Shown here: piece after piece, positions 1-64,000 of the stretch
Layout: each line of letters starts with the position of its first letter
Position numbering within the stretch: the stretch's first letter is position 1
Assembly (NCBI GenBank): GCA_050692915.1
Contig: JBOGVU010000001.1
Coordinates: 12,490-76,489, forward strand
DNA: 64,000 bases
Direction of reading: 5' to 3'
Source: Actinomycetota bacterium
GTDB taxonomy: Bacteria > Actinomycetota > UBA4738 > CALAEC01
Notes under the pieces: model-generated
Seen by the model: the letters and a program-made list of their open reading frames with translations, nothing else
What the model was told of the DNA's origin: nothing
The model's database searches: none
Translations under genes and position numbers: made by a program

Positions 1-1324
1 GGATCCCCCCGTCGCCGGTCTCCTTCACGTACGCCGCCACCGCGAGGATCAGCCACAGGGGGTCGTCGTTGAACCCAGAGCCGATGTCGTCGTTCCCTCG
101 CTTCGTTAACGGCTGGTACTGGTGGTAGGCCCCGCCCGAGGGGAGCTGGGTGGCTGCGAGGTCGAGGATCCGCTGCCGGGCCCGGCCCGGGACCATGTGG
201 ACGAACCCGAGGAGGTCCTGGCTGGAGTCCCGGAAGCCGATGCCCCTCCCGATGCCGGACTCGAACAGCGACGCCGAGCGGGACAGGTTGAACGTGACCA
301 TGTTCTGGTACGGGTTCCACACGTTGACCAAGCGATCGGCGTGCTCGTTCCGCGTGCCCACCTGAAAGATCTCCAGCAGGTCCGACCACGAAGCGCGAAC
401 CTCGCCGAGGGCCGCCTCCACCTCCTCGGCCCGGGTGAAGCGCTCGATGACCGGGCGGACCTCGGCCGTGCGGATCGCCTGCGACCCGGGCGGGTCGAAC
501 TTCTGGTCCGGGGGGTTCTCCGTGTACCCGAGCAGCAGGACCACCTCGGCGGTCTCGCCCGGCCCCAGGATCCGGTCGATCTGGAGGGCACCGCACGGGG
601 CCCAGCCGTGGGCGATCGAGCTCCCCGAGCTTCCCTCCTCCACCGCCACCGGACGGTCCCACCCACGGTACGGCCCCAGGAACGCGTCCCGCTGGGTCTC
701 GAACCCCGCGACCTCGGCCGAGCAGCCGAAATAGGCGAGGTGGGTGCGCCGCTCCCGGTACTCGGTCCGGTGAAAGATGACTCCGTCCACCACCTCGACC
801 TCGCCGGTCGAGTAGTTGCGCTGGAAGTTCGTGGCATCGTCCCAGGCGTCCCACAGACAGAACTCGACGGCGCCGAACAGCGAGAGCTGCGCCGGGTCGG
901 GGCGCTCGTTCCTCAGGCGGACCCGCCAGACCTCCAGGGTCTGGCCCATCGGCACGAAGAAGAGCGACTCGCACCGGATCCCCTCGTGGCGCGAGCCGAT
1001 CACCGTGTACCCGAGTCCGTGCCGGCACTCGTAGTCCTCGAGGTCGGTTCGCCACGGCTGCCACGTCGGGGACCATGACCGCCCGCTACGAGCGTCGCGG
1101 ACGTACAGGAAGCGACCGCCCACGTCGAGGGGCGCGTTGTTGTACCGGTACCGGATCAGCCGCCGGAACCGGGCGTCCCGGTAGAAGGCGTAGCCGGCGG
1201 CCGTGTTCGTGATGATCCCGAAGAACTCCTCGTTCCCGAGGTAGTTGATCCACGGCAGCGGAGTGTCCGGCCGCGTGATCACGTACTCGCGGGCGGCGTC
1301 GTCGAACCTGCCGAACCGGGTCAC
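1..1324 (-). CDS. GH94 glycoside phosphorylase (cellobiose/cellodextrin/chitobiose phosphorylase family), 5'-complete, 3' end runs off window start
   Basis: Manual minus-strand translation from GTG at 1324: MTRFGRFDDAAREYVITRPDTPLPWINYLGNEEFFGIITNTAAGYAFYRDARFRRLIRYRYNNAPLDVGGRFLYVRD..., matching the conserved N-terminus of GH94 phosphorylases (FDDxxREYVIT, PWINYLG, RYRYNN). Not in the ORF table because it lacks an ATG and runs off the edge. GTGA start/stop overlap with the upstream gene at 1321-1324. Confidence 0.8.
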   Translation of the reverse strand, partial: MTRFGRFDDAAREYVITRPDTPLPWINYLGNEEFFGIITNTAAGYAFYRDARFRRLIRYRYNNAPLDVGGRFLYVRDARSGRSWSPTWQPWRTDLEDYECRHGLGYTVIGSRHEGIRCESLFFVPMGQTLEVWRVRLRNERPDPAQLSLFGAVEFCLWDAWDDATNFQRNYSTGEVEVVDGVIFHRTEYRERRTHLAYFGCSAEVAGFETQRDAFLGPYRGWDRPVAVEEGSSGSSIAHGWAPCGALQIDRILGPGETAEVVLLLGYTENPPDQKFDPPGSQAIRTAEVRPVIERFTRAEEVEAALGEVRASWSDLLEIFQVGTRNEHADRLVNVWNPYQNMVTFNLSRSASLFESGIGRGIGFRDSSQDLLGFVHMVPGRARQRILDLAATQLPSGGAYHQYQPLTKRGNDDIGSGFNDDPLWLILAVAAYVKETGDGGI

Positions 1325-1887
1325 CGGTCGGCGACTTCGCGCCGACGCTCGGACAGGTGGTCGGCCACCCCGATGGCGGTGAAGGGGAGGGCCGGTGCGA
1401 GCAGCAGCGCCGGGGCGAAAGCGACGCGGAGGAGCACGAATACGAAGGCGGACACCGCCAGGACCGCGAGCGCCCTGGACTTCCAGTCGTGGCCCAGGTC
1501 GGAGCGCAGGGCGGCGATCCCGCCCGCGCCGACACCCGCCACGAGCCCGGTGACCGCATCCGCGGCCAGGGCGGAGATGGGGATGCCCACCAGCAGGGCC
1601 AGCCCCATGGCCCGGAGCACCGCGCCGGGCGCTCGGGGGTGCTCCGAGAGGAACGCCAGGACCATGAACACGAACGGGATGAGGGCGAGCCCGAACGCGA
1701 TGAGCGGCGCGGCGTTGGGGCCGCCGCTCCCGGTGGCCGCCGCGGAGACCAGGCCGTTCAGCATGAACCAGTAGCCGGGGATCAGCAGGAGCGTGGCCAG
1801 GGTGATGGCTCGCCACTTCTTCCGAGGGTGGAGCGGGGTCATGCCGGCCGGAGCCGTGCTCCGCCGGACCGCGCGCCCCGTGGCCAC
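1321..1887 (-). CDS. hypothetical polytopic membrane protein
   Basis: 188-aa ORF with several hydrophobic helices (LATLLLIPGYWFMLNGL, IAFGLALIPFVFMVLAF, LAVSAFVFVLLRVAF). Sits between the permease and the GH94 gene on the same strand. Confidence 0.55.
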   Translation of the reverse strand: MATGRAVRRSTAPAGMTPLHPRKKWRAITLATLLLIPGYWFMLNGLVSAAATGSGGPNAAPLIAFGLALIPFVFMVLAFLSEHPRAPGAVLRAMGLALLVGIPISALAADAVTGLVAGVGAGGIAALRSDLGHDWKSRALAVLAVSAFVFVLLRVAFAPALLLAPALPFTAIGVADHLSERRREVADR

Positions 1888-1894
1888 CGCCGGA

Positions 1895-2839
1895 TCAGCC
1901 CTTGACGGCGCCGGCGGTGAGGCCCCGCACGAAGTACCGCTGGAGCGAGAAGAACACGACCAGCGGGAGGGACATCGAGATGAACGCCGCCGCCGTCAGG
2001 AGGTGCCAGTTCTCGCCGCGTGCCCCGACCAGGTTGGCCAGGGCCACGGTGAGGACCTGGTTCTCCCGCGTCCCCCCCAGGAACACCAGAGCGACGAGGA
2101 GGTCGTTCCACACCCACAGGAACTGGAAGATGCCGAAGGCGGCCAGGGCCGGGACGGACAGCGGGACGATCAGCCGCCAGAAGATCGTGAAGTGGTCGGC
2201 CCCGTCCATCTTCGCCGACTCGATGATCGAGGACGGCAGCGCCCCGATGTAGTTCCGGAGGAGGTAGATGGCCAGAGACAGGCCGAAGCCCGTGTGCGCC
2301 AGCCACACCCCCAAGAAGGTCCCGGCCAGATCGAGGTCGGGGAACACCATGAGCCTTCCGATCTGGGCCCCGCCCACATAGAGACGAAGGATCGGGATCA
2401 GGGCCATCTGGAGCGGGACAACCAGCAGCCCCACCACGGCCACGAAGAGGAAGTACCGGCCCCGGAACTCCATCCAGGAGAAGGCGTAGGCGGCGAAGGC
2501 GGCGATCGTGATCGGGATCACGGTCGAGGGGATGGCCACGGCCAGGCTGTTCAGGAAGGCGTTGCCGAAGCCGCCCGCGTCGAGGGCGAGCCGGTAGTTC
2601 TCCACCGTCCACGCTCCGGCCTCGAAGGGTTGAACCAGCGCGGTCCACCATCCGGTCGTGTCGGCGAGCTGCTCGGGGCGGAGCGACGTGACCAGGACGC
2701 CGGCGGTGGGGATCATCCAGAGGACCACCACGACGAGGATGGTGATCCGGACGAACCAACCGCCCCCCTTCGACTCGAGCGGCCTGGACTTGCCCGTGCC
2801 CTCCAGCGGCTGGGACACCGGAGGAGCGGCCGCGCTCAT
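1895..2839 (-). CDS. carbohydrate ABC transporter permease (MalG/AraQ-like)
   Basis: C-terminal 314 aa of the 670-aa track ORF, starting at MSAAAPPVSQ. Multi-TM protein with the EAA-like loop (IIESAKMDGADHFTIFWRLIVPL). The N-terminal 350 aa of the track ORF is Arg/Gly-rich shadow. ATGA overlap with the upstream permease at 2836-2839. Confidence 0.85.
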   Translation of the reverse strand: MSAAAPPVSQPLEGTGKSRPLESKGGGWFVRITILVVVVLWMIPTAGVLVTSLRPEQLADTTGWWTALVQPFEAGAWTVENYRLALDAGGFGNAFLNSLAVAIPSTVIPITIAAFAAYAFSWMEFRGRYFLFVAVVGLLVVPLQMALIPILRLYVGGAQIGRLMVFPDLDLAGTFLGVWLAHTGFGLSLAIYLLRNYIGALPSSIIESAKMDGADHFTIFWRLIVPLSVPALAAFGIFQFLWVWNDLLVALVFLGGTRENQVLTVALANLVGARGENWHLLTAAAFISMSLPLVVFFSLQRYFVRGLTAGAVKG

Positions 2840-3981
2840 CGGGTCTCCTCCTGCTCGCGGAACCTCCGGATGTTCCAGATCATGATGGGGATGATCACCA
2901 CGAAGAGCACGACCGCGATCGCGGCCCCCCGGCCGTCGTGGCCGCTGATGAAGAACCATCGGATCATGCGCTCGGCGATCACCTCGGTCCCGAAGTTCCC
3001 TCCTGTCATCACGAAGATGATGTCGAAGACCTTCAGTGAGTTGATGACCGTGTACGTGGCCACCACCACGATCGTGGGCAGAATCGTCGGGATGATGATG
3101 CTCCGGAAGACCTGGAGCTCGGAGGCCCCGTCGATCCGGGCCGCCTCGATGATCTCGTCGGGGATGGACTTGATCGCGGCCGACAGAACCACCATCGAGA
3201 ACCCGGTCTGCATCCACACCAGGATCACCATCAGCAGCAGGTTGTTCCACGGCTGAACATCGATCCACGAGACCGGCTCCTGACCGAGCCCGAGCATGAT
3301 CCCGTTCAGCAGCCCGATGTTGCTCCCGAACCCCTCGGGCCGGAAGCTGTAGACCAGCCGCCACGTGACCGAGGCGCCCGCGAAGGAGATGGCCATCGGG
3401 AGGAAGATCATCGACTTGGCCACGGCCTCCCCGCGCCGCAGCCGGTCGGCCAGCGTGGCGAACGCCAGGCCGATGCCCACGGTCACCAGCGGCACCAGGA
3501 TCACCCAGCCCGCCGTGTTCCGGATGGCCCGAAGCATGGCGTCGTCGGTGAACACGAACGAGAAGTTCTCGAGCCCGACGAAGCTCTCGCCCTGGGCGTC
3601 CTTGAGGCTCAGCAGGATCGTGTTGACGACCGGATAGATCAGGAACACGCTGAGGATGACCAGGGCTGGCCCGACGAAGATGTACGGACGGACGCCCTCC
3701 CGGTAGCGCGCGGGCAGCAGGTCGACGACCCGGTTCATCGCCCAGTACAGGATGAACACCCCGACGACGCCGACGAGGATGGCCACGCCGACCACCATGA
3801 TCCGGTTGGCCTGCGCGTCCCGGAGGTAGTCGAACGTGAGCCACAGGAGGAGGAAGCCGGTTACCGGGATGGCCAGGGCCCCGGCCACCCGGAGAAGCGC
3901 CACCCACAGGCCCCGGGCCGGCGGGGCCTCGGGTGCGGCCAGGACCGGCGCGCCGCCCGGAGGCGGATCGGTGGTGGTCAC
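2836..3981 (-). CDS. carbohydrate ABC transporter permease (MalF/AraP-like)
   Basis: 381 aa, six or more TM helices, EAA motif (IIEAARIDGASELQVFRSIIIPT). Confidence 0.85.
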   Translation of the reverse strand: MTTTDPPPGGAPVLAAPEAPPARGLWVALLRVAGALAIPVTGFLLLWLTFDYLRDAQANRIMVVGVAILVGVVGVFILYWAMNRVVDLLPARYREGVRPYIFVGPALVILSVFLIYPVVNTILLSLKDAQGESFVGLENFSFVFTDDAMLRAIRNTAGWVILVPLVTVGIGLAFATLADRLRRGEAVAKSMIFLPMAISFAGASVTWRLVYSFRPEGFGSNIGLLNGIMLGLGQEPVSWIDVQPWNNLLLMVILVWMQTGFSMVVLSAAIKSIPDEIIEAARIDGASELQVFRSIIIPTILPTIVVVATYTVINSLKVFDIIFVMTGGNFGTEVIAERMIRWFFISGHDGRGAAIAVVLFVVIIPIMIWNIRRFREQEETR

Positions 3982-4065
3982 CCTGGCCCGATCCCCCTTT
4001 CGAGGAGCGGACGAGTGCGGCCTCCCTGGGGCCGCACTCGTCCCTCCATCACTCCGCGGGCCGGC

Positions 4066-5367
4066 CTACTCTGGCCAGCTCGCTTCGATGTCGTCGAGCA
4101 CCGCGGGCAGCGTATCCGGGCCGCCCTGCAGGTACTCGACCATGCCGGTCCAGAAGCTCCCGGCCCCGACCTCGGTCGGCATCAGGTCCGAGGCGTCGAA
4201 CCGGCCGGTGCCGCCCTCCAACGCCCCCGTGAGGACCTCGGAGGCGTCGGCGAGGATCGGGTCCTGGTAGCAGTCCGCACCGACCTCGACGTTGGGGGAG
4301 ATCCTGGAGCTACCCGGCACACCCCCCATGGCGCACTGCACGTCGACCGACATGAACCGCTCCACGAAGTCGCGGACCTCGGGAGCGTTCCGGAAGACAA
4401 CGGCCAGCTCCCCGGCGAAGAGGGTGCCCTCCTGGTCGATGGGCGGGAAGGGGAACCAGTCGTAGTCGGTCCCTGTCTCGGCGTCCTCCGGGAAGAACGC
4501 GGTGATGAAGCTGGCCTGCCGGTGCAGCCAGCACCCCGGCGGGTCCTCGAACATCGGTGCCGGGGCGTCCCCGAACGCGATCGTCGGGGTGCGCTCGGCC
4601 CCGCCGAGCACGTAATCGTCGCCGAACATCACCTGGCCGAACACCTCGCCGGCGTTCTCCACGGCGGGGTCGTTGAACGGGATGTCATGGTTGACCCACT
4701 GGTCGTAGACCTCCGGGCCGGCGGTCCGGAGCATGATGTCCTCCATCCAGTCCGTGGCCGGCCACCCGGTGGCGCCGCCGCTCTCGTACCCGACGCACCA
4801 GGGGGTGCCGCCATCCTCCACGATCTGGTCGGAGAGCGCGATCAGCTCGTCGAACGTGGTGGGAACCGTGTAGCCGGCGGCCTCGAAGTCGTCGGCCGGG
4901 TACCACACCATGCTCTTCAGGTTGATGTTCGTGGGGATGCCGTAGTGCTCGCCCTCGAACTCCCCGAGCCCCAGGAAGTACTCGCCGAACGTCCCCTCGA
5001 GCTCGGCGAGGTCGAAGCCCATGTCCTCGAGCGACAGGGCGTTCCCCGACTGGGCCTGATCGAGCACCGCGCCCGGCTGGGGGAGGAGGATGACGTCGAG
5101 CGTCCCCGCCTCGGACCGGATCTGCACCTGCTCCTCGAAGTTGGCCGAGGACTCCACCTCGGCGGTGTATTCCACCTCCGGGGTGATCAGGTCGTCGATG
5201 ATCGTCTGGAGGACCGCCGCCTCCTCGGGTTCGACGGCGCTGAGGACGTTTACGGTCCCCGTGTCCTCGGCCTCGCCGTCGCCGTTACCGTCTCCCTCCT
5301 CGGCCACACACGCGGCCGCGAGGAGCAAGAACACTGCAGGTACGACGATGAGTCTCAGCTGTCGCAT
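4066..5367 (-). CDS. carbohydrate ABC transporter substrate-binding lipoprotein (family 1 SBP)
   Basis: Start chosen at MRQLRLIVVPAVFLLLAAAC (lipobox LAAAC). Acidic, Trp-rich periplasmic sugar-binding-protein fold. Confidence 0.8.
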   Translation of the reverse strand: MRQLRLIVVPAVFLLLAAACVAEEGDGNGDGEAEDTGTVNVLSAVEPEEAAVLQTIIDDLITPEVEYTAEVESSANFEEQVQIRSEAGTLDVILLPQPGAVLDQAQSGNALSLEDMGFDLAELEGTFGEYFLGLGEFEGEHYGIPTNINLKSMVWYPADDFEAAGYTVPTTFDELIALSDQIVEDGGTPWCVGYESGGATGWPATDWMEDIMLRTAGPEVYDQWVNHDIPFNDPAVENAGEVFGQVMFGDDYVLGGAERTPTIAFGDAPAPMFEDPPGCWLHRQASFITAFFPEDAETGTDYDWFPFPPIDQEGTLFAGELAVVFRNAPEVRDFVERFMSVDVQCAMGGVPGSSRISPNVEVGADCYQDPILADASEVLTGALEGGTGRFDASDLMPTEVGAGSFWTGMVEYLQGGPDTLPAVLDDIEASWPE

Positions 5368-5434
5368 CCGCTCCCCTCCTTTCGAGCCTGTCCGCATTGT
5401 CCACTCCGGTCCGATGCTGGTCAACTCGGACCGG

Positions 5435-6646
<1,212 letters not shown>

Positions 6647-6680
6647 GGCTCCTCCGTGCCCGCGTCCCCGGTATTCAACC

Positions 6681-8279
6681 TCAGCGGGGGGTCGAAAGGC
6701 GAACCGCCCCCTCGACCACCACGGCCTCCCACGGCTCCAGGGTCAGTGGGCCCCGGTGGCCCTCCCGGTCCCGCCGGGTCCCCAGGAGAACCGCGCCCTC
6801 CCCGAGGTCCATCTTCGCCCTCGCGTCGGAGGCGTTCACCGCCACCAGGGTGTCTCGGCCACGTCTCCACGCCCACACGCCGTCGGGCGCCTTCACCGCA
6901 GCGAAGTCCCCCACGGCCAGGTCGGGCCGGGTCCGGCGGAGCGCTATCAGCTCCCGGCACAGGTTGAGGACCGACCCGGGGTCCCCGCGCTGGTCGGCCA
7001 CGTTGGCGGCGGCGGGGTCCCCCGGTGGGAGCCAGGGCTCCACGCCCGGTCGGGTGAACCCGCCCATGGCCCCCCCGGTCCACGGCATCGGGGTCCGGGC
7101 CCGGTCCCGGCCCGGATCCTGGGGCCACCCCCGGATGCCCACGGGGTCCCGGAGGCGCTCGCGGGGGACCGCCACCTCCGCCATCCCGATCTCGTCGCCG
7201 TAGTAGAGGAGGGGCGTTCCGCGGAGCGTGAGCAGCACCACCAGGGCCGCCCGGACCTTCCGCGGGTCGCCGCCGCACCAGCGCGTGGGGAACCGCCCGG
7301 AGTCGTGGCTGGACCCGTGCCAGGCCGACCATGCCCCGGACGGCAGCCCTGCCTCCGCTGCCTCCACGACCGCCCGCATCGCCGGCCCGAACCCCGCGAA
7401 CAGGAACGGGAAGTTCATGGCGAGGTGGAGCTGGTCGGTCCCCTTCCCGTAGAAGCGCACGAGCTGCTCCAGGTCGAGGACCCACGTCTCCCCGAGGAGG
7501 ACCCGCTCCGGCCGGTACGCGTCGACCAGGGCCCGCCACCGCTGGAACACCTCGTGCACCTCCGGCCGATTCATGTTGAAGACCGGTCGCAGTCCGAGGG
7601 GGCGCAGGATGGGGTGGTCCTCGTCGGTGAGGGGAGGGTTGTCGCGGAGCTCGCGGTCCTTGACGATGCCGTTCGCCACGTCGATCCGGAATCCGGCCAC
7701 GCCCCGGTCGAGCCAGAACCGCAGGATGTCGTCGAAGGCGTCGCGAACGTCGTCGTTCCACCAGTTCAGGTCGGGCTGCTGGGGCAGGAAGTTGTGCAGG
7801 TAGTACTGGCCGGTCCCCTCGTCGAGGGTCCACGCCGGCCCGCCGAACACCGACCGCCAGTTGTTCGGTGGCGAGCCGTCGGGCTTCGGATCGGCCCACA
7901 CGTACCAGTCACGGTGACGGGCGTCCCGAGAGGACCGCGCGTCGAGGAACCACGGGTGCTCGTCGCTGGTGTGGTTGGGGACGAGGTCGATGATCACCCG
8001 GATCCCGCGGCCGGCGGTCTCGGCGACGAGTCGGTCGAACGTCTCCAGATCGCCGAGGTCCGGGTGGATCGAGGTGTAGTCGCTGACGTCGTAGCCCCAG
8101 TCGGCGTTCGGTGACGGCGTGACGGGGTTCAGCCAGATGCCGTCGACCCCGAGCCACGCGAGGTGGTCGAGGTGGTCCACGATGCCCTGGAGATCGCCGT
8201 ACCCGTCACCGTCGGAGTCCGCGAACGACAGGGGGTAGATCTGGTACAGGACGCCCGAGCGCCACCACTCATCCGTCAC
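6681..8279 (-). CDS. GH13 alpha-glucosidase / oligo-1,6-glucosidase family
   Basis: WWRSGVLYQIYPLSFADSDGDGYGDLQG, DLVPNHTSDEHPWF, GFRIDVANGI, YYGDEIGM: GH13 catalytic regions I-IV. Confidence 0.9.
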   Translation of the reverse strand: MTDEWWRSGVLYQIYPLSFADSDGDGYGDLQGIVDHLDHLAWLGVDGIWLNPVTPSPNADWGYDVSDYTSIHPDLGDLETFDRLVAETAGRGIRVIIDLVPNHTSDEHPWFLDARSSRDARHRDWYVWADPKPDGSPPNNWRSVFGGPAWTLDEGTGQYYLHNFLPQQPDLNWWNDDVRDAFDDILRFWLDRGVAGFRIDVANGIVKDRELRDNPPLTDEDHPILRPLGLRPVFNMNRPEVHEVFQRWRALVDAYRPERVLLGETWVLDLEQLVRFYGKGTDQLHLAMNFPFLFAGFGPAMRAVVEAAEAGLPSGAWSAWHGSSHDSGRFPTRWCGGDPRKVRAALVVLLTLRGTPLLYYGDEIGMAEVAVPRERLRDPVGIRGWPQDPGRDRARTPMPWTGGAMGGFTRPGVEPWLPPGDPAAANVADQRGDPGSVLNLCRELIALRRTRPDLAVGDFAAVKAPDGVWAWRRGRDTLVAVNASDARAKMDLGEGAVLLGTRRDREGHRGPLTLEPWEAVVVEGAVRLSTPR

Positions 8280-8282
8280 TGC

Positions 8283-9326
8283 CTAGTCCCGGCGTCGGGC
8301 CTCGGGGGCCATCCACGGCGGATCCCAGCCGCGGTCGGCCTCGTCCAGGAGGGTGCCCGGAGGGACAACCTCGTCGATCGCGTCGAGGATCCCCGGATCC
8401 AGGTGGACGTCCGAGCCGGCCAGGAGGTCCTCGAGTTGCTCCATGGTCCGGGGCCCGATGATCGCCGAGGTGACCGCTGGGTGAATGAGGGTGAAGGCCA
8501 GGGCCAGGTGCGCCGGCGGGACCCCGGCCTTCTCCGCCACGCCGGCCAGCGCCTCCACGACCTCGTACTTGCGACGCACTTCGGGGCGGGAATCGTCGAA
8601 TCGAGGCGCGAAGCGACCACCCGTCGTCATGGCCCGGTACATCCGCGACCCCTCGGGCGCCTCGACGCCGCGGCGGTACTTCCCGGTGAGCCAGCCGCCG
8701 GCCAGGGGGCTGTACACGATCACCCCCATCCCGTGCTGGCGAGTCACCGGGAACACGTCACGCTCGGCCGCCCGAACCAGGATCGAGTACGAGCACTGCT
8801 CGCACCGAGGCCGGACCACCCCCCGCCGCTCCGCGGTCCAGTGCGCCTCCACGATCTGCCACGCGGGGAAGGCCGAGGTGCCCACGTACCGCACCTTTCC
8901 CTGCCGGACCAGGTCGGTCAGGGCCTCCAGGGTCTCCTGGAGGTCGGTGTCCGGGTCCGGGCGATGGAGCTGGTACAGATCGACGCGATCGGTGCCCAGC
9001 CTCCGCAGGCTCTCCTCAACCTCGCGGACGATCCACCGCCGGGAGGTCCCCCGCATGTTCGGGTCGTCCCCCATGCGCCCGTGGACCTTGGTGGCCAGGA
9101 CCACGTCGTCCCGCCGGCCCCGGAGGGCCCGGCCCACGATCTCCTCGGAGCGGCCCCGCGAGTACACGTCTGCGGTGTCGATGAAGTTGATCCCCCCGTC
9201 GAGGGCGCGGTGGATGATCCGGACGCATTCGTCCTCGTCGGGATTGCCCATCGGGCCGAACATCATGGCGCCCAGGCAATAGGAGCTGACCCGAACGCCG
9301 GTGCCCCCGAGGACCCGAAGCTCCAC
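8283..9326 (-). CDS. aldo/keto reductase
   Basis: AKR fold motifs: FIDTADVYSRGRSEEIVGRAL, VDLYQLHRPDPD, VRYVGTSAF. Confidence 0.9.
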   Translation of the reverse strand: MELRVLGGTGVRVSSYCLGAMMFGPMGNPDEDECVRIIHRALDGGINFIDTADVYSRGRSEEIVGRALRGRRDDVVLATKVHGRMGDDPNMRGTSRRWIVREVEESLRRLGTDRVDLYQLHRPDPDTDLQETLEALTDLVRQGKVRYVGTSAFPAWQIVEAHWTAERRGVVRPRCEQCSYSILVRAAERDVFPVTRQHGMGVIVYSPLAGGWLTGKYRRGVEAPEGSRMYRAMTTGGRFAPRFDDSRPEVRRKYEVVEALAGVAEKAGVPPAHLALAFTLIHPAVTSAIIGPRTMEQLEDLLAGSDVHLDPGILDAIDEVVPPGTLLDEADRGWDPPWMAPEARRRD

Positions 9327-9330
9327 GGCG

Positions 9331-10476
9331 TCAGTGCCCGGCGCCGTTCCCGGACCCGCCGGTCGGGAGCATGCCGGGGTCCCGGTCGGCCTCGGGGAGC
9401 TCGTCCACGGGCCACCGTCCCCGCTGCCTCGATGCCAGCTTCTCCATGAGGGCCACGGCGGCCGGATCCTCGCTGGCGGGCCGGTCCTCGATCACCCCGT
9501 CCTGGAGGGCCCGGCGCCAGATGTCCTCGCCCCGCTCCGTCCTCACGATGGTGAGGGTCCAGCCACCCTCCTGCCCCAGCCCGCCGAAGGAGATGTCCGC
9601 GTGCTCCGCGGCGAAGTCGGGGCACTTCAGGCACCCGGGCCTGGTGTACGCCTGGGCCTTCTTCAGCGAGTAGGTGTGCTCCTCGCCGTCACGCGTGTAG
9701 AAGAGCAGCTTTCCCTTCACGTTGACCCGGACGATGTCGTCGAGCGAGAGCCCCAGCTCCTTCTGGGCGATCTCGACCATGACGCCCTCGTAGGTGAACG
9801 ACTTCGAGCACAGGAGACCGAACGTCCAGGCGATCTTCCGGCGCCACTTGTTGACCCGGTTCATCTCCAGGGCTCCCGTCACCGAGGCCTGGCACGACAT
9901 GCCCACCAGCGCCACCTGCTTCAGGCCCAGTTCGTGCGCCCGGATCAGGGCCAGCGGGTTGGCCGAGTACGTGTACCGGGACCCCGCGGTGGCCAGAACG
10001 TCCTCCGGGGTCGTGACCACGGTGGGCTCGGCGTCCCAGGGCCGCTCGTCCGACAGCTTCGAGGTGAGCGCGCCGTCGATCTGCCCGGTGGCCAGCCCCC
10101 AGATGAGGAGCGAGGAGACCACGCCGCCATCCTGACCGTACATGAGCTCCGGCCCGGTGGACCGGGCCAGCCGGATGTCGCGCACGATGCCGACGACCTC
10201 TTCGGGGAGCCGGGTCCGTCCGAAGAACAGCCGCTCGATCTCCGGCTCCCAATCTCGGAACCTGGGGCATGCTCGGGTGCACAGGTCGCACCCCTTGTCG
10301 CCGTGGCCACAGTGGTTCGGCGGCCCCTCCTCGAGGTGCACCGGCTCGTAGTCTTCGTACCCGAGGACGTTGAACGGGCACGCCACGATGCACGCGGAGC
10401 ATCCCGTGCACAGCCCCGTGGCTACGACCTCGTCGTAGAGGTCGCGCCACTGCGTCTTGTCGCCGTCGAGCGGCAC
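9331..10476 (-). CDS. coenzyme F420 hydrogenase/dehydrogenase beta-subunit-like Fe-S flavoprotein (FrhB/FdhB/FpoF family)
   Basis: Ferredoxin motif [12 protein letters not shown] plus CxxC...C cluster and the FrhB-type C-terminal domain. Start set at GTG 10476 ([10 protein letters not shown]...) so it does not overlap the divergent cupredoxin gene; start uncertain. The overlapping plus-strand ORF 9301-10542 is shadow. Confidence 0.7.
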
Positions 10477-10576
10477 CCGGTCGAGTATAGGGCGCGGGGC
10501 CTTCCGGAGGCGCCGAACCGCGCCCCCGACCCCGCCGAATAGGATTCGGGACCGTACCGAAGGAGGAGGTGCTCGG

Positions 10577-11122
10577 ATGGCGAGGCTCCACGGCGCGCCC
10601 GCGCTGGTGGCGACGGCGCTCTCGCTCGGCCTGGTGGCGACGGCATGCGCCGAGGAGCGCCCGGCCGTCACGGCGGACGGCGGAGGCGAGGATCAGGGGG
10701 CCGAGGAGCAGGGCACGATCACCATCGCCGGCCAGGAGGCCACGAACCACGGGTCGGCGAACGTGGCCGGCGTCTCTGAGCTCGAGGTCGAGGTCGACGA
10801 TTTCTACTTCGCCCCCACCGTCCTCGAGGGGGAAGCCGGACAGGCTCTCTCGTTGAGCCTGCTCAATGAGGGAGCGGCCCCGCACACGTTCACGATCGAC
10901 GATCAGGACGTGGACGTTCAGCTGGGGGCGGGGGAGTCGGGCCAGGCCGAGGTGACGTTCCCCGATTCCGGCGCGCTGGTTTTCTACTGCCGCTTCCACG
11001 TCGCCGGCGGCATGCTCGGCGGTCTCTCGGTGGGGGGCGACCTTGCGGCTGCGGCCGGCGGATCAGGCGGCGGATCCGGCGGGGGCGAGTCGGAGGACCA
11101 GCCCTCCGGGCCGGGGTACTAG
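10577..11122 (+). CDS. cupredoxin-domain lipoprotein (plastocyanin/azurin-like blue copper protein)
   Basis: Start at [24 protein letters not shown] (lipobox) with GGAGG Shine-Dalgarno 8 nt upstream. Type-1 Cu ligand pattern H...C..H...M ([14 protein letters not shown]). Confidence 0.75.
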
Positions 11123-11124
11123 CG

Positions 11125-11481
11125 CTAGACCGAGAAGGACTCCCCGCACGCGCACTCGTGAGTGGTGTTCGGGTTGCGGACCTTCAGCCCCCCGCCCAGA
11201 AGCGCGTCGGAGAAGTCGAGGGTGGAGCCCCGCACCAGCGGGACGCTCCGCGGATCGACCAAGACCCGGACGCCGTCGCGATCGATCACCAGGTCGTCCT
11301 CGGCGACCGCGTCCTCAAGCGAGAGCCGGTACGAGAACCCGTCGCACCCGCCGGCCACGATGCGCAGGCGGAGGATCGGATCGGGTCGCCCCTCCCGGTC
11401 GGCCAGCACTCGCACCCGGGCGGCGGCACCCTCGGTGACCTCGAGGACCTCATCGATATCGATCTCGACCATCCGCTCCAT
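11125..11481 (-). CDS. erpA: HesB/IscA/ErpA-family iron-sulfur cluster insertion protein
   Basis: 118-aa tail of track ORF 11125-13143 starting at MERMVEIDID. Conserved Cys in IVAGGCDGFSY and C-terminal HECACGESFSV. Confidence 0.85.
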   Translation of the reverse strand: MERMVEIDIDEVLEVTEGAAARVRVLADREGRPDPILRLRIVAGGCDGFSYRLSLEDAVAEDDLVIDRDGVRVLVDPRSVPLVRGSTLDFSDALLGGGLKVRNPNTTHECACGESFSV

Positions 11482-11529
11482 GGTAGCAGGGGGGCCGAGT
11501 CGGGCGTGCAGCCTGTATTCTGAGCGGCC

Positions 11530-13161
11530 GTGAACAGGGTCGCCCGCACCAGCGCCTTCCTCCTGGCGGTCGCCGTGCCCGCTGGACAGGCCCCGGAGGC
11601 CACTGGGCTGCCGGAGCCGACGGACTCTCGGTCGGCCCGGACCCGCGGGATCGACCTCGACGCTCGGCGGTTGGCCGCCCGACGGGGGCACGTCCGGGCT
11701 CCGTCGGTCTCGCAATCGAAGGCGAGGGGGCCACGGGCCGCGATGGTTCCCTCTCCGGAGGCCTCGTTCGTGGGTATCCCCGGACGCGCCGACATCGCAC
11801 CCTCCGACACCACCGGCGCGGCCGGGATCTCCCGGGTCGTCACCGCCGTGAACATCGAGTACGCGGTGTGGGACAAGGCGGCGGCGGCCACGCCAACCGC
11901 GGCCCCGGCCCCGCTGGTGACCGGCACGCTGGAGTCCCTGGCTCCCGCTCTGCCCGGCGGCGCGTTCGTGTTCGACCCGAAGGTTGTATACGACCCCTTC
12001 CGGGGGCAGTTCGTGATCGTCTTCCTGGCGGGTCACGGGCCGCCGTTCACCCCGGGTTTCAAGAAGTCGTGGATCGTGGTCGTGTCGATGCCCGAGGCCA
12101 CGGTGACGGACCCGGGCACGTGGTGCCGGCGGGTCCTGCGAGGCGATCACGTCGCCCGGGACGGTGCCCAGTTCGCCGACTACCCGGGGCTGGGCCTCGA
12201 CCGGAAGCGCATCTACGTCACCACGAACCAGTTCCGGTTCGGCGGCGGTTCTCCGTTCGAGTACGCGCAGATCCTGGCGATCACGAAGTCGAGCCTGTAC
12301 CGGTGCGGGAAGAAGCCCCGGATCGACGTGTTCGCCGGTGAGGACACCCGGGACCCGCGAGGCGGCCGGGCCTTCACGATCCAGCCGGCCATCACCGAGA
12401 CCGAGACCGGTGCGAACCCGCCTGAGTACCTGGTCAGCTTCCAGGACCGGTCGTGCGGGCCGGCGTGCGGGAAGCGGCTCACGGTGTGGCGGATCAAGAA
12501 GCGCCCCAGGAAGGGTCTCCAGATCTCCTCCGACGCTGTCGGCGTGGGGCAGAGTCGCGTCGGCCCGCTCGGCACACAGAAGGACGGCTCGCCATCGTGC
12601 GCGCCGATCGAGCACTGCTGGGACGCCGGCGATCTCCGGCTGACGACCGCGTTCTTCGACGCGGACCGGGGGCGGCTGTACACGGCCCACGCCGTGCGGG
12701 CCGACATCGCCCCCGGCGACGGGTACCTCGAGACCGTGGTGAACTGGTTCGAGCTCGACCCGAGCCCGATCAAGAAGGCGAAGGTCACCCGGCGAGGGAC
12801 GCTGGGCGACCCCGGCCGCGACTCCGGGTGGCCGGCCATGGCCACCGACGCCGCAGGGAACCTCTTCATCACCTACAGTCGGGCCGGCGCGCCGCTGCCC
12901 GGCGAGTACCTCTCGGCCATCGCCGTGACCATCCCCCAGGGCGCGGTGGTCCCCGACGCAGCGACGGTCCTGACCCCCGGCGAGGCCGTGTACATCGCCG
13001 TTGCCGGGCGCCCTCAGCGCTGGGGCGACTTCGCGGCAGCGAACCGCGATCCGGTCGATCCCGCGGACGTGTGGCTCGTGGCCCAGTACGCCAAGGCCGA
13101 CCTCGACGGGCCGCCCACGCCCCTGTGGCAGCAGGTGGTCCACAGGGTCTCGTTCGGCTGA
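11530..13161 (+). CDS. secreted hypothetical protein
   Basis: GTG start, signal peptide MNRVARTSAFLLAVAVPAGQA, 543 aa, no recognisable catalytic motif. Its antisense partner (11125-13143 upstream part) looks like shadow. Confidence 0.6.
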   Translation: MNRVARTSAFLLAVAVPAGQAPEATGLPEPTDSRSARTRGIDLDARRLAARRGHVRAPSVSQSKARGPRAAMVPSPEASFVGIPGRADIAPSDTTGAAGISRVVTAVNIEYAVWDKAAAATPTAAPAPLVTGTLESLAPALPGGAFVFDPKVVYDPFRGQFVIVFLAGHGPPFTPGFKKSWIVVVSMPEATVTDPGTWCRRVLRGDHVARDGAQFADYPGLGLDRKRIYVTTNQFRFGGGSPFEYAQILAITKSSLYRCGKKPRIDVFAGEDTRDPRGGRAFTIQPAITETETGANPPEYLVSFQDRSCGPACGKRLTVWRIKKRPRKGLQISSDAVGVGQSRVGPLGTQKDGSPSCAPIEHCWDAGDLRLTTAFFDADRGRLYTAHAVRADIAPGDGYLETVVNWFELDPSPIKKAKVTRRGTLGDPGRDSGWPAMATDAAGNLFITYSRAGAPLPGEYLSAIAVTIPQGAVVPDAATVLTPGEAVYIAVAGRPQRWGDFAAANRDPVDPADVWLVAQYAKADLDGPPTPLWQQVVHRVSFG

Positions 13162-13181
13162 GCCCGGCCTACGATGGTCGG

Positions 13182-13763
13182 GTGAGCGACATCGCCACGG
13201 CGCTGCGGGGCGCGCTCGGCCCGACGGACGCCGACCCTCCGCCGGGGCCGGATCGTCCCGCCGCCGTCATCGTCCCGGTCATCGACCTCTCCGAGCCGGC
13301 GATCCTGTTCACGGTTCGCTCCCTGGAAGTCAGCGACCACAAAGGAGAGATCTCGTTCCCGGGAGGCGTGCGGCACCGGGAGGACCCGGACCTCCTGCAC
13401 ACCGCTCTCCGGGAGACTGAGGAGGAGCTCGGGATCCCGAGGGACCGGTTCGACATCCTCGGCTCGCTGGCCCCGACCCAGACGGTGGTCTCGGGCTTCC
13501 TCATCGTTCCGTTCGTAGGTCTCTTATCCGAGCGGCCACCGATCGAGCCGAGCCCCGTGGAGATCGCCGAGGTGCTCGAGCTGGAGGTCCGCCGGCTCGC
13601 CGCGGTCGAGCGGGAGGCCGGCGTGGACCGGGACGGGGAGCGGAGGACGTGGTTCGCCTACGAGATCGACGGGAACACGGTGTGGGGCGCGACCGGACGG
13701 ATCGTCCACGCGCTCCTCGAGGTGCTCAGGGACAGGGGATGGGACGGGTCGAAGGAGGGCTGA
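13182..13763 (+). CDS. NUDIX hydrolase (CoA pyrophosphatase-like)
   Basis: Nudix box GGVRHREDPDLLHTALRETEEELGI (GX5EX7REUXEEXGU). Start taken at GTG just after the upstream stop. Confidence 0.75.
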   Translation: MSDIATALRGALGPTDADPPPGPDRPAAVIVPVIDLSEPAILFTVRSLEVSDHKGEISFPGGVRHREDPDLLHTALRETEEELGIPRDRFDILGSLAPTQTVVSGFLIVPFVGLLSERPPIEPSPVEIAEVLELEVRRLAAVEREAGVDRDGERRTWFAYEIDGNTVWGATGRIVHALLEVLRDRGWDGSKEG

Positions 13764-13767
13764 AGCC

Positions 13768-13917
13768 ATGCAGAAGTGGGAGTACGTCACGGTGCCGCTG
13801 ATCGAGCACGCCACCCAGGAGATCCTGAACAACTGGGGCGAGGATGGGTACGAGCTGGTCACGGTACTTCAGGGCCCCCAGGGGATCGTGGCTTACATGA
13901 AGCGCCCGAAGCCCTAG
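13768..13917 (+). CDS. small conserved protein (DUF4177-like), 49 aa
   Basis: MQKWEYVTVPLIEHATQEILNNWGEDGYELVTVLQGPQGIVAYMKRPKP, AGGAGGG SD 8 nt upstream. Not in the track (below 60 aa). Confidence 0.5.
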   Translation: MQKWEYVTVPLIEHATQEILNNWGEDGYELVTVLQGPQGIVAYMKRPKP

Positions 13918-13931
13918 CGGCGGTTCGCCGA

Positions 13932-14636
13932 TCAGGCCACCGCCCGCGGGGCAGGGAGGGTCAGGGTGAACCGACAGTCTCCGCGGGCTGACTTCTCCAG
14001 GACCAGGTCGCCGCCGTGGGCCCGGGCGATCGAACGGGAGAGCGCCAGGCCGAGCCCGGTGCCCCCGGGGTGGCCCCGAACGAAGGGTTCGAAGATTCGG
14101 GTTCGGAGGCCCTCCGGGATCCCTCCGCACCGGTCGGCCACCGAGAGGGACGCTCCGGCAGCCGTGCGCCGGAGCTCAACCGAGATCGCCGTCCGAGGCG
14201 GCGCGTACCGAGCGGCGTTCGACAGGAGGTTGATGAGGATCTCCCTGATCGCCACCGGGTCGACCCTGACGGGGGTCACGGTCCGGAGGGTGAGGCGGAC
14301 CGGGCGGCCGTCGAGAAGGGCGGACATGTCCTCCACCGTCTCCCCCACCAGACGGCTCAGGTCCGTGGTCCGGACGCGGAGGTGAGCCTCCCCGGTCAAC
14401 CGCCCGATGAGCTCGTCCAAGTACTCCGAGCTCCGCAGGATGCTCTCCATGCACCGCTCGATCTTCTCGGGCGGGATCTCGTGGGCCGAGCTCCTGACGG
14501 CCTCGGCCAGCAGCCGGACCGCCTTCACGGGCGACAGGAGCTCGTGAGCCAGGGCCTCGGGGGTGGCCGGGCCGTCCCCGGGCAGGACGACCACGAGAGG
14601 GGTCTCTCGAACGCCCGCCGGCTCCCTCCGCTCCAT
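13932..14636 (-). CDS. sensorless histidine kinase core (HisKA + HATPase_c only)
   Basis: H-box HELLSPVKAV about 30 aa from the N-terminus, N-box LINLLSNAARYAPP, G1 DRCGGIP, G2 GGTGLGLALS. No TM, sensor or linker domain. Confidence 0.75.
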   Translation of the reverse strand: MERREPAGVRETPLVVVLPGDGPATPEALAHELLSPVKAVRLLAEAVRSSAHEIPPEKIERCMESILRSSEYLDELIGRLTGEAHLRVRTTDLSRLVGETVEDMSALLDGRPVRLTLRTVTPVRVDPVAIREILINLLSNAARYAPPRTAISVELRRTAAGASLSVADRCGGIPEGLRTRIFEPFVRGHPGGTGLGLALSRSIARAHGGDLVLEKSARGDCRFTLTLPAPRAVA

Positions 14637-14676
14637 CCTCCCGAGAGGTTCGACGCGAGTGTGACAAAAACCTTGT

Positions 14677-16203
14677 TCAGCCCCCAGAAGTTTGCCGCGT
14701 CTCCTCGTCCAGGGCGGCCACCGTGCGCTCGAACAGCTCCTGAGCCTGGTCGTGAGACTCGCCGATCGCGGTGAGCCCGATCCGTCCGTGCTGGGGGAGC
14801 GCGCTGATCATGTGGAACACCACCCCAACCTGGCGCGACTGGTCGAAGTGGAGCCCGTGGCGGACCACGATGTCGAACAGGTCGTCCGGGGAGAGTCCCC
14901 GGTACGCGTCCGACTCGACGTGGTCGGAGGCCACGAAGCACTTGGGACGACCGCTCGGCGCGGTGAACACGCCGGCATCGGGATCGTAGGTGCCGTCGGT
15001 CAGGAACTGGAGCGTGAGGAACGGGTGGGTGGTGCCGCCCTTCCGGAGGTTCAGCTCGATCGCGTAGGGGTCCCAGGCCCCGTCCCTTCGTACCACCACG
15101 AAGTCGAGGGCGAACCGGCCGATCACGCCATCCCTGGCCAGCCGGGCTCCGATCTTCGCCGCCTCCCGCGTGATCGCGCCGGCGTACCCGGTGTCCGCGG
15201 GGAACCGGGCCCCGAGGTAGGACTGGCCGCTCGGGCCGCCCAGGAGCTGGTCGTGCGTGGACAGCAGCTCGACCTCCCCGAGAGGAGTGACCCGGAGCTG
15301 GACGCTCGGGCTCCGGAACTCCTGGCCGGCGATCCGCTCCTCGACGACCCCGCCCCGCTCCCGGAGCTTGGCCACGTACTCGTCGAACGTCACCCCTTCC
15401 ATCTCGAAACGCATCGACCGGACCCGCTCCTCCAGGCCGGCGCGCTCGGAGGGATCGCCGGGCGGGGGCAGCCCCTCCAGGTCGATGAGGGCGTTACCCT
15501 CGCCCGACACGCCCTCGTTGAGCTTGGCCAGGGCCTGCTGGACCTCGGGCTTGCCCTCGCGTAGCTTCGAAAGGGCGCCGACGAGGTCCTCTGGGCCGAA
15601 CAGGTCCTCGAACCCGAGGGGATAGGGGATCCCCTCCTCGGCGAAGAGCTGCCGGCAGCCGCTCTTCGTGCCGAGGGGGAAGTGCTTCGGGTCGGCGCCG
15701 TACATGGGGATGCCCAGGGCAACGGCAAGGTCGCGCTCGATCTCGGTGGTGTTGTAGGGGACGAGATGCGCCCGGTCGGGGTCCGGGACCAGGTCGCGGA
15801 TCCGCTGGAGGAGCCGGGGCCGGGCCAGGAGCTTCTCGGATAGTGGTCCCGCCGATGCATCGAGGGGAGACGGCAGGAACAGCCGGGCCCGGGCATGGCT
15901 GGGGATGACGCCGGGCAGCAGGTCCAGGTAGTAGTCGACGATGGCGGGATGGATCATCTGGGAGGTCACGTACACGAGCCGGGCTCTGGGCTGCCGGAGC
16001 AGGAGCAGGAGGAACAGGAACCGCTCCTCGTAGGCCTGCATGAGTGACCCGGTGAGGCCCTCGCTGTCCAGGGTGATGGACGGGACGACCACGATCGTCT
16101 GCTCATCCTGATTCATCGCCCGGATCGATTCCCACAGCGGGACGAGCTTCCGCTGGAGCTCCTCGAACCGGGCCTGGCTGTTTCCGGCCGGCGTGACGGT
16201 CAC
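14677..16203 (-). CDS. ATP-grasp family protein with N-terminal pre-ATP-grasp domain (PGM1-like peptide/amide ligase family)
   Basis: C-terminal ATP-grasp signature YAIELNLRKGGTTHP. N-terminal IVVVPSITLDSEGLTG...RLVYVTS pre-ATP-grasp-like fold. Precise family is inferred. Confidence 0.6.
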   Translation of the reverse strand: MTVTPAGNSQARFEELQRKLVPLWESIRAMNQDEQTIVVVPSITLDSEGLTGSLMQAYEERFLFLLLLLRQPRARLVYVTSQMIHPAIVDYYLDLLPGVIPSHARARLFLPSPLDASAGPLSEKLLARPRLLQRIRDLVPDPDRAHLVPYNTTEIERDLAVALGIPMYGADPKHFPLGTKSGCRQLFAEEGIPYPLGFEDLFGPEDLVGALSKLREGKPEVQQALAKLNEGVSGEGNALIDLEGLPPPGDPSERAGLEERVRSMRFEMEGVTFDEYVAKLRERGGVVEERIAGQEFRSPSVQLRVTPLGEVELLSTHDQLLGGPSGQSYLGARFPADTGYAGAITREAAKIGARLARDGVIGRFALDFVVVRRDGAWDPYAIELNLRKGGTTHPFLTLQFLTDGTYDPDAGVFTAPSGRPKCFVASDHVESDAYRGLSPDDLFDIVVRHGLHFDQSRQVGVVFHMISALPQHGRIGLTAIGESHDQAQELFERTVAALDEETRQTSGG

Positions 16204-16408
16204 TACAGCCTCCCCGTGTCGGACATCACTCTCGAATGGTGCGTTTCATCACGGCGGACGGCGTGAGCACCCATCTACACTCCCTCGAGCGTGTGAAGTC
16301 AAGGGAGGGGAGCGATGCTGAGGGGCGGGACTGGCGTCCCCAACGTAGGAAAGTTAGTCATTTTGGACCATTCCCCGTCGGGCATCCGGCGGCTAGGCTG
16401 ACCCGTCG

Positions 16409-18097
16409 ATGTCCAATCCCTTGGCCAACCGTAAACGCCTGCCCGTACTACTCGCGTTGGTGACGGCGGGCCTGGTCCTGGCCGCCCTCCTGTTCATCAC
16501 CGCGGGCCCCGCTACGGCCAAGGAGTTCGCCACGCTCCACCTCCTGGAGGGCACCGTCGAGGTCCAGCGAGGCGACGGTCAGTTCGGTCCGGGGGGGGAG
16601 GGCCAGACCCTCCAGGCCGGGGACACCGTTCGAACAGGGCCCGATGGCCGGGCGGAGATCGAGTACTTCGACGGCAGCCTCACCAGGCTGGACCTGGACA
16701 CCTCGTTCACCCTCAGGGAGCTGGCCAGCCTGCAGGACGAGCCCGACAGCAAGGTGATCGAGGCCGAGCAGGCCGAGGGCCGGACGTTCGAGCGCGTCAC
16801 CGCGATCACCGACTCGCAGAGCCGGTTCGACGTGGAGACGCCAACCGCCACCGCTTCGGTCCGCGGGACCTCCTACCTGCTGACCGTGCACCCGGGGGGT
16901 GGGACCGAGCTGTGGGTCCTCCCCGACGACGAGCCGGGCGCGAGCACGGTCATCCTGATCCTCGAGGACGGGACCGAGATCGTCGTCTCCGAGGGGCAAG
17001 GGGTGCTGGTGAACCCCGATGGGTCCATCGATGGGCCGTTCGTGCTCACCGACGAGCAGCTCGAGGACGGCTTCGTGCTCTTCAACCAGTGCCAGGACGA
17101 CCCCGGGCATCCGGACTGCCAGGTCGAGGTGGAGCCGAAGGTCGTGGAGAACGACGGTCAGGACCCCGACGATCCATTCGAGCCGGACGTCACCATCCCG
17201 CCCACGCAGCCCGAGGTCGTGGAGCCCGAGCCGACCGGCGAGGGCACCGGTGGTGGCGGCGGCGGGGGTGGCGATGGCGGCGACCAGGACGAGCCGTCCG
17301 ACCGCCGTTCGGTGGTGATCACGCTGTCGTGGTCCTCGGGTCCGTCGAACCTCGACCTCCATGTGCTCACGCCCGACGTGGAGGAGGACGAGGGCGGCGA
17401 GGTGTGGTCGGGCAATCCCTGCCTGGCCCGGGAGGACGGCTCGTGCTGGGCGTTCGCGTCCGGCGACGCCGTCGGCTTCGGCTCGGAGACCGTGACGCTC
17501 CGGCCGATCGGCGATCCCGAGGACGGGGACTGGCTGAAGGGCGGCTACCGGGTGTGGGTGGAGAACACGAGCTGCCAGGACGGCCCGTTCGCCGACTCGG
17601 ATGCCGCGGTGACGATCTCGCGGGCGGGTGGTGAGTCGGTCTCGCTGCCGGTCTCCGGCGCCACCGGCGACAGGACGCTGGAGACCTGGAACGTGGGCTC
17701 GGTCTTCATGAGCCAGGACGGTTCGATGGCGGTCGCCGGCACCCAGTCGACGGTCGGCGACCCGTGCGGCCCGCCCGTCGGAGGGCCGGTGCGGTTCAAG
17801 GGGGTCGGGGAGAGGGGATACCAGGTGGTCCAGCCGGAGCCACCGCGCGACAAGGGCGGCGACGATGGCGGCACGGGAACGGAGGGCGGCGAGGACGGGG
17901 AGATGCCGCCGGCCCCCGAGCCCGAACCGCAGCCGGCCCCCGAGCCGGAGCCCCCGCCCGAACCCGAACCGGAACCGGATCCTGAACAGGAGCCTGAACC
18001 GGAGCCTGAACCGGAGCCGACCCCGCCCGATGAGCCTCCGGCCGACGAGGTCACGCCCTCCGGCCTGTCGACCGACGACGCACGGGACGGCCAGTGA
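16409..18097 (+). CDS. secreted FecR-domain protein with beta-sandwich middle domain and acidic Pro/Glu-repeat C-terminal tail
   Basis: N-terminal TM/signal (LPVLLALVTAGLVLAALLFI). FecR-like region (GTVEVQRGDG...LQAGDTVRTGPDGRAEIEYFDGSLTRLDLDTSFTL). Gly run GGGGGGGDGGD. Tail PEPEPQPAPEPEPPPEPEPEPDPEQEPEPEPEPEP. Confidence 0.75.
   Translation: MSNPLANRKRLPVLLALVTAGLVLAALLFITAGPATAKEFATLHLLEGTVEVQRGDGQFGPGGEGQTLQAGDTVRTGPDGRAEIEYFDGSLTRLDLDTSFTLRELASLQDEPDSKVIEAEQAEGRTFERVTAITDSQSRFDVETPTATASVRGTSYLLTVHPGGGTELWVLPDDEPGASTVILILEDGTEIVVSEGQGVLVNPDGSIDGPFVLTDEQLEDGFVLFNQCQDDPGHPDCQVEVEPKVVENDGQDPDDPFEPDVTIPPTQPEVVEPEPTGEGTGGGGGGGGDGGDQDEPSDRRSVVITLSWSSGPSNLDLHVLTPDVEEDEGGEVWSGNPCLAREDGSCWAFASGDAVGFGSETVTLRPIGDPEDGDWLKGGYRVWVENTSCQDGPFADSDAAVTISRAGGESVSLPVSGATGDRTLETWNVGSVFMSQDGSMAVAGTQSTVGDPCGPPVGGPVRFKGVGERGYQVVQPEPPRDKGGDDGGTGTEGGEDGEMPPAPEPEPQPAPEPEPPPEPEPEPDPEQEPEPEPEPEPTPPDEPPADEVTPSGLSTDDARDGQ
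17890..18040 (+). repeat. imperfect tandem DNA repeat encoding the (P-E)n acidic tail
   Basis: Reiterated gagcc(t/g)gaacc(g) units (cctgaaccggagcctgaaccggagccg). Confidence 0.6.
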
Positions 18098-19737
18098 TGC
18101 GCCGCGCCACGATCGTGGGCATCGTCCTGACGGGGCTCCTCATGACGGCGGGGTCGCCGGCCCGGGCCGACCACTCGATCGGGGCCGCCGGTGCCGGTTC
18201 GATCTCGACGGCGATCGCTCGCGACGCGTCCGTGGTCACCGGGGCGGGCTTCGAGCCGGGGACCGCCCTGTTGACCAATGCCAACGCCGCACCGAGCGTG
18301 CCGCTCACCGCCTTCCCCACCCATGGGGCCACCTACGGCATCCTGACCACCGGCGACGCCCGCTTCGCCGATCATCCGGGGACCTTCCAAAGCAGCGGCG
18401 GGGGAGGAAGCTTCCGGGGAGCCAACGACGTCACGATCCTCCGGGTCGACCTGTCCGTCCCGGCGGGCCAGAACTGCCTGTCCGTCGACTTCCAGTTCTT
18501 CTCCGAGGAGTTCCCCGTCTACGTGGGGACGCAGTTCAACGATGCGTTCATCGCCGAGCTGGATGAGTCCACCTGGACGATCGTCGGCTCGTCCATCACT
18601 GCCCCGGACAACTTCGCGTTCGATCCGGACGGGAACGTCATAAGCATCAACAGCACCGGCGTGGCCAGCATGAATGCTGACAACGGTGCCGGCACAGCGT
18701 ACGACACGGGGGATCCATCGACGACGACCGGCGACGGCGGCGCGACGACCCTGCTCCGAGCCTCAACGCCGATCACACCAGGACCCCACGCCGTGTACTT
18801 CTCGATCTTCGACCAAGGCGACAGCTCCCTGGACTCGGCGGTCTTCCTCGACAACCTCTCGCTCGGGACGACGGGCGAAGGCGGCTGTCAGCCCGGGGCC
18901 ACCCTCCCTCCACCGATCGTGTCGAAGACGGCCGACAGCGCCAGCACGGCGCCGGGGGGTTCGAACGGCTACACGATCACGGTCACGAACCCCAACGACG
19001 TGCCGGTCAGCCTCGACACGATCACCGACACCCTGCCCCAGGGATTCCTCTATACGGCCGGGTCGACCACCGGAGCCGTGACCACCAACCCGGTCGTCGA
19101 CGGGCAGGCCCTCACCTGGCAGGGGGTGGAGGGTCCGCTGGTTCAGGTCCCGTCGAACGGGAGCATCTCGCTCCACTTCGGGGTCACCGTCTCGAGCGTC
19201 CCCGGTGAGTATCTCAACGACGCGGTGGCGACCGCGTCGGGCTTCGCCATTCAGTCCACCGGTCCCACCGCGCCGATCACCGTGACCGAGCCCGAGCCGC
19301 CGCCTCCTCCGCCGCCCGTGGACGAGCCCTGCGACCCGGTCACCCTCGAGGGGACGGGTGCCGGCGAGACCCTCCTGGGGACGGCCGGCGCCGATCGCAT
19401 CCGGGGGCTGGCCGGGCGGGACCGGGTCGACGCGCTTGGCGGCGACGACGAGCTGTGTGGCGGCCTCGGGGGCGACTACCTGTATGGCCGCGACGGGGTC
19501 GACTCCCTCCGTGGCGAGGAGGGCAACGACCGGCTATACGGCGGCCGTGGCGGGGACGTGCTAGAGGGCGGGCCCGGGCACGACGCCATCATCGGCGGCC
19601 GAGGGCCGGACACCATCCTGGCCGCCGACGGGACCAAGGACTGCATCGTCACCGGCAAGGGCAACGACTCGGTGACCGCCGACCCGTTCGACGTGGTCGA
19701 CCCGAAGAAGGGCTGCCCGCCCGGCTTCTGGCTGTAG
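18094..19737 (+). CDS. secreted Ca2+-binding beta-roll protein: choice-of-anchor-like N-domain + DUF11-like repeat + RTX nonapeptide repeats
   Basis: Signal peptide MMRRATIVGIVLTGLLMTAGSPARA. LSVDFQFFSEEFPVYVGTQFNDAFIAEL region. DUF11-like YTITVTNPNDVPVSLDTITDTLPQGF. Poly-Pro linker. Seven or more GGxGxDxL-type repeats (GGDDELCGGLGGDYLYGRDGVDSLRGEEGNDRLYGGRGGDVLEGGPGHDAIIGGRGPD). ATGA overlap with the upstream gene. Confidence 0.75.
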   Translation: MMRRATIVGIVLTGLLMTAGSPARADHSIGAAGAGSISTAIARDASVVTGAGFEPGTALLTNANAAPSVPLTAFPTHGATYGILTTGDARFADHPGTFQSSGGGGSFRGANDVTILRVDLSVPAGQNCLSVDFQFFSEEFPVYVGTQFNDAFIAELDESTWTIVGSSITAPDNFAFDPDGNVISINSTGVASMNADNGAGTAYDTGDPSTTTGDGGATTLLRASTPITPGPHAVYFSIFDQGDSSLDSAVFLDNLSLGTTGEGGCQPGATLPPPIVSKTADSASTAPGGSNGYTITVTNPNDVPVSLDTITDTLPQGFLYTAGSTTGAVTTNPVVDGQALTWQGVEGPLVQVPSNGSISLHFGVTVSSVPGEYLNDAVATASGFAIQSTGPTAPITVTEPEPPPPPPPVDEPCDPVTLEGTGAGETLLGTAGADRIRGLAGRDRVDALGGDDELCGGLGGDYLYGRDGVDSLRGEEGNDRLYGGRGGDVLEGGPGHDAIIGGRGPDTILAADGTKDCIVTGKGNDSVTADPFDVVDPKKGCPPGFWL

Positions 19738-19747
19738 GCTGGCGCGC

Positions 19748-21691
19748 GTGAAGCGCACGGCCGGGTTCCGCGTCGCCACATCGGCACTGATCGCGGCGGC
19801 CATCACCCTCCTGTCGTGGGCCGGGCTGGCCGCGGGCGCGTTCCACGGGACCCAGCTGCGGTTGGTCGACGCGCTGTTCCCGGCGATCGGCCCCGACGAC
19901 CGGATCGCCGTGGTGGCCGTCGACGAGACGAGCCTCGAGGCGATCGGCCAGGCCTGGCCGTGGCCCCGCTCCATCCATGCCGACCTGGTTCGCGCCCTCC
20001 GATCCGGGGGCGCCGACCTGATCGGCTACGACGTGACCTTCGCGGAGCCGACCGATCCCGAGGAGGACGCCGCGCTGGCGGGCGCGATCGCCGAGGGGAA
20101 CGACGTCGTCCTGGCGGCCAACGCCATCTTCCCACCGGAACGACTCGAGGATCCTCCTAGGGCCGCAGCTCTCGATCGGCCGATCCCCGCGCTGGGTGAC
20201 GCCGCGACGGCGGTCGCCCACGCGAACGTGATCCCGGACCCCGACGGGGTGGTGCGGGCCCTCCCGCCGGTCATCGAGAGCCCCGACCTCGACTACGTGC
20301 CCGCCCTTTCGCTGGCCCTGTACGCGCTGGAGGAGGACGTCGAAGGCCAGCTGACGTTCCGTCCCGACGGATGGCAGATCGGGGACCGGCTCATCCCCAC
20401 GGGACGGGCCCACCTCATGGACGTGAACTTCAGCGCTCGAGCCGAATACCCGACCTATCAGGCCGTCCAGGTCCTCGAGGGCGAGGTCCCGGCGGACGCG
20501 TTCGAGGGGAAGATCGTGCTGGTCGGGGCGACCGCGCTCGGCCTCGGGGACACGCGGCTCACCCCGCTCAACAAGACCACCGGCGATCCCGGCGTCTTCG
20601 TCCACGCGAGCGCGCTCAACACCATGCTCACCCGGGCGTTCCTGTTCCCCGACGAACGGGCCAGTGTCCTGGTGGCCGTGTTCGTGGTGGCCCTCCTGTC
20701 GGCGATGGCCGTGGCCTTCCTGCGGGTGTGGGCCTCGCCGGTGGTCGTCCTGGGGATCGGCACCGCGTACTTCCTGCTCGCGTTCTGGCGGTTCGACCAA
20801 GGGCACGTCATGAACCTGGTGTACCCGGCGCTGGGCATGGTGGTCGCGTTCATCGGTGCGCTGGGCGTCCGCTACTTCACCGAGGAGCGGGAGCGGCGAC
20901 GGGTCACCAGGGTGTTCGGCCGGTACGTGGCCCAGGACGTCGTCGACGAGGTCCTGGCCGCGCCCGAGGCCGCCCTGGCCACCCTGGAGGGGCAGTCACG
21001 GACGATCTCGGTACTGTTCGCCGATCTCCGCGGGTTCACGTCCGCGTCCGACGGGGCGGAGCCTGGGCAGGTGGTGGAAGCGCTGAACGTGTACCTCGAT
21101 GCCATGGTCAGGGCGGTCAACGAGGAGCGGGGGACCATCGACAAGTTCATGGGCGACTGCGTGATGGCGTTCTGGGGCGCCCCCCGGCCCAGCGAGCACC
21201 ACGCCGAGCATGCCGCCCGGGCCGGCATCAAGATGCTCGACTACATCGACGAGGCCGTGGCGGCGGGTCGGACGTCGGGCCTGGAGGTGGCCGGCTGCGG
21301 CGTGGGGATCGCCACCGGCGAGGCCGTGGTGGGGAACATCGGCTCGCACGACCGGCTCGACTACACGGTGGTCGGGGACACCGTGAACACGTCCAGCCGG
21401 CTATGCGGCGTGGCCGGGCCCGGCCAGATCGTGGTCACCGACGCATGCGCCGCCGAGATCCGGGACCGGTTCCGCATCGGGGACCTCCCGTCGCTTGAGG
21501 TGAAGGGGAAGGCGAAGCCCCTCCGGGTGTTCCAGATCCTCCGCGAGGGGCAGGAGGCGCCGGAGGTCATGGAGGGCGCCGTCGTCGAGTACAGCGAGGA
21601 GAAGGGTCACTTCGAGCAGACCGCCCCGGCCAAGGCGGCCGGGTACGCCCCGATCGAGCCCCGCCAAGGCGACGAGGAGCCGACCTCCTAG
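19748..21691 (+). CDS. CHASE2-sensor class III adenylate cyclase
   Basis: GTG start. N-terminal TM, large extracytoplasmic CHASE2-like region, three TM helices, then cyclase homology domain with metal-binding FADLRGFT and IDKFMGDCVMAFWG. The Lys (TIDKF) and Asp (GDTVNTSSRL) specificity residues indicate adenylate rather than guanylate cyclase. Confidence 0.85.
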   Translation: MKRTAGFRVATSALIAAAITLLSWAGLAAGAFHGTQLRLVDALFPAIGPDDRIAVVAVDETSLEAIGQAWPWPRSIHADLVRALRSGGADLIGYDVTFAEPTDPEEDAALAGAIAEGNDVVLAANAIFPPERLEDPPRAAALDRPIPALGDAATAVAHANVIPDPDGVVRALPPVIESPDLDYVPALSLALYALEEDVEGQLTFRPDGWQIGDRLIPTGRAHLMDVNFSARAEYPTYQAVQVLEGEVPADAFEGKIVLVGATALGLGDTRLTPLNKTTGDPGVFVHASALNTMLTRAFLFPDERASVLVAVFVVALLSAMAVAFLRVWASPVVVLGIGTAYFLLAFWRFDQGHVMNLVYPALGMVVAFIGALGVRYFTEERERRRVTRVFGRYVAQDVVDEVLAAPEAALATLEGQSRTISVLFADLRGFTSASDGAEPGQVVEALNVYLDAMVRAVNEERGTIDKFMGDCVMAFWGAPRPSEHHAEHAARAGIKMLDYIDEAVAAGRTSGLEVAGCGVGIATGEAVVGNIGSHDRLDYTVVGDTVNTSSRLCGVAGPGQIVVTDACAAEIRDRFRIGDLPSLEVKGKAKPLRVFQILREGQEAPEVMEGAVVEYSEEKGHFEQTAPAKAAGYAPIEPRQGDEEPTS

Positions 21692-22821
21692 GCCGAGGCC
21701 AGGGCCCGGTCGAGATCCTCGACGAGGTCGTCGGGGTGCTCGATCCCCACGGAAAGCCGGATCAGCGTGGGTGGCACCTCCAGGGGTGAGCCGGCCACGC
21801 TGGCGTGGGTCATCGGCCCGGGGACCTCGATCAAGGACTCGACACCACCGAGCGACTCGCCCAGGAAGAACAGCTCGGTCGCCTCCGCTACCCGGATGGC
21901 CTCCTCGGGCGAGCCCATCTCGAACGACACCATCCCCCCGAAGTCCCGCATCTGCCGAGCCGCCACCTCGTGCTGCGGGTGGTCCGGGAGGCCGGGGTAG
22001 TGCACCCTGTTCACCCGCTGGTGGGACCCCAGGAACTCAGCGACCCGGCGGGCTCCCCGGCAGTGGGCCTCCATCCGGACGGCCAGGGTCTTGACGCCTC
22101 GAAGGGCCAGGTAGCAGTCCATCGGGCCGGGCACCGCGCCCACCGCGTTCTGGAGGAACCGGAGCCGCTCCGCGGTCTCGGCGTCGTTCAGCACCAGCGC
22201 CCCCCCGATCAGGTCGGAGTGCCCACCCAGGTACTTCGTCACCGAGTGGACCACGGCGTCGGCGCCGAGCTCCAGGGGCCGCTGGAGGTACGGGCTGGCG
22301 AACGTGTTGTCGACCACGCACCAGGCGTCCGCCTGGTGGGCGATCGCCGAGACCGCCTCGATGTCCACGATCTTGAGGAATGGGTTCGTGGGCGTCTCCA
22401 CCCAGATCACCCGGCTCTGGTCGCGGACCGCCGCCTGGACGGCCTCGAGGTCGGTCAGGTCCACGGTGTCGAAGGCCACCCCCCAGTCGGATAGCACCCG
22501 GGCCAGCAGGCGGTAGGTGCCGCCGTACACGTCGTCGCCGAGGACGAGGCGGTCGCCCGGCCGCAGCCGGGCCAGGAGCAGCGTGGTCTCCGCGGCCAGG
22601 CCGGAGGCGAACGACAGGCCGTGGGCCCCGCCCTCCAGCGACGCCACCACCACCTCGAGGGCCTCGCGGGTGGGGTTGCCGGCGCGGGCGTAGTCGTACC
22701 GCTTCGGCTTGCCCACGGCCTCCTGTGCGTACGTGGACGTCTGGTAGATCGGCACGTTCACCGAGCCGAACTCGGGCTCGGGGTCCTGGCCGACGTGGAT
22801 CGCCTTCGTCTCGAACCTCAT
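21688..22821 (-). CDS. metB: cystathionine gamma-synthase/gamma-lyase (Cys/Met metabolism PLP enzyme)
   Basis: 377-aa tail from MRFETKAIHVGQ. PLP-Lys region HSVTKYLGGHSD. ATGA overlap with the upstream CBS gene. Confidence 0.85.
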   Translation of the reverse strand: MRFETKAIHVGQDPEPEFGSVNVPIYQTSTYAQEAVGKPKRYDYARAGNPTREALEVVVASLEGGAHGLSFASGLAAETTLLLARLRPGDRLVLGDDVYGGTYRLLARVLSDWGVAFDTVDLTDLEAVQAAVRDQSRVIWVETPTNPFLKIVDIEAVSAIAHQADAWCVVDNTFASPYLQRPLELGADAVVHSVTKYLGGHSDLIGGALVLNDAETAERLRFLQNAVGAVPGPMDCYLALRGVKTLAVRMEAHCRGARRVAEFLGSHQRVNRVHYPGLPDHPQHEVAARQMRDFGGMVSFEMGSPEEAIRVAEATELFFLGESLGGVESLIEVPGPMTHASVAGSPLEVPPTLIRLSVGIEHPDDLVEDLDRALASA

Positions 22822-24203
22822 GGCCGGCCTGCGCGCTGGCGGTGGGCCAGGAACTCCAGGAGGTCCGAGCGGGTCAGCACGCCGAGGGTTCGTCCCTCGT
22901 GGCTGACCACGACGGCCGAGGCCGACTGGAGGCGCTCGAAGGCCACCTCGATCGGGTCGACCGCCTCGACGAGGGGTAGCGGGGGGCCCATGACCTCGGC
23001 CACGTCGGCCTGCAGGGCGTCCGGGTCGCGGAAGAGCCGGTCGAGGAGATCCCGCTCCTGGATGCTCCCGACAAGCGCGGTCACGTCCTCGGCGTCGTCC
23101 CTGGTCACCGGGGCCTGGGAGATGTTGAACTGCTGGAGCGTGTCCACGGCGTGGCGAACCTTCTCGTGGGCGCCCACGGCCACAACCGGGGGCAGCTCCC
23201 CAGGCTTCACGCCGAGGACCTGGCGCACCGTGACCACCTCGGGCCGCTCCACGAAGCCGTACTGGCGCATCCACGTCTCCGAGTACAGCTTCGAGAGGTA
23301 GTTCCGGCCGGTGTCCGGGAAGATCACCACGATGGTGGCGTCCGGGCCGAGCTCACGGCCCACCTCCAGGGCGGCGAAGAGGGCGGTGCCCGACGAGCCC
23401 CCCACCAGGATCCCCTCCTCCCGGGTGATCCGCCTGGCCAGGATGAAAGAGTCCCGGTCCGACACCCGGACGTAACGGTCCACGACCGAGGGATCGAACG
23501 TCTCCGGCCAGAAGTCCTCGCCGATGCCCTCGACGAGGTACGGGCGGGCCGGCTCCTCGGGGGCGGAGAAGACGGAGCCCTCGGGGTCGGCGCCGACCAC
23601 CAGGACCTCGGGCTTCCGCTCCTTCAGGTACCTGCCCGTCCCGGTGATCGTCCCTCCGGTCCCGACCCCGGCCACCAGGACGTCGATCTTCCCCTCAGTC
23701 TGGCTCCAGATCTCGGGCCCGGTGGTCTCGTAGTGCGCCTGCGGATTCTCCTGGTTGTAGTACTGATTCGGCTGGAACGCACCGGGGATCTCCTCGGTGA
23801 GGCGGTCGGCGACCTTGTAGTAGGACTCGGGGGACTCGGGCGCCACGGCCGTCGGGGTGATGATGACCTCGGCGCCGTACGCCCGGAGGAGGGCGACCTT
23901 CTCCTGGCTCATCTTGTCCGGCATCACGAAGATGCAGCGATACCCGCGGATGGCCGCGGCGATGGCCAGCCCGTGGCCGGTGTTCCCCGACGTGGGCTCC
24001 ACGATCGTCCCGCCGGGCTTGAGATGCCCCCCACGCTCGGCCGCCTCGATCATCCGCAGGCCGATCCGGTCCTTCACGCTTCCCCCGGGGTTCAGCATCT
24101 CCAGCTTCGCCAGGACCGTCGGCCGGACGTTCGTGGCCACTCGCTGGAGCCGCACCAGGGGCGTGCGCCCCATGGCGTCGAGGAAGGTGTCCAGGACCTC
24201 CAC
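22818..24203 (-). CDS. cbs: cystathionine beta-synthase (CysK-like PLP domain + tandem CBS domains)
   Basis: GRTPLVRL, PLP Lys in GSVKDRIG, GTGGT loop, C-terminal CBS pair. Start set at GTG 24203; the first 81 aa of the track ORF are shadow. Confidence 0.85.
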   Translation of the reverse strand: MEVLDTFLDAMGRTPLVRLQRVATNVRPTVLAKLEMLNPGGSVKDRIGLRMIEAAERGGHLKPGGTIVEPTSGNTGHGLAIAAAIRGYRCIFVMPDKMSQEKVALLRAYGAEVIITPTAVAPESPESYYKVADRLTEEIPGAFQPNQYYNQENPQAHYETTGPEIWSQTEGKIDVLVAGVGTGGTITGTGRYLKERKPEVLVVGADPEGSVFSAPEEPARPYLVEGIGEDFWPETFDPSVVDRYVRVSDRDSFILARRITREEGILVGGSSGTALFAALEVGRELGPDATIVVIFPDTGRNYLSKLYSETWMRQYGFVERPEVVTVRQVLGVKPGELPPVVAVGAHEKVRHAVDTLQQFNISQAPVTRDDAEDVTALVGSIQERDLLDRLFRDPDALQADVAEVMGPPLPLVEAVDPIEVAFERLQSASAVVVSHEGRTLGVLTRSDLLEFLAHRQRAGRP

Positions 24204-24231
24204 GGCGCCTATCGTCGCATCGTGGGGCCGT

Positions 24232-25290
24232 TCAGACCAGCCGGTAGATGGCCCTGAGGTCGCTGAAGTAGACGGCCCCGTCCGGCGCGGCCTCCACGGC
24301 CAGCACCGCTCGAGGGTGGGAGAGGAGGACCCGTCGGCCGGTGACGCCGTCCCGGTCCGCGTTGAGGTCCAGGGCGTGGATCTTCCGGGTGAGGTAGGTG
24401 CCGTACAGGAGGTCGCCGTCGACCTCGGCCCCCAGGGCGCAGCCATTGCAGAACGCGGCCCCGGTCGGGGCCACCATCGGGTTGATCCGGACCTCTGGCT
24501 GGACCGGGTTCGGGCCGCTCTCGGACGTCCTCGGGCACGCCGAGGCCCCGCCCCAGCCGTAGTTCCGGCCGGGCAGCACGTGGTTGATCTCGTCGTCGCA
24601 GGTCGGCCCGTTCTCCGTCTGCCACAGTCGCCCGCTCAGCGGGTCGAAGGTGAACCCGAAGGAGTTGCGGTGTCCGATCGAGAACGCCCGCCCGTTCGCG
24701 AACGGGTTGTCGGAGGGACGCGAACCATCCTCCTCCATCCGAAGCACCTTCCCGGCCGGGTTGCGGACCCGCTGGGACCTCGACGGCACGCCGGCGTCCC
24801 CGGTGACCGCGTACAGCTTGCCGTCCGGCCCGAAGTGGAGCACGCCACCGTCGTGGAAGGTGGTGGCGGCGATCGTGGCCAGGACCTTCCGCTGGACCTT
24901 CCCGCCTTCCTTGGTCAGCCGGACGATCCGGTTCCGCTCGGGGCGCCGCTGCGTGTAATAGACGAACACTCGCTCCTCTCCCGACTCCCAGTCCGGGTCG
25001 AGGGCGATCCCCAGGACGCCCTGCTCGCCGACCCCGGCCACGCCGCGGATCCTCGTCCAGCGCGTGTCGCTCCCGGAGGCCAGCACGACACGGCGGATCT
25101 CGCCGGAGTAGCGCTCGACGTAGAAGAGCTCGTCGCCGGTGGGCGTGAAGGCGAACGCGGTGATCCAGCACGCCTTCGGCTTTTTGCACTTCACCACCCG
25201 GGCCCGCCCGACGGCCGCGGCCGGCTCCACCGGCTGGAGGGTCAGGAGCGTCGTGACCGCCAGCGCGATGGCCAGGGTCCGCCGGATCAC
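24232..25290 (-). CDS. secreted PQQ-dependent sugar dehydrogenase-like beta-propeller (GSDH/YliI/sorbosone dehydrogenase family)
   Basis: GTG start, signal peptide. Motifs FGPDGKLYAVTGD, GHRNSFGFTFDP, NYGWGG. Confidence 0.8.
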   Translation of the reverse strand: MIRRTLAIALAVTTLLTLQPVEPAAAVGRARVVKCKKPKACWITAFAFTPTGDELFYVERYSGEIRRVVLASGSDTRWTRIRGVAGVGEQGVLGIALDPDWESGEERVFVYYTQRRPERNRIVRLTKEGGKVQRKVLATIAATTFHDGGVLHFGPDGKLYAVTGDAGVPSRSQRVRNPAGKVLRMEEDGSRPSDNPFANGRAFSIGHRNSFGFTFDPLSGRLWQTENGPTCDDEINHVLPGRNYGWGGASACPRTSESGPNPVQPEVRINPMVAPTGAAFCNGCALGAEVDGDLLYGTYLTRKIHALDLNADRDGVTGRRVLLSHPRAVLAVEAAPDGAVYFSDLRAIYRLV

Positions 25291-26426
25291 GACGGATCCA
25301 GCCGGTAGATGCCGCTGTGGTCGCTGAAGAACACCTGTCCGTTCGGCCGCCGCCCGGCCGTGATCACCCCGGTGGGATGGTCGTACAGCACCTGTTCGTC
25401 CACCACGTCGTCGCGCTCCCCGTCGAGCGACAGGTTCCGGATCTCAGTGCCGTCGCCGAAGACCGCGAGCAGGAGGTCGCCCTCCAGGTCCGGGCCCAGG
25501 CCGCAGCCGACGCAAAACGTCACGCCCGTGGGCACGATCACAGGGGTGTACGACACCTCGGCCGGGATCGGGGAGGGGCCCTCGGTGCTGGTCCCCGGGC
25601 ACGACGACCCGGCTCCCCAGCCGTAGTTGCCGCCGGGGACGATGAGGTTCACCTCGTCCTCGCAGTTCGGGCCGTTCTCGCTCTGCCACAGGCGGGCGGT
25701 CACCGGGTCGAAGCCGATCCCGAACGAGTTCCGATGGCCGAACGACAGCGCTAGGCTTCCGGGGATCGGGTTTTCGCCGGGGCGGCTCCCGTTCCGCATC
25801 AGGCGCAGGACCTTCCCGGCCGGGTCGGCCAGGTCCTGCGCGCGGGCGGGCTCGGCCTGCTCGCCCGTGGCCACGTACAGCCTTCGGTCGGGCCCGAAGT
25901 GGATCGGGCCGCCGTTGTGGTTCGTGCCGACGTTGATGGGAATGGTGAGCAGGTGGTCGGTGACGAAGCCGGGCCGTCCCAGCCTCTTGCGCATCCGGAC
26001 GACCCGGTTCTCCACCGGATCCTGCGCCGTGTAGAAGACGTACACCCAGCGGTTCCGGCGCCGCTGCTTCTTCGCCTTCCGGCCCTTGGCCTTCCGGTTC
26101 CATTTCGGGTCGACGGCGATGCCGAGCGCCCCCTGCTCGCTGCCCGAGGCCGGATCGCCCACGTCGCCCCACCTGCGGTCCCGCCCGGTGGCCAGGGTCA
26201 CCCGATGGATCTCCCCCGTGAACCGTTCCAGGTAGAAGAGCTCGCGCCCGTTCGGCGTGAACGTGAACGCGGCCGGCCAGCACTGCTCGCCGGCGGGCCG
26301 GCAGGGGACCACGAGCGTGGCCGCGGTGGCGGCGCGGGCCGGCATCTCGCCCAGCGGCGGCACCATCAGCAGCACCGTGGCGGCCACGGCCAGTGCGAGG
26401 ATCCGACGGATCGATCCGCGGGCCAT
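25287..26426 (-). CDS. secreted PQQ-dependent sugar dehydrogenase-like paralog with basic insertion
   Basis: 379-aa tail from MARGSIRRILALAVAATVLL. Same motifs as the 24232 gene (FGPDRRLYVATGE, GHRNSFGIGFDP, NYGWGAG) plus inserted KWNRKAKGRKAKKQRRRNRW. GTGA overlap with the downstream paralog. Confidence 0.8.
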   Translation of the reverse strand: MARGSIRRILALAVAATVLLMVPPLGEMPARAATAATLVVPCRPAGEQCWPAAFTFTPNGRELFYLERFTGEIHRVTLATGRDRRWGDVGDPASGSEQGALGIAVDPKWNRKAKGRKAKKQRRRNRWVYVFYTAQDPVENRVVRMRKRLGRPGFVTDHLLTIPINVGTNHNGGPIHFGPDRRLYVATGEQAEPARAQDLADPAGKVLRLMRNGSRPGENPIPGSLALSFGHRNSFGIGFDPVTARLWQSENGPNCEDEVNLIVPGGNYGWGAGSSCPGTSTEGPSPIPAEVSYTPVIVPTGVTFCVGCGLGPDLEGDLLLAVFGDGTEIRNLSLDGERDDVVDEQVLYDHPTGVITAGRRPNGQVFFSDHSGIYRLDPS

Positions 26427-26437
26427 CGGCGGGGACT

Positions 26438-27640
26438 CTACCAGTCCGAGGGCACCCCTCCGACGAACGTGGCGATCACCGGGTTGTGGCCCGGACGGTA
26501 CGGGACCCGCCGGAACTCGTCGGCTTCGAGGACCACGAAGTCGGCCCGCTTGCCCGGCTCCAGGGAGCCGAGGCGATCCTGGAGCCCCAGGACCCAGGCC
26601 GGGTTCGCCGTGGCCGCCACCAGGGCGTCGAGGGGGGACAGGCCGTAGGTCGCGCATCCCAGCGCCACGGTCTCCGGCATAGACAGCACCGGCGACGTCC
26701 CCGGATTGAAGTCGGTGGCCAGGGCCAGGGGCGCCCCCCGGACCAGGCGGTCCGCGGGCGGCGGCTGGGCCCCGAGCAGGAGCGTGGAGGCCGGGAGCAG
26801 CACGCCGACGGTCTCTCCACCGGTCAGCGCCATCACGCCCTCCTCGCTGACGTGGTTCAGGTGGTCGGCGCTCCGGGCCCCCAGCCGGACCGCCGCCTCG
26901 GCAGCGCCCGAGGTCCCGAGCTGGTCGGCGTGGACGCGAAGGGGAAGGCCGGCCTCGGCCGCGGACCCGGCCACCGCCTCGAGGTCGCGGACCGTGAACG
27001 CTATGTCCTCGACGTATACGTCCACGGCGTCGGCCAGCCCCTCCCGAGCCGCCGTCGGGATGAGGACGTTGCGGACCGCCTCGACCCACGACGCTCGGTC
27101 CGTCCCCTCCGGGACCGCGTGGCAGGCCAGGAGTGTCACCGTGGCCGTCTGGGGGAGCTCCTCCGCCATCCGGCGGGCCAGGCGGGCCTGACGCAGCTCG
27201 GCTTCGATCGACAGGCCGTACCCCGTCTTCAGCTCGAGCGCGGTGGTCCCGTGGCGAAGCATCTCGGCCGCAAGGGGCCGGCAGAACTCTAGGACCTCCT
27301 CGTCGGAGGCCTCCGCGAGCATCCGCGCGCTCCGAGCGATCCCTCCCTCGCCGTGGAGGTCCCGGTAGGAGGCGCCGGCCAGGCGGGCCTCGTACTCGTC
27401 GTCCCGCCAGCCGAAGAAAGGCATGTGGGTGTGGCAGTCCACGAAGCCGGGGACGATGGTCCGGCCGGCGAGCTCCTCGTCGACGGGGTCCGGCCACCCC
27501 GACCGCGGCCCCGCGTATGTCACGGTGGACCCGCCCCAGGCCACCACGGCGTCGCGAACCACCTCCGGATCCGTCGGCGATCGGGCTGGGAGTCTCGGGA
27601 ACGCGCCCGTGACCAGGGTCGAGCAGCCCACCGACGGCAT
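26438..27640 (-). CDS. hutI: imidazolonepropionase-like amidohydrolase
   Basis: DCHTHMPFFGWR, GTTALELKTGYGL, HADQLG, ATDFNPGTSP: HutI-type metal-dependent hydrolase signatures. No hutH or hutU in the window. Confidence 0.75.
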   Translation of the reverse strand: MPSVGCSTLVTGAFPRLPARSPTDPEVVRDAVVAWGGSTVTYAGPRSGWPDPVDEELAGRTIVPGFVDCHTHMPFFGWRDDEYEARLAGASYRDLHGEGGIARSARMLAEASDEEVLEFCRPLAAEMLRHGTTALELKTGYGLSIEAELRQARLARRMAEELPQTATVTLLACHAVPEGTDRASWVEAVRNVLIPTAAREGLADAVDVYVEDIAFTVRDLEAVAGSAAEAGLPLRVHADQLGTSGAAEAAVRLGARSADHLNHVSEEGVMALTGGETVGVLLPASTLLLGAQPPPADRLVRGAPLALATDFNPGTSPVLSMPETVALGCATYGLSPLDALVAATANPAWVLGLQDRLGSLEPGKRADFVVLEADEFRRVPYRPGHNPVIATFVGGVPSDW

Positions 27641-27954
27641 CAGGACTAGTCCTTTCTGACTACCTTCAAATGGCCCGCTCGGGCCATTCCCCCACCCGCA
27701 TTCGCCAGGGCATCATAGGCGCGAAGACGAGCCGGGTTCTTGCCCGGCGAAGCGGCACACGAGAAGGGCGCTCGGGTGCTGCATGTGCCAGGAGGGGGAT
27801 TCGCGGGCAGTCCCCCCTCTGGCTTTTCCGGGGTCTTATTCGACCCAGCGCCTCCGCGCCGAGCTCGGTCTGAGCCCGTAGAGCTGTTGACCACCTTGTC
27901 CTCGAGGTCTAGAGTCGCGTTCGGCTGTCCGCCACGGCGGAATGGGGCCCGTGG

Positions 27955-29040
27955 ATGAGGGTTGAAACGCTCGTGGGTCGCCCGGCCCACATCGTCGCCG
28001 CACTGGTGGCAGTGCTCGTTTGGACGCTTCCCACAGCGGCCGTGGCAGCGCCCCCGCCTAACGACGCGTTCGCCGCCCGCACCACGATCGCCGCCCTTCC
28101 CTACACGGACACCCAATCCACCCTCGAGGCCACCGAGGAGCCGGGCGAGCCGTCGACCGATTGCGGCCCCATGGGGAAGACGATCTGGTACCAGTTCACC
28201 CCCGGATCGGACATGGTCCTGTCGGCCTCGATGTCGGGGAGCGACTTCGACACCCTGCTGGCCGTGTGGACCGGGCCGTCGTTGGGGTCCCTCACTGAGG
28301 TCGGCTGCGTGGACTTCGGCTCGGTCGTCTTCGCTGCCCAGGCGGGGACGCCATATCTGTTTCAGGCCGGTGGCTGGGTCGACTCTGCGGGCTCCGCCAA
28401 CGTTCGGCTCCGGGAGACCGAGGCCGGGGTGATCTCGGGGACCGTGACCGAAGACGGCACGGGGACGCCGCTGGCCGACATCTGCGTGGACGCCGTGGAC
28501 GCTGACTTCCTTACGCGCACCTTCCACCGCACCGATGCGGCGGGCGTGTTTCGAGCGGCGGTACGCCCCGGGGTCTACGTGATCGTGTTCTACGACTGGT
28601 GCGACGATCTGAACGATCACCGAACGGAGGTGTTCGACGACAAGCCCTTCTTCAGCCTGGCGGACGAGGTGACCGTGAGCGGTTCGACGACCGTTTCGGG
28701 GGTGGACGCCGGTCTGGCGCGGGCCTGCTCCTTCTACGGCGATTACACACAGCCCCAGTACGTGGGGACCGATGGGCCGGACGTGTTCGTCGGCACCGAC
28801 GAGCCGGAGATCTTCTGCGGCCTCGGCGGCAAGGACGTGATCCGTGGCGGGGGAGCCCGGGATCGGATCCTCGGGGGGCCCGGCCCGGACCGGCTGTCCG
28901 GGGGTGCCGGCAGCGACTACATCTTCGGTGAGAAGGGAGCCGACCGCCTCGCCGGCGGTGCGGACAGGGACTACTGCAGCGGGGGCAAGGGCAAGGATCG
29001 AGCGAACCGCTCCTGCGAGCGGACCCGCAGCATCCCGTAG
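27955..29040 (+). CDS. secreted protein with C-terminal RTX (hemolysin-type Ca2+-binding) repeats
   Basis: Signal peptide (LVAVLVWTLPTAAVAAPP), beta-sandwich region, repeats GGKDVIRGGGARDRILGGPGPDRLSGGAGSDYIFGEKGADRLAGGADRDY. Confidence 0.7.
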   Translation: MRVETLVGRPAHIVAALVAVLVWTLPTAAVAAPPPNDAFAARTTIAALPYTDTQSTLEATEEPGEPSTDCGPMGKTIWYQFTPGSDMVLSASMSGSDFDTLLAVWTGPSLGSLTEVGCVDFGSVVFAAQAGTPYLFQAGGWVDSAGSANVRLRETEAGVISGTVTEDGTGTPLADICVDAVDADFLTRTFHRTDAAGVFRAAVRPGVYVIVFYDWCDDLNDHRTEVFDDKPFFSLADEVTVSGSTTVSGVDAGLARACSFYGDYTQPQYVGTDGPDVFVGTDEPEIFCGLGGKDVIRGGGARDRILGGPGPDRLSGGAGSDYIFGEKGADRLAGGADRDYCSGGKGKDRANRSCERTRSIP

Positions 29041-29053
29041 GGCGCCGACTCCG

Positions 29054-30568
29054 CTAGCTCGCCGAGCCGCCCGAGCCGAACAGCGTGCCCCACCAGGGGT
29101 GCTTGTCGCGGCCTCCGGCCAGGTCGACGTGGATGTGCTTCGACTCCCGGTACTCGTCGAACCCGAGCTTCCCGTGCTCGCGGCCGATCCCCGACTGCTT
29201 GTAGCCTCCGAACGGATACCGCGGGTTGATCATGTGGTAGTCGTTGATCCACACGGTCCCGGTCCGGAGCCGCTCGGCGATCGACACGGCCCGCGGCACG
29301 TCCGCGGACCACACCGCCCCGGCGAGGCCGTAGATCGAGTCGTTCGCCAGTCGGACCACCTCGTCGTCGTCCTCGAAGGGGATCACCGCAAGGACCGGGC
29401 CGAAGATCTCCTCCTGGGCCACCTTCATCGAGTTGTCGACGCCGGTGAGGATCGTGGGCCGGTAGTAGAATCCGCCGTCGTGGCCTTCGACCACGGCCCG
29501 CTCGCCGCCCACGGCCACCTCGGCGCCCTCGGACCGGCCGATCTCCACGTACCGCTCCACCGTGTCGAGCTGGCTCTGGGCCACCACCGGGCCTAGGTCC
29601 GAGTCCGCGTGCAGCGCGGGGCCTACCCGCAGGTCCTCCGCCCGCTTCACCATGGCCGGGAGGAAGTCGTCGAGGATCGACCGCTGGACGAACAGCCGGG
29701 TCCCCGCCGAGCACACCTGTCCCTGGTGGAAGAACACGCCCCATAGCGCGCCGTCGACGGCGTAGTCGAGGTCGGCGGCGTCGGTGACGATCGAGGGCGA
29801 CTTGCCGCCGAGCTCCAATGTCACTTTCTTCACGGTCCCGCTGGCCAGCTGCATGATCCGCCGCCCGACCTCGGTGGAGCCGGTGAACGCGATCTTGTCG
29901 ACGAGCGGCGAGACCACCAGCTCCTCGCCGGCGGCGGCGCCGGGCCCCGACAGCACGTTCACAACGCCCTCCGGGATCCCGGCTTCCTGGCAGATCTGTC
30001 CGAGCATCAGCGAGGTCAGCGGCGTGTACGAGGCCGGCTTCAGGATCACGGTGTTACCCGCGGCGATGGCCGGGGCGATCTTCCACGCGGCCATCTGAAG
30101 GGGGAAGTTCCACGGCGTGATGGCCGCGCACACGCCGATAGGCTCGCGCCGGAGGTAGTTGTACGAGATCGGGGTGCGGGGGAGGGGCTCTTCGTCGTCC
30201 TCCCGACCGGCCAGCTCGGCGTACACCCGGAACGTGGAGATGGCCATGCCGATGTCTGCGTTCGTGGCCTTCCGGATCGTGCCGCCGGAGTCGCGGGCCT
30301 CGGTCTCGGCCAGCCCCGACGCGGCCTTCTTGATCCCGTCGGCCACCGCCAGGAGGGCGGCGGCGCGCTCCCGCCCCTTCATCCGGGGCCACGGGCCCTG
30401 GTCGAACGCCGCCCGGGCGGCCTCGGTGGCCCGGCCGACATCCTCCTTGCCGGCCTTGGCCACCGTGGCGAAGACCTGACCCGTCGAGGGGTCGATCGAT
30501 TCGAACGTCTCGCCCGAGGCGGCCTCCGCCAGGTCGCCGCCGATCACGAGCCGGTTGGTCTCGGTCAT
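29054..30568 (-). CDS. NAD(P)+-dependent aldehyde dehydrogenase
   Basis: 504-aa tail from MTETNRLVIGG with AAGGAGGA SD. Catalytic FHQGQVCSAGTR, ELGGKSP, GSTEVG. Confidence 0.9.
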   Translation of the reverse strand: MTETNRLVIGGDLAEAASGETFESIDPSTGQVFATVAKAGKEDVGRATEAARAAFDQGPWPRMKGRERAAALLAVADGIKKAASGLAETEARDSGGTIRKATNADIGMAISTFRVYAELAGREDDEEPLPRTPISYNYLRREPIGVCAAITPWNFPLQMAAWKIAPAIAAGNTVILKPASYTPLTSLMLGQICQEAGIPEGVVNVLSGPGAAAGEELVVSPLVDKIAFTGSTEVGRRIMQLASGTVKKVTLELGGKSPSIVTDAADLDYAVDGALWGVFFHQGQVCSAGTRLFVQRSILDDFLPAMVKRAEDLRVGPALHADSDLGPVVAQSQLDTVERYVEIGRSEGAEVAVGGERAVVEGHDGGFYYRPTILTGVDNSMKVAQEEIFGPVLAVIPFEDDDEVVRLANDSIYGLAGAVWSADVPRAVSIAERLRTGTVWINDYHMINPRYPFGGYKQSGIGREHGKLGFDEYRESKHIHVDLAGGRDKHPWWGTLFGSGGSAS

Positions 30569-30606
30569 GGTCGGTCCTCCTTCTCGAGGAGAGTCTACGC
30601 GCCGGT

Positions 30607-32895
30607 CTACCCCTTGGCCGCGATCGATACGCGCTCCCGGTCGGGGGCCGTAAGCGTGGGCTCTTGTCCCTCGACCCGAACTCGAGGGAGCCACCCGAGC
30701 CACCGCGGCAGATACCAGTTCCAGTCCCCCAGGAGCCGCATCGAAGCGGGCACCAGGAGGCTCCGGACGATGGTGGCGTCCATGAACACCGCCACGGCCA
30801 GACCGAAGCCCATCTGCTGCAGGGGACCGAGCCGCCCGGCGGCGAACCCGGTGAACACCGCCACCATGATCAGGGCGGCGCCGGTGATGATCCCCGCCGT
30901 GGTCCGGAGGCCGTAGGCCACGGCCTCGGTGTTGTCGTGGGTCTTGTCGTACTCCTCGCGGATCCGCGACAGGAGGAACACGTGATAGTCCATCGACAGG
31001 CCGAACAGGATCGAGAACAGGAACAGCGGCAGCCACGCCTCGATCGCCGGGACCTGCTGGAACTGGAACCCCAGCGAGTTGAAGAACCCGATCCCCACGC
31101 CTTCCTGGAACACCAGGGTCACGGCCCCGTACGCGGCGGCCACCGACAGGAGGTTCATGATGATGGCCTTCACCGGCACCACGATCGACCGGAACACCAC
31201 GGTCAGGAGGACGAAGGACAGGCCCAGCACGAAGGCCAGGACGATCCACTGGTACCGGTCGGCCACGTCGAGGAAGTCGGTGAAGAACGCCGTGTTGCCG
31301 CCGACCAGGACCTCGACGCCGTCGGCGTCCTGGAAGGCCGCCGGGACCACCTCGGCCCGAAGGTCCCGGATCGCCTCGAAGGCGGCCTCGTTGGACGGAT
31401 CGCCGCGGAAGTACGCGTCGACCTCGACCGCGGTCCCGTCCTCGCTGGGTAGCACCTGGGTCTCCGCCGCGAAGACGTCCATGGCGGCCACGGCTTCCTG
31501 GAGCTCCCCGATGGCCGCCTGGGCGGCCGGGCTGTCCACGTCGCCGGTGATGACGATCCTGGCCGGGTCGGTCAGCCCGCCGGCGAACTCCCGCTGGAGC
31601 GTCAGGAAGGCCTGCTTCGATGGGAAGTCGTCGGGGAGCGTGCTGACGTTCTGCGAGGTGCCCCGGTTCAGCTGGAAGTAGAACGAGCCCAGGCCGCCGA
31701 GGATGGCCACCGCCAGGAGCAGGTACACCACCGGGCGGGCCATCACCCCGCGGCTGAGCCGGTCCCAGAACCCGCCCTTGGGGTCGTGGTCGGAGTCGGT
31801 CCGGGCCCGCTTGGCCAGCCGGGGCCAGTTGACCCGGTCGCCGAGCAGGCCCAGGATCGCCGGCAGCAGCGTCATCGATGCCGCCAGTGCGGCGATGGTC
31901 ACCAGGATGGCCCCCGCGCCCAGGCTCCGGAAGATCGACGCGGGGATGATGAACATCCCCAGCAGGGCCAACACCACGGTCAGGCCGCTGAAGAACACGG
32001 CCCGGTTCGCGGTGGCTCCCGAAGCCCCGATGGCCTCGAGCTTGTCGAAGCCCTTCTTCCGCTCCTCCCGGTACCGGGACACGATGAAAAGCGAGTAGTC
32101 GATGCCGACGGCCAGCCCGATCATGCTGATCATGTTCGTCACGAACAGGTTGAAGTCCGTGAGCTGGCCGATCAGCGATACCAGGCCGAGGGCCACGGCG
32201 ATAGCGAAGACCGCCATGACGATGGGGACCAGGGCCGCCACGATCGACGCGAACACCACGATGAGGACGATGAGGGCGATGGCCACCCCGATCGACTCGC
32301 CGCGACGGAGGTCCTCCTCGGCGATCTCCGAGAAGTCGGCGAACATCACGCCCTGACCGGCCACCTGGACGGTGAACCCTTCGGGCCCGGCCTCCTCGGC
32401 CACGGCCCGGAGATCCTCGATCGTGGACAGCTCCACGTCTACGAGCGGGACGCCGATCAGCGTGCCCCGTCCGTCCCGGGAGACCAGGCCGGCGGCCTGC
32501 TCGGGCGACTGCTCGGCGAGGTCGTAGTAGGTGAACGGCTGTCCGGCCAGGACTCCGCCGTTCACCTCGGAGATCTCCGCCTGGAGGTCCCGCACGGCGG
32601 TCTCGAAGGCCGGATCGTCGACGGTGAGGGACGCTGACTGGATGATGAAGAACTCGGTGCTGGCCACCTCGGTGCCTTCGGAGAACTTCTCGTCGATGAC
32701 CTCCTGTGCCCGAACCGACTCGGGGTTGTTGGTGAACTCGAACTCCTGGGTGAGGACGTCGCCGAGCAGCTGGCTGCTGACGAATCCCATGCTGGTGATG
32801 AGCACGACCCAGATGCCGAGCGTCCGCCACGGGTGACGGCTGCTGGCCCTGGCCAGGGCCTCGGGGTTGAGCTTCACGGTCCTGCCTCCCTCCAC
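30607..32895 (-). CDS. MMPL-family (RND superfamily) membrane transporter
   Basis: 762 aa, two 6-TM bundles with periplasmic loops, MMPL N-terminal LARASSRHPW. Confidence 0.9.
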   Translation of the reverse strand: MEGGRTVKLNPEALARASSRHPWRTLGIWVVLITSMGFVSSQLLGDVLTQEFEFTNNPESVRAQEVIDEKFSEGTEVASTEFFIIQSASLTVDDPAFETAVRDLQAEISEVNGGVLAGQPFTYYDLAEQSPEQAAGLVSRDGRGTLIGVPLVDVELSTIEDLRAVAEEAGPEGFTVQVAGQGVMFADFSEIAEEDLRRGESIGVAIALIVLIVVFASIVAALVPIVMAVFAIAVALGLVSLIGQLTDFNLFVTNMISMIGLAVGIDYSLFIVSRYREERKKGFDKLEAIGASGATANRAVFFSGLTVVLALLGMFIIPASIFRSLGAGAILVTIAALAASMTLLPAILGLLGDRVNWPRLAKRARTDSDHDPKGGFWDRLSRGVMARPVVYLLLAVAILGGLGSFYFQLNRGTSQNVSTLPDDFPSKQAFLTLQREFAGGLTDPARIVITGDVDSPAAQAAIGELQEAVAAMDVFAAETQVLPSEDGTAVEVDAYFRGDPSNEAAFEAIRDLRAEVVPAAFQDADGVEVLVGGNTAFFTDFLDVADRYQWIVLAFVLGLSFVLLTVVFRSIVVPVKAIIMNLLSVAAAYGAVTLVFQEGVGIGFFNSLGFQFQQVPAIEAWLPLFLFSILFGLSMDYHVFLLSRIREEYDKTHDNTEAVAYGLRTTAGIITGAALIMVAVFTGFAAGRLGPLQQMGFGLAVAVFMDATIVRSLLVPASMRLLGDWNWYLPRWLGWLPRVRVEGQEPTLTAPDRERVSIAAKG

Positions 32896-32903
32896 GTCTT
32901 TCG

Positions 32904-32949
32904 CTTACGGCATATGTTGACGCCGTAAGTTACAACGTGTACGGTGTAA
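32904..32949. promoter_or_regulatory. candidate TetR operator in the MMPL/TetR divergent promoter: perfect inverted repeat CTTACGGC-N10-GCCGTAAG plus adjacent TTACAACGTGTACGGTGTAA pseudo-palindrome
   Basis: Read directly in the 80-bp intergenic region: cttacggcatatgttgacgccgtaag then ttacaacgtgtacggtgtaa. Confidence 0.5.
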
Positions 32950-32975
32950 GTGTCAACCCCCCACGAGGTGAATGA

Positions 32976-33647
32976 TTGGCGAACCCACAGAAGGTCGCCG
33001 GCCCGCGCCGCGAGCGGCTGACCCGGGAGCGGGTCATCGGGGCGGCGGTCCGGGTCATGGACCAGGAGGGCCTGGACGCGCTGACCATGCGCCGGATCGG
33101 CCGAGAGCTCGGGGTCGAGGCCATGTCGCTGTACAACCACGTCCGCGATAAGGACGATATCCTCGACGGGATCTGCGAGCACGTCCTGGCCGGGTTCCAG
33201 GTTCCGGACGTGCAGGACTGGCCCGAGGCCGCTCGCCTCGGAGGCCGGGAGTACCGACGTCTGCTCCGCGACCACCCCGGCGTGATCACCCTCATGACCG
33301 AGCGGAAGAGCGCGTTCACGAACCCGGAGTCCCTCCGCGGCTACGAGTTCGCCCTGGACGTCTTCCACCGGGCCGGCCTCCGGGGCGCCGACGCGGTGAA
33401 GGCCTTCCACGCCTTCGGCGGCTACATCCTCGGGTTCGTGACCATGGAGCTGGGACTGAGGATCGGTGGGGATGACATTGGCGACGATATGGCCCACGAG
33501 CAGATGGCCCACCTGGCCGCCAGCGGCGACCTCCCTCGGCTCACCGAGGCCCTTCCGCACTTCATCGACTGCGACGACGACGAGCAGTTCGAGTTCGGCC
33601 TCGACCTCCTGATCGAGGGTCTCCGGGCCCGGGCCGCTTCGCGCTGA
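32976..33647 (+). CDS. TetR-family transcriptional regulator (divergent from MMPL)
   Basis: TTG start. HTH RERVIGAAVRVMDQEGLDALTMRRIGRELGVEAMSLYNHV, C-terminal TetR ligand domain. Confidence 0.8.
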   Translation: MANPQKVAGPRRERLTRERVIGAAVRVMDQEGLDALTMRRIGRELGVEAMSLYNHVRDKDDILDGICEHVLAGFQVPDVQDWPEAARLGGREYRRLLRDHPGVITLMTERKSAFTNPESLRGYEFALDVFHRAGLRGADAVKAFHAFGGYILGFVTMELGLRIGGDDIGDDMAHEQMAHLAASGDLPRLTEALPHFIDCDDDEQFEFGLDLLIEGLRARAASR

Positions 33648-33674
33648 TTCCTCGCCTCCCAGAGGGTCGGGACT

Positions 33675-34679
33675 TCAGCCCGTTCTCTTGTAGCGGGTGG
33701 CCCGATACTCGCCCACCCAGTTCCGCGTGCTGCGCCACCGTCCCTTCTCGTCCCGAAGGGCGCGAAGGCGGCCGCGCTCGGCGGCGGCCCTGAGCGCTCG
33801 GACGGAGATCTCGCGATCGGCGAGCGCCGCGATCGGGATGGGCCGGGCAGGTCCAGCCACGGCTGGCACGATGAACCTCATCAGCGTGTCCAGGATGGCC
33901 CGTGCCAAGAGCTCCCCGAGAGGGCCAGGATCGCCGCCGTCGGCGCGGCGAAGCGCCTTCAGGTATCGGGTCCGTTCCCCTTTGCGGATGATGGCTGGGG
34001 GGTAGCCGAGCCGGACGAGGAGGAGGTTGGTCAGGAGACGGCCAGTTCTGCCGTTGCCATCGAGGAATGGGTGGATCCGTTCGAACTCGGCGTGGACATT
34101 GGCCAAGGTCTCGGGAAAGGCGCCATCGGCTCGGCGAAGCGCAGAGGCTCGCCCGGCCCAGTCCCCGACACGGGCCGGGACTTCTGACCAATCGGGTGGC
34201 CGCATGCCGCCGGGAAACGGGTGGATGTTGTGCCTGCGGAACGAGCCGGGGCCTTCATCTGCCGCTGCATCAGGATGCGCTGCAACGTCCCACACCTTGG
34301 CCATCGCCAGGGTGTGAACGTTGCGAACCTCGGTCAGCGTGACGAGATCGCCTGTCGTCCAGTCACCGGGGGACACTCCCTGCTGGTAGACCCACTCGGC
34401 GGCGTCCGCGTACCCCCGTACCTCCATGTACTCGGCGAGCTGCTTCTCGCCAACGGCTCGGCCCTCGCGCAGAAGAATCTCGACCTCCCGGAGGACGAGC
34501 GTGTTGCCCTCGATGGCCGTCGAGTTGTGAGCTTCCTGGTACCAGATGTCACCCCAGATGTCCCCGGCCTCCAAGGGAGATGGCAGTCCGCCCAGCCTTG
34601 ATCGGAGTTCCTCAACGCTCTCGGCGAGCTGTGCATAGATCGCCTCGCGACTCTTCCGGCCAGGTCGATTCGTGACCAT
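33675..34679 (-). CDS. class II Fic-domain protein (putative AMPylase with N-terminal inhibitory helix)
   Basis: Fic motif HPFLDGNGRTGR (HxFx[DE]GNGRxxR). N-terminal STAIEG matching the inhibitory [ST]xxxE[GN] motif. Confidence 0.85.
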   Translation of the reverse strand: MVTNRPGRKSREAIYAQLAESVEELRSRLGGLPSPLEAGDIWGDIWYQEAHNSTAIEGNTLVLREVEILLREGRAVGEKQLAEYMEVRGYADAAEWVYQQGVSPGDWTTGDLVTLTEVRNVHTLAMAKVWDVAAHPDAAADEGPGSFRRHNIHPFPGGMRPPDWSEVPARVGDWAGRASALRRADGAFPETLANVHAEFERIHPFLDGNGRTGRLLTNLLLVRLGYPPAIIRKGERTRYLKALRRADGGDPGPLGELLARAILDTLMRFIVPAVAGPARPIPIAALADREISVRALRAAAERGRLRALRDEKGRWRSTRNWVGEYRATRYKRTG

Positions 34680-34699
34680 CAGGGCTTAGGCTACCATGA

Positions 34700-34836
34700 A
34701 GTTGTGTCGAAGTCTGGATAGGAATAGGCACGACACAAAAAGAGGGGTCACCGCGTGTGTCGGTTGGTCCGAGGAAATAGACACGACACAAAATCCGAGG
34801 GGCGAGTGGGGGGGTCCAAACGAGTGTTTGTTTGGT
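34700..34836. promoter_or_regulatory. operator/promoter array: 4 copies of TGTGTCG/CGACACA half-sites (two 17-bp direct repeats ATAG(G/A)CACGACACAAAA) plus palindrome CCAAACGAGTGTTTGTTTGG
   Basis: ttgtgtcga(34702), ataggcacgacacaaaa(34725), gtgtgtcgg(34755), atagacacgacacaaaa(34787), ccaaacgagtgtttgtttgg(34816), in the 160-bp Fic/TetR divergent intergenic region. Confidence 0.5.
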
Positions 34837-34839
34837 ACG

Positions 34840-35433
34840 ATGGTCGTCATGGCGGTGAGGACATCAGCGCAGACCCGAAGGGACCAGATCCTGGAGGAGG
34901 CCGCCCGCCTGTTCGGCCGGCGCGGGTACCACGCCACCTCGATGCGGGACATCGGGGGGGCCACCGGGATGCTCGCCGGGAGCCTGTACTCCCACATCTC
35001 GTCGAAGGAGGATCTCCTGAATGAGATCGTCCTCCGGGCGGCGAACCGGTTTCTCAGCGAGCTGAGCGCGATCTTGGCTGAGGACCTGACCTCGGAGGAG
35101 CGCCTGCGCAGGGCCATGCGGGCCCACGTGGCGGTGGTGGCGTCGAACGTGGACGCGGCCTGGGTGTTCCATCACGAGTGGAAGTCGCTGACGGGGGAGC
35201 GACGCGAGGAGGTCCGACGGCTCCGGCGGCGGTACGAGGGGCTGTGGGACGGGATCGTCCGCGAGCTGCCGGGGGCGGCGGATCCGCGGTTCGCCCGGCT
35301 GCTGGTGCTCTCCGCCGCGAACTGGACATATACCTGGTACCGGCCCGACGGGCCGCTGTCGCCCGACGAGGTGGCCGACCGTTTCACCGATCTCCTACTG
35401 GCCGGCCTGGGCACGAAGGAGGAGGAGCGATGA
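34840..35433 (+). CDS. TetR-family transcriptional regulator
   Basis: Start at MVVMAVRTSAQTRRDQILEEAARLFGRRGYHATSMRDIGGATGM (HTH). ATGA overlap with paaA. Confidence 0.8.
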   Translation: MVVMAVRTSAQTRRDQILEEAARLFGRRGYHATSMRDIGGATGMLAGSLYSHISSKEDLLNEIVLRAANRFLSELSAILAEDLTSEERLRRAMRAHVAVVASNVDAAWVFHHEWKSLTGERREEVRRLRRRYEGLWDGIVRELPGAADPRFARLLVLSAANWTYTWYRPDGPLSPDEVADRFTDLLLAGLGTKEEER

Positions 35434-36344
35434 GCTACGAGGAACAGGTGGCCCGGTTCAAGGCCCGCATCGACGCCGGGGAGAAGATCGAGGCGGGGGA
35501 GTGGATGCCCGACGAGTACCGGCAGTCCCTCCTGAAGTTCATCGAGATGCACGCGAACTCCGAGGTGATGGGCTGCCTTCCCGAGCGGGAATGGATCCCC
35601 CGGGCGCCCACGCTGCAGCGGAAGCTCTCGCTGACCGCGAAGGTCCAGGACGAGGCGGGGCACGCCCAGATCCTGTACCGGGTGGCCGAGGACCTCGGGA
35701 AGAGCCGGGACCACATGTGGGACGACCTGGTGAACGGCCGGACGAAGTTCCACAACGTGTTCCACTACCCGACCGAGTCGTGGGGCGACGTGGCGGTGAT
35801 CGGCTGGCTGATCGACGGCGCCGCGCTGGTGACCCAGAAGGCCCTCCTTGACTGCTCGTACCTCCCGTACGTCCGGGCCATGCGCCGGATCTGTCCCGAG
35901 GAGTCGGTGCACCTCCGCCACGGCGAGGAGCTCACCCTCGAGCTGGTGAGCGGCACGCCCGAGCAGCGGGAGATGTTCCAGGACGCCGTGAACCGGTGGT
36001 GGCGGCCGATCATGCACTTCTTCGGCCCGCCCTCCAAGCCCGACAAGGACGTCCTGCTGTACTGGGGCATCAAGACGAGGTCGAACGAGGACCTTCGCCA
36101 GGAGTTCTTCTCCACGTACGTGCCGAAGCTGTGGGACATCGGCATCTCGGTCCCCGACCCCGACCTGGCCTGGAACGAGGACAAGGGGGAGTGGGACTGG
36201 GGGGACCCGGGATGGGACGAGTTCTGGGAGGTCGTGAGGGGGAACGGCCCCCGGACCAAGGACCGCCTGGCCCGTCGCAAGGCGATCTGGGACCACCATG
36301 CCTGGGTCCGCGAGGTGTTCGCAGGCATCCCTCGGGCCGCGTAG
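35430..36344 (+). CDS. paaA: 1,2-phenylacetyl-CoA epoxidase subunit A
   Basis: AGGAGG SD. KFIEMHANSEVMGCLPEREWIPRAPTLQRKLSLTAKVQDEAGHAQILY, ferritin-like di-iron ligands (E...EAGH). Confidence 0.85.
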   Translation: MSYEEQVARFKARIDAGEKIEAGEWMPDEYRQSLLKFIEMHANSEVMGCLPEREWIPRAPTLQRKLSLTAKVQDEAGHAQILYRVAEDLGKSRDHMWDDLVNGRTKFHNVFHYPTESWGDVAVIGWLIDGAALVTQKALLDCSYLPYVRAMRRICPEESVHLRHGEELTLELVSGTPEQREMFQDAVNRWWRPIMHFFGPPSKPDKDVLLYWGIKTRSNEDLRQEFFSTYVPKLWDIGISVPDPDLAWNEDKGEWDWGDPGWDEFWEVVRGNGPRTKDRLARRKAIWDHHAWVREVFAGIPRAA

Positions 36345-36346
36345 CG

Positions 36347-36700
36347 ATGGCGATCTGGGACGTCCTGTCGCGGCGCCGCGAGACCGATCCCTGGGAGGTG
36401 GCCGGCTCGCTCAATGCCCCCGACCTCGACCTGGCCATGCTCCTGGCCCGGGAGACCCACTTCCGGCACGGTGAGGGGACCACGTTCGCGCTCCGGGCCC
36501 GCGGGGACGACCAGGTCCACGAGTGCCCCGACCCCGAGGGGCTCGGTGGAATCATCGGGAAGGAGTACCGGCGCCAGACAGGCTACGTCGGTGTCGGGGC
36601 CAAGCTGAAGCGGGTGCACGCCCTGATGGCCGAGCGGGGCATGGTCATCGACAGCCCTCGCCCTAAGCGTCACCGGCCCCGGGAGCGCGCCGATGCCTGA
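36347..36700 (+). CDS. paaB: 1,2-phenylacetyl-CoA epoxidase subunit B
   Basis: 117 aa, MAIWDVLSRRRETDPWEVAGSLNAPDLDLAMLLARETHFRHGEGTTFAL matches the PaaB family. Confidence 0.8.
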   Translation: MAIWDVLSRRRETDPWEVAGSLNAPDLDLAMLLARETHFRHGEGTTFALRARGDDQVHECPDPEGLGGIIGKEYRRQTGYVGVGAKLKRVHALMAERGMVIDSPRPKRHRPRERADA

Positions 36701-37565
36701 GGCCGACCCCCGCCTGGGGCTCCTCCTGGCGCTGGCCGACGACGAGCTGATCCTCGGCCACCGTCACTCCGAGTGGACCGGGTGGGCCCCGTACCTCGAG
36801 GAAGACCTGGCGTTCTCCTCGATCGGGCAGGACGAGATCGGCCACGCCCGCCTGCTGTACGAGCTGGCGGAGCCGCTGGCCGGGCGCGATCCCGACGCCC
36901 TGGCCCTCGGACGGGCGCCCGAGGAGTACCGGAACGCGATCCTGTGCGAGCGGCCGAACGGGGAGTGGGGTTACACCATCGCCCGGCAGTGGCTGTACGA
37001 CGAGGCCGACGACGTCCGCCTGGCGGCGCTGGAGCGGTCCTCGTTCGCCGAGCTCGCCGCGGGCGTCCGGACGATCCGGCTGGAGGAGAGGTACCACCTC
37101 GAGCACGCCCGCGAGTGGTTCGGCCGGCTGGCGGGGGGCTCCGTGGAGGCCCGACAGCGGCTGGCCGAGGGCCTCGAGGGGGCGCTGCCCGAGGCCATGG
37201 CGCTGTTCGAGGCGCTCCCCGAGGAGGAGGCGCTCCTGGCCGACGGCGCGCTGCCGGCATCGTCCGAGGACCTGCTGGGCGAATGGCTGGAGCGGGCGGG
37301 CCGCGCCCTCGAGGAGGCCTCGCTGGACTGGGTGCTCTCGGCGCACCAGCGGGCCGGCGGGGAGATGGTGCCCACGTCCTCGGGGGAGATCGAGGCCGGG
37401 CCGACGCTCACGGTCCCGGGCGTGGAGCGCCGGGACGGGCGATGGGTGCACGTCGGCGCGTTCGCCGGCGACGGGGGACGCCGGGGCCGGCACAGCGAGG
37501 ACTTCGGCCCGCTGTGGGAGGAGATGACCGGGCTGTACCGGGCCATCCCGGGGGCGACGTGGTGA
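36693..37565 (+). CDS. paaC: 1,2-phenylacetyl-CoA epoxidase subunit C
   Basis: ALADDELILGHRHSEWTGWAPYLEEDLAFSSIGQDEIGHARLLYELA, PaaC ferritin-like fold. 8-nt overlap with paaB. Confidence 0.8.
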   Translation: MPEADPRLGLLLALADDELILGHRHSEWTGWAPYLEEDLAFSSIGQDEIGHARLLYELAEPLAGRDPDALALGRAPEEYRNAILCERPNGEWGYTIARQWLYDEADDVRLAALERSSFAELAAGVRTIRLEERYHLEHAREWFGRLAGGSVEARQRLAEGLEGALPEAMALFEALPEEEALLADGALPASSEDLLGEWLERAGRALEEASLDWVLSAHQRAGGEMVPTSSGEIEAGPTLTVPGVERRDGRWVHVGAFAGDGGRRGRHSEDFGPLWEEMTGLYRAIPGATW

Positions 37566-38086
37566 GGACCGAGGCCGACGCGCTGGAGCGCCGGGTCCGG
37601 GATGCGCTCGACGGGGTGGCCGACCCCGAGATCCCGGCGTGCTCGATCACGGACCTGGGGATGGTCGAGCGCGTGTCGGTCTCCGCCGACGCCGTGGAGG
37701 TCGACCTCCTCCCGACGTTCGTGGGCTGCCCGGCCAAGGACCTGATCGGCCAGGACGTCCGCAGCGCGCTCGAGGAGGCCGCGGAGGGCCGTGATGTCCG
37801 GGTCAAGTTCGTCCACGACCCGCCCTGGACCACCGAACGGATCACCGAGCGGGGGCGGGAGCGCCTCCGCGGGTTCGGGATCGCCCCGCACTGGGACCGG
37901 CCGGCCACCGTCCCGCTGATGACGAAGGCGGGGGTGCCGTGCCCGTACTGCGGGAGCGACGACACGCTCCTGGAGTCCCGGTGGGGCCCCACGCCGTGCC
38001 GCGCCCAGCACTGGTGCCGGTCGTGCCGGAACCCCTTCGAGGGGTTCAAGGAGAAGGGTCACAGCGCTACAGCGTCGGCTTCGTGA
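37562..38086 (+). CDS. paaD: phenylacetate-CoA oxygenase subunit PaaD (SUF/FeS-assembly-like)
   Basis: GTG start overlapping the paaC stop (GTGA). DPEIPACSITDLGMV and C-terminal CPYCGS...CRSC zinc ribbon. Confidence 0.8.
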   Translation: MRTEADALERRVRDALDGVADPEIPACSITDLGMVERVSVSADAVEVDLLPTFVGCPAKDLIGQDVRSALEEAAEGRDVRVKFVHDPPWTTERITERGRERLRGFGIAPHWDRPATVPLMTKAGVPCPYCGSDDTLLESRWGPTPCRAQHWCRSCRNPFEGFKEKGHSATASAS

Positions 38087-38528
38087 CCATCAGGAACACG
38101 ATCCCCACCACGATCACGCCCAGCACGACGCCGGACACCGTGGACCGCCTGGCCAGGGCCCGGTACCGGGCCGACGCCGGACCCTCGGCCTCCAGGACCT
38201 CGATCTGCTTCCGGAGCGTCGGCGTGTACACGCCGGCGGCCACCGCCACGGTGACGACGTAGAGGCTCAGGGCCACCAGGACCCAGAACGTGGTCAGGTC
38301 CAGCCCCGGGGTCGTGAGCACCATGATCAGCCCGGTTACCAGCAGGAGGGCGTAGGCGGGATTGGCGAACCGGTCGTCGAGGACCTTGACCCCCCGCAGG
38401 GCGAAGGACTGGTGCTCCGGGGCCCTCGCAGCCCGTCGCAGCCAGATCGCGTACGAGGCGTTGAACCCGACGGCCACGATGGCCATCAGGACGTGGACGA
38501 ACTTGAGGATCTCGTACCCGGTGATCAC
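38067..38528 (-). CDS. DUF2269-like small membrane protein
   Basis: GTG start (MITGYEILKFVHVLMAIVAVGF...), four predicted TM helices. Confidence 0.5.
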   Translation of the reverse strand: MITGYEILKFVHVLMAIVAVGFNASYAIWLRRAARAPEHQSFALRGVKVLDDRFANPAYALLLVTGLIMVLTTPGLDLTTFWVLVALSLYVVTVAVAAGVYTPTLRKQIEVLEAEGPASARYRALARRSTVSGVVLGVIVVGIVFLMVTKPTL

Positions 38529-38890
38529 GTCTTCTTCTTGATCTCCATCCACCACTCGACGAACTCGGAGCAGCGGCCCTCGTCGTCGAGGGTGACCTCC
38601 CACAGGTCGCTGTAGTCGTGCTCCTCCTGGGGGTACGAGATCCAGCAGCGGACGAAGCCGATGTCCTCGCAGACGGCCCGGATCTCCCACCGGAAGGACC
38701 AGCTCCCCGGCTCGTCTCTCCGGCCCAGCCAGCCCTCCACGATGCCCTCTCGTCCGGACCAGGGATCGCGGTGGGGCGCGGTGAAGTACCGCGCGTCCTC
38801 GGTGAACAGGTCCTCGATGTCCTCGGGGCGGTTGGACTCCCAGGCCACCACGTACCGCTCTATCCAGCCGTTCAGCCGCTCGCGGTCCAC
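38525..38890 (-). CDS. SnoaL-like / NTF2-fold protein
   Basis: RLNGWIERYVVAWESNRPEDIEDLFTEDARYF fits the SnoaL_2 pattern. Start uncertain (GTG 38890 chosen to clear the divergent ArsR gene). Confidence 0.5.
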   Translation of the reverse strand: MDRERLNGWIERYVVAWESNRPEDIEDLFTEDARYFTAPHRDPWSGREGIVEGWLGRRDEPGSWSFRWEIRAVCEDIGFVRCWISYPQEEHDYSDLWEVTLDDEGRCSEFVEWWMEIKKKT

Positions 38891-38945
38891 GGCGACATGA
38901 TGCCGCCCTTGACGAAGCGTAACCAAACGGTTACGCTTTAGCCAC

Positions 38946-39257
38946 ATGGCCCTGGACGCATCGCTGGCTGCGTTGGCGGACCCCACCAGGCGACGACTGC
39001 TCCGGCTCGTGGGGGAGCGACCGCGGAAGGCCGGGGAACTGGCCGATGCTTTCCCGGTCAGCCGGCCAGCCGTGTCGAAGCACCTCCGCGTTCTGCGGGA
39101 GGCCGGGCTGGTGGAGGTGGAGTCCCGCGGACGAGCCCGTATCTACCGGCTGGTCCCCGGCGGGATCAGCGAGGTCCGACGCTGGGCGGAGGAGACGGAG
39201 CGGTTCTGGGACTCGGCCCTGGAGGCGTTCCGGCGGCACGTCGAGGAGCGGAGGTGA
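38946..39257 (+). CDS. ArsR/SmtB-family transcriptional regulator
   Basis: LADPTRRRLLRLVGERPRKAGELADAFPVSRPAVSKHLRVLREAGLV. Confidence 0.8.
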   Translation: MALDASLAALADPTRRRLLRLVGERPRKAGELADAFPVSRPAVSKHLRVLREAGLVEVESRGRARIYRLVPGGISEVRRWAEETERFWDSALEAFRRHVEERR

Positions 39258-39261
39258 GCGA

Positions 39262-39699
39262 GTGAAGGTGAGCCGGTCGGTCAGCGTGGGGGTTCCCCCC
39301 GAGCGGGCGTTCGCGGTCTTCACGGAGGAGATCGGGGCGTGGTGGCCGCTGGGAGAGGGCTTCGCTTTCGCCGGCGACCGGTGGCAGGACATGGTTATCG
39401 AGGGCCGGGAGGGCGGCCGGGTCTACGAACTGGGGCGCGACGGTGAGGTGTTCCACATCGGCTCGGTGACGGTGTTCGAGCCGCCGGAGCGGATCGTGTT
39501 CACGTGGGGGGAGGCCACCGAGGAGTGGGCCGCGCCCACCGAGGTCGAGGTGCGGTTCACGCAGGAGGAGGGGGGCACCCGGGTCGACCTGGAGCACAGG
39601 GCCTTCGAGCGGATCGGCCCGGACGCTGAGTCGACGGCGAAGCAGTACGAGGGCGGCTGGGCGGCCGTGCTGGAACGGTTCACCCGGCACGCGGGATAA
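39262..39699 (+). CDS. SRPBCC/AHSA1-domain protein
   Basis: GTG start. FTEEIGAWWP...VFEPPERIVFTW matches the Activator-of-Hsp90-ATPase-like bacterial family usually paired with ArsR. Confidence 0.7.
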   Translation: MKVSRSVSVGVPPERAFAVFTEEIGAWWPLGEGFAFAGDRWQDMVIEGREGGRVYELGRDGEVFHIGSVTVFEPPERIVFTWGEATEEWAAPTEVEVRFTQEEGGTRVDLEHRAFERIGPDAESTAKQYEGGWAAVLERFTRHAG

Positions 39700-39708
39700 G
39701 GAGGGGTC

Positions 39709-40128
39709 ATGAAGGAGATCATCCACTCTGTTGACATCGCCGCCGCGCCGGCGGAAGTGGAGCGGGTGCTGACCACGCAGGAGGGTCTGGCCGCATGGTG
39801 GACGAGGGGCGTGGCCGTGGACGGCGATCGCATCTCGTTCACCTTCGAGGAGGGCTTCAACCCGGTGATGCGCGTCCAGCAGCACGAGGCGGGCAGTCTG
39901 GTGGCCTGGGCGCCCGAGTCGGGCGCGGAGCCGTGGATGGGGAGCACGATCCGGTTCGAGCTCGGCGAGCGCGACGGGAAGACCGGGATCCTGTTCCGCC
40001 ATCGGTACGGCCAGGACCTCCCGGACGAGGTGTTCGGGGTGTTCAACTTCAACTGGGCGTACTACCTGGAGAGCCTGCGGCTGCTCTGCGAGACGGGCTC
40101 GGGGAAACCCTTCCAGCCTGAGGCCTGA
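39709..40128 (+). CDS. SRPBCC/AHSA1-domain protein (second copy)
   Basis: LTTQEGLAAWWTRG...IRFELGERDGKTGILFRH. Confidence 0.7.
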   Translation: MKEIIHSVDIAAAPAEVERVLTTQEGLAAWWTRGVAVDGDRISFTFEEGFNPVMRVQQHEAGSLVAWAPESGAEPWMGSTIRFELGERDGKTGILFRHRYGQDLPDEVFGVFNFNWAYYLESLRLLCETGSGKPFQPEA

Positions 40129-40135
40129 GGCCGAA

Positions 40136-40183
40136 CCGGCGGGCCGCCGCCAACGGGATGGTCCGGGGCGGCGGCCCGCTCGG
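40136..40183. terminator. bidirectional stem-loop between convergent genes
   Basis: CCGGCGGGCCGCCGCC-aacgggatggtccgg-GGCGGCGGCCCGCtCGG, about 15-bp GC stem, no U-tract (typical for high-GC genomes). Confidence 0.4.
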
Positions 40184-40202
40184 CTCGCGGCGGGACTGTG
40201 AG

Positions 40203-40730
40203 CTAGCTGATCTGCCCCCGGATCTCGCCACCGGGGAAGTCGCCCGGCCCGGTGTTCGCCGGAGGGACGCCGTCGGTGGTGTGCACGTTCGCGTACGTCG
40301 CGCCGGCGATCATCGCGTCGATGAGCTCCTCGATCTCCCCGGGCGCGATCCCCTGCGACTCCGGCCCGATCACGTCGGCCGCGTCGATGCTCCCGCTGAC
40401 CGTCCCGCCGGTGGCCGGGCAGACGGGCTTGTCCCCGCCGCCGCACAGGAAGGCGCTGACGCCGCCGTTCACTCCGGCCTGCCCCAGGTGGATATGTGCT
40501 GCGAACGCGTTCTGGATGTCCGAGTACGAGAGCTCGTACTCGATCGTCGGGCCCGCGGGATCGACCTTGGCCCGGAACGTGCCGCTCGCGTCGGTCGACA
40601 CCGCCGGGACCTCCTCATACCCCGTCGGGTCGGCCTTGAAGGTGCCGCCGGGGGTGGCCAAGCTCGGGGCCACCAGCAGCCCGATCACGGCGAGGGACAC
40701 GATGGCGCCGAGCAGGATGCGTGCTCGCAC
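40203..40730 (-). CDS. secreted CHRD-domain protein
   Basis: GTG start with AAGGAGGA SD, signal peptide MRARILLGAIVSLAVIGLLVAPSLA. CHRD hallmarks AHIHLGQAGVNGGV and YANVHTTDGVPPANTGPGDFPGGEIRGQI. Confidence 0.7.
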   Translation of the reverse strand: MRARILLGAIVSLAVIGLLVAPSLATPGGTFKADPTGYEEVPAVSTDASGTFRAKVDPAGPTIEYELSYSDIQNAFAAHIHLGQAGVNGGVSAFLCGGGDKPVCPATGGTVSGSIDAADVIGPESQGIAPGEIEELIDAMIAGATYANVHTTDGVPPANTGPGDFPGGEIRGQIS

Positions 40731-40801
40731 GACTGTCCTCCTTTCGTAGACGGATTCCCGTTGGGATTCGCCACGGGCGCCGTCCGGGTTCGGCGGGGCG
40801 A

Positions 40802-41596
40802 TCAGCGGCCCCGGAACCGGGGCTCGCGCTTCTCGGCGAAGGCCATGACGCCCTCGAGGTGGTCGTCGGTCTGGCCCATCCGGGCCTGGGCGTCGGCCTC
40901 CGCGGCCAGGGCCTCCTCCAGGTCGAGCCCCTGGGCCCCCCGCAGGAGGGCCTTCGTCTCGGCGATGGCGGCCGTGGGCATGGCGGCGAGCCGGGCCGCG
41001 AGCTCGGACACCTCCCCCTCGAGGGCGTCCCCGGGGACCACCCGATTGACGAGCCCGATCTCCAGGGCCGCCGCGGCGTCGAGGACCTCGCCGGTGATCG
41101 AGAGCTCCAGGGCCCGGGCGTAGCCGACGATCCGGGGGAGCAGCCACGTCCCGCCCGAGTCGGGGACCAGGCCGATCTTCACGAACGCCTGGGTGAACCG
41201 GGCGTCCTGGCCGGCGATCCGGATGTCGCAGGCGGCCGCCAGGGAGACGCCGGCGCCCGCGGCCACACCGTTCACCGCCGCGATCACCGGCTTCGGGGTC
41301 TCGACCACGACTGGGATCAGCCGGTGGTACGAGCGGGCCAGGTGTTCGCGGATGTCGGGCCGCTCCCCGGCGCGGTACGCCTCCTCGAATTCCGTCAGGT
41401 CCTGGCCGGCGCAGAAGCCGCGGCCGGCTCCGGTGACCACGAGGGCCCGGACCCCGTCGTCATCCCGGACGGACGTGAACACGTCGACGAGCTCGTCCGA
41501 CATCACCCCGGTCATTGCGTTCAGCTTGTCGGGGCGGTTCAGTGTGATGGTGAGGATGCCACCGTCGCTCCCCACGGCGATCTGCTGGTAGGCCAT
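40802..41596 (-). CDS. enoyl-CoA hydratase/isomerase (crotonase family, possibly PaaG-like)
   Basis: Oxyanion hole AGRGFCAGQDL and GVAAGAGVSLAAACD. Confidence 0.85.
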   Translation of the reverse strand: MAYQQIAVGSDGGILTITLNRPDKLNAMTGVMSDELVDVFTSVRDDDGVRALVVTGAGRGFCAGQDLTEFEEAYRAGERPDIREHLARSYHRLIPVVVETPKPVIAAVNGVAAGAGVSLAAACDIRIAGQDARFTQAFVKIGLVPDSGGTWLLPRIVGYARALELSITGEVLDAAAALEIGLVNRVVPGDALEGEVSELAARLAAMPTAAIAETKALLRGAQGLDLEEALAAEADAQARMGQTDDHLEGVMAFAEKREPRFRGR

Positions 41597-41605
41597 CGGT
41601 CCTCC

Positions 41606-41980
41606 TCAGCCGAGCTGTCCCGTTCGGATGTACCGCTGGACCACGGTCCCCCGCCCCACCCGCCCGTCCGGGCCGACCACCTCCACCTCCGACTCGCACT
41701 CCCGATCGTCCACGCGCGTGGCTCGGGCCACCACGCGGAGCCGCTCGCCGACCCGGGCCGGGCGCTCGTGCACGAGCGACACGGCGAAGCCGGTGCCGTC
41801 CTCGCCGTCGCGGAGGTGGGGCTCGATCAGGAGCCGGGAGGCCTCCTCGACGTGCTTCACCATCGACACCGTGGAGTACACGGGGTGGATCCGCCGCCCC
41901 AGGATATCGACGAGCATGTCCTCGCTCACCGTCACCTCCAGGGTGGCCTCCTCGCCGACGGCCGGCCGCTCCCGGGCCAC
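41606..41980 (-). CDS. hotdog-fold thioesterase (FlK/fluoroacetyl-CoA-thioesterase-like family)
   Basis: 124-aa tail of track ORF 41606-43279: TLEVTVSEDMLVDILGRRIHPVYSTVSMVKHVEEASRLLIEPHL. GTG start inferred. Confidence 0.65.
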   Translation of the reverse strand: MARERPAVGEEATLEVTVSEDMLVDILGRRIHPVYSTVSMVKHVEEASRLLIEPHLRDGEDGTGFAVSLVHERPARVGERLRVVARATRVDDRECESEVEVVGPDGRVGRGTVVQRYIRTGQLG

Positions 41981-42022
41981 GGCGCGGATTGTCCCACAGC
42001 CCTCGCGTACCCTTGGGCCTCG

Positions 42023-43477
42023 ATGGCCACGGTCACGGAGCGGCTGGAGCGGGCGATCGAGCGCGAGGCCCCGTCCTGGGGCGTGCGCCCCACCTCGCCC
42101 GAGGTCCGGCGCCTGTCCGGCTTCGACTTCGCGATCCTGTGGGGTGACCTCGGGATCGGGCTCCTGGTCCTGGTCACCGGGGCGCTCCTGGTCCCGGCGC
42201 TGGGCCTGCCCCAGGCGCTCCTGGCCATCGCCGTCGGCTCGCTGATCGGGTGCATCCCCCTGGCCCTGGTGGGGCGGGCCGGAGCCCGCGAGGGCGTGCC
42301 GGGGATGGTCCTCCTCCGGCCAACGCTCGGCACCCGGGGCTCGTATCTCCCCACGATCCTGAACATCGCACAGCTGGTCGGGTGGACCGCGTTCGAGCTG
42401 TGGGCCATGGCCCTGGTGGCCTCGCGGATCACCGGGCCGGTCCTCGGCATCGACGGCTTCACGTTCTGGCTCGCCGCGGCCGCGCTGGTGTGCCTCCTGC
42501 TCTCGCTCGGCGGGCCGGTCGTGGTGGTCCGTCGATGGATGGCCCGGTTCGGCGTGTGGGTGGTGGTAGCCGTGGCGGCATGGGTCACCGTCCGGGTGCT
42601 CACGGCCGCGGACCTGGGCGCGCTGTGGTCGAGGCCCGGCGCGGGCGGCTTCCCGCCGTTCTGGGGCGCCGTCGACCTCGTCATCGCCATGCCGGTGTCG
42701 TGGATCCCCCTCGTTGCGGACTACAACCGGTTCGCCCGGCGGGGGAGCTCGTCGGCGGGCGGCACGTACGCCGGCTACCTGGTGGCCAACCTGTGGTTCT
42801 ACTCGCTGGGGGCCCTCCTGATCCTGGGGGCGAACGCCCCAACGCCCTCGGTGACGGGCATCGCCGACGGGATCGTGGCCCTGGCGGGCGGGTCGGTGGT
42901 GCTGGTGGCGCTCCTGGTGGGCGAGACGGACGAGGCGTTCGCCGACATCTACTCGGCGGCGGTGTCGGCCCAGAACCTGGTCCCTCGGCTGAACCAGCGG
43001 GCAGGGGTGGCGGCGGTCACCGCGATCGGCGTGGGGGTGGCCGCCTGGCTCGTGGGGCTCCCGGACGAGGGCGTGCTGACCTACGAGTTCTTCCTCCTGC
43101 TGATCGGGTCGATCTTCGTCCCGCTGTTCGGGGTGTTCCTGGCCGACTACGAGGTGGTCCGCCGCCGCCGCGCCTACCGGGCCGACGCCCTGTTCGACCA
43201 CCGGGGGCCGTACCGGTACTCGGCCGGCTTCAACCCGGCGGCCGTGGCGGCGTGGTTCCTCGGCTTCGCCACGTACCATTGGATCGCCCCGACCTCCCTG
43301 GGGGGGTGGTCCAGGGCTGTGGAGACCTTGTTCGCCGACTGGCTGGGGCTGCCGTTCCCGCTGTTCGACGGGGCCGTCCCGGCCAGCGTGGTGGCCTTCG
43401 CGGTGGCTTTCGCGGCCTATCTGGCCATCGCCGGGGTGCGCCGGGCGCTCAGCGGGCCCGCGGCGGCGGCGAGGTGA
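42023..43477 (+). CDS. NCS1-family nucleobase/hydantoin/allantoin-type permease
   Basis: 484-aa tail of track ORF 40721-43477 from MATVTERLE. 12 TM helices. N-terminal RRLSGFDFAILWGDLGIGLLVL is typical for NCS1/CodB-like transporters. Confidence 0.8.
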   Translation: MATVTERLERAIEREAPSWGVRPTSPEVRRLSGFDFAILWGDLGIGLLVLVTGALLVPALGLPQALLAIAVGSLIGCIPLALVGRAGAREGVPGMVLLRPTLGTRGSYLPTILNIAQLVGWTAFELWAMALVASRITGPVLGIDGFTFWLAAAALVCLLLSLGGPVVVVRRWMARFGVWVVVAVAAWVTVRVLTAADLGALWSRPGAGGFPPFWGAVDLVIAMPVSWIPLVADYNRFARRGSSSAGGTYAGYLVANLWFYSLGALLILGANAPTPSVTGIADGIVALAGGSVVLVALLVGETDEAFADIYSAAVSAQNLVPRLNQRAGVAAVTAIGVGVAAWLVGLPDEGVLTYEFFLLLIGSIFVPLFGVFLADYEVVRRRRAYRADALFDHRGPYRYSAGFNPAAVAAWFLGFATYHWIAPTSLGGWSRAVETLFADWLGLPFPLFDGAVPASVVAFAVAFAAYLAIAGVRRALSGPAAAAR

Positions 43478-43775
43478 CCAGGAGGAGGACCAGCGGCTCC
43501 CCGGAGGCGTTGGTGACGACGATCTCTCCTCCCGCGGCCACCAGCACCGAGCCCCACTGCCGCATCCGCTTGCGCTGCCGGCCGACCTGGAAGACGGCCT
43601 CGCCGGCCAGGATCGTCAGCATCGCGTCCGCGTCCGGATCGCCGGCCGGCCCGTAGGACCGGTTCACGTCGACCGAGATCACCTGGGCCGACAGCCGTTC
43701 CGACTCGAACACCTCGCGGCGGACCACGCCGTCCTCCTCGAACTCCACGAAGTCCCGCAGGTCGGCCGCGTCCAC
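43449..43775 (-). CDS. cupin-domain protein
   Basis: 108 aa with cupin-like beta strands (ILAGEAVFQVG...GEIVVTNASGEPLVLLLV). Weak call. Confidence 0.45.
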   Translation of the reverse strand: MDAADLRDFVEFEEDGVVRREVFESERLSAQVISVDVNRSYGPAGDPDADAMLTILAGEAVFQVGRQRKRMRQWGSVLVAAGGEIVVTNASGEPLVLLLVTSPPPRAR

Positions 43776-43833
43776 GGGGACAGGCTAGGGGAGCGGCGTT
43801 AGACTGGCGAGCCCGATCCGACTGGAGGCCAGC

Positions 43834-45336
43834 GTGCCACGGTTCGACGTCGCCACCACCTCGCCGGCGAAGCAGCAGGCCGACCTGCTGCTCCTCCCCG
43901 CGTTCCAGGGGGCCGAGGCCGGGCCGGGGATCCGAGAGGTGGGCAAGGCTTTGGACGTCGATATCGTGGCCCTCTTGAAGGAGAACGGCTTCCGGGGGTC
44001 GCTCGGCGAGGTGTACACGCTTCCCACGATGGGCCGGGCCGCGCCTCGGAACGTGGCGGTGGTCGGGCTCGGGCCGAAGGGGGAAGCCTCCGCGGACCGG
44101 ATCCGGCGGGCGGCCGGCAAGGTGGCCGGGATCGCGGGACGGTACCGGACCGTGGCCTCGTCGCTCCCCGCGGCCGGGCGAGGCCCGTGGCAGCAGGCGG
44201 TCCAGGCGTTCGTCGAGGGGACCCTCCTGGGTGGATACCGGTTCGACCGCTACAAGGCCAAGCCCGTGGAGGACGACCTCCGCCCCCCGCGGTGGGAGCG
44301 GATCACGGTCCTGGCGCCCCCGCGGTGGGACGCGTCGGCGGCCACGGAGGCGGTCCGCCGGGGCGAGATCTTCGCCGAGGCGGTGGCGTGGGCCCGCGAC
44401 CTGGTGAACACGCCGGCGCTGGACGCCACACCGGACTTCCTGGCCAAGGAGGCCAGGAAGATGGCCCGGGCCGTGGGCCTCGAGTGCAAGGTGTGGACGA
44501 AGGCCGACCTCGAGAAGGGCGGATTCGGGGGCATCCTCGGCGTGGGCCGGGGGAGCGAGAACCCGCCTCGGCTGATCGAGCTCCGGTACTCGGGCGGCGG
44601 CCGCGGCCGCCCCGTGGCGCTCACCGGCAAGGGCATCACGTTCGACTCCGGCGGCCTGTCGATCAAGGACGCCAAGCAGATGGAGTGGATGAAGTCCGAC
44701 ATGGCCGGGGCGGCCACGATGCTCGGGGCGATGCGGGCCATCGCCCGGCTGAAGCCGAAGGTGAACGTGGTGGCGGCGATCCCCTCCGCCGAGAACCTCC
44801 CCGGCGGAGCGGCCATCCGCCCCGGCGACGTGCTGACCCACCGGGGCGGGAAGACCTCCGAGGTGCTGAACACCGACGCCGAGGGCCGGCTGGTGCTGGC
44901 CGACGCCCTGGCCTACCTGGCCGAGCAGAAGCCCAGTCTGATCGTCGACGCAGCCACGCTGACCGGCGCGACCATGATCGCGCTCGGCGACGAGCTGTGG
45001 GGGGTGATGGGCAGCGACCGGGCCCTGATCCGGGAGCTCCTGGACATCGGCCGGGAGTCCGGCGAGCCGGGTTGGGAGCTGCCGCTGTGGACGTCGTACC
45101 GGAAGCAGATCAAGTCGAACATCGCTGACGTGAAGAACATCGGCAACCGATACGGGGGCGCCATCACCGCCGCGCTGTTCCTGAAGGAGTTCGTAGGCGA
45201 CGTGCCGTGGGCGCATCTCGACATCGCCGGCACCGCGTTCGCGGAGAAGGCCGGCGACTACTGGCCCCCGGGCGGCACCGGCAACCCGGTCCGGACCGTG
45301 ATCCGGTTCGTGGAGCGCCAGGCCGGCCGGAAGTAG
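43834..45336 (+). CDS. pepA: leucyl aminopeptidase (M17)
   Basis: GTG start. M17 signature NTDAEGRLVLADAL, GKGITFDSGG, DIAGTA. Confidence 0.9.
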   Translation: MPRFDVATTSPAKQQADLLLLPAFQGAEAGPGIREVGKALDVDIVALLKENGFRGSLGEVYTLPTMGRAAPRNVAVVGLGPKGEASADRIRRAAGKVAGIAGRYRTVASSLPAAGRGPWQQAVQAFVEGTLLGGYRFDRYKAKPVEDDLRPPRWERITVLAPPRWDASAATEAVRRGEIFAEAVAWARDLVNTPALDATPDFLAKEARKMARAVGLECKVWTKADLEKGGFGGILGVGRGSENPPRLIELRYSGGGRGRPVALTGKGITFDSGGLSIKDAKQMEWMKSDMAGAATMLGAMRAIARLKPKVNVVAAIPSAENLPGGAAIRPGDVLTHRGGKTSEVLNTDAEGRLVLADALAYLAEQKPSLIVDAATLTGATMIALGDELWGVMGSDRALIRELLDIGRESGEPGWELPLWTSYRKQIKSNIADVKNIGNRYGGAITAALFLKEFVGDVPWAHLDIAGTAFAEKAGDYWPPGGTGNPVRTVIRFVERQAGRK

Positions 45337-45345
45337 CCCGCGGCG

Positions 45346-46176
45346 TCACACGGGTTTCGTCCCCACGGCGAGCAGGGCGTCGTACGTGTCGCCGATCGGA
45401 TCGTCGAACCGTTCGCGGAAGGTCGCCTCGACCCGCTCCCGGAAACGCTCCCACAGGGTGTCGCCGAGGATCTCGCGGAGGAAGCGCCCCAGCGCCGTGA
45501 TCTCCCGGCCGGTCAGGTAGTCCTGGACCGAGACGGTGGCCCGGTACTGCCGGCGTTCCACCCGGACGTTCCGGAGTCCCGCGTCGCGGAGCGCCTCCTC
45601 CAGCGGGTCGGGCTGGGAGAACCGATCCGCCCAGGGCGCGGCGCGACGCCACGCGTCGTCGAGCAGCTCCTTCGTTGTGAACGTCTCCGCCGCGGCACGC
45701 CAGGTGTCGGTGAACTCGTCCCGCCGCCAGTCCCAGGTGGCCGTCCCCAGCGTTCCGCCCCGGCGGAGCACGCGGGCCATGTCGAAGAGCAGGGTGTCGT
45801 ACCTCGGGACCGTGTGAAGGACGAAGGCCGCCCCCACGGCGCCGAACCGCCCGTCGCGGAACGGCAGGTCCACGGCGTCGGCCGCGGCCAGCAGGTCGAG
45901 CCCGCGGCCGTGGGCCAGCTCCATCATCGGGAGCGAGCGATCCACGCCCACCGTGGGGCGCCATCCGGCCGCCTCCGCCGCGGCGGCCACCACGCCGGTC
46001 CCGGTGCCCACGTCGAGGAACCCGCCGTCCGTCGGTTCCCCCATGGCCTCGACCAGGTCCAGGGCGGCCGGCTGGTGGATCGGGGCCCGAACCCGGTCGT
46101 AGGCCTCGGCCACGCTGTCGAACGACCGCCAGTCGGGGGCGGGCGCCACGCGGGTCGTTCGGGTCCTCCGGAACAT
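45346..46176 (-). CDS. class I SAM-dependent methyltransferase
   Basis: Motif I LDVGTGTGVVAA, motif post-I VGVDRS. Confidence 0.8.
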   Translation of the reverse strand: MFRRTRTTRVAPAPDWRSFDSVAEAYDRVRAPIHQPAALDLVEAMGEPTDGGFLDVGTGTGVVAAAAEAAGWRPTVGVDRSLPMMELAHGRGLDLLAAADAVDLPFRDGRFGAVGAAFVLHTVPRYDTLLFDMARVLRRGGTLGTATWDWRRDEFTDTWRAAAETFTTKELLDDAWRRAAPWADRFSQPDPLEEALRDAGLRNVRVERRQYRATVSVQDYLTGREITALGRFLREILGDTLWERFRERVEATFRERFDDPIGDTYDALLAVGTKPV

Positions 46177-46315
46177 GCTCTGATGCTACAGGCCGGTCGG
46201 GAAAAGGAGGTCCGCGGGCAGGCGCCGCTTCCAGGCCCGATCGGGACCGAGCGGTTCGAGATGATTAGCCCGCTTCTGTACGGGTAAAGGGTGGGGCGAC
46301 GAAGGGAGGACCCGG

Positions 46316-46528
46316 ATGGCACGGCGAGCAGCCATGCTTGAGCTCGACGAGGACCGGGTGCTCAGGGATTACCTGCGGCTCCTAACCGGGGATCACCCGG
46401 CTGAGCCGAAGCTCCGGTCCCCGGGACACGACCTGCGGACCTGCGCGGCATGTGGGCACCGCGCCTCGTTCACCCTCGACCCCGAGGGCACCTGGTTCCG
46501 CTGCACTCGCTGCGGCGAGTACGCCTGA
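46316..46528 (+). CDS. small zinc-ribbon protein (70 aa)
   Basis: GGGAGGA SD 7 nt upstream. CAACGH...CTRCGEYA (two CxxC pairs). Confidence 0.45.
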   Translation: MARRAAMLELDEDRVLRDYLRLLTGDHPAEPKLRSPGHDLRTCAACGHRASFTLDPEGTWFRCTRCGEYA

Positions 46529-46565
46529 GGCGCGACCGCGGCGTACGATTGCGAGCCGAGCTCGC

Positions 46566-48206
46566 ATGGTGGACGCGCCGCGACACGGAGGACACCTCGC
46601 CGCCGCCGCCTTGAAGCACGAGGGCGTCGAGCACCTGTTCACCCTGTCCGGGGGCCACATCGCCCCGATCTACGACGGTTGCGTGGCCGAGGGCATCCGG
46701 ATCGTCGATTTCCGCCACGAGCAGGCCGCCGCCCACGCCGCCGATGGCTGGGCCCGCGTCACCGGCCGACCGGGCGTGGCCGCCGTCACGGCGGGGCCGG
46801 GGGTCACCGACGCGGTCACCGGCATCACCAACGCGATGTACGCGAACTCGCCGATGCTCGTCCTCGGGGGAAAGTCCCCGCTCGCCGAGCTGGAGCGCGG
46901 ATCGCTCCAGGAGATGGATCACGTCACGCTGGTCCGCTCGATCACCAAGTGGGCCCGGACGTGCTGGGAGACCGGCCGGATCGCCGACTACGTGAGCGAG
47001 GCGTTCCGCCACGCCACGTCCGGCCGGATGGGTCCCACGTTCCTCGACATCCCCCTCGACGTCCAGTTCAACGTGTGGCCGGCGGGCCTGGAGGTCCCGG
47101 AGGGCTCCCGGACCGAGGCGAAGCCCCTGGGCGACCCCGACCTGGTGGACCGGGCCGCTCGGCTCCTTCGCCAGGCGGACCACCCGATCGTGTTCGCCGG
47201 GGCCGGCGTCCGTTGGTCCGGAGCGCACGAGGCCCTGGCCGCGCTGGCCGACGCGATGAAGGTGCCGGTGTTCCTGAACTCGCTGGGACGCGGCTGTCTG
47301 CCGCCGGACCATCCCTCGTTCTTCTCGGCGGCCCGGAAGTACGCCCTGGGCAAGGCCGACGCGATCCTGGCGCTCGGGATCGACTGGGACTTCCGCCTCG
47401 GGTTCGGCCGCCGCGGCCTGCCCGATGGGATCCGGGTGGCCCAGGTGGACGTCGACGCGGCGCACATCGGTCGGAACCGGCCGGTCGAGGTGGGCATCGT
47501 GGGGGACCCGGGGAAGGTCATCGGGCAGCTCCTGGAGGCCGGTGTGGGGAGTGCCGAGGAGCCGGCTTGGACCGGTGAGGTGCGGGACGAAGAGCGGCGG
47601 CTCCTCGAGGAGGCCCGGGCCGGGATGGAGTCCGACGCTGTACCGATCCATCCGCAGCGGTACGCCCGGGAGATCCGGGACTTCCTCGATCCCGACGCCA
47701 TCGTGGTCGGCGACGGCGGGGACATCGTGGGTCTCAGCGCCTCGATCATCAACGCCCGCGAGCCCGGCCACTGGCTCGACCCGGGCCCGTTCGGCTGCCT
47801 CGGCGTGGGGCCGTCGTTCGCCATCGCCGCGAGGCTGGCGAAGCCCGACACGCAGGTGCTGATCGTGTACGGGGATGGCTCATTCGGCCTCAACGCGATG
47901 GAGTACGAGAGCGCGATCCGTCAGGGGATCCCCTTCGTCGGGGTGATCGGCAACGACGGCGCCTGGGGCCAGATCAAGGTGGCCCAGGAGGCGCTGTACG
48001 GCGAGGGCAACGCGCCGGCCTCGGTCCTGTCGCAGGAAGCCGGGTACCACCGCATGGTGGAGGGGCTGGGCGGGTACGGCGAGCTGGTCACCGAGCCGAA
48101 GGAGATCCGGCCGGCCCTCGCTCGGGCCTTCGACGCCGGCGTCCCCGCCTGCGTCAACGTCCTCGTGGACCCCTCGCTGATGCGCCGGGCCTCCTACCTC
48201 GGCTGA
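46566..48206 (+). CDS. thiamine-diphosphate-dependent enzyme (acetolactate-synthase/benzoylformate-decarboxylase superfamily)
   Basis: Start at MVDAPRHGG. TPP-binding GDGSFGLNAMEYESAIRQGIPFVGVIGNDGAWG (GDG...N motif), N-terminal Pyr domain GPGVTDAVTGITNAMYANSPML. Confidence 0.85.
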   Translation: MVDAPRHGGHLAAAALKHEGVEHLFTLSGGHIAPIYDGCVAEGIRIVDFRHEQAAAHAADGWARVTGRPGVAAVTAGPGVTDAVTGITNAMYANSPMLVLGGKSPLAELERGSLQEMDHVTLVRSITKWARTCWETGRIADYVSEAFRHATSGRMGPTFLDIPLDVQFNVWPAGLEVPEGSRTEAKPLGDPDLVDRAARLLRQADHPIVFAGAGVRWSGAHEALAALADAMKVPVFLNSLGRGCLPPDHPSFFSAARKYALGKADAILALGIDWDFRLGFGRRGLPDGIRVAQVDVDAAHIGRNRPVEVGIVGDPGKVIGQLLEAGVGSAEEPAWTGEVRDEERRLLEEARAGMESDAVPIHPQRYAREIRDFLDPDAIVVGDGGDIVGLSASIINAREPGHWLDPGPFGCLGVGPSFAIAARLAKPDTQVLIVYGDGSFGLNAMEYESAIRQGIPFVGVIGNDGAWGQIKVAQEALYGEGNAPASVLSQEAGYHRMVEGLGGYGELVTEPKEIRPALARAFDAGVPACVNVLVDPSLMRRASYLG

Positions 48207-48209
48207 GGA

Positions 48210-48485
48210 TCAGCCGCCGCCGGCCTCGGGCCGCACCCCCACGGCCAGGGCGATCCTGGTGAGGTCGGAGCGAACGGAATCGAACCGGGCGTCCATCCGC
48301 TCCTCCAGTTGGTCGATCCGGCCGTCGATCCGTCCCTGGAACCGGTCGATCCGGCCGTCGAGCCGCTGCTCCAGCCGGTCGATCCGCGCCTCGAGCCTGT
48401 CGATCCTCCCCTTGCCCAGCCAGCCGAGCATCAGCCCGACCGCGGCCACCACCACGGTGTTGATCGCCGTGGGGAGCACCTCCAT
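48210..48485 (-). CDS. small membrane-anchored coiled-coil protein with RID(R/Q)LE-type heptad repeats
   Basis: MEVLPTAINTVVVAAVGLMLGWLG then RIDRLEARIDRLEQRLDGRIDRFQGRIDGRIDQLEERMDARFD, encoded by tandem GGTCGATCCGnCC DNA repeats. Confidence 0.5.
   Translation of the reverse strand: MEVLPTAINTVVVAAVGLMLGWLGKGRIDRLEARIDRLEQRLDGRIDRFQGRIDGRIDQLEERMDARFDSVRSDLTRIALAVGVRPEAGGG
48286..48410. repeat. tandem imperfect DNA repeats (cggtcgatccg units)
   Basis: ggtcgatccggccgtcgatccg...ccggtcgatccggccgtcgagccg...ccggtcgatccgcgcctcgagcctgtcgatcc. Confidence 0.6.
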
Positions 48486-48545
48486 CTCCACCGCTCCTTC
48501 CCGGGGAGGACGCCCCGAGCCTAGCACCGGCCCCGGACACGACGG

Positions 48546-48929
48546 TCAGGATCGGGCGCGGGCCGAGCCGAGGAACCGGTTCCGGTCGACGATCACCCGG
48601 ACGTGCTCCCCGCGGGCCACGGGGCCCGCGGCGTCCGTGACCTCGAACCGGAACGTGAGCCGGCGCCCCTCCACCTGGGCCAGCGCCGCCGTCGCCGTGA
48701 CCGTCCCCCCGACCGGGGTGGGGGCCAGGTGGTCGAGGGTCACCGAGGCCCCGACGGTCGTGGTCCCGGGCTCGAGCTCGTCGGCCACCGCGGCCACCGC
48801 GGCCGCCTCCACCAGCGCCAGGACCGCCGGGGTGCCGAGGACGGGGACATCACCGGAGCCGAGGCGGTCGGCTGTCATGTCCTCGGTGACGGTCTCCTCG
48901 ACGGTGGCCTGGCGCCCAGGTTCGAGCAT
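48546..48929 (-). CDS. hotdog-fold thioesterase, paralog of 41606-41980 (FlK-like)
   Basis: TVEETVTEDMTADRLGSGDVPVLGTPAVLALVEAAAV...LDHL is colinear with the 41606 gene (TVSEDMLVDILG...HPVYSTVSMV). Confidence 0.65.
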   Translation of the reverse strand: MLEPGRQATVEETVTEDMTADRLGSGDVPVLGTPAVLALVEAAAVAAVADELEPGTTTVGASVTLDHLAPTPVGGTVTATAALAQVEGRRLTFRFEVTDAAGPVARGEHVRVIVDRNRFLGSARARS

Positions 48930-48954
48930 CGGTGGGTAGGCTAGCGCTCGCCGC

Positions 48955-49740
48955 ATGGACGGACCTGCAGCCACGATCGCCCTGGTGCTGGCGGAGACCG
49001 CCGCCGGCGGTACCGCGCTGCTGTGGCTTGGGGGGTTGTGGGGCTCGGTGCGGCGCGGGTTCTTCGTCCTCACCGGCCTGGCCGCGCTGTTGTGCGCGCT
49101 CATGGCCACCCTGGCCGCCGCGTCCGCGACCGCCGGGCCCCCGAGCGAGGCCGCCAGGCTCGCGGTGGGCCTGTCCGCAGTGACTTCCGCCGTGCTCGGG
49201 CTGTCGGTGGCGGCCCTGATCCTCCGGCTCGAACCCGTGGGCCGGGTTCTCGGGCTCCTGGCCGTCCCAGCGGCCGTGGCCATGCTCGCCGGCTTCGTCG
49301 CTGTCGGCCCGTCCGGCTTCGTCCCGGCGTTCCTCCAGCTCCTGGCGGGGGCGGCGTTCCTCGGCGCCGTCCTCGACGGCCTTCTCCTGGGGCACTGGTA
49401 CCTGACCGATCGACGGCTTCCCCGAGATCACATCCGCCGGTTCTCGCTGATCCTGCTGGTGGCGGTGGGCCTGGAGGCCGCGGCGGTGGCGATCCTGGGG
49501 TTCGGGACCGCCGATCAGGCGGACATCAGCGGGTTCAGCCCTCTCCTGGGGGTGGCCGGACTCACCGGGTGGCTGGCCCTGGGGATGGTGGCCTGCACGG
49601 CGCTGATCGCCGTGCTGATCCGGGCCAGCCTTCGGGGTGAGCGTGCCCGCGCGGTGCAGGGCGCCACCGGGTTCTTCTACCTCGCGGTGATCACCGCGCT
49701 CACCGCTGAGATGGCCGCCAAGGTCGGGTTCCTCGGCTAG
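48955..49740 (+). CDS. hypothetical polytopic membrane protein
   Basis: 261 aa, six or more hydrophobic helices, no motif recognised. Confidence 0.5.
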   Translation: MDGPAATIALVLAETAAGGTALLWLGGLWGSVRRGFFVLTGLAALLCALMATLAAASATAGPPSEAARLAVGLSAVTSAVLGLSVAALILRLEPVGRVLGLLAVPAAVAMLAGFVAVGPSGFVPAFLQLLAGAAFLGAVLDGLLLGHWYLTDRRLPRDHIRRFSLILLVAVGLEAAAVAILGFGTADQADISGFSPLLGVAGLTGWLALGMVACTALIAVLIRASLRGERARAVQGATGFFYLAVITALTAEMAAKVGFLG

Positions 49741-50370
49741 ATGCCTGATCCCTGGGTCGTGGCGCTGGCCGTCGTCGGCCCCGTGGCCGTGGCCGGGGCG
49801 TGGCTGGTGGTGCGGGCTGGCCTCGCCACGGTGTGGACGGCGATGGGGGTCACGCTCGGGACCCTCGGCCTCCTCTCCCTGGCCACGGGGGAACCTCGAG
49901 CCTCCAACGAGCTCGGGCCGTGGTGGGATCTGTTGAGCGGGCTCATGTCGGGGGTGGCCCTGTATGGGGCCACTGCCGCGTTCCTAGCCGTGGCCGGGCG
50001 GTGGCCGCTGCTCGTCCGGCACGCCGCCGACCTGTACGGGCGGCGACGAGGGGTGAGCCCGGGGCGGGCGCTCGGGATCTCGGTGGCGATCACGGCGCCG
50101 GGCGAGGAGCTGCTGTGGCGAGGCGTCGTCCTCGGTGCGCTGGGATCCGTGTTCGCCCCCTGGATCGCCGCCGCCCTGGCCTGGTCCGCGTACGTCGCCG
50201 CGAACGTCGTGAGCGGCAGCCTCCCTATCATCCTGGGGGCGGTCGTCGGCGGCGCGGCCTGGACGGGCCTGGCGGTGTGGACAGAAGGAGTGGTGGCCAG
50301 CATCGGCTGCCACGTCGTGTGGACGGCGCTCATGATCGTGCTCCCCCCGGTGCCGGAGGCCCGGTCGTGA
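49741..50370 (+). CDS. CPBP-family intramembrane metalloprotease (CAAX protease/bacteriocin-processing family)
   Basis: Motif 1 EELLWRG, later H..xW (GCHVVW). Starts immediately after the upstream stop. Confidence 0.7.
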   Translation: MPDPWVVALAVVGPVAVAGAWLVVRAGLATVWTAMGVTLGTLGLLSLATGEPRASNELGPWWDLLSGLMSGVALYGATAAFLAVAGRWPLLVRHAADLYGRRRGVSPGRALGISVAITAPGEELLWRGVVLGALGSVFAPWIAAALAWSAYVAANVVSGSLPIILGAVVGGAAWTGLAVWTEGVVASIGCHVVWTALMIVLPPVPEARS

Positions 50371-51311
50371 AAGAGGTGTCCGAGGCCGCGCGGGTGATCC
50401 TCGAACGAGGGGTGCTGTGTCACCTGGCCGCACCGTCCCGCTCCGGGCCTCACCTGACACCGGTCGTGTTCGCCGTCGAGGGCGAACGGGTATGGGGGAC
50501 CACCGGACGGGGAACGACGAAGGCCCACCGGTGGCGTCGGGACGGGCGGGCGGCCGGTCTGGTCCGCGCGGGCGACGGGTGGGTCTCGTTCCGAGGCCCG
50601 GTGACCTTGTACGACCTCCTCGACCCGTCAACGTGGGCCGACTCCATCCGCCGGATCCGCGAGGTGACCGCTGCCTCGGCCCGGTTCACGATGAAGAACG
50701 CGCGGTTCTTCGCCGGCTACGCGCGTGACGCGGCCCGGGTCCCGCTGGCGTGGACGCCTCCGGCCCGGGTCCTCTTCTCGGTCGATCTCGAGGCCGGGGT
50801 CGTGGCGGAGGGCGACCGGGCGATGGAACGGTGGGGACGCTGGGGACGTCGGATCGAGGGCGTCCCGGCGTACCGGGCGGTGCGGGACCCCGCCCCGAAC
50901 GGCGATCTGCCCGACGGCGTTCGGGCGTTGCTCACCGACCACGGGGAAGGCACCCTCGCCGTGGAGGGCCGTTACGGCCCGGTCGTCCTCCCGGCCCGAT
51001 GGACGCGTTCGGATGGCACGTTCCTGGTGGTGGTTCCCCGCCGGATCCTGACCCTGGCCGCCGCCCCGCCCCGGGCCCCGGCGGCGCTGGTCGTGGAGCA
51101 CGCCTCGAGGTGGCGAGCGGCGAGGATGCGCGGCCTGCTGGTCCGGGATCAGGCCGCCGTGTTCCTCCCCGACGACGTCAGGAGCGGCCGCCGGTCGCTG
51201 GTGGCCGCCATGGGCGGAACGGGCGTCTCGGACCCAGCGGTGGTCCGGCTCCGGGCGGGGAGCGTCATCTGGTGGCAGGGGTGGGCCAGCGGTACCGTGG
51301 AGCGATCGTGA
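50367..51311 (+). CDS. pyridoxamine-5'-phosphate-oxidase-like (PPOX-class, probable F420/FMN-binding split-barrel) protein
   Basis: GTG start overlapping the CPBP stop. VLCHLAAPSRSGPHLTPVVFAVEGERVW is typical of PPOX-class proteins. Second half may be a duplicated barrel. Confidence 0.6.
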   Translation: MKEVSEAARVILERGVLCHLAAPSRSGPHLTPVVFAVEGERVWGTTGRGTTKAHRWRRDGRAAGLVRAGDGWVSFRGPVTLYDLLDPSTWADSIRRIREVTAASARFTMKNARFFAGYARDAARVPLAWTPPARVLFSVDLEAGVVAEGDRAMERWGRWGRRIEGVPAYRAVRDPAPNGDLPDGVRALLTDHGEGTLAVEGRYGPVVLPARWTRSDGTFLVVVPRRILTLAAAPPRAPAALVVEHASRWRAARMRGLLVRDQAAVFLPDDVRSGRRSLVAAMGGTGVSDPAVVRLRAGSVIWWQGWASGTVERS

Positions 51312-51751
51312 GCAGGATCCGCGAGTCGCTCGTCGTCGAGGCCCCGCCCGAGGAGGTGTGGGAGGTTGTCGCCGATCCTCGCAACCTCCCCCGCTGGAAC
51401 CGGTTCATCCGCTCGGTGCGCGACGTGCCGGAGAACGGCCTGCGGGCCGGGTCCAGGTACTCGACGGAGCTGGGCGGGCTCGGCGTGTCGGTGAAGGTGC
51501 GGGCGGTGGTCGAGGAGATCGAGCCGCCCCGATACTCCCGGGTCAGGCTGAGCGGGCCGCTCGACGCAGTGGTCACGACGTGGGTCCGGCCCGCCGGGTC
51601 GCGCCGGTCCCGGCTGGAGCACGAGGTCGAGTACCACCTCCCGGGCGGGCCGGTCGGCGAGCTCCTCGCTCGCACGGTTCGGTTTCTGGGAGGTCGACAG
51701 CTGCTCCGCAGGGGGATCCGGGCCCAGAAGCGGCACGTGGAGGCGGGCTAG
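51308..51751 (+). CDS. SRPBCC (polyketide cyclase/dehydrase-like) protein
   Basis: GTG start with GTGA overlap. VEAPPEEVWEVVADPRNLPRWNRFIRSV matches the SRPBCC N-terminus. Confidence 0.7.
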   Translation: MSRIRESLVVEAPPEEVWEVVADPRNLPRWNRFIRSVRDVPENGLRAGSRYSTELGGLGVSVKVRAVVEEIEPPRYSRVRLSGPLDAVVTTWVRPAGSRRSRLEHEVEYHLPGGPVGELLARTVRFLGGRQLLRRGIRAQKRHVEAG

Positions 51752-51914
51752 TTGACTGCTACGAGACGTGTTGAGGTGGGACGAGTGGCGGATACCGCAG
51801 GGCCTGAACAGGTCGAGGACGCAAGAGGAGCAGACCGGGCCAGAGCGGACACGGAGTGGGGTGGGACGCCAGCGGCGGTAGACACCTCCGGCGCGACGTG
51901 GCACGATCTCGCAG

Positions 51915-52364
51915 GTGGCCGGCAGACCCGCCGCGGCGCAGCACCTGGGCGACCTGGCGCGGCTGCGCCGGGTCCGCGACCGGATCGACCGGGAGTACTC
52001 GCAGCCGCTGGACGTCGAGGCGCTCGCCCGCGGCGTGTACATGTCGGCCGGACACCTCAGCCGCCAGTTCCGGCTCGCCTTCGGCGAGTCGCCGTACAGC
52101 TACCTGATGACGCGGCGCATCGAGCGCGCGATGGCGCTGCTGCGTCGTGGCGACCTCAGCGTCACCGACGTCTGTTTCGCGGTCGGTTGCTCGTCGCTGG
52201 GCACCTTCAGCTCTCGCTTCACAGAGCTGGTCGGCATGCCGCCAAGCGTCTATCGGCGCCAGGCGGCGGGCGCGACGGCGGGGATGCCCCCGTGCGTGGC
52301 GAAGCAGGTGACCAGACCGATCAGGAATCGAGAAGCGCCGGTCACCGAACCGCAGCTAGTGTGA
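51915..52364 (+). CDS. AraC-family HTH transcriptional regulator (short, HTH-only)
   Basis: VEALARGVYMSAGHLSRQFRLAFGESPYSYLMTRRIERAMALL...VTDVCFAVGCSSLGTFSSRFTELVGMPPSVYRR: AraC double HTH. Confidence 0.65.
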   Translation: MAGRPAAAQHLGDLARLRRVRDRIDREYSQPLDVEALARGVYMSAGHLSRQFRLAFGESPYSYLMTRRIERAMALLRRGDLSVTDVCFAVGCSSLGTFSSRFTELVGMPPSVYRRQAAGATAGMPPCVAKQVTRPIRNREAPVTEPQLV

Positions 52365-52368
52365 CGCC

Positions 52369-52779
52369 ATGGACATCACCATTTACCAGTCGTTGCTCCC
52401 GCACGACGATCCGGACGCCTCCCTGGCCTTCTACCGCGACACCCTCGGCTTCGAGGTCCGCAGCGAGGTCGAATATGGCGGGATGCACTGGATCACGGTC
52501 GGCCCCACCGACCAGCCCGGCACGTCCATCGTCCTGTACCCGCCGGCTGCAACCCCCGGCGTCACCGACGACGAGCGCCGCACCATCGCCGAGATGATGG
52601 CCAAGGGCACCTTCGCCAGCATCAACCTGGCCACCAAAGACCTCGACGGCACTTTCGAGCGGCTGCAGGCCAGCGACGCCGAGGTCGTCCAGGAGCCGAC
52701 CGAGCAGCCGTACGGCGTTCGTGACTGCGCCTTCCGCGATCCCGCGGGCAACCTGATCCGCATCCAGGAGCTGCGCTGA
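52369..52779 (+). CDS. VOC-family protein (glyoxalase/bleomycin-resistance fold)
   Basis: [17 protein letters not shown]...HWITVGP...[14 protein letters not shown]. Confidence 0.8.
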
Positions 52780-52793
52780 ACCGTCCTGAGGAG

Positions 52794-53285
52794 GTGCTTC
52801 ACATGGTTGAGAAGAAATCCGCGAGGAAGGCCACGAAGACGTCCGCCAAACGCGCCACCGCCAAGGGCAAGACGTCCAAGGGATTCACGGCCGAGGAACG
52901 AGCCGCGATGAAGGAGCGCGCCCGAGAGCTGAAGGCGGAAGCGGCCAAGGAGGACGGGGAAAAGGCTCTGCTCGCGAAGATCGCCGAGATGCCGGAACCG
53001 GATCGGGGCATGGCCAAGCGGCTCCATGCGATCATCAAGGCCACCGCGCCAGCCCTTTCGCCGAAGACCTGGTACGGGATGCCCGCGTATGCCAACACGG
53101 ACGGCAAGGTCGTCTGCTTCTTCACAGCTGCGTCGAAGTTCAAGGAGAGGTACGCAACGTTCGGCTTCAACGCCTCGGCGAACCTCGACGAAGGCGCCAT
53201 GTGGCCGACCTCCTTCGCGCTGAAGGAGTTGACCGCCGCCGAAGAAGCAAGGATCGGCGCGCTCGTGAAGAAAGCGGTGAGCTGA
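52794..53285 (+). CDS. DUF1801 (YdhG-like) domain protein
   Basis: Lys-rich N-terminal tail then [19 protein letters not shown]...YATFGF pattern. Start could be the second ATG at 52803. Confidence 0.55.
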
Positions 53286-53308
53286 GGACTGAGCTCGTCC
53301 TAGCCGCC

Positions 53309-53650
53309 TCAGTCCTTGCGGTCGCCCAGCCGGCGCTCCAGCTCATGGATGTACTTCCGGGTGTTCCGGCGACCCGGCCGGCCGAGGAGGAACGCGATGA
53401 GCGCGCCGATCAGCGCGCAGCCAAGGAATACCCAGATCAGGCGGACCTGGGCGGTGGCGAACACCAGGTCGACCGTGACCTCGCGGGAGTTCCCGGCCAC
53501 GAAGATGATGAAAAGGATCAGTAGCACCAGGGCGACGATGACCTTGACGATCGTTCCGCGGTCGCGCCTGGGCGGCTCGGGGGCGGGCTGGGCGCCCAGG
53601 TCCGCCGGTCGTCCTTCCTCCTGCACGATCGCCTCCTCCGACCTCGCCAT
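53309..53650 (-). CDS. LapA/DUF1049-like small membrane protein
   Basis: 113-aa tail from MARSEEAIVQ, single TM IVKVIVALVLLILFIIFVAG and second helix. The rest of track ORF 53309-54214 is shadow. Confidence 0.5.
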   Translation of the reverse strand: MARSEEAIVQEEGRPADLGAQPAPEPPRRDRGTIVKVIVALVLLILFIIFVAGNSREVTVDLVFATAQVRLIWVFLGCALIGALIAFLLGRPGRRNTRKYIHELERRLGDRKD

Positions 53651-53665
53651 TATGATTGCCCGGCC

Positions 53666-54304
53666 GTGAACGCGACAGCAGCTGGGAAGGTAGCCGGCCG
53701 CCCGGGGAGCGGCCGGCGGGCCCTGTTGCTCGGCGCCGGTGCCCTCCTGGTGGCCGTGGCCACGGCCAGGGGCCGGGGCCGGAGGCTCGACGACCGGCTG
53801 TTCGGCTGGGCGAACGGACGGCAGCATCACCCCGTCCTCGACGAGGGGTTCCGGGCCGTCACCGAGCTCGGGTCGCTGTGGGCGGCGGTGGGCGCGGCCG
53901 GGACCATGGCGGCGGGCGGACGGCGGCGCCAGGCCGCGGACGCCCTGGGCGCCGCCACAGCCATGTGGCTCCTGGGCCAAGGCCTGAAGCGCGCTTTCCG
54001 GCGGCTCCGCCCGTACGAGGCGGACCTCCCCGGCCCCCGCCGGCTCCTGATCGGCAAGCCGCAGGGGGCCTCCTGGCCGAGCTCCCATCCCGCCACCCTG
54101 CTGGCGTTCGTCTCGGTGGCCGGGCACGACCTCGGCCTGGGGGCCGGGGCCCGCGCGGCCCTGACCGGGCTGGCCGGCGCGGTCGGCGCCTCCCGGGTGT
54201 CCCTCGGTGTGCACTACCCGGCCGACGTCGTGGGCGGCCTGCTGCTGGGCCGCGCCGTGGCCGAGGTATGGAGCCGCACGGTCTCCCCGCGGGTCCTCGG
54301 ATAG
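53666..54304 (+). CDS. PAP2-family phosphatase
   Basis: GTG start. Motifs KRAFRRLRP, SWPSSH, SRVSLGVHYPADV (KX6RP / PSGH / SRX5HX3D). Confidence 0.75.
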   Translation: MNATAAGKVAGRPGSGRRALLLGAGALLVAVATARGRGRRLDDRLFGWANGRQHHPVLDEGFRAVTELGSLWAAVGAAGTMAAGGRRRQAADALGAATAMWLLGQGLKRAFRRLRPYEADLPGPRRLLIGKPQGASWPSSHPATLLAFVSVAGHDLGLGAGARAALTGLAGAVGASRVSLGVHYPADVVGGLLLGRAVAEVWSRTVSPRVLG

Positions 54305-54315
54305 ACTCCCTCGCC

Positions 54316-55305
54316 GTGGACCTCTTCGCCGTGGTCGGGTGGCCGATCCTCGATCGGCTCCGTCTGGGCCCGTTGAGCGTCTCGCCGCACGGGATTGGGA
54401 TCGCCGTCGGCTACCTGGCCGGCTCGTGGTGGATGCTCCGCGAGGGTCGGAAGCGGGGTCTGTCCGAGGACCACGTCGGCACGATCCTCCTGTGGGCCCT
54501 GGTGGGGGCGATCGTCGGCGCTCGGCTCTTCTACGTGATCGGGCACTTCAGCGAGTTCGACTCGCTGGCCGAGATGCTGGCGATCTGGCGGGGCGGGATC
54601 AGCCTGATCGGGGGGATCGCCGGAGCCGTGCTGGTGGCGTACCCGATCATGCGTCGCTACGGGTACCGGTTCCTCCAGGTCATGGATTCCGCGGCGATCG
54701 GGCTGGCCTTCGGCATCTTCATCGGCCGGATCGGCGACCTCGTCATCGGCGACCACCTCGGGAAGCCGACGGACTTCTTCCTCGGCTGGGCCTACCGGGG
54801 TGGGCAGCTGCCGGGGCCGTGGTTCGAGACCTCGGTCGGCGAGTGGGTGGCCCGCCTGCCCGGGGGTTTCACCCAGACGTTGTCTCGGGGCGGCGCAACG
54901 CTCGTTGACGGCAGCGGCGAGGTCGTGGCCACCGGCGCCGGCGTCCACCAGACCGCGCTGTACGACTTCCTGATCGCCCTGGGCCTGTTCCTGTTCCTCG
55001 TCTGGCTGAACCGGCGGCCCCGCCGCGAGGGCGTGCTGATCATGTCCTTCGCCATCTGGTACGGCCTCGGTCGGGTCGTCACCGACCTCCTGCGCATCGA
55101 CAAGACGTTCTTCGGCCTGACCGGGAGCCAGTGGACCTCGATCGCCGCCGTGGCGATCTCGGTGGTGATGCTGGTCCGGTTCGCCCGCCGCCCCCTGCCC
55201 GCCGACGAGGAGCCCGCGCCGGTCGCGGCCGGCTCCCCCGACGGCGAGGAGCGCACCACGGACTTCACCCCCCCGCCGGAGCCGGGGGGCTCGGAGCGTC
55301 GCTGA
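54316..55305 (+). CDS. lgt: prolipoprotein diacylglyceryl transferase
   Basis: LGPLSVSPHGIGIAVGYLAG, Lgt signature region GRLFYV..H, GGISLIGGIAG. Start at GTG 54316 after the PAP2 stop; ATG 54268 is an overlapping alternative. Confidence 0.8.
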   Translation: MDLFAVVGWPILDRLRLGPLSVSPHGIGIAVGYLAGSWWMLREGRKRGLSEDHVGTILLWALVGAIVGARLFYVIGHFSEFDSLAEMLAIWRGGISLIGGIAGAVLVAYPIMRRYGYRFLQVMDSAAIGLAFGIFIGRIGDLVIGDHLGKPTDFFLGWAYRGGQLPGPWFETSVGEWVARLPGGFTQTLSRGGATLVDGSGEVVATGAGVHQTALYDFLIALGLFLFLVWLNRRPRREGVLIMSFAIWYGLGRVVTDLLRIDKTFFGLTGSQWTSIAAVAISVVMLVRFARRPLPADEEPAPVAAGSPDGEERTTDFTPPPEPGGSERR

Positions 55306-55354
55306 CGCTCAGTCGCTGACCATCTGGACGCCCGGCGGCGTTCGCTGGAGGGCT

Positions 55355-56467
55355 CTAGCGGGGGGCGACCGTGAGCGGAAGGGACTTGCCGACCCTGGTC
55401 TTGGTCCGCCGGGTCAGGTCTCCGGCGATCTCCCGGAGCGCCGTCCCGGCAGGGGAGTCGGGCTCGTCGAGGACGACCGGCCGGCCATGGTCCGCCCCTT
55501 CGCGGAGCGAGACCTGCATCGGCACCGTGCCCAGGACCGGCACGCCGAGCGCGTCGGCCGTGGCCCGGCCGCCGCCGGAGCCGAACAGGTCGGTGATCTC
55601 GCCGCAGTGGGGGCACACGAAGCCCGACATGTTCTCGATCACGCCGAGGAGCTTCAGTTGCACGTTCGGATGCTGGGCCATCCGCCCGGCGCGCTCGGCG
55701 ACCTTGCTGGCGGCCTCCTGCGGCGTGGTGACCACGATCATCGAGCCGCTCGGCAGGAACGAGGCCAGCGAAAGCGACACGTCGCCGGTGCCCGGCGGCA
55801 TGTCGACCAAGAGGACGTCGATGTCCCCCCAGTACACGTCGCCGAGGAACTGCTGGAGGGCCTTGTGCAGCATCGGCCCCCGCCAGATGACCGGGGTCTC
55901 ATCCGAGACGAAGAACCCCATCGAGATGACCTTCACGCCGTGGGCCTCCAGCGGAAGGATCATGTTGTTGAAGCCCACCGGGGTGCCGGAGGCGCCGAGC
56001 ATCCGGGGGATCGAGAACCCCCACACGTCCGCGTCGAGGACGCCCACCCGCTGGCCCTCGGCGGCCATGGCCGCGGCCAGGCTCGCCGTGACGGAGGACT
56101 TGCCGACGCCGCCCTTGCCCGAGGCCACCGCGATCACCTCGGTGTCGCCGGAGGTGAAGAAGGTCTGCTGTTCGGGCTGGCCGCCCTTGAGCTGGCTGAC
56201 GAGGGTCTGGCGCTGGTCGCCGGTCATCTCGCCCAGCCGGACCTCGACCCGCCTGACCCCTTCGAGCGGGGCCACCGCGGCCGTCACGTCCTTGTTGATC
56301 CGGTCGCGGAGCGGGCAGCCGGCGATCGTCAGGAGTACGTCGACCCGGACGTCGCCGTCGGCCGAGATCTCCACGCCCTTGAGCATGCCGAGGTCCTCGA
56401 TCGGCTTGCCGATCTCCGGGTCCAGGACCTGTCGCAGCGCCTGGCGAACCTGCTCCTCGGTGGCCAC
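55355..56467 (-). CDS. mrp: Mrp/NBP35-family ATP-binding Fe-S cluster carrier
   Basis: N-terminal DUF59 domain, Walker A SGKGGVGKSS, CPHCG Fe-S ligands. Confidence 0.9.
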   Translation of the reverse strand: MATEEQVRQALRQVLDPEIGKPIEDLGMLKGVEISADGDVRVDVLLTIAGCPLRDRINKDVTAAVAPLEGVRRVEVRLGEMTGDQRQTLVSQLKGGQPEQQTFFTSGDTEVIAVASGKGGVGKSSVTASLAAAMAAEGQRVGVLDADVWGFSIPRMLGASGTPVGFNNMILPLEAHGVKVISMGFFVSDETPVIWRGPMLHKALQQFLGDVYWGDIDVLLVDMPPGTGDVSLSLASFLPSGSMIVVTTPQEAASKVAERAGRMAQHPNVQLKLLGVIENMSGFVCPHCGEITDLFGSGGGRATADALGVPVLGTVPMQVSLREGADHGRPVVLDEPDSPAGTALREIAGDLTRRTKTRVGKSLPLTVAPR

Positions 56468-56525
56468 GAACCCATATTATCCTGATTCGGACCGTGCTTA
56501 ACGGTCGAACCCGGGAGGGGGGACC

Positions 56526-57197
56526 GTGGCCACGAAGGGCCTGGAGATCCACAAGGCGCTCGCCGACGATACCCGGTTCCGTCTGTACCGGTATCTGCGG
56601 CTGGTGGACCGGCCCGTGTCGGTCCGGGAGATGTCCCGCCGCCTTTCCCTGCATCCGAACACCCTCCGCCCTCACCTCCGCCGGCTCGAGGAGGCCGGGC
56701 TGGTGGCCCATCAGGTCCGCAAGACGGCCGGCGTGGGCCGGCCCCAGACGCAGTACCGGGCCGTCGAGCCGGTCGGTGACGAGGGCCGGGACTTCCGGCT
56801 CCTGGCCGAGATGCTGTGCGGGCTCCTCCGGACGAAGCGCGACATCGACCGGGCCACCGACCTTGCTCGCGAGTGGGGCCGCTACCTCGTCTCCCAGGGC
56901 GGGCCGAAGCCGGGGGTCCGGCTGCCGGCCCGCCAGAACCTCGCCCGGGTTCAGGAGGCCATGGCCAAGGCGGGCTTCGAGCCGAGGTTCCGGCGGAGCG
57001 GCCGGTCGGTCGAGGTGACCCTCCGGGCCTGTCCGTTCCGGGACCTGGCCGACGACTACCGCGACCTGGTGTGCTCGCTCCACCGCGGGCTGGTCGAGGG
57101 CATGCTCGGCGGCATCCGCCCGCCCATGGGGCTCGGGGAGTTCAAGCCGTTCGCCGAGCGGGGGGTGTGCCGCCTCACCGCCGTCACCGCCCCATAA
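56526..57197 (+). CDS. ArsR-like winged-HTH transcriptional regulator with C-terminal domain
   Basis: GTG start. LADDTRFRLYRYLRLVDRPVSVREMSRRLSLHPNTLRPHLRRLEEAGLV. Confidence 0.7.
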   Translation: MATKGLEIHKALADDTRFRLYRYLRLVDRPVSVREMSRRLSLHPNTLRPHLRRLEEAGLVAHQVRKTAGVGRPQTQYRAVEPVGDEGRDFRLLAEMLCGLLRTKRDIDRATDLAREWGRYLVSQGGPKPGVRLPARQNLARVQEAMAKAGFEPRFRRSGRSVEVTLRACPFRDLADDYRDLVCSLHRGLVEGMLGGIRPPMGLGEFKPFAERGVCRLTAVTAP

Positions 57198-57221
57198 TGA
57201 GGCGGTGACAATCTCCCCCGC

Positions 57222-57821
57222 GTGTCCTCGCGTATCACGTTCACGGGAGGCTCGTTGACCGACCGCCCGGGCCCGCTCACCCGAGACGCGGAGCAGGAGC
57301 TGATGCGCCGGTTGATCTCCGGAGATGAGGACGCGGTCCGCGCGCTGTACGGCCGGTTCGGCCGTCCGGTGTTCGGTCTGGGCCTCCGCATGCTCGGCAG
57401 CGCCGGCGCGGCCGAGGAGCTCACCCAGGACGTGTTCCTGGCCGCGTGGCGGAAGGGCGGCCGGTACGACGCCGCTCGGGGGCGGCTGTCGACGTGGCTC
57501 ATGGCCATCGCCCACAACATCGCGGTCGACCGGCTCCGGCGGGAGTCGGGGCGCACCCCCACGGCGGTGGAGGGGCTCGAGGAGCTGGCCGAGGTCGGCG
57601 GGGGGGACGAGGAGGAAGCCCTGCTGGCCCGGGAGGATCTCCGGCGGGTGCTGGCCGACCTCTCGGTGGCCGAGCGGCGACTGCTCCACCTGGCGTACCT
57701 CCGGGGGTGGACGGCCCGGGAGATCGCCGAGGCGGACGGCATCCCCCTGGGCACGGTCAAGACGAGGTTGCGTACCGCGCTGATCAAGCTCCGAAGGATC
57801 CACGGGAAGGCCGAGGCATGA
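57222..57821 (+). CDS. ECF-type RNA polymerase sigma factor (sigma-70 regions 2 and 4)
   Basis: Region 2 ELTQDVFLAAWRK, region 4 LSVAERRLLHLAYLRGWTAREIAEADGIPLGTVKTRLRTAL. Confidence 0.8.
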   Translation: MSSRITFTGGSLTDRPGPLTRDAEQELMRRLISGDEDAVRALYGRFGRPVFGLGLRMLGSAGAAEELTQDVFLAAWRKGGRYDAARGRLSTWLMAIAHNIAVDRLRRESGRTPTAVEGLEELAEVGGGDEEEALLAREDLRRVLADLSVAERRLLHLAYLRGWTAREIAEADGIPLGTVKTRLRTALIKLRRIHGKAEA

Positions 57822-58546
57822 GCGACGCGTGCGGGGGCGTACGGGAAGACCTCGCCGAGCACGTCGTCGGGGTGCTCCCGCCCGCCCGGCGACGGGCGGT
57901 GGCCGACCACCTGGGCTGGTGCGCCGGGTGCCGGAAGGAGGCCGGGGAGCTCGCCGAGGGCGTCGCCGTACTGGCCCTGTCCGCGCCAGCCGATCCACCT
58001 GCCGGGCTGGAGGGGCGGATCCTCGGCTCGGTGGCCCGGGGGACCGCGCGGGAACACCGGCGGGGTCCTCGGGTGGCCGTGATCCTCGCGGCGGCGGTAG
58101 CCGTGGCATCGGTGGGGATCGTCGGCGCCATGGCCGGCCGGGTCCGGCAGGCGGAGGATGCCGCGGCCACCGCCAGGGATCGGGCCGAGGCCACGGTTAG
58201 CAGGTTCGCCGACCTCCTGGAGGACGTGGGGGCCTCGCCGGTGGTGTCCCTACCCCTCTCGGCGGCCCAGGGGGATGCCGGTGGGCGGGCCCTCCTGTAC
58301 GACGCCGGGGAGGGCCGCGACTTCGCGCTGGTGATCGTGGGCGGTCTCGCGGAGGCCGGCGAGCCGTACCTGGCGTATCTGGTGTCGCCCTCGGGCCGGC
58401 GCCTGGAGGTGGGCCGGCTCCGTCCTTCCGGGGACGGCCAGCTCTCGAGGTACCGGTTCTTCGCCGACCTGGCCGCGGCCAGCGACCTCGTGGTGGTGGA
58501 CGCCGAAGGCCGCACCGTGCTCCGGGTCGACGTCCCACCGGCCTGA
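57818..58546 (+). CDS. anti-sigma factor, ZAS family (HxxxCxxC), single-pass membrane
   Basis: ATGA overlap with the sigma gene. ADHLGWCAGC zinc-binding motif, TM VAVILAAAVAVASVGIVGAMAG. Confidence 0.7.
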   Translation: MSDACGGVREDLAEHVVGVLPPARRRAVADHLGWCAGCRKEAGELAEGVAVLALSAPADPPAGLEGRILGSVARGTAREHRRGPRVAVILAAAVAVASVGIVGAMAGRVRQAEDAAATARDRAEATVSRFADLLEDVGASPVVSLPLSAAQGDAGGRALLYDAGEGRDFALVIVGGLAEAGEPYLAYLVSPSGRRLEVGRLRPSGDGQLSRYRFFADLAAASDLVVVDAEGRTVLRVDVPPA

Positions 58547-58572
58547 TCCCGCCCGCTCGATATGATGCCGGT

Positions 58573-59922
58573 GTGGCCGGCGTGACCGACATCGTCGGCG
58601 TGGGCCTGGCCGGTGGCCAGGGCGTCCGGGCCCGGCCGCTCACCCTGAAGGCGCCGGGGTACCTCCGCTCGAAGGCGGCCATGGCCTTCCTGGGTCGGCG
58701 CTTGATCCGGTGGGTGATGGAGATCCTCTCCACCGAAGGGATCAAGGAGTACTACCTCATAGCGCACGGGAAGGAGAACCGGTACCAGATCAAGGTGCTG
58801 GTCGGCTACGGGGAGACGCTCGGGGTGGACGTCCAGTACTCGCCGGTGAAGTTCGACGCCCGCTCGACCGGGAGCGCCGACTCCACGCTCAGGCTCCTCG
58901 ACCACTGGGACATCGATCGCCCGGCGCTGGTGTTCCCCACCGACTCGATCATCGACTTCGACCTCGAGCCGATGGCCCGGGCCCACCAGGAGACGGGCGC
59001 CGCGGTGACGATCGCGGCCATGACCCGCGCCCCGGCCGAGGTGGCCGAGAAGTACGGCGTGATGCTGACGGACCCCGCGGCCAGGATCCTCGATTTCGTG
59101 GAGAAGCCCACGCTGGCCGACCTCCGCGACCACTTCCGGCTACGTGACCCCGACGAGTTCGACCGCCTCCCGCTGCTGACGAACGCGGGCTTCTACCTCC
59201 TCGACACCCGGGTGCTGCGGGACGTGGCCCGCCGGCCGGAGATCGAGGCGATGCGGGCCCAGCGGCTCGACTTCGGCAAGGACCTCCTGCCCTGGCTCGT
59301 GTCCGAGGGCTTCCCCGTGTACGCACATCCGGTCCGACGGATCGGCGACCTCGGCAACGTGGAGGACTACGTGGACACGATGGTCGACGTCCTCCACGGA
59401 CGGTTCGACTCCGTCACCAGGCTGATGGGTCCCCCGTACGACCCGGAGCAGAACGTGTGGATCGCCCCCGAGTCCCTCCACCTCCGGGACGACAGCAGCG
59501 GGAAGAGCCTCCAGGAGAAGATGTCCGAGGGCCTGGTGACGATCGGCCCGTCGGTGCGGATCGGCCGGTACACGGAGATCGGCCCCGGCGTGGTGATCAC
59601 GGAGTCGAATCTCGACGACGACGTGGAGGTCCGCGAGGGGGCGCACGTGGCCCGCTCCCAGGTCCGCGACGGCGCCATCGTGGGGCCGGGGGCCACCGTC
59701 CGGGACTCCGTGATCGGCTCGATGAGCGAGGTCCAGTCGGCCCCGGGACGGGCCACGTTGATCGAGGACTTCGTGGCCCTCGGCGACGAGGTGGTGGTGT
59801 TCCCCGGGGTGAGGCTGGCCGGGGGCGTGAGCGTCTACCCCCGGCTGAAGATCCCATCGGGCGTGCATGTCCCGCCGGGCGCGGAGATCGCCACGCCCCA
59901 GGACGTCATCGACCTCCTGTAG
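58573..59922 (+). CDS. sugar-phosphate nucleotidyltransferase with C-terminal left-handed beta-helix domain
   Basis: N-terminal NTP_transferase fold (GLAGGQGVRARPLT), C-terminal hexapeptide-repeat region (VTIGPSVRIGRYTEIGPGVVI...). Confidence 0.7.
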   Translation: MAGVTDIVGVGLAGGQGVRARPLTLKAPGYLRSKAAMAFLGRRLIRWVMEILSTEGIKEYYLIAHGKENRYQIKVLVGYGETLGVDVQYSPVKFDARSTGSADSTLRLLDHWDIDRPALVFPTDSIIDFDLEPMARAHQETGAAVTIAAMTRAPAEVAEKYGVMLTDPAARILDFVEKPTLADLRDHFRLRDPDEFDRLPLLTNAGFYLLDTRVLRDVARRPEIEAMRAQRLDFGKDLLPWLVSEGFPVYAHPVRRIGDLGNVEDYVDTMVDVLHGRFDSVTRLMGPPYDPEQNVWIAPESLHLRDDSSGKSLQEKMSEGLVTIGPSVRIGRYTEIGPGVVITESNLDDDVEVREGAHVARSQVRDGAIVGPGATVRDSVIGSMSEVQSAPGRATLIEDFVALGDEVVVFPGVRLAGGVSVYPRLKIPSGVHVPPGAEIATPQDVIDLL

Positions 59923-59924
59923 CC

Positions 59925-60929
59925 GTGCGGTTCGGCCTGGCGCTGCCCCACTACGACTTCTCCCGGCCCGACGGCGCGCCGGTGTCGTGGGAGGGCCTGG
60001 TGACCGCGGCCCGGCGGGCCGAGTCGCTCGGGTTCGACTCCGCGTGGATCTCCGACCACTTCTTCCTGTCGCTGGCCCGGTACGGCGGACCCGACGAGCC
60101 GTACGGCTCCCCCGAGGCCCTCACGGCGCTGGCCGGGCTGGCCGCTGTCACCGACCGGATCCGCCTGGGCACCCTCGTGCTGTGTGCGGGGTTCCGCCAT
60201 CCCGCCATCCTGGCGAAGTCCGCGGTCACCATCGACCTGCTTTCGGAGGGCCGGCTCGACCTCGGCCTGGGCGCCGGGTGGTACGAGGACGAGTACCGAG
60301 CCTTCGGCTACCGGGTCGTGGGGGAGCGGTTCGAAGTGCTCGAGGAAACGGTCGAGGTGCTCTCGCTCCTGTTCGGGGAGAAGGAGCCCGTTACCTGGGA
60401 GGGCCGCCACTACTCGCTGGACGAGGCCTACTGTCGCCCCCGCCCGGCCCAGCGGCCGGGGCCGCCGCTGTGGGTGGGCGGCAAGGGCGGGCCCCGGCTG
60501 GCCCGGCTCGTGGCCCGGCGGGCCGACGGCTGGAACACCGTGTGGGCGTGGACGCCCGAGGACTACGCCGACCGGGTCCGGGTGCTCGAGGAAGCCTGCG
60601 AGCGGCACGACCGCGACCCGGCCACCGTTCGGCGCTCGGTCGGCCTGTACGCGCTGGTGGGGGAGGATGAGCGTGATCTCGATGCCCGGTGGCGAGCCCT
60701 GCAGCGGTGGACGCCCGGCGGCGCCCTCAACGGGAGCGCGCTGGGTTCGTGGGGGAGGGACAAGCTCGTGGGCACCCCCGACCGGGTGGTCGAGCGCCTC
60801 GCGGCCTTCGCCGCGCTCGGGGTCGAGGAGCTGATCGTCTCGGTAGGCTCGCTGCCGTTTGCCGTGTTCGACGACGATGCCGTGGAGGTGTTCGCCCGGG
60901 CCGTGCTCCCCGCCGCCCGCGAGCTGTAG
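59925..60929 (+). CDS. LLM-class F420-dependent oxidoreductase (luciferase-like monooxygenase family)
   Basis: GTG start. FGLALPHYDF, FDSAWISDHF, GRLDLGLGAGW TIM-barrel motifs. Confidence 0.8.
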   Translation: MRFGLALPHYDFSRPDGAPVSWEGLVTAARRAESLGFDSAWISDHFFLSLARYGGPDEPYGSPEALTALAGLAAVTDRIRLGTLVLCAGFRHPAILAKSAVTIDLLSEGRLDLGLGAGWYEDEYRAFGYRVVGERFEVLEETVEVLSLLFGEKEPVTWEGRHYSLDEAYCRPRPAQRPGPPLWVGGKGGPRLARLVARRADGWNTVWAWTPEDYADRVRVLEEACERHDRDPATVRRSVGLYALVGEDERDLDARWRALQRWTPGGALNGSALGSWGRDKLVGTPDRVVERLAAFAALGVEELIVSVGSLPFAVFDDDAVEVFARAVLPAAREL

Positions 60930-60931
60930 CG

Positions 60932-61153
60932 ATGGACGAGCTGGAGGCTGCGGTGCGGGTCCTCGAGGAGCGCGGGGAGCCCCTGCACTGGACGGTGATC
61001 CAGGACATCGCGCTCCAGCGAGGCTACCTGGACCCCTTCACTCAGCCCGACATCCGCAAGCGCCTGTTGTCGGCGTTGTCGGAGGCCGCCAGGCAACCGG
61101 ACGGGCCCGTGGTGAAGTCGGGTCGGGGTGTGTACGCCCTGCGGCCGAGCTAG
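60932..61153 (+). CDS. small hypothetical protein (73 aa), possible winged-helix
   Basis: Start 3 nt after the LLM stop. No motif recognised. Confidence 0.4.
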   Translation: MDELEAAVRVLEERGEPLHWTVIQDIALQRGYLDPFTQPDIRKRLLSALSEAARQPDGPVVKSGRGVYALRPS

Positions 61154-61160
61154 TCCGGGG

Positions 61161-61505
61161 TCAGCCGGTCTGGGGCCGACTCCGGCGCCGGGCGGCGATC
61201 AGCGCCACCGCTCCGCCGGCAAGCAGGATCCCGAAGGCCGCCACCAGGAGCGTGAGCTCGGCACCGGTGAACGCGAGCGCCCCGACCCCTTCCCCCTGGA
61301 CTTCCCCCTGGACGCCCGGCTGCTCCACGTTCGGTGCGACACCGGCGCCGGGCACGATCGCGGTCGGTGCGACGTTTGCCGGCGACGTCGGAGGTGTGGT
61401 CGGAGGATAGGTCGGCTGGGCCAGTGCCGGGCCGGTCACGATAACAAGGACCACCAGAACGGCGACCGCCGCCATCAGTATCCGGAATGCCCTCGTCATC
61501 CGCAT
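61161..61505 (-). CDS. small secreted surface protein with LAFTG (LAxTG) cell-wall sorting signal
   Basis: Signal peptide MRMTRAFRILMAAVAVLVVLVIVTGPALA, Pro/Thr-rich stalk, then LAFTG + hydrophobic stretch + ARRRSRP positive tail. Confidence 0.6.
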   Translation of the reverse strand: MRMTRAFRILMAAVAVLVVLVIVTGPALAQPTYPPTTPPTSPANVAPTAIVPGAGVAPNVEQPGVQGEVQGEGVGALAFTGAELTLLVAAFGILLAGGAVALIAARRRSRPQTG

Positions 61506-61697
61506 GTCGTTTCTCCCGTCGCTTTCGATTGGTCCTCCGATGGTACGGACCGTGGGCTAGGCTGACGATACGCGCTCGGGCGTATATCTGAGCACCCGGC
61601 AGGCCATCACCGGTCTCCTGAATCAGCAGGTCGAGGCGGTGATTTCGCTCTGACTACGATCCGTGACGTAGTACCCGGGACGGGGCTGTTTGTCTCC

Positions 61698-63689
61698 TCA
61701 CAGGCCGGACCCCAGCACTCCCGCGGGGAAGGGCCGGTCGAAGGCCACCTCGAAGGTGGTCAGCTCTCCCGGCTCCCCGCGCCAGGTGACCCGGTCACCC
61801 TCCACTCGCATCCCGGGGGTGGTCCTGGCGACGACGGCGTTCTCGGGGATGGCCACCGAGAGCTCCAGGCGGGTGGGAACGATCGTCGGCTGTCCCTGGA
61901 CGGTGAGCCGGTACATCACGGTTCCCCGATCCTCCGTCCACGCGTCTGCGGTCGTCCATCGGTAGTCGAGCCGACCCGTGCCCCCGGACGGGATCCCCAG
62001 GCCCAGGATGATCACCGGGTGACCGAGCTCGGTGCGACGCGACACGGCCAGTTGGGAACCGTCCAACCGTACCTCCTCGAACCGGCAGGATGACGCGCAA
62101 TACGTCTGCACGTTCGTGATGTTGTCGCCGGCGTCGGCGTCGACGAACGGGTGGGGACCGATCACGTACTCCGGCTGGCCGCTCGACGGCGCGTCGTTCC
62201 TGATCGTCACCCCGAGCAGGCCCCGCGCAGAGCCGTCCTCGAGCAGCTCCACCTCGTAGCGGAGGGCGCGCCGCGCGTAGAAGTCGATCTTGTTCCCCCC
62301 GGCGTTGTTCGCCATCACCGCGAGGAAGTCGCCGGCCGGATCGGACAGGGTGCCGGCCACGCCCGCGGCCTCGAGCCCGCCCTGTATGGCCGGGTCGGCC
62401 GAGTGAAGAAGAAGGTGGCCCTCCGCGGCGGCCTCGATCACCGCCCGCCCGGCTCCGGCGGGATCGTCGGCGGCGCCACTTCCAAGGAAATGCGCCAGGA
62501 CGCCGGCCGCCACGTCGCCCAGGATCCTCTTCCGCGCGGCATCGTTCGGCAGGAGCGCGTACGCCTCGTTGGCCACGAAGGCCACGACGGTACTGGCCTC
62601 GACCGTGGTGCCGGTGGCCGGGACCTGGGCCGGCCCGGTGGCGCTCAGGAGCAGCGCCAGTGCCTGCGGGTCGGCCAGGATCGTCCCGTCCACCCGCTCT
62701 CCGGAGGCCGTTTCGTAGAGGCGCTCGATCGCGGTAGCCGCCGAGGGGGTGTCGGGGGTCAGGTTGATGTTCGACATGTCCTGGAAGCTGGTCCCGTACA
62801 GGGACTCGTAGTCGGGACCGGGAGCCTGGAGCCCGGAGACATCGGCGTCGTCCAGTCGTCCGACGTCCCGGAACGGGCCCACCTCGATCAGGCCCTCGCT
62901 GGCGGTGAGGATGGCGTAGGCCCCGATCAGGCCTCCGGTTCCCCGCAGTTCGGCCGGGTTCTGAGCTCCCAGGAAGTACCGCCTCGGCCCCTCGGCCCCC
63001 AGGAACGCCGGGAGGGTCCGGGCCGCGGCCGCGGCGGCCCGGAGGGCTCGGTGGGCCTGGCGAGCTTCGACCGTGAACGTCTCCAGGGGCTCGGTCACCA
63101 GTCCCGGGACCAACGAGCGCGGCGCGTCCTCCAAGATGGTCACCGCCCTGGTCGCAAGGTCGCGGGCCCGTGCCAGCGGCGGCGCCACAGCTCGGAGCGG
63201 CTCGACGGGGATCCTCCCTTCGCGGGGCGCCAGTGCGCCGAGGCCGCCGGGCAGGCCATCCGCGGCGTCGGTCACCTCGACGCCGGCCCGGGCCACCAGG
63301 GCCCCCGCCTCCGCGGTGGCCCGAACAGCGTCGGGGGTCCGGCCCACCAGCGGGATCCACGAGGCCAGCCGGGTCAGCGGATTGGACAACGTGCCCCGAG
63401 CGTCCTCGAACGACGCCTCGGCCCGGTCGAATGCCGCGCCGGCCGCCCCCAGGTCCCCGGTAGAAACCGCGTCCCGGCCCTCCAGCATGGCCGAACGGGC
63501 GGCCAGGAGCGGACCGCGGGCCGGGAGCATCAGTGCCAGGCCGGCGCCCACCCCGAGGGCGACCAGCAACACAGCCAGGATCACGAGGCTCCGAAGGCGC
63601 CGGCCGCGGGACGTCCCGTCTGACTGGTGCCTTCCGCGGCGCCGGGTGGTTCCGGTCACGTCAACGGATCTGGAAGCGATGACAGGCAT
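61698..63689 (-). CDS. DUF4012-domain membrane-anchored protein
   Basis: N-terminal TM (LVILAVLLVALGVGAGLALML). YFLGAQNPAELRGTGGLIGAYAILTASEGLIEVG matches the DUF4012 core. Confidence 0.75.
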   Translation of the reverse strand: MPVIASRSVDVTGTTRRRGRHQSDGTSRGRRLRSLVILAVLLVALGVGAGLALMLPARGPLLAARSAMLEGRDAVSTGDLGAAGAAFDRAEASFEDARGTLSNPLTRLASWIPLVGRTPDAVRATAEAGALVARAGVEVTDAADGLPGGLGALAPREGRIPVEPLRAVAPPLARARDLATRAVTILEDAPRSLVPGLVTEPLETFTVEARQAHRALRAAAAAARTLPAFLGAEGPRRYFLGAQNPAELRGTGGLIGAYAILTASEGLIEVGPFRDVGRLDDADVSGLQAPGPDYESLYGTSFQDMSNINLTPDTPSAATAIERLYETASGERVDGTILADPQALALLLSATGPAQVPATGTTVEASTVVAFVANEAYALLPNDAARKRILGDVAAGVLAHFLGSGAADDPAGAGRAVIEAAAEGHLLLHSADPAIQGGLEAAGVAGTLSDPAGDFLAVMANNAGGNKIDFYARRALRYEVELLEDGSARGLLGVTIRNDAPSSGQPEYVIGPHPFVDADAGDNITNVQTYCASSCRFEEVRLDGSQLAVSRRTELGHPVIILGLGIPSGGTGRLDYRWTTADAWTEDRGTVMYRLTVQGQPTIVPTRLELSVAIPENAVVARTTPGMRVEGDRVTWRGEPGELTTFEVAFDRPFPAGVLGSGL

Positions 63690-63721
63690 GGTACCGGTGG
63701 GTGAACCGATCGGTGCGGCTA

Positions 63722-64000
63722 CTACGAAGGCTCGGGTGATCGAACCTGGATGGCGGGCTCCAGCCGGCGGAGCAGGTCGCCGGCAGGGAGCCGGAACGAG
63801 AGGGCCAGGGCCTCGAGGTCGCCGGCCCGGAGGTTGACCACGTCGCCGGCCTCACCGCCGCGCTGCCGCCGGACCCGTTCCACCATCTCCGCGGCCATCC
63901 TCGGCTCGTCGCCCGGGAGTAGCTCGAGTTCGGTCAGGTCGACCAACACCTCGACCCGTCCCTCCGGCAGGAGACGGTCGAGCACGTCGGCAAGCAGGCG
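63722..64000 (-). CDS. hypothetical protein, C-terminal fragment (gene continues beyond window end)
   Basis: Open minus-strand frame ending with a stop at 63722 and running to the window edge. Confidence 0.3.
   Translation of the reverse strand, partial: RLLADVLDRLLPEGRVEVLVDLTELELLPGDEPRMAAEMVERVRRQRGGEAGDVVNLRAGDLEALALSFRLPAGDLLRRLEPAIQVRSPEPS

Follow-up and report, generated by a model that had tools for sequence, protein, structure and literature searches.

The window analyzed here, a 64,000-nucleotide stretch of DNA from an uncultured Actinomycetota with a GC content of about 70–71%, contains two consecutive genes on the minus strand, which encode a putative ATP-grasp ligase and, downstream of it, a small predicted histidine kinase. 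Both open reading frames are as given in the original prediction (508 and 234 residues respectively), and the GC3 of 0.86–0.90 in both frames is usual for coding DNA in this window. The two genes and their neighbors are:

13182–13763, plus strand: NUDIX hydrolase, convergent, downstream of the kinase, conserved in relatives
13768–13917, plus strand: DUF4177-like ORF of 49 residues, convergent, downstream of the kinase, conserved in relatives
13932–14636, minus strand: predicted sensor-less HisKA-class histidine kinase, 234 residues (Pfam, NCBIfam, AlphaFold model, ortholog alignment)
14637–14676, minus strand: ligase–kinase spacer, 40 nt from the ligase stop to the kinase ATG
14677–16203, minus strand: predicted PGM1/BesA-type ATP-grasp amide ligase, 508 residues (Pfam ATP-grasp_IQCH and PGM1_C, BesA sequence and profile match, Foldseek ranking)
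16204–16408, no strand assigned: divergent intergenic region between the ligase and the FecR side, conserved in 8 relatives
16409–18097, plus strand: FecR-domain protein, gene 1 of a divergent three-gene operon (16409–21691)
18094–19737, plus strand: Choice_anch_L/RTX protein, gene 2 of the divergent operon
19748–21691, plus strand: CHASE2 class III nucleotidyl cyclase, gene 3 of the divergent operon

The spacer carries GGGAGG directly 5' of the kinase ATG, and neither a terminator-like nor a promoter-like site was found in its 40 nt by reading the sequence or by a scan. Co-transcription of a two-gene operon, with the ligase first and the kinase last, is thus inferred from two features only, the short spacing and the lack of a terminator-like site. 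The convergent genes at 13182–13917 on the plus strand mark the end of this operon.

The ligase matches the Pfam families ATP-grasp_IQCH (72.6 bits, cut-off 27) and PGM1_C (46.7 bits, cut-off 22.5), in agreement with its initial assignment as an ATP-grasp enzyme. The score for PreAtp-grasp (PF18604) is below the cut-off (23.3 bits versus 27.5), and the first 120 residues were poorly modeled; precomputed hits to this family are present in some close homologs. The best named NCBIfam match is BesA (NF042917), with 133.6 bits versus an equivalog cut-off of 750; a sequence search matches the BesA structure (PDB code 8yi6) with an E value of 1.1e-33, and a profile search does so with 1.6e-45. The predicted model of the ligase is weak (pLDDT 59, shallow alignment) and was used for coarse fold ranking alone; the top Foldseek ranks are BesA, a Streptomyces ATP-grasp peptide ligase (8ynd), and 3wvq/3wvr, which we take to be PGM1, the pheganomycin peptide ligase. 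Near-identical proteins are named 'peptide ligase PGM1-related protein' at NCBI. Identification as a known enzyme (BesA, a carboxylase, PurK/PurD or RimK) was rejected, since the BesA score falls far short of the threshold and matches to other ATP-grasp folds are much weaker. A characterized enzyme of primary metabolism, which the original prediction had named as an outcome contrary to its proposal, was thus not the result. The reaction of the ligase is most likely amide or peptide bond formation, with an amino acid or a peptide as the substrate.

The ligase has the PGM1_C domain and its general fold in common with 8ynd and 3wvq/3wvr (presumably PGM1). The structure-based identity is 14–17%, and no sequence match to PGM1 or 8ynd was obtained with phmmer (E≤1) or with a narrow profile (E≤0.01). 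Unlike for PGM1, neither a precursor peptide nor a natural-product cluster came up around the ligase. The closest solved relative is BesA (L-propargylglycine--L-glutamate ligase, 8yi6), which aligns over residues 59–495 with approximately 26% identity and produces gamma-Glu-propargylglycine (10.1101/2025.10.10.681649). In contrast to BesA, which is pathway-specific, the ligase lies outside any bes-type biosynthetic cluster, and its family shows 60–80% identity across phyla.

This ligase family spans at least 596 soil-bacterial species, nearly all of them without the kinase. Fusions in the family involve AstE_AspA (M14-clan), M20 and WD40 domains, and peptidases are neighbors of the ligase in several phyla. 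The genomic context differs by phylum and includes a DEAD-box helicase, M16 and trypsin-like peptidases, an amidohydrolase, an S33 hydrolase and adenosine deaminase; no universal neighbor that would betray the function of the ligase emerged across the loci compared. At 19 of 80 species-level ligase loci, a hybrid kinase, a REC protein, a REC-cyclase and the ligase follow each other in that order on one strand, which amounts to a complete phosphorelay plus a REC-cyclase. The ligases of this operon form a clade apart from that of the window on the ligase tree. A general association between cyclases and ligases across phyla was only partly upheld: among the loci outside both the hybrid-kinase operon clade and the clade of the window, 4 have a cyclase within 5 kb, a number not clearly over background. 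That M14 carboxypeptidases serve as 'erasers' of what the ligase makes is doubtful, since both have signal-peptide-like N-termini (by eye) and are absent from the window. The literature search for IQCH with ATP-grasp, or for PGM1-related ligases in signaling operons, returned nothing relevant. Most likely, the ligase family has repeatedly been placed under signaling control.

The kinase scores 84.2 bits against HATPase_c and 25.5 bits against HisKA, narrowly below the Pfam cut-off of 26.9 for the latter. The DHp domain was accepted despite the HisKA score because residues 28–229 align full-length to many NCBIfam kinase models, the AlphaFold model contains helices at 26–49 and 56–80 (DHp) followed by a CA domain at 89–228, and this model matches the HK853 cytoplasmic core (Foldseek, E 1.6e-16) in a match that takes in the DHp. 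Notable codons and motifs of the kinase are:

13974–13976, minus strand: Cys221 codon, at the Ser/Thr/Ala position of the C-terminal G-[ST]-x-F strand (ortholog comparison)
14118–14135, minus strand: G1 box D168-R-C170-G-G-I173, with Cys in place of the first Gly of DxGxG, i.e. DxCxG
14544–14546, minus strand: His31 codon, H-box phospho-acceptor (AHELLSPV), invariant in 22 aligned orthologs and in 34 of 34 ortholog clusters

In addition to His31, residues E32, L33 and P36 are invariant among the orthologs, as are the N box (L137, L138, N140), F182 of the F box and the G2 box (G194-L-G-L197) in the ortholog alignment. With its H, N, F and G2 boxes present, the protein appears, by sequence, to be a true histidine kinase of class I (HisKA) cut down to a DHp plus CA core. 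The alternative raised originally, an HK-like ATPase recruited to a non-signaling role, fits poorly with this invariance of His31 and of the N, F and G2 motifs. The G1 box is the exception: Cys170 is present in all 34 orthologs and a Gly occupies the same position in 85 of 86 other kinases. Because this Gly is near-universal in the other kinases examined and the Cys occurs in every ortholog, the substitution may give rise to unusual ATP binding or lid dynamics. Cys221 is a Cys in 33 of the 34 orthologs versus 4 of the 86 other kinases, and also occurs in two REC-kinase paralogs that have retained the G1 Gly.

No PAS, GAF, HAMP or other input domain was detected in the kinase, in which Pfam gives the HisKA and HATPase_c families only. 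A transmembrane segment is also lacking, as Kyte-Doolittle hydropathy taken over 19 residues never exceeds 1.06. Residues 1–23 are disordered in the AlphaFold model; together with the low hydropathy, this rules out a hidden sensor fold or membrane segment. The kinase has a conserved N-terminal 'P-L-V-V-V-L-P' peptide, with a motif ([PA]-x-V-V-L-P) specific to this family. DHp helix 1 begins only 5 residues ahead of the His. A longer N-terminus was ruled out as well, since no in-frame ATG, GTG or TTG occurs from 14637 up to the stop codon at 14808–14810, the frame being open to 14807. The kinase therefore has neither a covalent input domain nor a helix extension ahead of the His that could relay the action of a sensor, so that its description as sensor-less holds and is not undone by an alternative start. 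Both NCBI and JGI annotate it as a 'sensor histidine kinase', yet an input domain N-terminal to the DHp was not found.

The kinase does not fit the canonical two-component operon, as it has no adjacent cognate response regulator. The earlier statement that the 64-kb window lacks a receiver-domain gene was borne out by two approaches. A search of all 632 six-frame ORFs with a REC HMM (E≤10, filters off) yielded no receiver domain, under settings that picked up all REC domains of related loci later confirmed by Pfam, and Response_reg is absent both from Pfam scans of the 20 genes predicted at 22.8–63.9 kb and from precomputed Pfam hits to the called genes of the same contig. Likewise, no receiver gene was seen among the genes called on the ortholog contigs examined.

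The ortholog family of the kinase is small, comprising 34 clusters with 41–100% identity and 219–265 residues (median 235; mostly about 230–245). Because length is conserved over all 34 clusters, the core-only form is regarded as a selected state rather than a truncation. The nearest paralogs are REC-DHp-CA kinases (P0155, P0156 and P0161; 38–40% identity). The kinase is under purifying selection, with NG86 dN/dS values of 0.29–0.52 in closer pairs (dS is saturated in distant pairs); the corresponding values for the ligase are 0.10–0.26. The dN of the kinase is about three times that of the ligase, so the two genes do not seem to evolve at a matching pace.

In nine of ten related lineages, down to 41% kinase identity, the two genes share a strand and the kinase follows the ligase. 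A pair not conserved together, which had been named as an outcome that would count against the proposal, was thus not the result. The intervening DNA varies. A TetR gene separates the two in four lineages, those that diverge most (kinase identity 41–67%), and a 706-residue LVIVD gene does so in one lineage; the gap is 40–116 nt in four other lineages (59–116 nt for the short spacers of the relatives). Each gene also occurs without the other: a TetR–kinase unit is kept without the ligase block in L093, an intact kinase lies next to a frameshifted ligase in one species (L084/L085), and L001, which is nested within the clade, has kept the ligase and TetR and lost the kinase. Because the more divergent lineages have the order ligase–TetR–kinase, this order appears to be the older one, and the direct adjacency seen here the outcome of TetR loss. 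Retention in nine of ten lineages despite spacer indels suggests more than passive hitch-hiking; together with the independent association of hybrid kinases and ligases, it makes a direct functional link possible. The functional pairing originally proposed thus finds backing in the synteny and in a kinase without other input, and is weakened by the variable spacer and by the occurrence of each gene on its own. The pair is held together only loosely in relatives and is a modest lead, not a new kind of system.

The explanation considered best, with about an even chance of being correct, is that the kinase is an orphan HisKA core, co-expressed with a signaling-associated ligase, which would signal to an unlinked receiver with no need for contact with the ligase. 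The kinase would autophosphorylate and then pass the phosphate to a receiver whose gene lies at another place in the genome. Its input could be the amount made, via co-transcription with the ligase, or could come from a partner acting on the N-terminal Pro/Val peptide or on the DHp/CA domains; a third route would be the pair of ATP-pocket cysteines peculiar to this family. In the presumed ancestral ligase–TetR–kinase operon, the TetR protein would have sensed a small ligand and thereby set expression. As it was probably loss of TetR that made the ligase and kinase adjacent, shared regulation and probably a shared physiological theme would follow, and contact would not be needed. Direct coupling, in which the ligase or its amide is the kinase input, or the kinase controls the ligase, would instead make the pair a self-contained sensing unit. 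This is somewhat unlikely, although the conserved same-strand order, the lack of any other visible input, the co-operonic kinases of the separate ligase clade and the family-specific N-terminal motif, which could serve as a docking peptide, all point toward it, and a precedent exists in the RimK ligase, which is controlled by its operon partners RimA and RimB and by c-di-GMP (PMC4741518, PMC11957791). The interposed TetR or LVIVD gene in five lineages, the lineages in which one partner is lost or frameshifted, the unmatched dN values and the near-absence of this kinase from the ligase-bearing species argue against it.

The adenine pocket of GHKL folds is lined by the Asp of G1 and the Ser/Thr of motif IV; Cys170 belongs to the G1 box, and Cys221 occupies the motif IV position. 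Given their near-complete conservation in the family and rarity elsewhere, the two residues could form a built-in thiol or metal switch that gates ATP binding by redox state or a thiol-reactive ligand, which would make a sensor domain superfluous. Such a switch is unlikely, as Cys221 is shared with the two paralogs that retain the G1 Gly, and the Cys substitution could be a neutral or structural feature of the lineage. Least probable, indeed very unlikely, is a non-signaling HK-like ATPase in another job or a decaying REC-kinase remnant. The sub-threshold HisKA score, the non-canonical G1 box, the faster evolution of the kinase relative to its neighbor and its loss in one lineage would fit such a protein, but His31, E32, P36 and the N, F and G2 boxes do not vary across the full range of identity, length is conserved, dN/dS is below 1 in unsaturated pairs, and the model matches complete kinase cores. 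A more elaborate scheme, judged improbable and a shade less credible than the thiol switch by itself, combines several of these elements: the ligase family would be a signaling-controlled, RimK-like writer of amide bonds, with a conserved peptide or protein as its target, wired to phosphorelays at least twice, and here connected through a Cys170/Cys221 thiol-switch kinase reporting redox or thiol state while the ligase operon is expressed.

Natural kinases that consist of the core only pose the question of how a two-component kinase obtains information without a sensor. The present family is a compact, conserved example, with the invariant G1 Cys and the conserved N-terminal peptide as experimental handles. 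The ligase is arguably the bigger prize, given its wide distribution and the large clade in which it belongs to a kinase/REC/REC-cyclase operon; its substrate, once known, could bring to light a regulated amide-bond modification of a new kind. Current understanding is not overturned by this locus, the value of which lies in well-defined biochemical targets.

The cores of HK853 (HK853cp), EnvZ, WalK/YycG and CusS have the same DHp plus CA architecture and size as the window kinase, whose model superposes on YycG/WalK cores with TM scores of up to 0.76–0.84 (Foldseek). The chains used in crystallography of the HK853 'cytoplasmic portion' contain 234–246 residues, the size of the whole window kinase. 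However, these cores were cut out of larger sensor kinases. The window kinase is an entire natural protein, and it differs from HK853-type cores in the start of its DHp helix 1 just 5 residues ahead of the His, its DxCxG G1 box and the lack of an adjacent response regulator. Leptospira LvrB (8vc9, among the fold matches of the kinase) and Sphingomonas PakF have REC-DHp-CA architecture and also lack a classical sensor. Kinases of this type receive their input in trans, through phosphorylation of the REC domain by another kinase (PMC5863495). The window kinase has no REC domain, with the short Pro/Val peptide in the linker position instead. For the ligase family, the combination of a kinase/REC/REC-cyclase/ligase operon with ligase fusions to M14-clan, M20 and WD40 domains resembles, by analogy only, the logic of RimABK, in which an ATP-grasp glutamate ligase is controlled by an operon-encoded c-di-GMP phosphodiesterase and protease (PMC4741518, PMC11957791). 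The ATP-grasp families differ (no RimK model was hit), as do the nucleotide enzymes (a class III cyclase here versus EAL there).

The intergenic region upstream of the ligase includes a conserved leader ahead of its GTG start and two further elements:

16249–16266: inverted repeat TCAC-N9-11-GTGA, conserved in relatives
16271–16302: promoter-like element TTGACT...GAGT[CG]TAGATG, conserved in relatives

No known RNA element came up, as no Rfam family matched the leader or any other part of the window. An anti-phage defense system, including Pycsar, was considered and rejected: PADLOC models gave no hits to the ligase, the kinase, the FecR or the Choice_anch_L protein, and the CHASE2 cyclase owes its matches to PycC models solely to the generic domain of class III cyclases. 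The divergent FecR/Choice_anch_L/CHASE2 cyclase block lies beside the ligase throughout the clade and is missing together with it in L093.

The gene pair lies in a window whose GC content is about 70% along its whole length, in a region identical to a contig of the uncultured Actinomycetota MAG GCA_973786495.1. The two adjacent minus-strand reading frames show the high GC3 of real genes here, and the original prediction, which described a kinase without a sensor next to an ATP-grasp ligase and no response regulator nearby, is confirmed in all particulars. The features of the locus are as follows.

14677–16203, minus strand, PGM1-related ATP-grasp ligase, 508 aa
13932–14636, minus strand, histidine kinase, 234 aa
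16204–16310, minus strand, ligase leader, conserved in eight relatives
16249–16266, inverted repeat TCAC-N9-11-GTGA in the ligase leader
16409–21691, plus strand, three-gene operon: FecR-domain protein (Pro/Glu-rich tail), Choice_anch_L/RTX protein, CHASE2 class III cyclase
13768–13917, plus strand, 49-aa ORF weakly similar to DUF4177, in the gap that separates a NUDIX gene from the kinase stop
11530–13161, plus strand, 543-aa protein without a Pfam match, beside the NUDIX gene

The ligase and kinase genes are separated by 40 nt, a scan of which revealed no terminator-like site, and GGGAGG abuts the kinase ATG; the two are likely to be co-transcribed. In the kinase, Pfam gave a strong match to HATPase_c and a score of 25.5 bits for HisKA (cut-off 26.9), and dozens of NCBIfam sensor-kinase models align through their kinase cores, end to end, with residues 28–229. 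No sensor domain accompanies this core. A transmembrane segment is excluded by hydropathy, and the AlphaFold model (pLDDT 75.5) is disordered over residues 1–23, followed by a helical hairpin (26–49 and 56–80) and an alpha/beta CA domain; the crystal structures of the HK853, EnvZ, WalK and CusS cytoplasmic cores superpose on it. The frame is open upstream as far as 14807, with no ATG, GTG or TTG in that part, and the N-terminus therefore cannot be extended to a longer, sensor-bearing form. A receiver-domain (REC) HMM made from five textbook receivers had zero matches in all six-frame ORFs of the 64 kb, even at E≤10, and recovered every REC in related loci that was later confirmed by Pfam. Pfam scans of other window genes likewise found no REC.

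A search of 5.8 billion proteins identified 34 clusters of clear kinase orthologues (E 2e-142 to 1e-37, 41–100% identity), all 219–265 aa long, beyond which matches fall sharply to generic kinases of at most 40% identity. The core-only architecture is therefore a conserved state, rather than an annotation artefact. In the orthologue alignment, the H-box residues His31, Glu32, Leu33 and Pro36, the N-box residues Leu137, Leu138 and Asn140, Phe182 of the F box and the G2 box (G194-L-G-L197) are invariant. The G1 box reads D-x-C-x-G, with Cys170 present in all 34 clusters; the canonical glycine occupies this position in 85 of the 86 other kinase matches. Similarly, Cys221, at a Ser/Thr/Ala position of the last strand, is found in 33 of 34 orthologues versus 4 of 86 other kinases.

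In the nearest paralogues (38–40% identical) the same core is preceded by a fused N-terminal receiver. A Pro-rich linker takes the place of a short conserved N-terminal motif of the window family, [PA]-x-V-V-L-P-[DEG], and these paralogues sit in unrelated gene neighbourhoods. Receiver-fused core kinases such as LvrB and PakF are known to be fed by another kinase, which phosphorylates them (PMC5863495); these carry their own receiver in front of the core, whereas the window kinase has none. These relationships suggest that the minimal kinase is probably a REC-less derivative that would receive its input in trans.

The association of kinase and ligase is real, with the ligase upstream in nine of the ten distinct kinase-bearing lineages examined. 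The ligase is followed directly by the kinase, with gaps of 40–116 nt, in the window/L081 lineage, L088, L087 and L096 (loci around kinase orthologues are numbered from L081 upwards, and the best 80 species-level ligase loci L001–L080). A TetR gene intervenes in L083, L091, L092 and L084/85/86, which take in the most divergent kinases (41–51% identity), and a 706-aa LVIVD protein in L094. L093 has a Cys/Met PLP enzyme, TetR and kinase, on a contig without the ligase. The same PLP enzyme lies just past the cyclase operon in the window; L093 therefore looks like the window locus minus the CHASE2 cyclase, Choice_anch_L, FecR and ligase genes, a block that moves as one unit, with TetR-kinase as another. 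Throughout the window's clade, the ligase also stands in divergent orientation to the FecR/Choice_anch_L/CHASE2-cyclase operon. The kinase-bearing ligases are monophyletic in a neighbour-joining tree, and L001 (ligase-TetR-GSDH-M14, no kinase) is nested within them, implying secondary loss of the kinase. Two M14 peptidases with signal-peptide-like N-termini, an LVIVD protein or nothing may follow the kinase. In two independent assemblies of one species (L084 1842–3993; L085 1321–3472), the ligase is frameshifted near residue 372 and TetR is split, with the kinase, both M14 genes and downstream genes intact; this is either real decay or an assembly error common to both. Loss of an intervening TetR gene is the best explanation for the direct adjacency seen here.

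The ligase is also linked to other signalling genes. Of the best 80 species-level loci, 19 (L055–L057, L060–L071, L073, L074, L078 and L080; for example, L066 6119–12144) have it in fourth place in an array of genes on one strand:

gene 1, hybrid kinase, GAF-GAF-HisKA-HATPase-REC
gene 2, single-domain receiver
gene 3, REC-class III cyclase
gene 4, PGM1-related ligase
gene 5, conserved 213-aa protein without a Pfam match

Hosts include Kribbella, Nocardioides, Marmoricola, Solirubrobacteraceae, Ilumatobacter and one alphaproteobacterium (L056), whose array kinase has an N-terminal ammonium-transporter domain before GAF and PAS, a hint of nitrogen sensing. In the ligase tree, the array loci form a clade apart from that of the window, so the kinase-ligase linkage arose at least twice. 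Cyclases near the ligase elsewhere among the 80 loci (L010, L027, L053 and L075) are too sporadic to exceed background. RimABK, whose operon encodes a c-di-GMP phosphodiesterase and a protease that control its ATP-grasp glutamate ligase (PMC4741518, PMC11957791), may serve as a useful comparison, purely by analogy, for a ligase under signalling control.

The reading we prefer, to which we give an even chance, is that the protein is a genuine orphan kinase core sharing a transcript with the ligase; it would autophosphorylate and then phosphorylate a receiver encoded away from the locus. Its activity might be set by expression level, a trans-acting partner or the pocket cysteines, and its link to the ligase would lie in regulation or physiology, not in physical contact. 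Direct coupling of the two proteins would also account for their conserved association; however, the variable order, spacers and losses make the pair look like shared operon membership rather than an obligate two-protein machine, and coupling seems less likely to us. The kinase dN is about three times that of the ligase. A built-in thiol switch, to which Cys170 and Cys221 might belong, is more doubtful still, and would be compatible with either an orphan core or direct coupling. The proposal of an ATPase recruited outside signalling, or of a decaying protein, fares worst: the invariant H, N, F and G2 boxes and the NG86 dN/dS of 0.29–0.52 in the less saturated pairs argue, at the sequence level, for a working autokinase, and we consider a non-signalling role or decay very improbable.

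Of the two proteins, the ligase stands out more. It matches ATP-grasp_IQCH and PGM1_C above the Pfam cut-offs, with PreAtp-grasp just under its own. It has more than 7,900 close matches and 890 clusters at 50% identity (E<1e-30), and at least 596 species-level genomes carry a relative. Identity is 79% within Actinomycetota and 61–72% to Verrucomicrobiota, Acidobacteriota, Methylomirabilota, Chloroflexota, Armatimonadota and Planctomycetota, and the tree roughly tracks taxonomy. Evolution is unusually slow for an uncharacterised enzyme, which source databases name only "peptide ligase PGM1-related protein" or "hypothetical". BesA (8yi6) is the sole solved relative detectable by sequence (E 1.1e-33; 1.6e-45 with a profile), yet the BesA equivalog model requires a score of 750 and the ligase reaches 133.6. 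With a weak model (pLDDT 59), BesA also ranks first in structure, followed by 8ynd (a Streptomyces ATP-grasp peptide ligase) and 3wvq/3wvr, with PurK, PurD, carboxylases and L-amino-acid ligases below. Six distant members (P0286, P0314, P0325, P0331, P0353 and P0367; 36–43% identity) carry a C-terminal fusion, with WD40 propellers in four of them and an AstE/AspA (M14-clan) deacylase or an M20 peptidase in the others. Peptidase or hydrolase genes lie near the ligase in several phyla. These associations fit an enzyme that would form an amide bond on an amino acid, peptide or protein, removable by a metallopeptidase. In Udaeobacter-type Verrucomicrobiota, a same-strand DEAD-box helicase lies directly upstream of the ligase in 9–10 loci (L004, L002, L003, L005, L006, L008, L009, L011 and L015; for example, L004 8601–9884).

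Core-only kinases, receiver-input kinases and the named ligase family are already known. The DxCxG kinase subfamily with its conserved place behind the PGM1-related ligase, and the repeated embedding of the ligase in phosphorelay/cyclase operons, are new; we found no paper describing either.

The ligase leader contains TTGACT, an invariant GAGT[CG]TAGATG and a conserved stretch ahead of the GTG start. It matched no Rfam family and might act as an operator or form a 5'-UTR hairpin. The CHASE2 cyclase matches the PADLOC PycC models solely via its generic cyclase domain. Every relative that has the region around the 49-aa ORF also has this ORF called in the same place. The 543-aa protein is kept next to the NUDIX gene in relatives (called there as 472–545 aa), and a longer antisense ORF overlapping it (11125–13143) is probably spurious. 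Elsewhere in the window, at 34690–37565 and 30607–33647, phenylacetate-catabolism genes (PaaA/PaaC) are accompanied by a TetR gene and an MMPL transporter has a TetR of its own; neither group is connected with the kinase-ligase finding.

Follow-up and report, generated by a model that had tools for sequence, protein, structure and literature searches.

Genes for FecR-domain proteins are known to lie beside CHASE2 receptor genes, but the association has no mechanistic explanation (PMC5192318, PMC9239204), as the first-pass annotation of the present locus had also stated. In Campylobacterota, a cAMP cluster of unknown function encodes a CHASE2 adenylate cyclase, a FecR-domain protein, a TPR protein and a cAMP phosphodiesterase (PMC9239204), and the Burkholderia 'BiofilmReg' operon encodes a response regulator, a LysM+FecR protein and a CHASE2 histidine kinase (PMC5192318). 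The CHASE2 cyclases of S. meliloti receive a protein signal via the accessory envelope protein NsrA, with no direct binding of a small ligand (PMC13001267). Since the pairing of FecR with CHASE2 is common but unexplained, an operon that joins it to a Ca2+-binding, adhesin-like protein is a natural test case for signal reception. A locus of this kind is described here from a window of 64,000 nucleotides, the whole stretch of DNA analysed, from an uncultured actinobacterium.

Layout of the locus and its upstream region

Three closely coupled genes, g1, g2 and g3, were called on the same strand, with a third-position GC of 0.90-0.93, as in real genes of this 70% GC window. The genes and upstream features are as follows:

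16204-16408, plus strand: divergent intergenic/promoter region between a minus-strand PGM1-like ATP-grasp gene and g1
16355-16371, plus strand: palindromic AT-rich element TAGTCATTTTGGACCAT with the core TAGTC-N6-GACYA, retained 5' of g1 orthologues
16394-16399, plus strand: -10-like TAnnnT hexamer TAGGCT, conserved in position
16409-18097, plus strand: g1, FecR-like protein of 562 aa (FecR HMM match; NCBI name 'FecR domain-containing protein')
18094-19737, plus strand: g2, secreted head-CLIPPER-RTX protein of 547 aa from GTG 18094 or 546 aa from ATG 18097 (HMM matches)
19748-21691, plus strand: g3, CHASE2 receptor-type class III adenylate cyclase of 647 aa (HMM matches, alignments to solved cyclase domains)

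The first-pass annotation had proposed three coupled ORFs behind a 205-bp upstream region with a 10-nt gap between g2 and g3; translation places all three ORFs exactly as proposed, the region measures 205 bp, and the gap is seen at 19738-19747. The ATGA overlap that it had read at 18094-18097, however, is a GTGA/ATG junction (CAGTGATGCGC). The stop codon TGA of g1 occupies 18095-18097, and g2 starts either at GTG 18094 with a 4-nt GTGA overlap or at ATG 18097 with a 1-nt overlap, the latter being the start of the 546-aa NCBI model. In relatives, too, the FecR gene overlaps the middle gene by 1 or 4 nt. The gene order and tight coupling of g1-g2-g3 point to a single operon.

The palindromic element is kept 5' of the g1 orthologues at five loci (L001, L003, L012, L013 and L089). 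With one mismatch permitted, it has three matches in the window against 0.43 expected, and the copy at 16355-16371 is a candidate operator for some regulator. A further copy of the element precedes, by ~290 bp, the gene of a second secreted RTX protein in the window (27955-29040). A sigma-70 consensus scan of the region upstream of g1, which does not cover high-GC actinobacterial promoters, returned no match. The hexamer reads TAGGCT, TACGCT or TACACT at the same position in orthologous regions and, because it ends 9 nt before the g1 ATG, suggests that the g1 mRNA is leaderless or has a very short leader, from a start that is inferred rather than mapped.

Domain composition of the three proteins

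HMM searches upheld all of the earlier domain assignments (FecR, choice-of-anchor, DUF11, RTX, CHASE2 and cyclase), with every match in g1-g3 above its curated cut-off. The domains and segments are as follows:

16433-16519, plus strand: only hydrophobic segment of g1, aa 9-37 (hydropathy), a signal peptide or signal anchor, then GPATA/KE
16526-17053, plus strand: FecR-like domain, g1 aa 40-215, with the fold of the PupR C-terminal cell-surface-signalling domain
16865-16870, plus strand: G153-T154 dipeptide of g1, aligned with the E. coli FecR self-cleavage site G181-T182
17306-17773, plus strand: TerD-like beta-sandwich, g1 aa 300-455
17780-18094, plus strand: acidic disordered Pro/Glu-rich tail, g1 aa 458-562 (sequence composition, structure model)
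18169-18897, plus strand: choice-of-anchor-L head, g2 aa 26-268, a beta-sandwich (NF038133, E = 2.7e-16)
18898-19293, plus strand: DUF11 (CLIPPER) CnaA-like stalk domain, g2 aa 269-400
19321-19734, plus strand: RTX beta-roll, g2 aa 410-547, with four conserved Cys and the conserved C-terminus GCPPGFWL
19805-20689, plus strand: CHASE2 ectodomain, g3 aa 20-314 (PF05226; hydropathy)
20651-20872, plus strand: three TM segments after CHASE2, g3 aa ~302-375 (hydropathy)
20996-21520, plus strand: cyclase catalytic domain, g3 aa 417-591 (PF00211; alignments to Cya2, 2w01/6fht, and CyaB, 3r5g)

In g3, CHASE2 (PF05226) scores 173 bits (E = 1.1e-50) and Guanylate_cyc (PF00211) 83.5 bits (E = 1.9e-23). 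Hydropathy places TM1 at aa 9-32, before CHASE2, and the overall topology from HMM and hydropathy is TM-CHASE2-3TM-cyclase. The closest solved cyclase domains are P. aeruginosa CyaB (3r5g) and Synechocystis Cya2 (2w01/6fht), with E = 7e-30 to 2e-36; a sequence search of solved chains with g3 gave no match over the CHASE2 region. The metal ligands D426 and D470, the specificity pair K466 (TIDKFMGD) and T540 (DYTVVG), and the transition-state residues N547 and R551 have aligned counterparts in CyaB and in the Glu-to-Lys variant of Cya2. Of the two residues first taken to set specificity, the Lys of TIDKFMGD stands, but its partner by alignment is T540, which aligns with the Thr of CyaB, and not the Asp of GDTVN (D544). 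The K466/T540 pair matches CyaB and bears out the claim of cAMP synthesis. At the level of sequence, g3 is thereby shown to be a class IIIb adenylate cyclase that has a full set of catalytic residues, is embedded in the membrane and takes its input from a CHASE2 domain facing outwards. CyaB has the same Lys/Thr substrate pair and a native MASE2 input domain, and 6fht carries a bacteriophytochrome input in an engineered fusion, whereas g3 carries CHASE2.

The FecR domain of g1 (PF04773) scores 38.8 bits, and its ATG at 16409 is backed by an N-terminus conserved among homologues. Its earlier description as membrane-anchored is only partly sustained: a single N-terminal hydrophobic stretch is present, with a helix at aa 10-31 in the structure model, but a conserved signal-peptidase-like G-P-A-T-A/K site follows, in which G33, P34 and A35 are almost invariant among homologues, and anchoring is uncertain. 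Within the TerD-like domain, G344 is the only nearly invariant residue. Acidic Pro/Glu tails of comparable kind (84-119 aa) are carried by the FecR protein of every locus with a middle gene; locus L014 has the tail, yet no g2 gene. The extracellular parts of g1-g3 are all strongly acidic, with a pI of ~4.

The G153-T154 dipeptide is invariant across 40 sequences and lies opposite G181-T182 in a profile alignment to E. coli FecR, which self-cleaves at that site (PMC8144685); g1 may be cleaved likewise. Peptidase_S8 genes also flank the g3 orthologue at five loci (L001, L002, L004, L012 and L013). Both observations would suit a proteolytic relay like that of FecR-type cell-surface signalling, in which the fragments of self-cleaved g1 stay together until a signal leads to the outer one being removed or degraded, possibly through S8 peptidases, and so relieves or imposes control of CHASE2, with g2 protecting or exposing g1. 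Such a relay is quite improbable, as the window has no S8 peptidase gene beside g3, the GT dipeptide is a general FecR-domain consensus, some FecR-like proteins do not cleave, and g1 has neither a cytoplasmic anti-sigma domain nor a site-2 protease context.

The g2 protein opens with the signal peptide MRRATIVGIVLTGLLMTAGSPARA, followed by D, and its structure model has a pLDDT of 87. Its head scores 59.7 bits against choice_anch_L (NF038133), DUF11 scores 26.6 bits and HemolysinCabind 62 bits, and g2 homologues carry a precomputed PF26766 annotation. Foldseek with the head found no close solved relative, just low-TM adhesin-like matches. The RTX region contains six canonical GGxGxD nonapeptides and about four to five degenerate ones, modelled by AlphaFold as 12 strands at 9-residue spacing.

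Distribution of the FecR-CHASE2 pair and of the middle gene

A FecR-like gene with a CHASE2 cyclase recurs across an uncultured Actinomycetota/Acidimicrobiia clade, and nearly every actinomycetotal CHASE2-cyclase orthologue with enough flank has a FecR-like neighbour. The pairing is also present in Firmicutes, Proteobacteria, Gemmatimonadota and Spirochaetes. Among 19 distant loci, ten have a FecR-like gene within ~7 kb of the CHASE2 cyclase (Firmicutes, Alphaproteobacteria, Burkholderiaceae, Gemmatimonadota, Muiribacteriota and Spirochaetales). Locus L011 has a CHASE2 cyclase and no FecR gene, and L090 has a FecR-Ig protein without any cyclase nearby. Beyond the FecR domain, the C-terminal part of the protein is adhesin-like and hypervariable in relatives, with arrays of Big_13 (x7), cadherin/Big_9 (x13), CarboxypepD_reg (x6), CLIPPER (x5) or PKD domains, and TPR in diderms, including FecR+TPR fusions at Geminicoccus and Spirochaetales loci. 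At L042, a FecR+CLIPPERx5 fusion brings together in a single protein the domain types that g1 and g2 carry separately. The FecR proteins of L016 and L019 seem to be anchored by their C-termini, in which case the FecR domain would be distant from the membrane. The FecR-like domain appears to be the constant partner, and the varying part an adhesin-like extension that is built into the FecR protein or encoded by a gene of its own.

The middle gene occurs mainly in one subclade of the cyclase tree, as judged from neighbour-joining trees without support values. The g2 protein belongs to a distinct family, whose members differ in the head, have 0-3 CLIPPER domains and close with an RTX beta-roll that keeps GCxxGFW(L) at its end. 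Three unrelated head types sit over the constant CLIPPER-RTX-GCxxGFW(L) end, and the RTX is the best-conserved part of g2, with identities of 82/73/64% against 60/53/52% for the head (L009, L003 and L001, respectively). All family members with readable context (8/8) sit within a FecR...CHASE2-cyclase cluster, always between the FecR and cyclase genes with 1- or 4-nt overlaps, and the trio clusters occupy two chromosomal settings, ATP-grasp...Cys/Met-PLP and prfB...YfhO. Neither of two CoA-L+RTX proteins without the GCxxGFW(L) C-terminus lies near a CHASE2 gene. In the close relatives L089, L017 and L010, FecR is followed directly by the CHASE2 cyclase, and so, as far as gene content indicates, g2 cannot be essential to the cyclase system or its control.

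Because most g2-bearing loci form one subclade with common synteny, much of the apparent conservation of the trio may be vertical inheritance. The tail-coding DNA of the FecR gene adjoins g2, and joint loss of tail and g2 is confounded since a single deletion would remove both. The conservation anticipated in the first-pass annotation holds in part: g2 is kept at 49-83% identity and in two genomic contexts, but the beta-roll protein is not general. Its view that an RTX partner in a CHASE2 operon is undescribed agrees with a literature search, which yielded no paper joining the two. The core FecR-CHASE2 pair is already known and, on these comparisons, the RTX middle gene is a lineage-specific accessory.

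The shared synteny and ancestry of most trio loci would be expected of three independent envelope genes adjacent by chance in one lineage. This absence of any functional link is disfavoured and highly improbable, given that FecR-CHASE2 adjacency recurs across phyla with different output domains (PMC5192318, PMC9239204), that the trio is also found in a second chromosomal context, and that the gene overlaps are conserved. It is unlikely that g1 and g3 signal while g2 is merely a co-transcribed secreted surface or matrix protein, an output or co-regulated product with no input to the cyclase. Close relatives do dispense with g2; choice-of-anchor L, CLIPPER and RTX are domains that typify fibrillar adhesins; comparable CoA-L+RTX proteins occur on their own in other places; and the position of the second RTX gene 3' of a palindromic-element copy hints at co-regulation. 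The GCxxGFW-type subfamily, however, was found only in FecR...CHASE2-cyclase clusters (8/8), in two genomic contexts and always as the overlapping middle gene. What stays constant in this subfamily is the RTX end and not the head, an unusual pattern for a free adhesin.

Exchange of heads also bears on the earlier proposal of a ligand- or Ca2+-sensing complex that gates the cyclase, taken here as a Ca2+ switch whereby the g2 RTX, and perhaps the TerD-like domain of g1, would fold above a Ca2+ threshold and gate the cyclase, such that the operon reports external Ca2+. An RTX roll of ~10-12 turns, a TerD fold whose family has a Ca2+-binding member (2kxt), and the acidity of the extracellular parts are consistent with this switch. 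It is nonetheless improbable: RTX repeats as a rule serve structure or folding, swappable heads over a constant RTX favour recognition of a ligand or surface over ion sensing, and the cyclase is kept in relatives without g2. In addition, when SGDAVGFGSE of g1 is set against what we take to be the TerD-type acidic Ca2+ motif, the motif is apparently not conserved.

Proposed signalling route and comparison with described systems

The reading preferred here, held tentatively at a probability of about 0.45, is that a FecR-like constant co-receptor of CHASE2 and exchangeable adhesin-like antennae, here split off as g2, control cAMP synthesis; all contacts among g1, g2 and g3 that it contains are ones that we infer. 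The operon would act as an extracytoplasmic signalling unit that sets cAMP levels. The constant partner of the CHASE2 sensor would be g1, whose predicted FecR-like fold is one used by FecR/PupR regulators for relay from a surface receptor, and its FecR-like domain probably binds the CHASE2 ectodomain and alters cyclase dimer geometry. S. meliloti NsrA is a precedent for such an accessory-protein route to CHASE2. The FecR-like domain may form the base of an adhesin-like array outside the cell whose make-up varies. In most relatives this array would be part of the FecR chain itself (Ig-like, cadherin, CLIPPER or CarboxypepD_reg repeats, with TPR in diderms), and in this sublineage it would partly consist of the separate, Sec-secreted g2 with its exchangeable head, CLIPPER stalk and constant Ca2+-folded RTX. 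The RTX most likely docks either to g1, through its TerD-like domain or its acidic tail, or to g1 and g3 as a complex. A ligand, surface or load on the g2 head would then act through g1 and CHASE2 to change cAMP synthesis. Ca2+ would be a structural need of g2 and not necessarily the signal; RTX repeats serve more often for folding or anchoring than for sensing.

The Campylobacterota cluster likewise sets a CHASE2 class III cyclase beside a FecR-domain protein and a third extracytoplasmic protein-interaction component, but its hosts are diderms, its third component is TPR rather than head-CLIPPER-RTX, and it includes a phosphodiesterase, whereas no phosphodiesterase gene adjoins the trio or was found among the scanned window genes. 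BiofilmReg also has the gene for a FecR-domain extracytoplasmic protein immediately upstream of that for a CHASE2 transmembrane receptor; its output, however, is a histidine kinase and response regulator rather than a cyclase, its FecR protein carries LysM where g1 has a TerD-like domain and acidic tail, and it has no RTX partner. Unlike the FecR/PupR/FoxR sigma regulators, g1 has no anti-sigma domain, since just ~8 residues precede its hydrophobic segment. The trio also has no ECF sigma factor or TonB-dependent transducer nearby, and its host belongs to the presumably monoderm Actinomycetota.

The S. meliloti cyclases CyaD1, CyaD2 and CyaK resemble the proposed system in being CHASE2 cyclases whose activation requires both a macromolecular (protein) signal and an accessory protein of the envelope, NsrA (PMC13001267, PMC5498481). 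NsrA, however, is a beta-barrel outer-membrane protein and not FecR-like, and the FecR-domain protein SMc02177 is a downstream Clr target rather than a cyclase neighbour. RTX adhesins of the LapA/MpIBP type consist of an N-terminal retention module, Ig-like repeats, a ligand-binding region and a C-terminal RTX. The trio differs in dividing this layout between two polypeptides, both of which have their own N-terminal Sec signal, and in having neither type I secretion genes nor LapG/LapD-type control; at L044, a FecR-like+RTX protein does lie in a type I secretion locus beside a CHASE2 cyclase. The adhesin layout itself is repeated by g1 and g2 together, with the RTX roll at the end of g2, and by the long FecR-Ig proteins of relatives.

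Gene layout and upstream sequence

The first-pass annotation had read three co-directional genes as one module, and all three open reading frames were found on the plus strand with the boundaries it had assigned. CLIPPER and RTX below denote the DUF11 domain and the HemolysinCabind beta-roll, respectively.

Genes of the trio in the window (position, strand, product)
16409-18097, plus strand: g1, FecR-like protein, 562 aa
18094-19737, plus strand: g2, the middle gene, head-CLIPPER-RTX protein, 547 aa
19748-21691, plus strand: g3, CHASE2 class III cyclase, 647 aa

The third-position GC content of these frames is 0.90-0.93, which fits the 70% GC content of the window, and they therefore have the GC profile of real genes. 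The trio is operon-like. The 205-bp region 5' of g1, which is divergent intergenic sequence, and the 10-nt spacing between g2 and g3 were borne out, and the ATGA overlap reported between g1 and g2 was a small misreading: the junction sequence is CAGTGATGCGC, where the g1 stop codon TGA overlaps a GTG start at 18094 (GTGA) or an ATG at 18097, the g2 start of the public annotation. In relatives, too, the FecR gene and the middle gene overlap by 1 or 4 nt. A sigma-70 promoter scan of positions 16000-22000 found no site, with a consensus that does not cover high-GC actinobacterial promoters, and an intrinsic terminator scan of the same region returned a single terminator-like site, within g3 on the opposite strand, which is chance level.

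A -10-like TAGGCT (16394-16409 region) ends 9 nt 5' of the g1 ATG, at a position kept in orthologues, and suggests a putatively leaderless or near-leaderless g1 transcript; the public g1 model starts 17 codons downstream, yet homologues conserve the longer N-terminus. Orthologues of g1 also share an AT-rich palindrome on their 5' side, TAGTC-N6-GACYA.

Copies of the palindrome (L-numbers denote relatives' loci from other genomes or metagenomes)
Window: 16355-16371
L001: 6230-6247
L003: 4237-4253
L012: 6224-6241
L013: 5511-5528
L089: 6946-6962

A second window palindrome (27646-27663, CTAGTCCTTTCTGACTAC) lies between a minus-strand amidohydrolase gene and the gene of another secreted RTX protein (27955-29040, plus strand; 361 aa), whose N-terminus is hydrophobic; a CarboxypepD_reg-like domain and RTX repeats at the C-terminus follow, without a GCxxGFWL ending. 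The two window copies may be a shared operator of some regulator. Two GTG-N8-CAC cores (16215-16230 and 16238-16253), like the centre of CRP sites, also lie 5' of g1; two are present in L003 and one in L002, and they are absent from L001, L012, L013 and L089. They give a weak hint of possible CRP-type/cAMP autoregulation of the operon.

Divergent genes upstream of the trio
13932-14636, minus strand: short histidine kinase (HisKA and HATPase_c), 234 aa
14677-16203, minus strand: PGM1-like ATP-grasp enzyme

This kinase/ATP-grasp synteny is common to L001, L003, L012, L013, L089 and L093, often together with a TetR gene, of which there is none in the window.

Domain architecture of the three proteins

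The FecR, HemolysinCabind, DUF11, choice-of-anchor L, CHASE2 and Guanylate_cyc assignments made at first reading all pass curated HMM thresholds. The g3 protein matches CHASE2 (PF05226) across aa 20-314 with E = 1.1e-50 and Guanylate_cyc (PF00211) with E = 1.9e-23, at 83.5 bits against a cut-off of 21.9 bits. Hydrophobic stretches occupy aa 9-32 and ~302-375, and the cyclase domain comes after them, which gives the order of an N-terminal TM segment, the CHASE2 ectodomain, three TM segments and a cytoplasmic cyclase domain, which is the architecture of a CHASE2 receptor, with PF05226 between an N-terminal TM and a C-terminal TM bundle and with a cytoplasmic output. The product is predicted to be an intact adenylate cyclase with its CHASE2 domain facing outward. 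A PDB sequence search with g3 gave Synechocystis Cya2 and P. aeruginosa CyaB as the nearest solved relatives, the best matches being cyclase domains, and no solved chain matched over the CHASE2 region.

The metal ligands D426 (FADLRGF) and D470 (FMGD) and the transition-state residues N547 and R551 (VNTSSRL) align with those of CyaB and Cya2. Substrate in class III cyclases is specified by a Lys position and an Asp/Thr position. K466 of g3 aligns with the Lys that replaces the wild-type Glu in a Cya2 variant engineered to use ATP (6fht), and the CyaB residue aligned with T540 is the Thr in DYTIIG. In these alignments the Lys proposed earlier as a specificity residue holds, and the Asp of GDTVN proposed with it does not, its partner role falling to T540. 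Since the metal Asp pair, N547, R551 and K466/T540 are all in place, g3 is predicted from its residues to be a class IIIb adenylate cyclase. Guanylate cyclase identity was ruled out, as the specificity position is Lys and not Glu.

The g2 protein begins with a Sec-type signal peptide, carries a CLIPPER, CnaA-like domain and tandem GGxGxDxUx nonapeptides of the type that forms a Ca2+ beta-roll, and terminates in a family-specific GCxxGFWL. Candidates for an isopeptide triad (Lys, Asp/Glu, Asn) occur in VSKTAD, ITDTLP and YLNDAVA; a PDB sequence search with the CLIPPER region gave no significant alignment to 9ifr. The long tandem stalk and cell anchor of fibrillar adhesins were not found, g2 having one CLIPPER domain (0-3 in relatives) and neither LPXTG nor a C-terminal TM. 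Foldseek comparison of the g2 model with the PDB returned only low-TM multi-sandwich adhesin matches, with no structural relative of the choice-of-anchor-L head, and the titles and abstracts of the 'choice-of-anchor' literature apparently include none on type L. A type I-secreted RTX toxin or adhesin was rejected as the identity of g2, given its Sec signal and the lack of type I secretion genes beside the trio and among the window genes scanned.

The AlphaFold model of g1, for which 40 homologues were used, includes in order an N-terminal hydrophobic helix, a disordered Pro/Gly linker and a disordered acidic Pro/Glu tail. The protein has an extracytoplasmic FecR domain (PF04773) with a PupR CCSSD-like fold and a domain with the TerD beta-sandwich fold. 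A PDB sequence search with the FecR region gave only spurious designed beta-trefoil matches. No Pfam or NCBIfam TerD hit was obtained at E <= 0.1, and identity as a TerD protein by sequence was rejected, the agreement being one of fold. The TerD Ca2+ motif, which is of the acidic GDN...DGDDE type, is apparently not conserved in g1. Only ~8 residues precede the hydrophobic segment, and no N-terminal cytoplasmic anti-sigma domain (~80 aa) is present; nor was an ECF sigma factor or TonB-dependent transducer found next to the trio or at orthologous loci, the neighbours of the trio being an ATP-grasp enzyme, a histidine-kinase fragment, Cys/Met PLP enzymes and similar genes. The identity of a FecR-type anti-sigma factor was rejected on this basis.

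A conserved GPATA|KE site lies just after the N-terminal hydrophobic helix of g1, which may be a cleaved signal peptide instead of an anchor. Long FecR-Ig proteins encoded 5' of CHASE2 cyclases in L016 (6792-10001) and L019 (3-2084) have a C-terminal hydrophobic stretch followed by RRRKR or RRLRRR, which looks like a membrane anchor or sorting signal; if so, the N-terminal hydrophobic segment of the FecR family would be a cleaved signal peptide. The predicted extracellular segments of g1, g2 and g3 (16520-21000) have a computed pI of ~4.0-4.3 and a net charge of -8 to -28, an acidity that may reflect a saline/Ca2+-rich habitat or Ca2+ dependence.

G153-T154 of g1 is invariant in the family, and profile alignment places it at the self-cleavage site of E. 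coli FecR, G181-T182 (PMC8144685). In several trio-bearing relatives, large Peptidase_S8 genes lie directly 3' of the CHASE2 cyclase gene.

Peptidase_S8 genes 3' of the cyclase gene
L001: 12127-15354
L012: 12109-15336
L013: 12101-15334
L002: 10033-11991
L004: 6548-8497

A FecR-style proteolytic relay through the GT site and these S8 peptidases would draw on such flanking genes; however, no S8 peptidase gene flanks g3 in the window, the convergent neighbour of g3 there encoding a Cys/Met PLP enzyme, and a relay of this kind is distinctly improbable.

The core pair and the accessory gene in related genomes

Bacterial kinases, cyclases and c-di-GMP enzymes have CHASE2 as one of their most common extracytoplasmic input domains. 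Species-representative genomes were scanned with g3, and the domains of the window were then mapped onto the loci. Orthologues of g3 come only from uncultured Actinomycetota/Acidimicrobiia MAGs and more distant CHASE2 cyclases from several other phyla, all source organisms being uncultured. Nearly all actinomycetotal orthologues with sufficient flanking sequence have a FecR-like gene immediately 5' of the cyclase, in direct adjacency in L015, L023, L028 and L089, for example, and with g2 intervening in the window. A FecR-like gene is also found within ~7 kb in 10 of 19 distant CHASE2-cyclase loci (Faecalibacterium/Oscillospiraceae, Geminicoccus, Burkholderiaceae, Gemmatimonadota, Muiribacteriota and Spirochaetales). 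A FecR-fold partner is thereby conserved with the CHASE2 cyclase across phyla, and the adjacency of the three genes is extremely improbable as a coincidence. With its same-strand adjacency, recurring among taxa, the locus belongs to a recognised FecR-CHASE2 neighbourhood module that the literature notes without a mechanism. The first-pass annotation had said as much, in agreement with this recurrence and with reports in which the FecR-like neighbour of CHASE2 is frequent and goes unexplained (PMC5192318, PMC9239204).

The middle gene is an accessory to this pair. On a neighbour-joining tree it is concentrated in one cyclase subclade (window, L009, L003, L093/94, L002, L004, L013, L001 and L012) and recurs in the distant pair L091/L092; it is missing from L010 and L011 within that subclade and from L089 and L017, close relatives of the window. 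Synteny with the window is preserved in L089, where identity to the window proteins is 71% for g1 and 81-90% for g3; for L017, g3 identity across the CHASE2 region is 78%. At either locus the FecR gene is followed directly by the cyclase gene. Conservation of the whole trio therefore stands for the subclade and L091/L092, and close relatives keep the FecR and cyclase genes without g2, which argues that the cyclase system does not require it. An 84-119-aa acidic, K/R-poor Pro/Glu tail is present on the FecR protein at every middle-gene locus, and L089 and L017 have neither the tail nor g2. This joint absence is suggestive only as a sign of interaction, since the tail-coding DNA is contiguous with g2 and one deletion removes both.

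Middle-gene proteins share a constant C-terminal part, in which 0-3 CLIPPER domains precede an RTX roll that contains four conserved Cys and finishes in GCxxGFW(L); the RTX is the best-conserved g2 segment among orthologues. Their heads are of three unrelated types: choice-of-anchor L, a second type (L093/L094/L091/L092) and a third (L013); Pfam searches of the alternative heads in L093 and L013 gave no matches. Among the best 120 clusters of g2 homologues, 36 have the GCxxGFW end, and all eight members with readable context lie inside a FecR...CHASE2-cyclase cluster, including a second chromosomal context, prfB...YfhO (L091/L092). Two proteins with a choice-of-anchor L head and RTX but without the GCxxGFW end stand alone. 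In the contexts that were readable, the RTX-ended accessory family was found only with FecR...CHASE2; that g2 is a passenger adhesin, merely co-transcribed, is possible if unlikely, and its dispensability in L089 and L017 would fit such a passenger. No paper was found joining CHASE2 to an RTX or CLIPPER partner, in line with the earlier remark that a beta-roll partner is undescribed.

The prfB/YfhO context of L091/L092 holds a FecR-PKD-Big_13 protein, a CLIPPER-RTX protein and the CHASE2 cyclase, and in L090 (7001-8800) the place between prfB and a YfhO-like gene is taken by a FecR+PKD protein, and no cyclase is encoded close by, so FecR-Ig proteins can exist without a CHASE2 partner.

Where relatives have no middle gene, very long FecR proteins with arrays of adhesin-stalk type are frequent.

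FecR proteins with fused arrays
L014: 1973 aa, Big_13 x7 and a TerD-like domain
L016, L002, L004, L099: cadherin/Big_9
L024: CarboxypepD_reg x6
L042: PKD and cadherin x13
L042: CLIPPER x5, 1214 aa

In the 1214-aa protein of L042, a single chain carries the domain types found separately in g1 and g2. In diderms the FecR extension is TPR instead (L045, L048 and L060), in agreement with a Campylobacterota FecR/TPR/CHASE2-cyclase cluster (PMC9239204).

In L044 (8440-17931), an alphaproteobacterial MAG, a CHASE2 cyclase gene lies within a type I secretion locus, in the order TolC-like OEP, cyclase, HlyD and ABC transporter (opposite strand) and an 831-aa protein; this substrate combines a FecR-like N-domain with ten RTX stretches. 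Metagenome contigs scanned for relatives of it yielded one (L095, 40% identity); neither a CHASE2 nor a cyclase gene occurs within 10 kb of this relative, and the link of type I secretion to CHASE2 cyclases is anecdotal for that reason. Other distant CHASE2-cyclase loci hold cAMP-pathway or envelope genes.

cAMP-pathway and envelope genes at distant loci
L047, 12106-15296: class II cAMP phosphodiesterase and GAF-MshE-like T2SSE ATPase
L051, 3905-4699: class II cAMP phosphodiesterase
L049, 2414-4810: GAF-MshE-like T2SSE ATPase
L039, 2267-2983: CRP-like regulator
L040, 7476-8909: GAF-HD protein
L046, 5222-8230: two-partner-secretion exoprotein

A possible sensing scheme and known systems

The loci can be arranged as a natural series. 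Some have only the FecR/cyclase pair, in others an Ig-like, cadherin or CLIPPER array is fused to the FecR protein, and in others again the pair is joined by a separate head-CLIPPER-RTX protein bearing one of three heads. The series points to the FecR-like domain as a constant co-receptor and to adhesin-like modules as variable antennae. The FecR-like domain would touch CHASE2 and pass on the state of the antenna, part of which, in this sublineage, would be the separate g2 protein docked by its constant RTX end; ligand or surface engagement of the g2 head would then alter cAMP synthesis.

Generalised, and with a probability of roughly 0.2, CHASE2 would read not small ligands but a FecR-like co-receptor, whose state it would follow and which would serve as the foot of an adhesin-like antenna; here the antenna would be a detachable, Ca2+-folded plug-in (exchangeable head, CLIPPER stalk and RTX-GCxxGFWL dock) that binds the FecR protein at its acidic tail or TerD-like domain, so that contact with a surface, polymer or cell is turned into cAMP. 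Ca2+ would be needed for the folding of g2. The first-pass annotation had cast it as a switch, with the FecR and beta-roll proteins forming a complex that senses ligand or Ca2+ and gates the cyclase; its observation of the module is confirmed and its interpretation partly supported, and the Ca2+ switch itself is rather improbable.

If the antenna reading is true, the locus encodes a modular, adhesin-coupled contact sensor in monoderm bacteria, surface adhesion is linked to cAMP, and the logic of FecR-type cell-surface signalling extends from diderm sigma-factor control to monoderm second-messenger control; if it is wrong, this is an ordinary receptor cyclase with co-transcribed surface proteins. 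The locus overturns nothing and turns the CHASE2/FecR question into concrete experiments. What is new is the accessory head-CLIPPER-RTX-GCxxGFWL family, the general pattern in which CHASE2-linked FecR proteins are the feet of variable adhesin-like arrays, and the natural series with and without the accessory gene.

Unlike FecR-type anti-sigma systems, g1 has no anti-sigma domain and neither an ECF sigma factor nor a TonB-dependent transducer nearby, and g2 differs from classical type I-secreted RTX proteins in its Sec signal and in the lack of type I secretion genes around it. In S. meliloti, CHASE2 cyclases answer a plant protein via the accessory envelope protein NsrA (PMC13001267), a system that fits the accessory-protein relay logic proposed for the trio.
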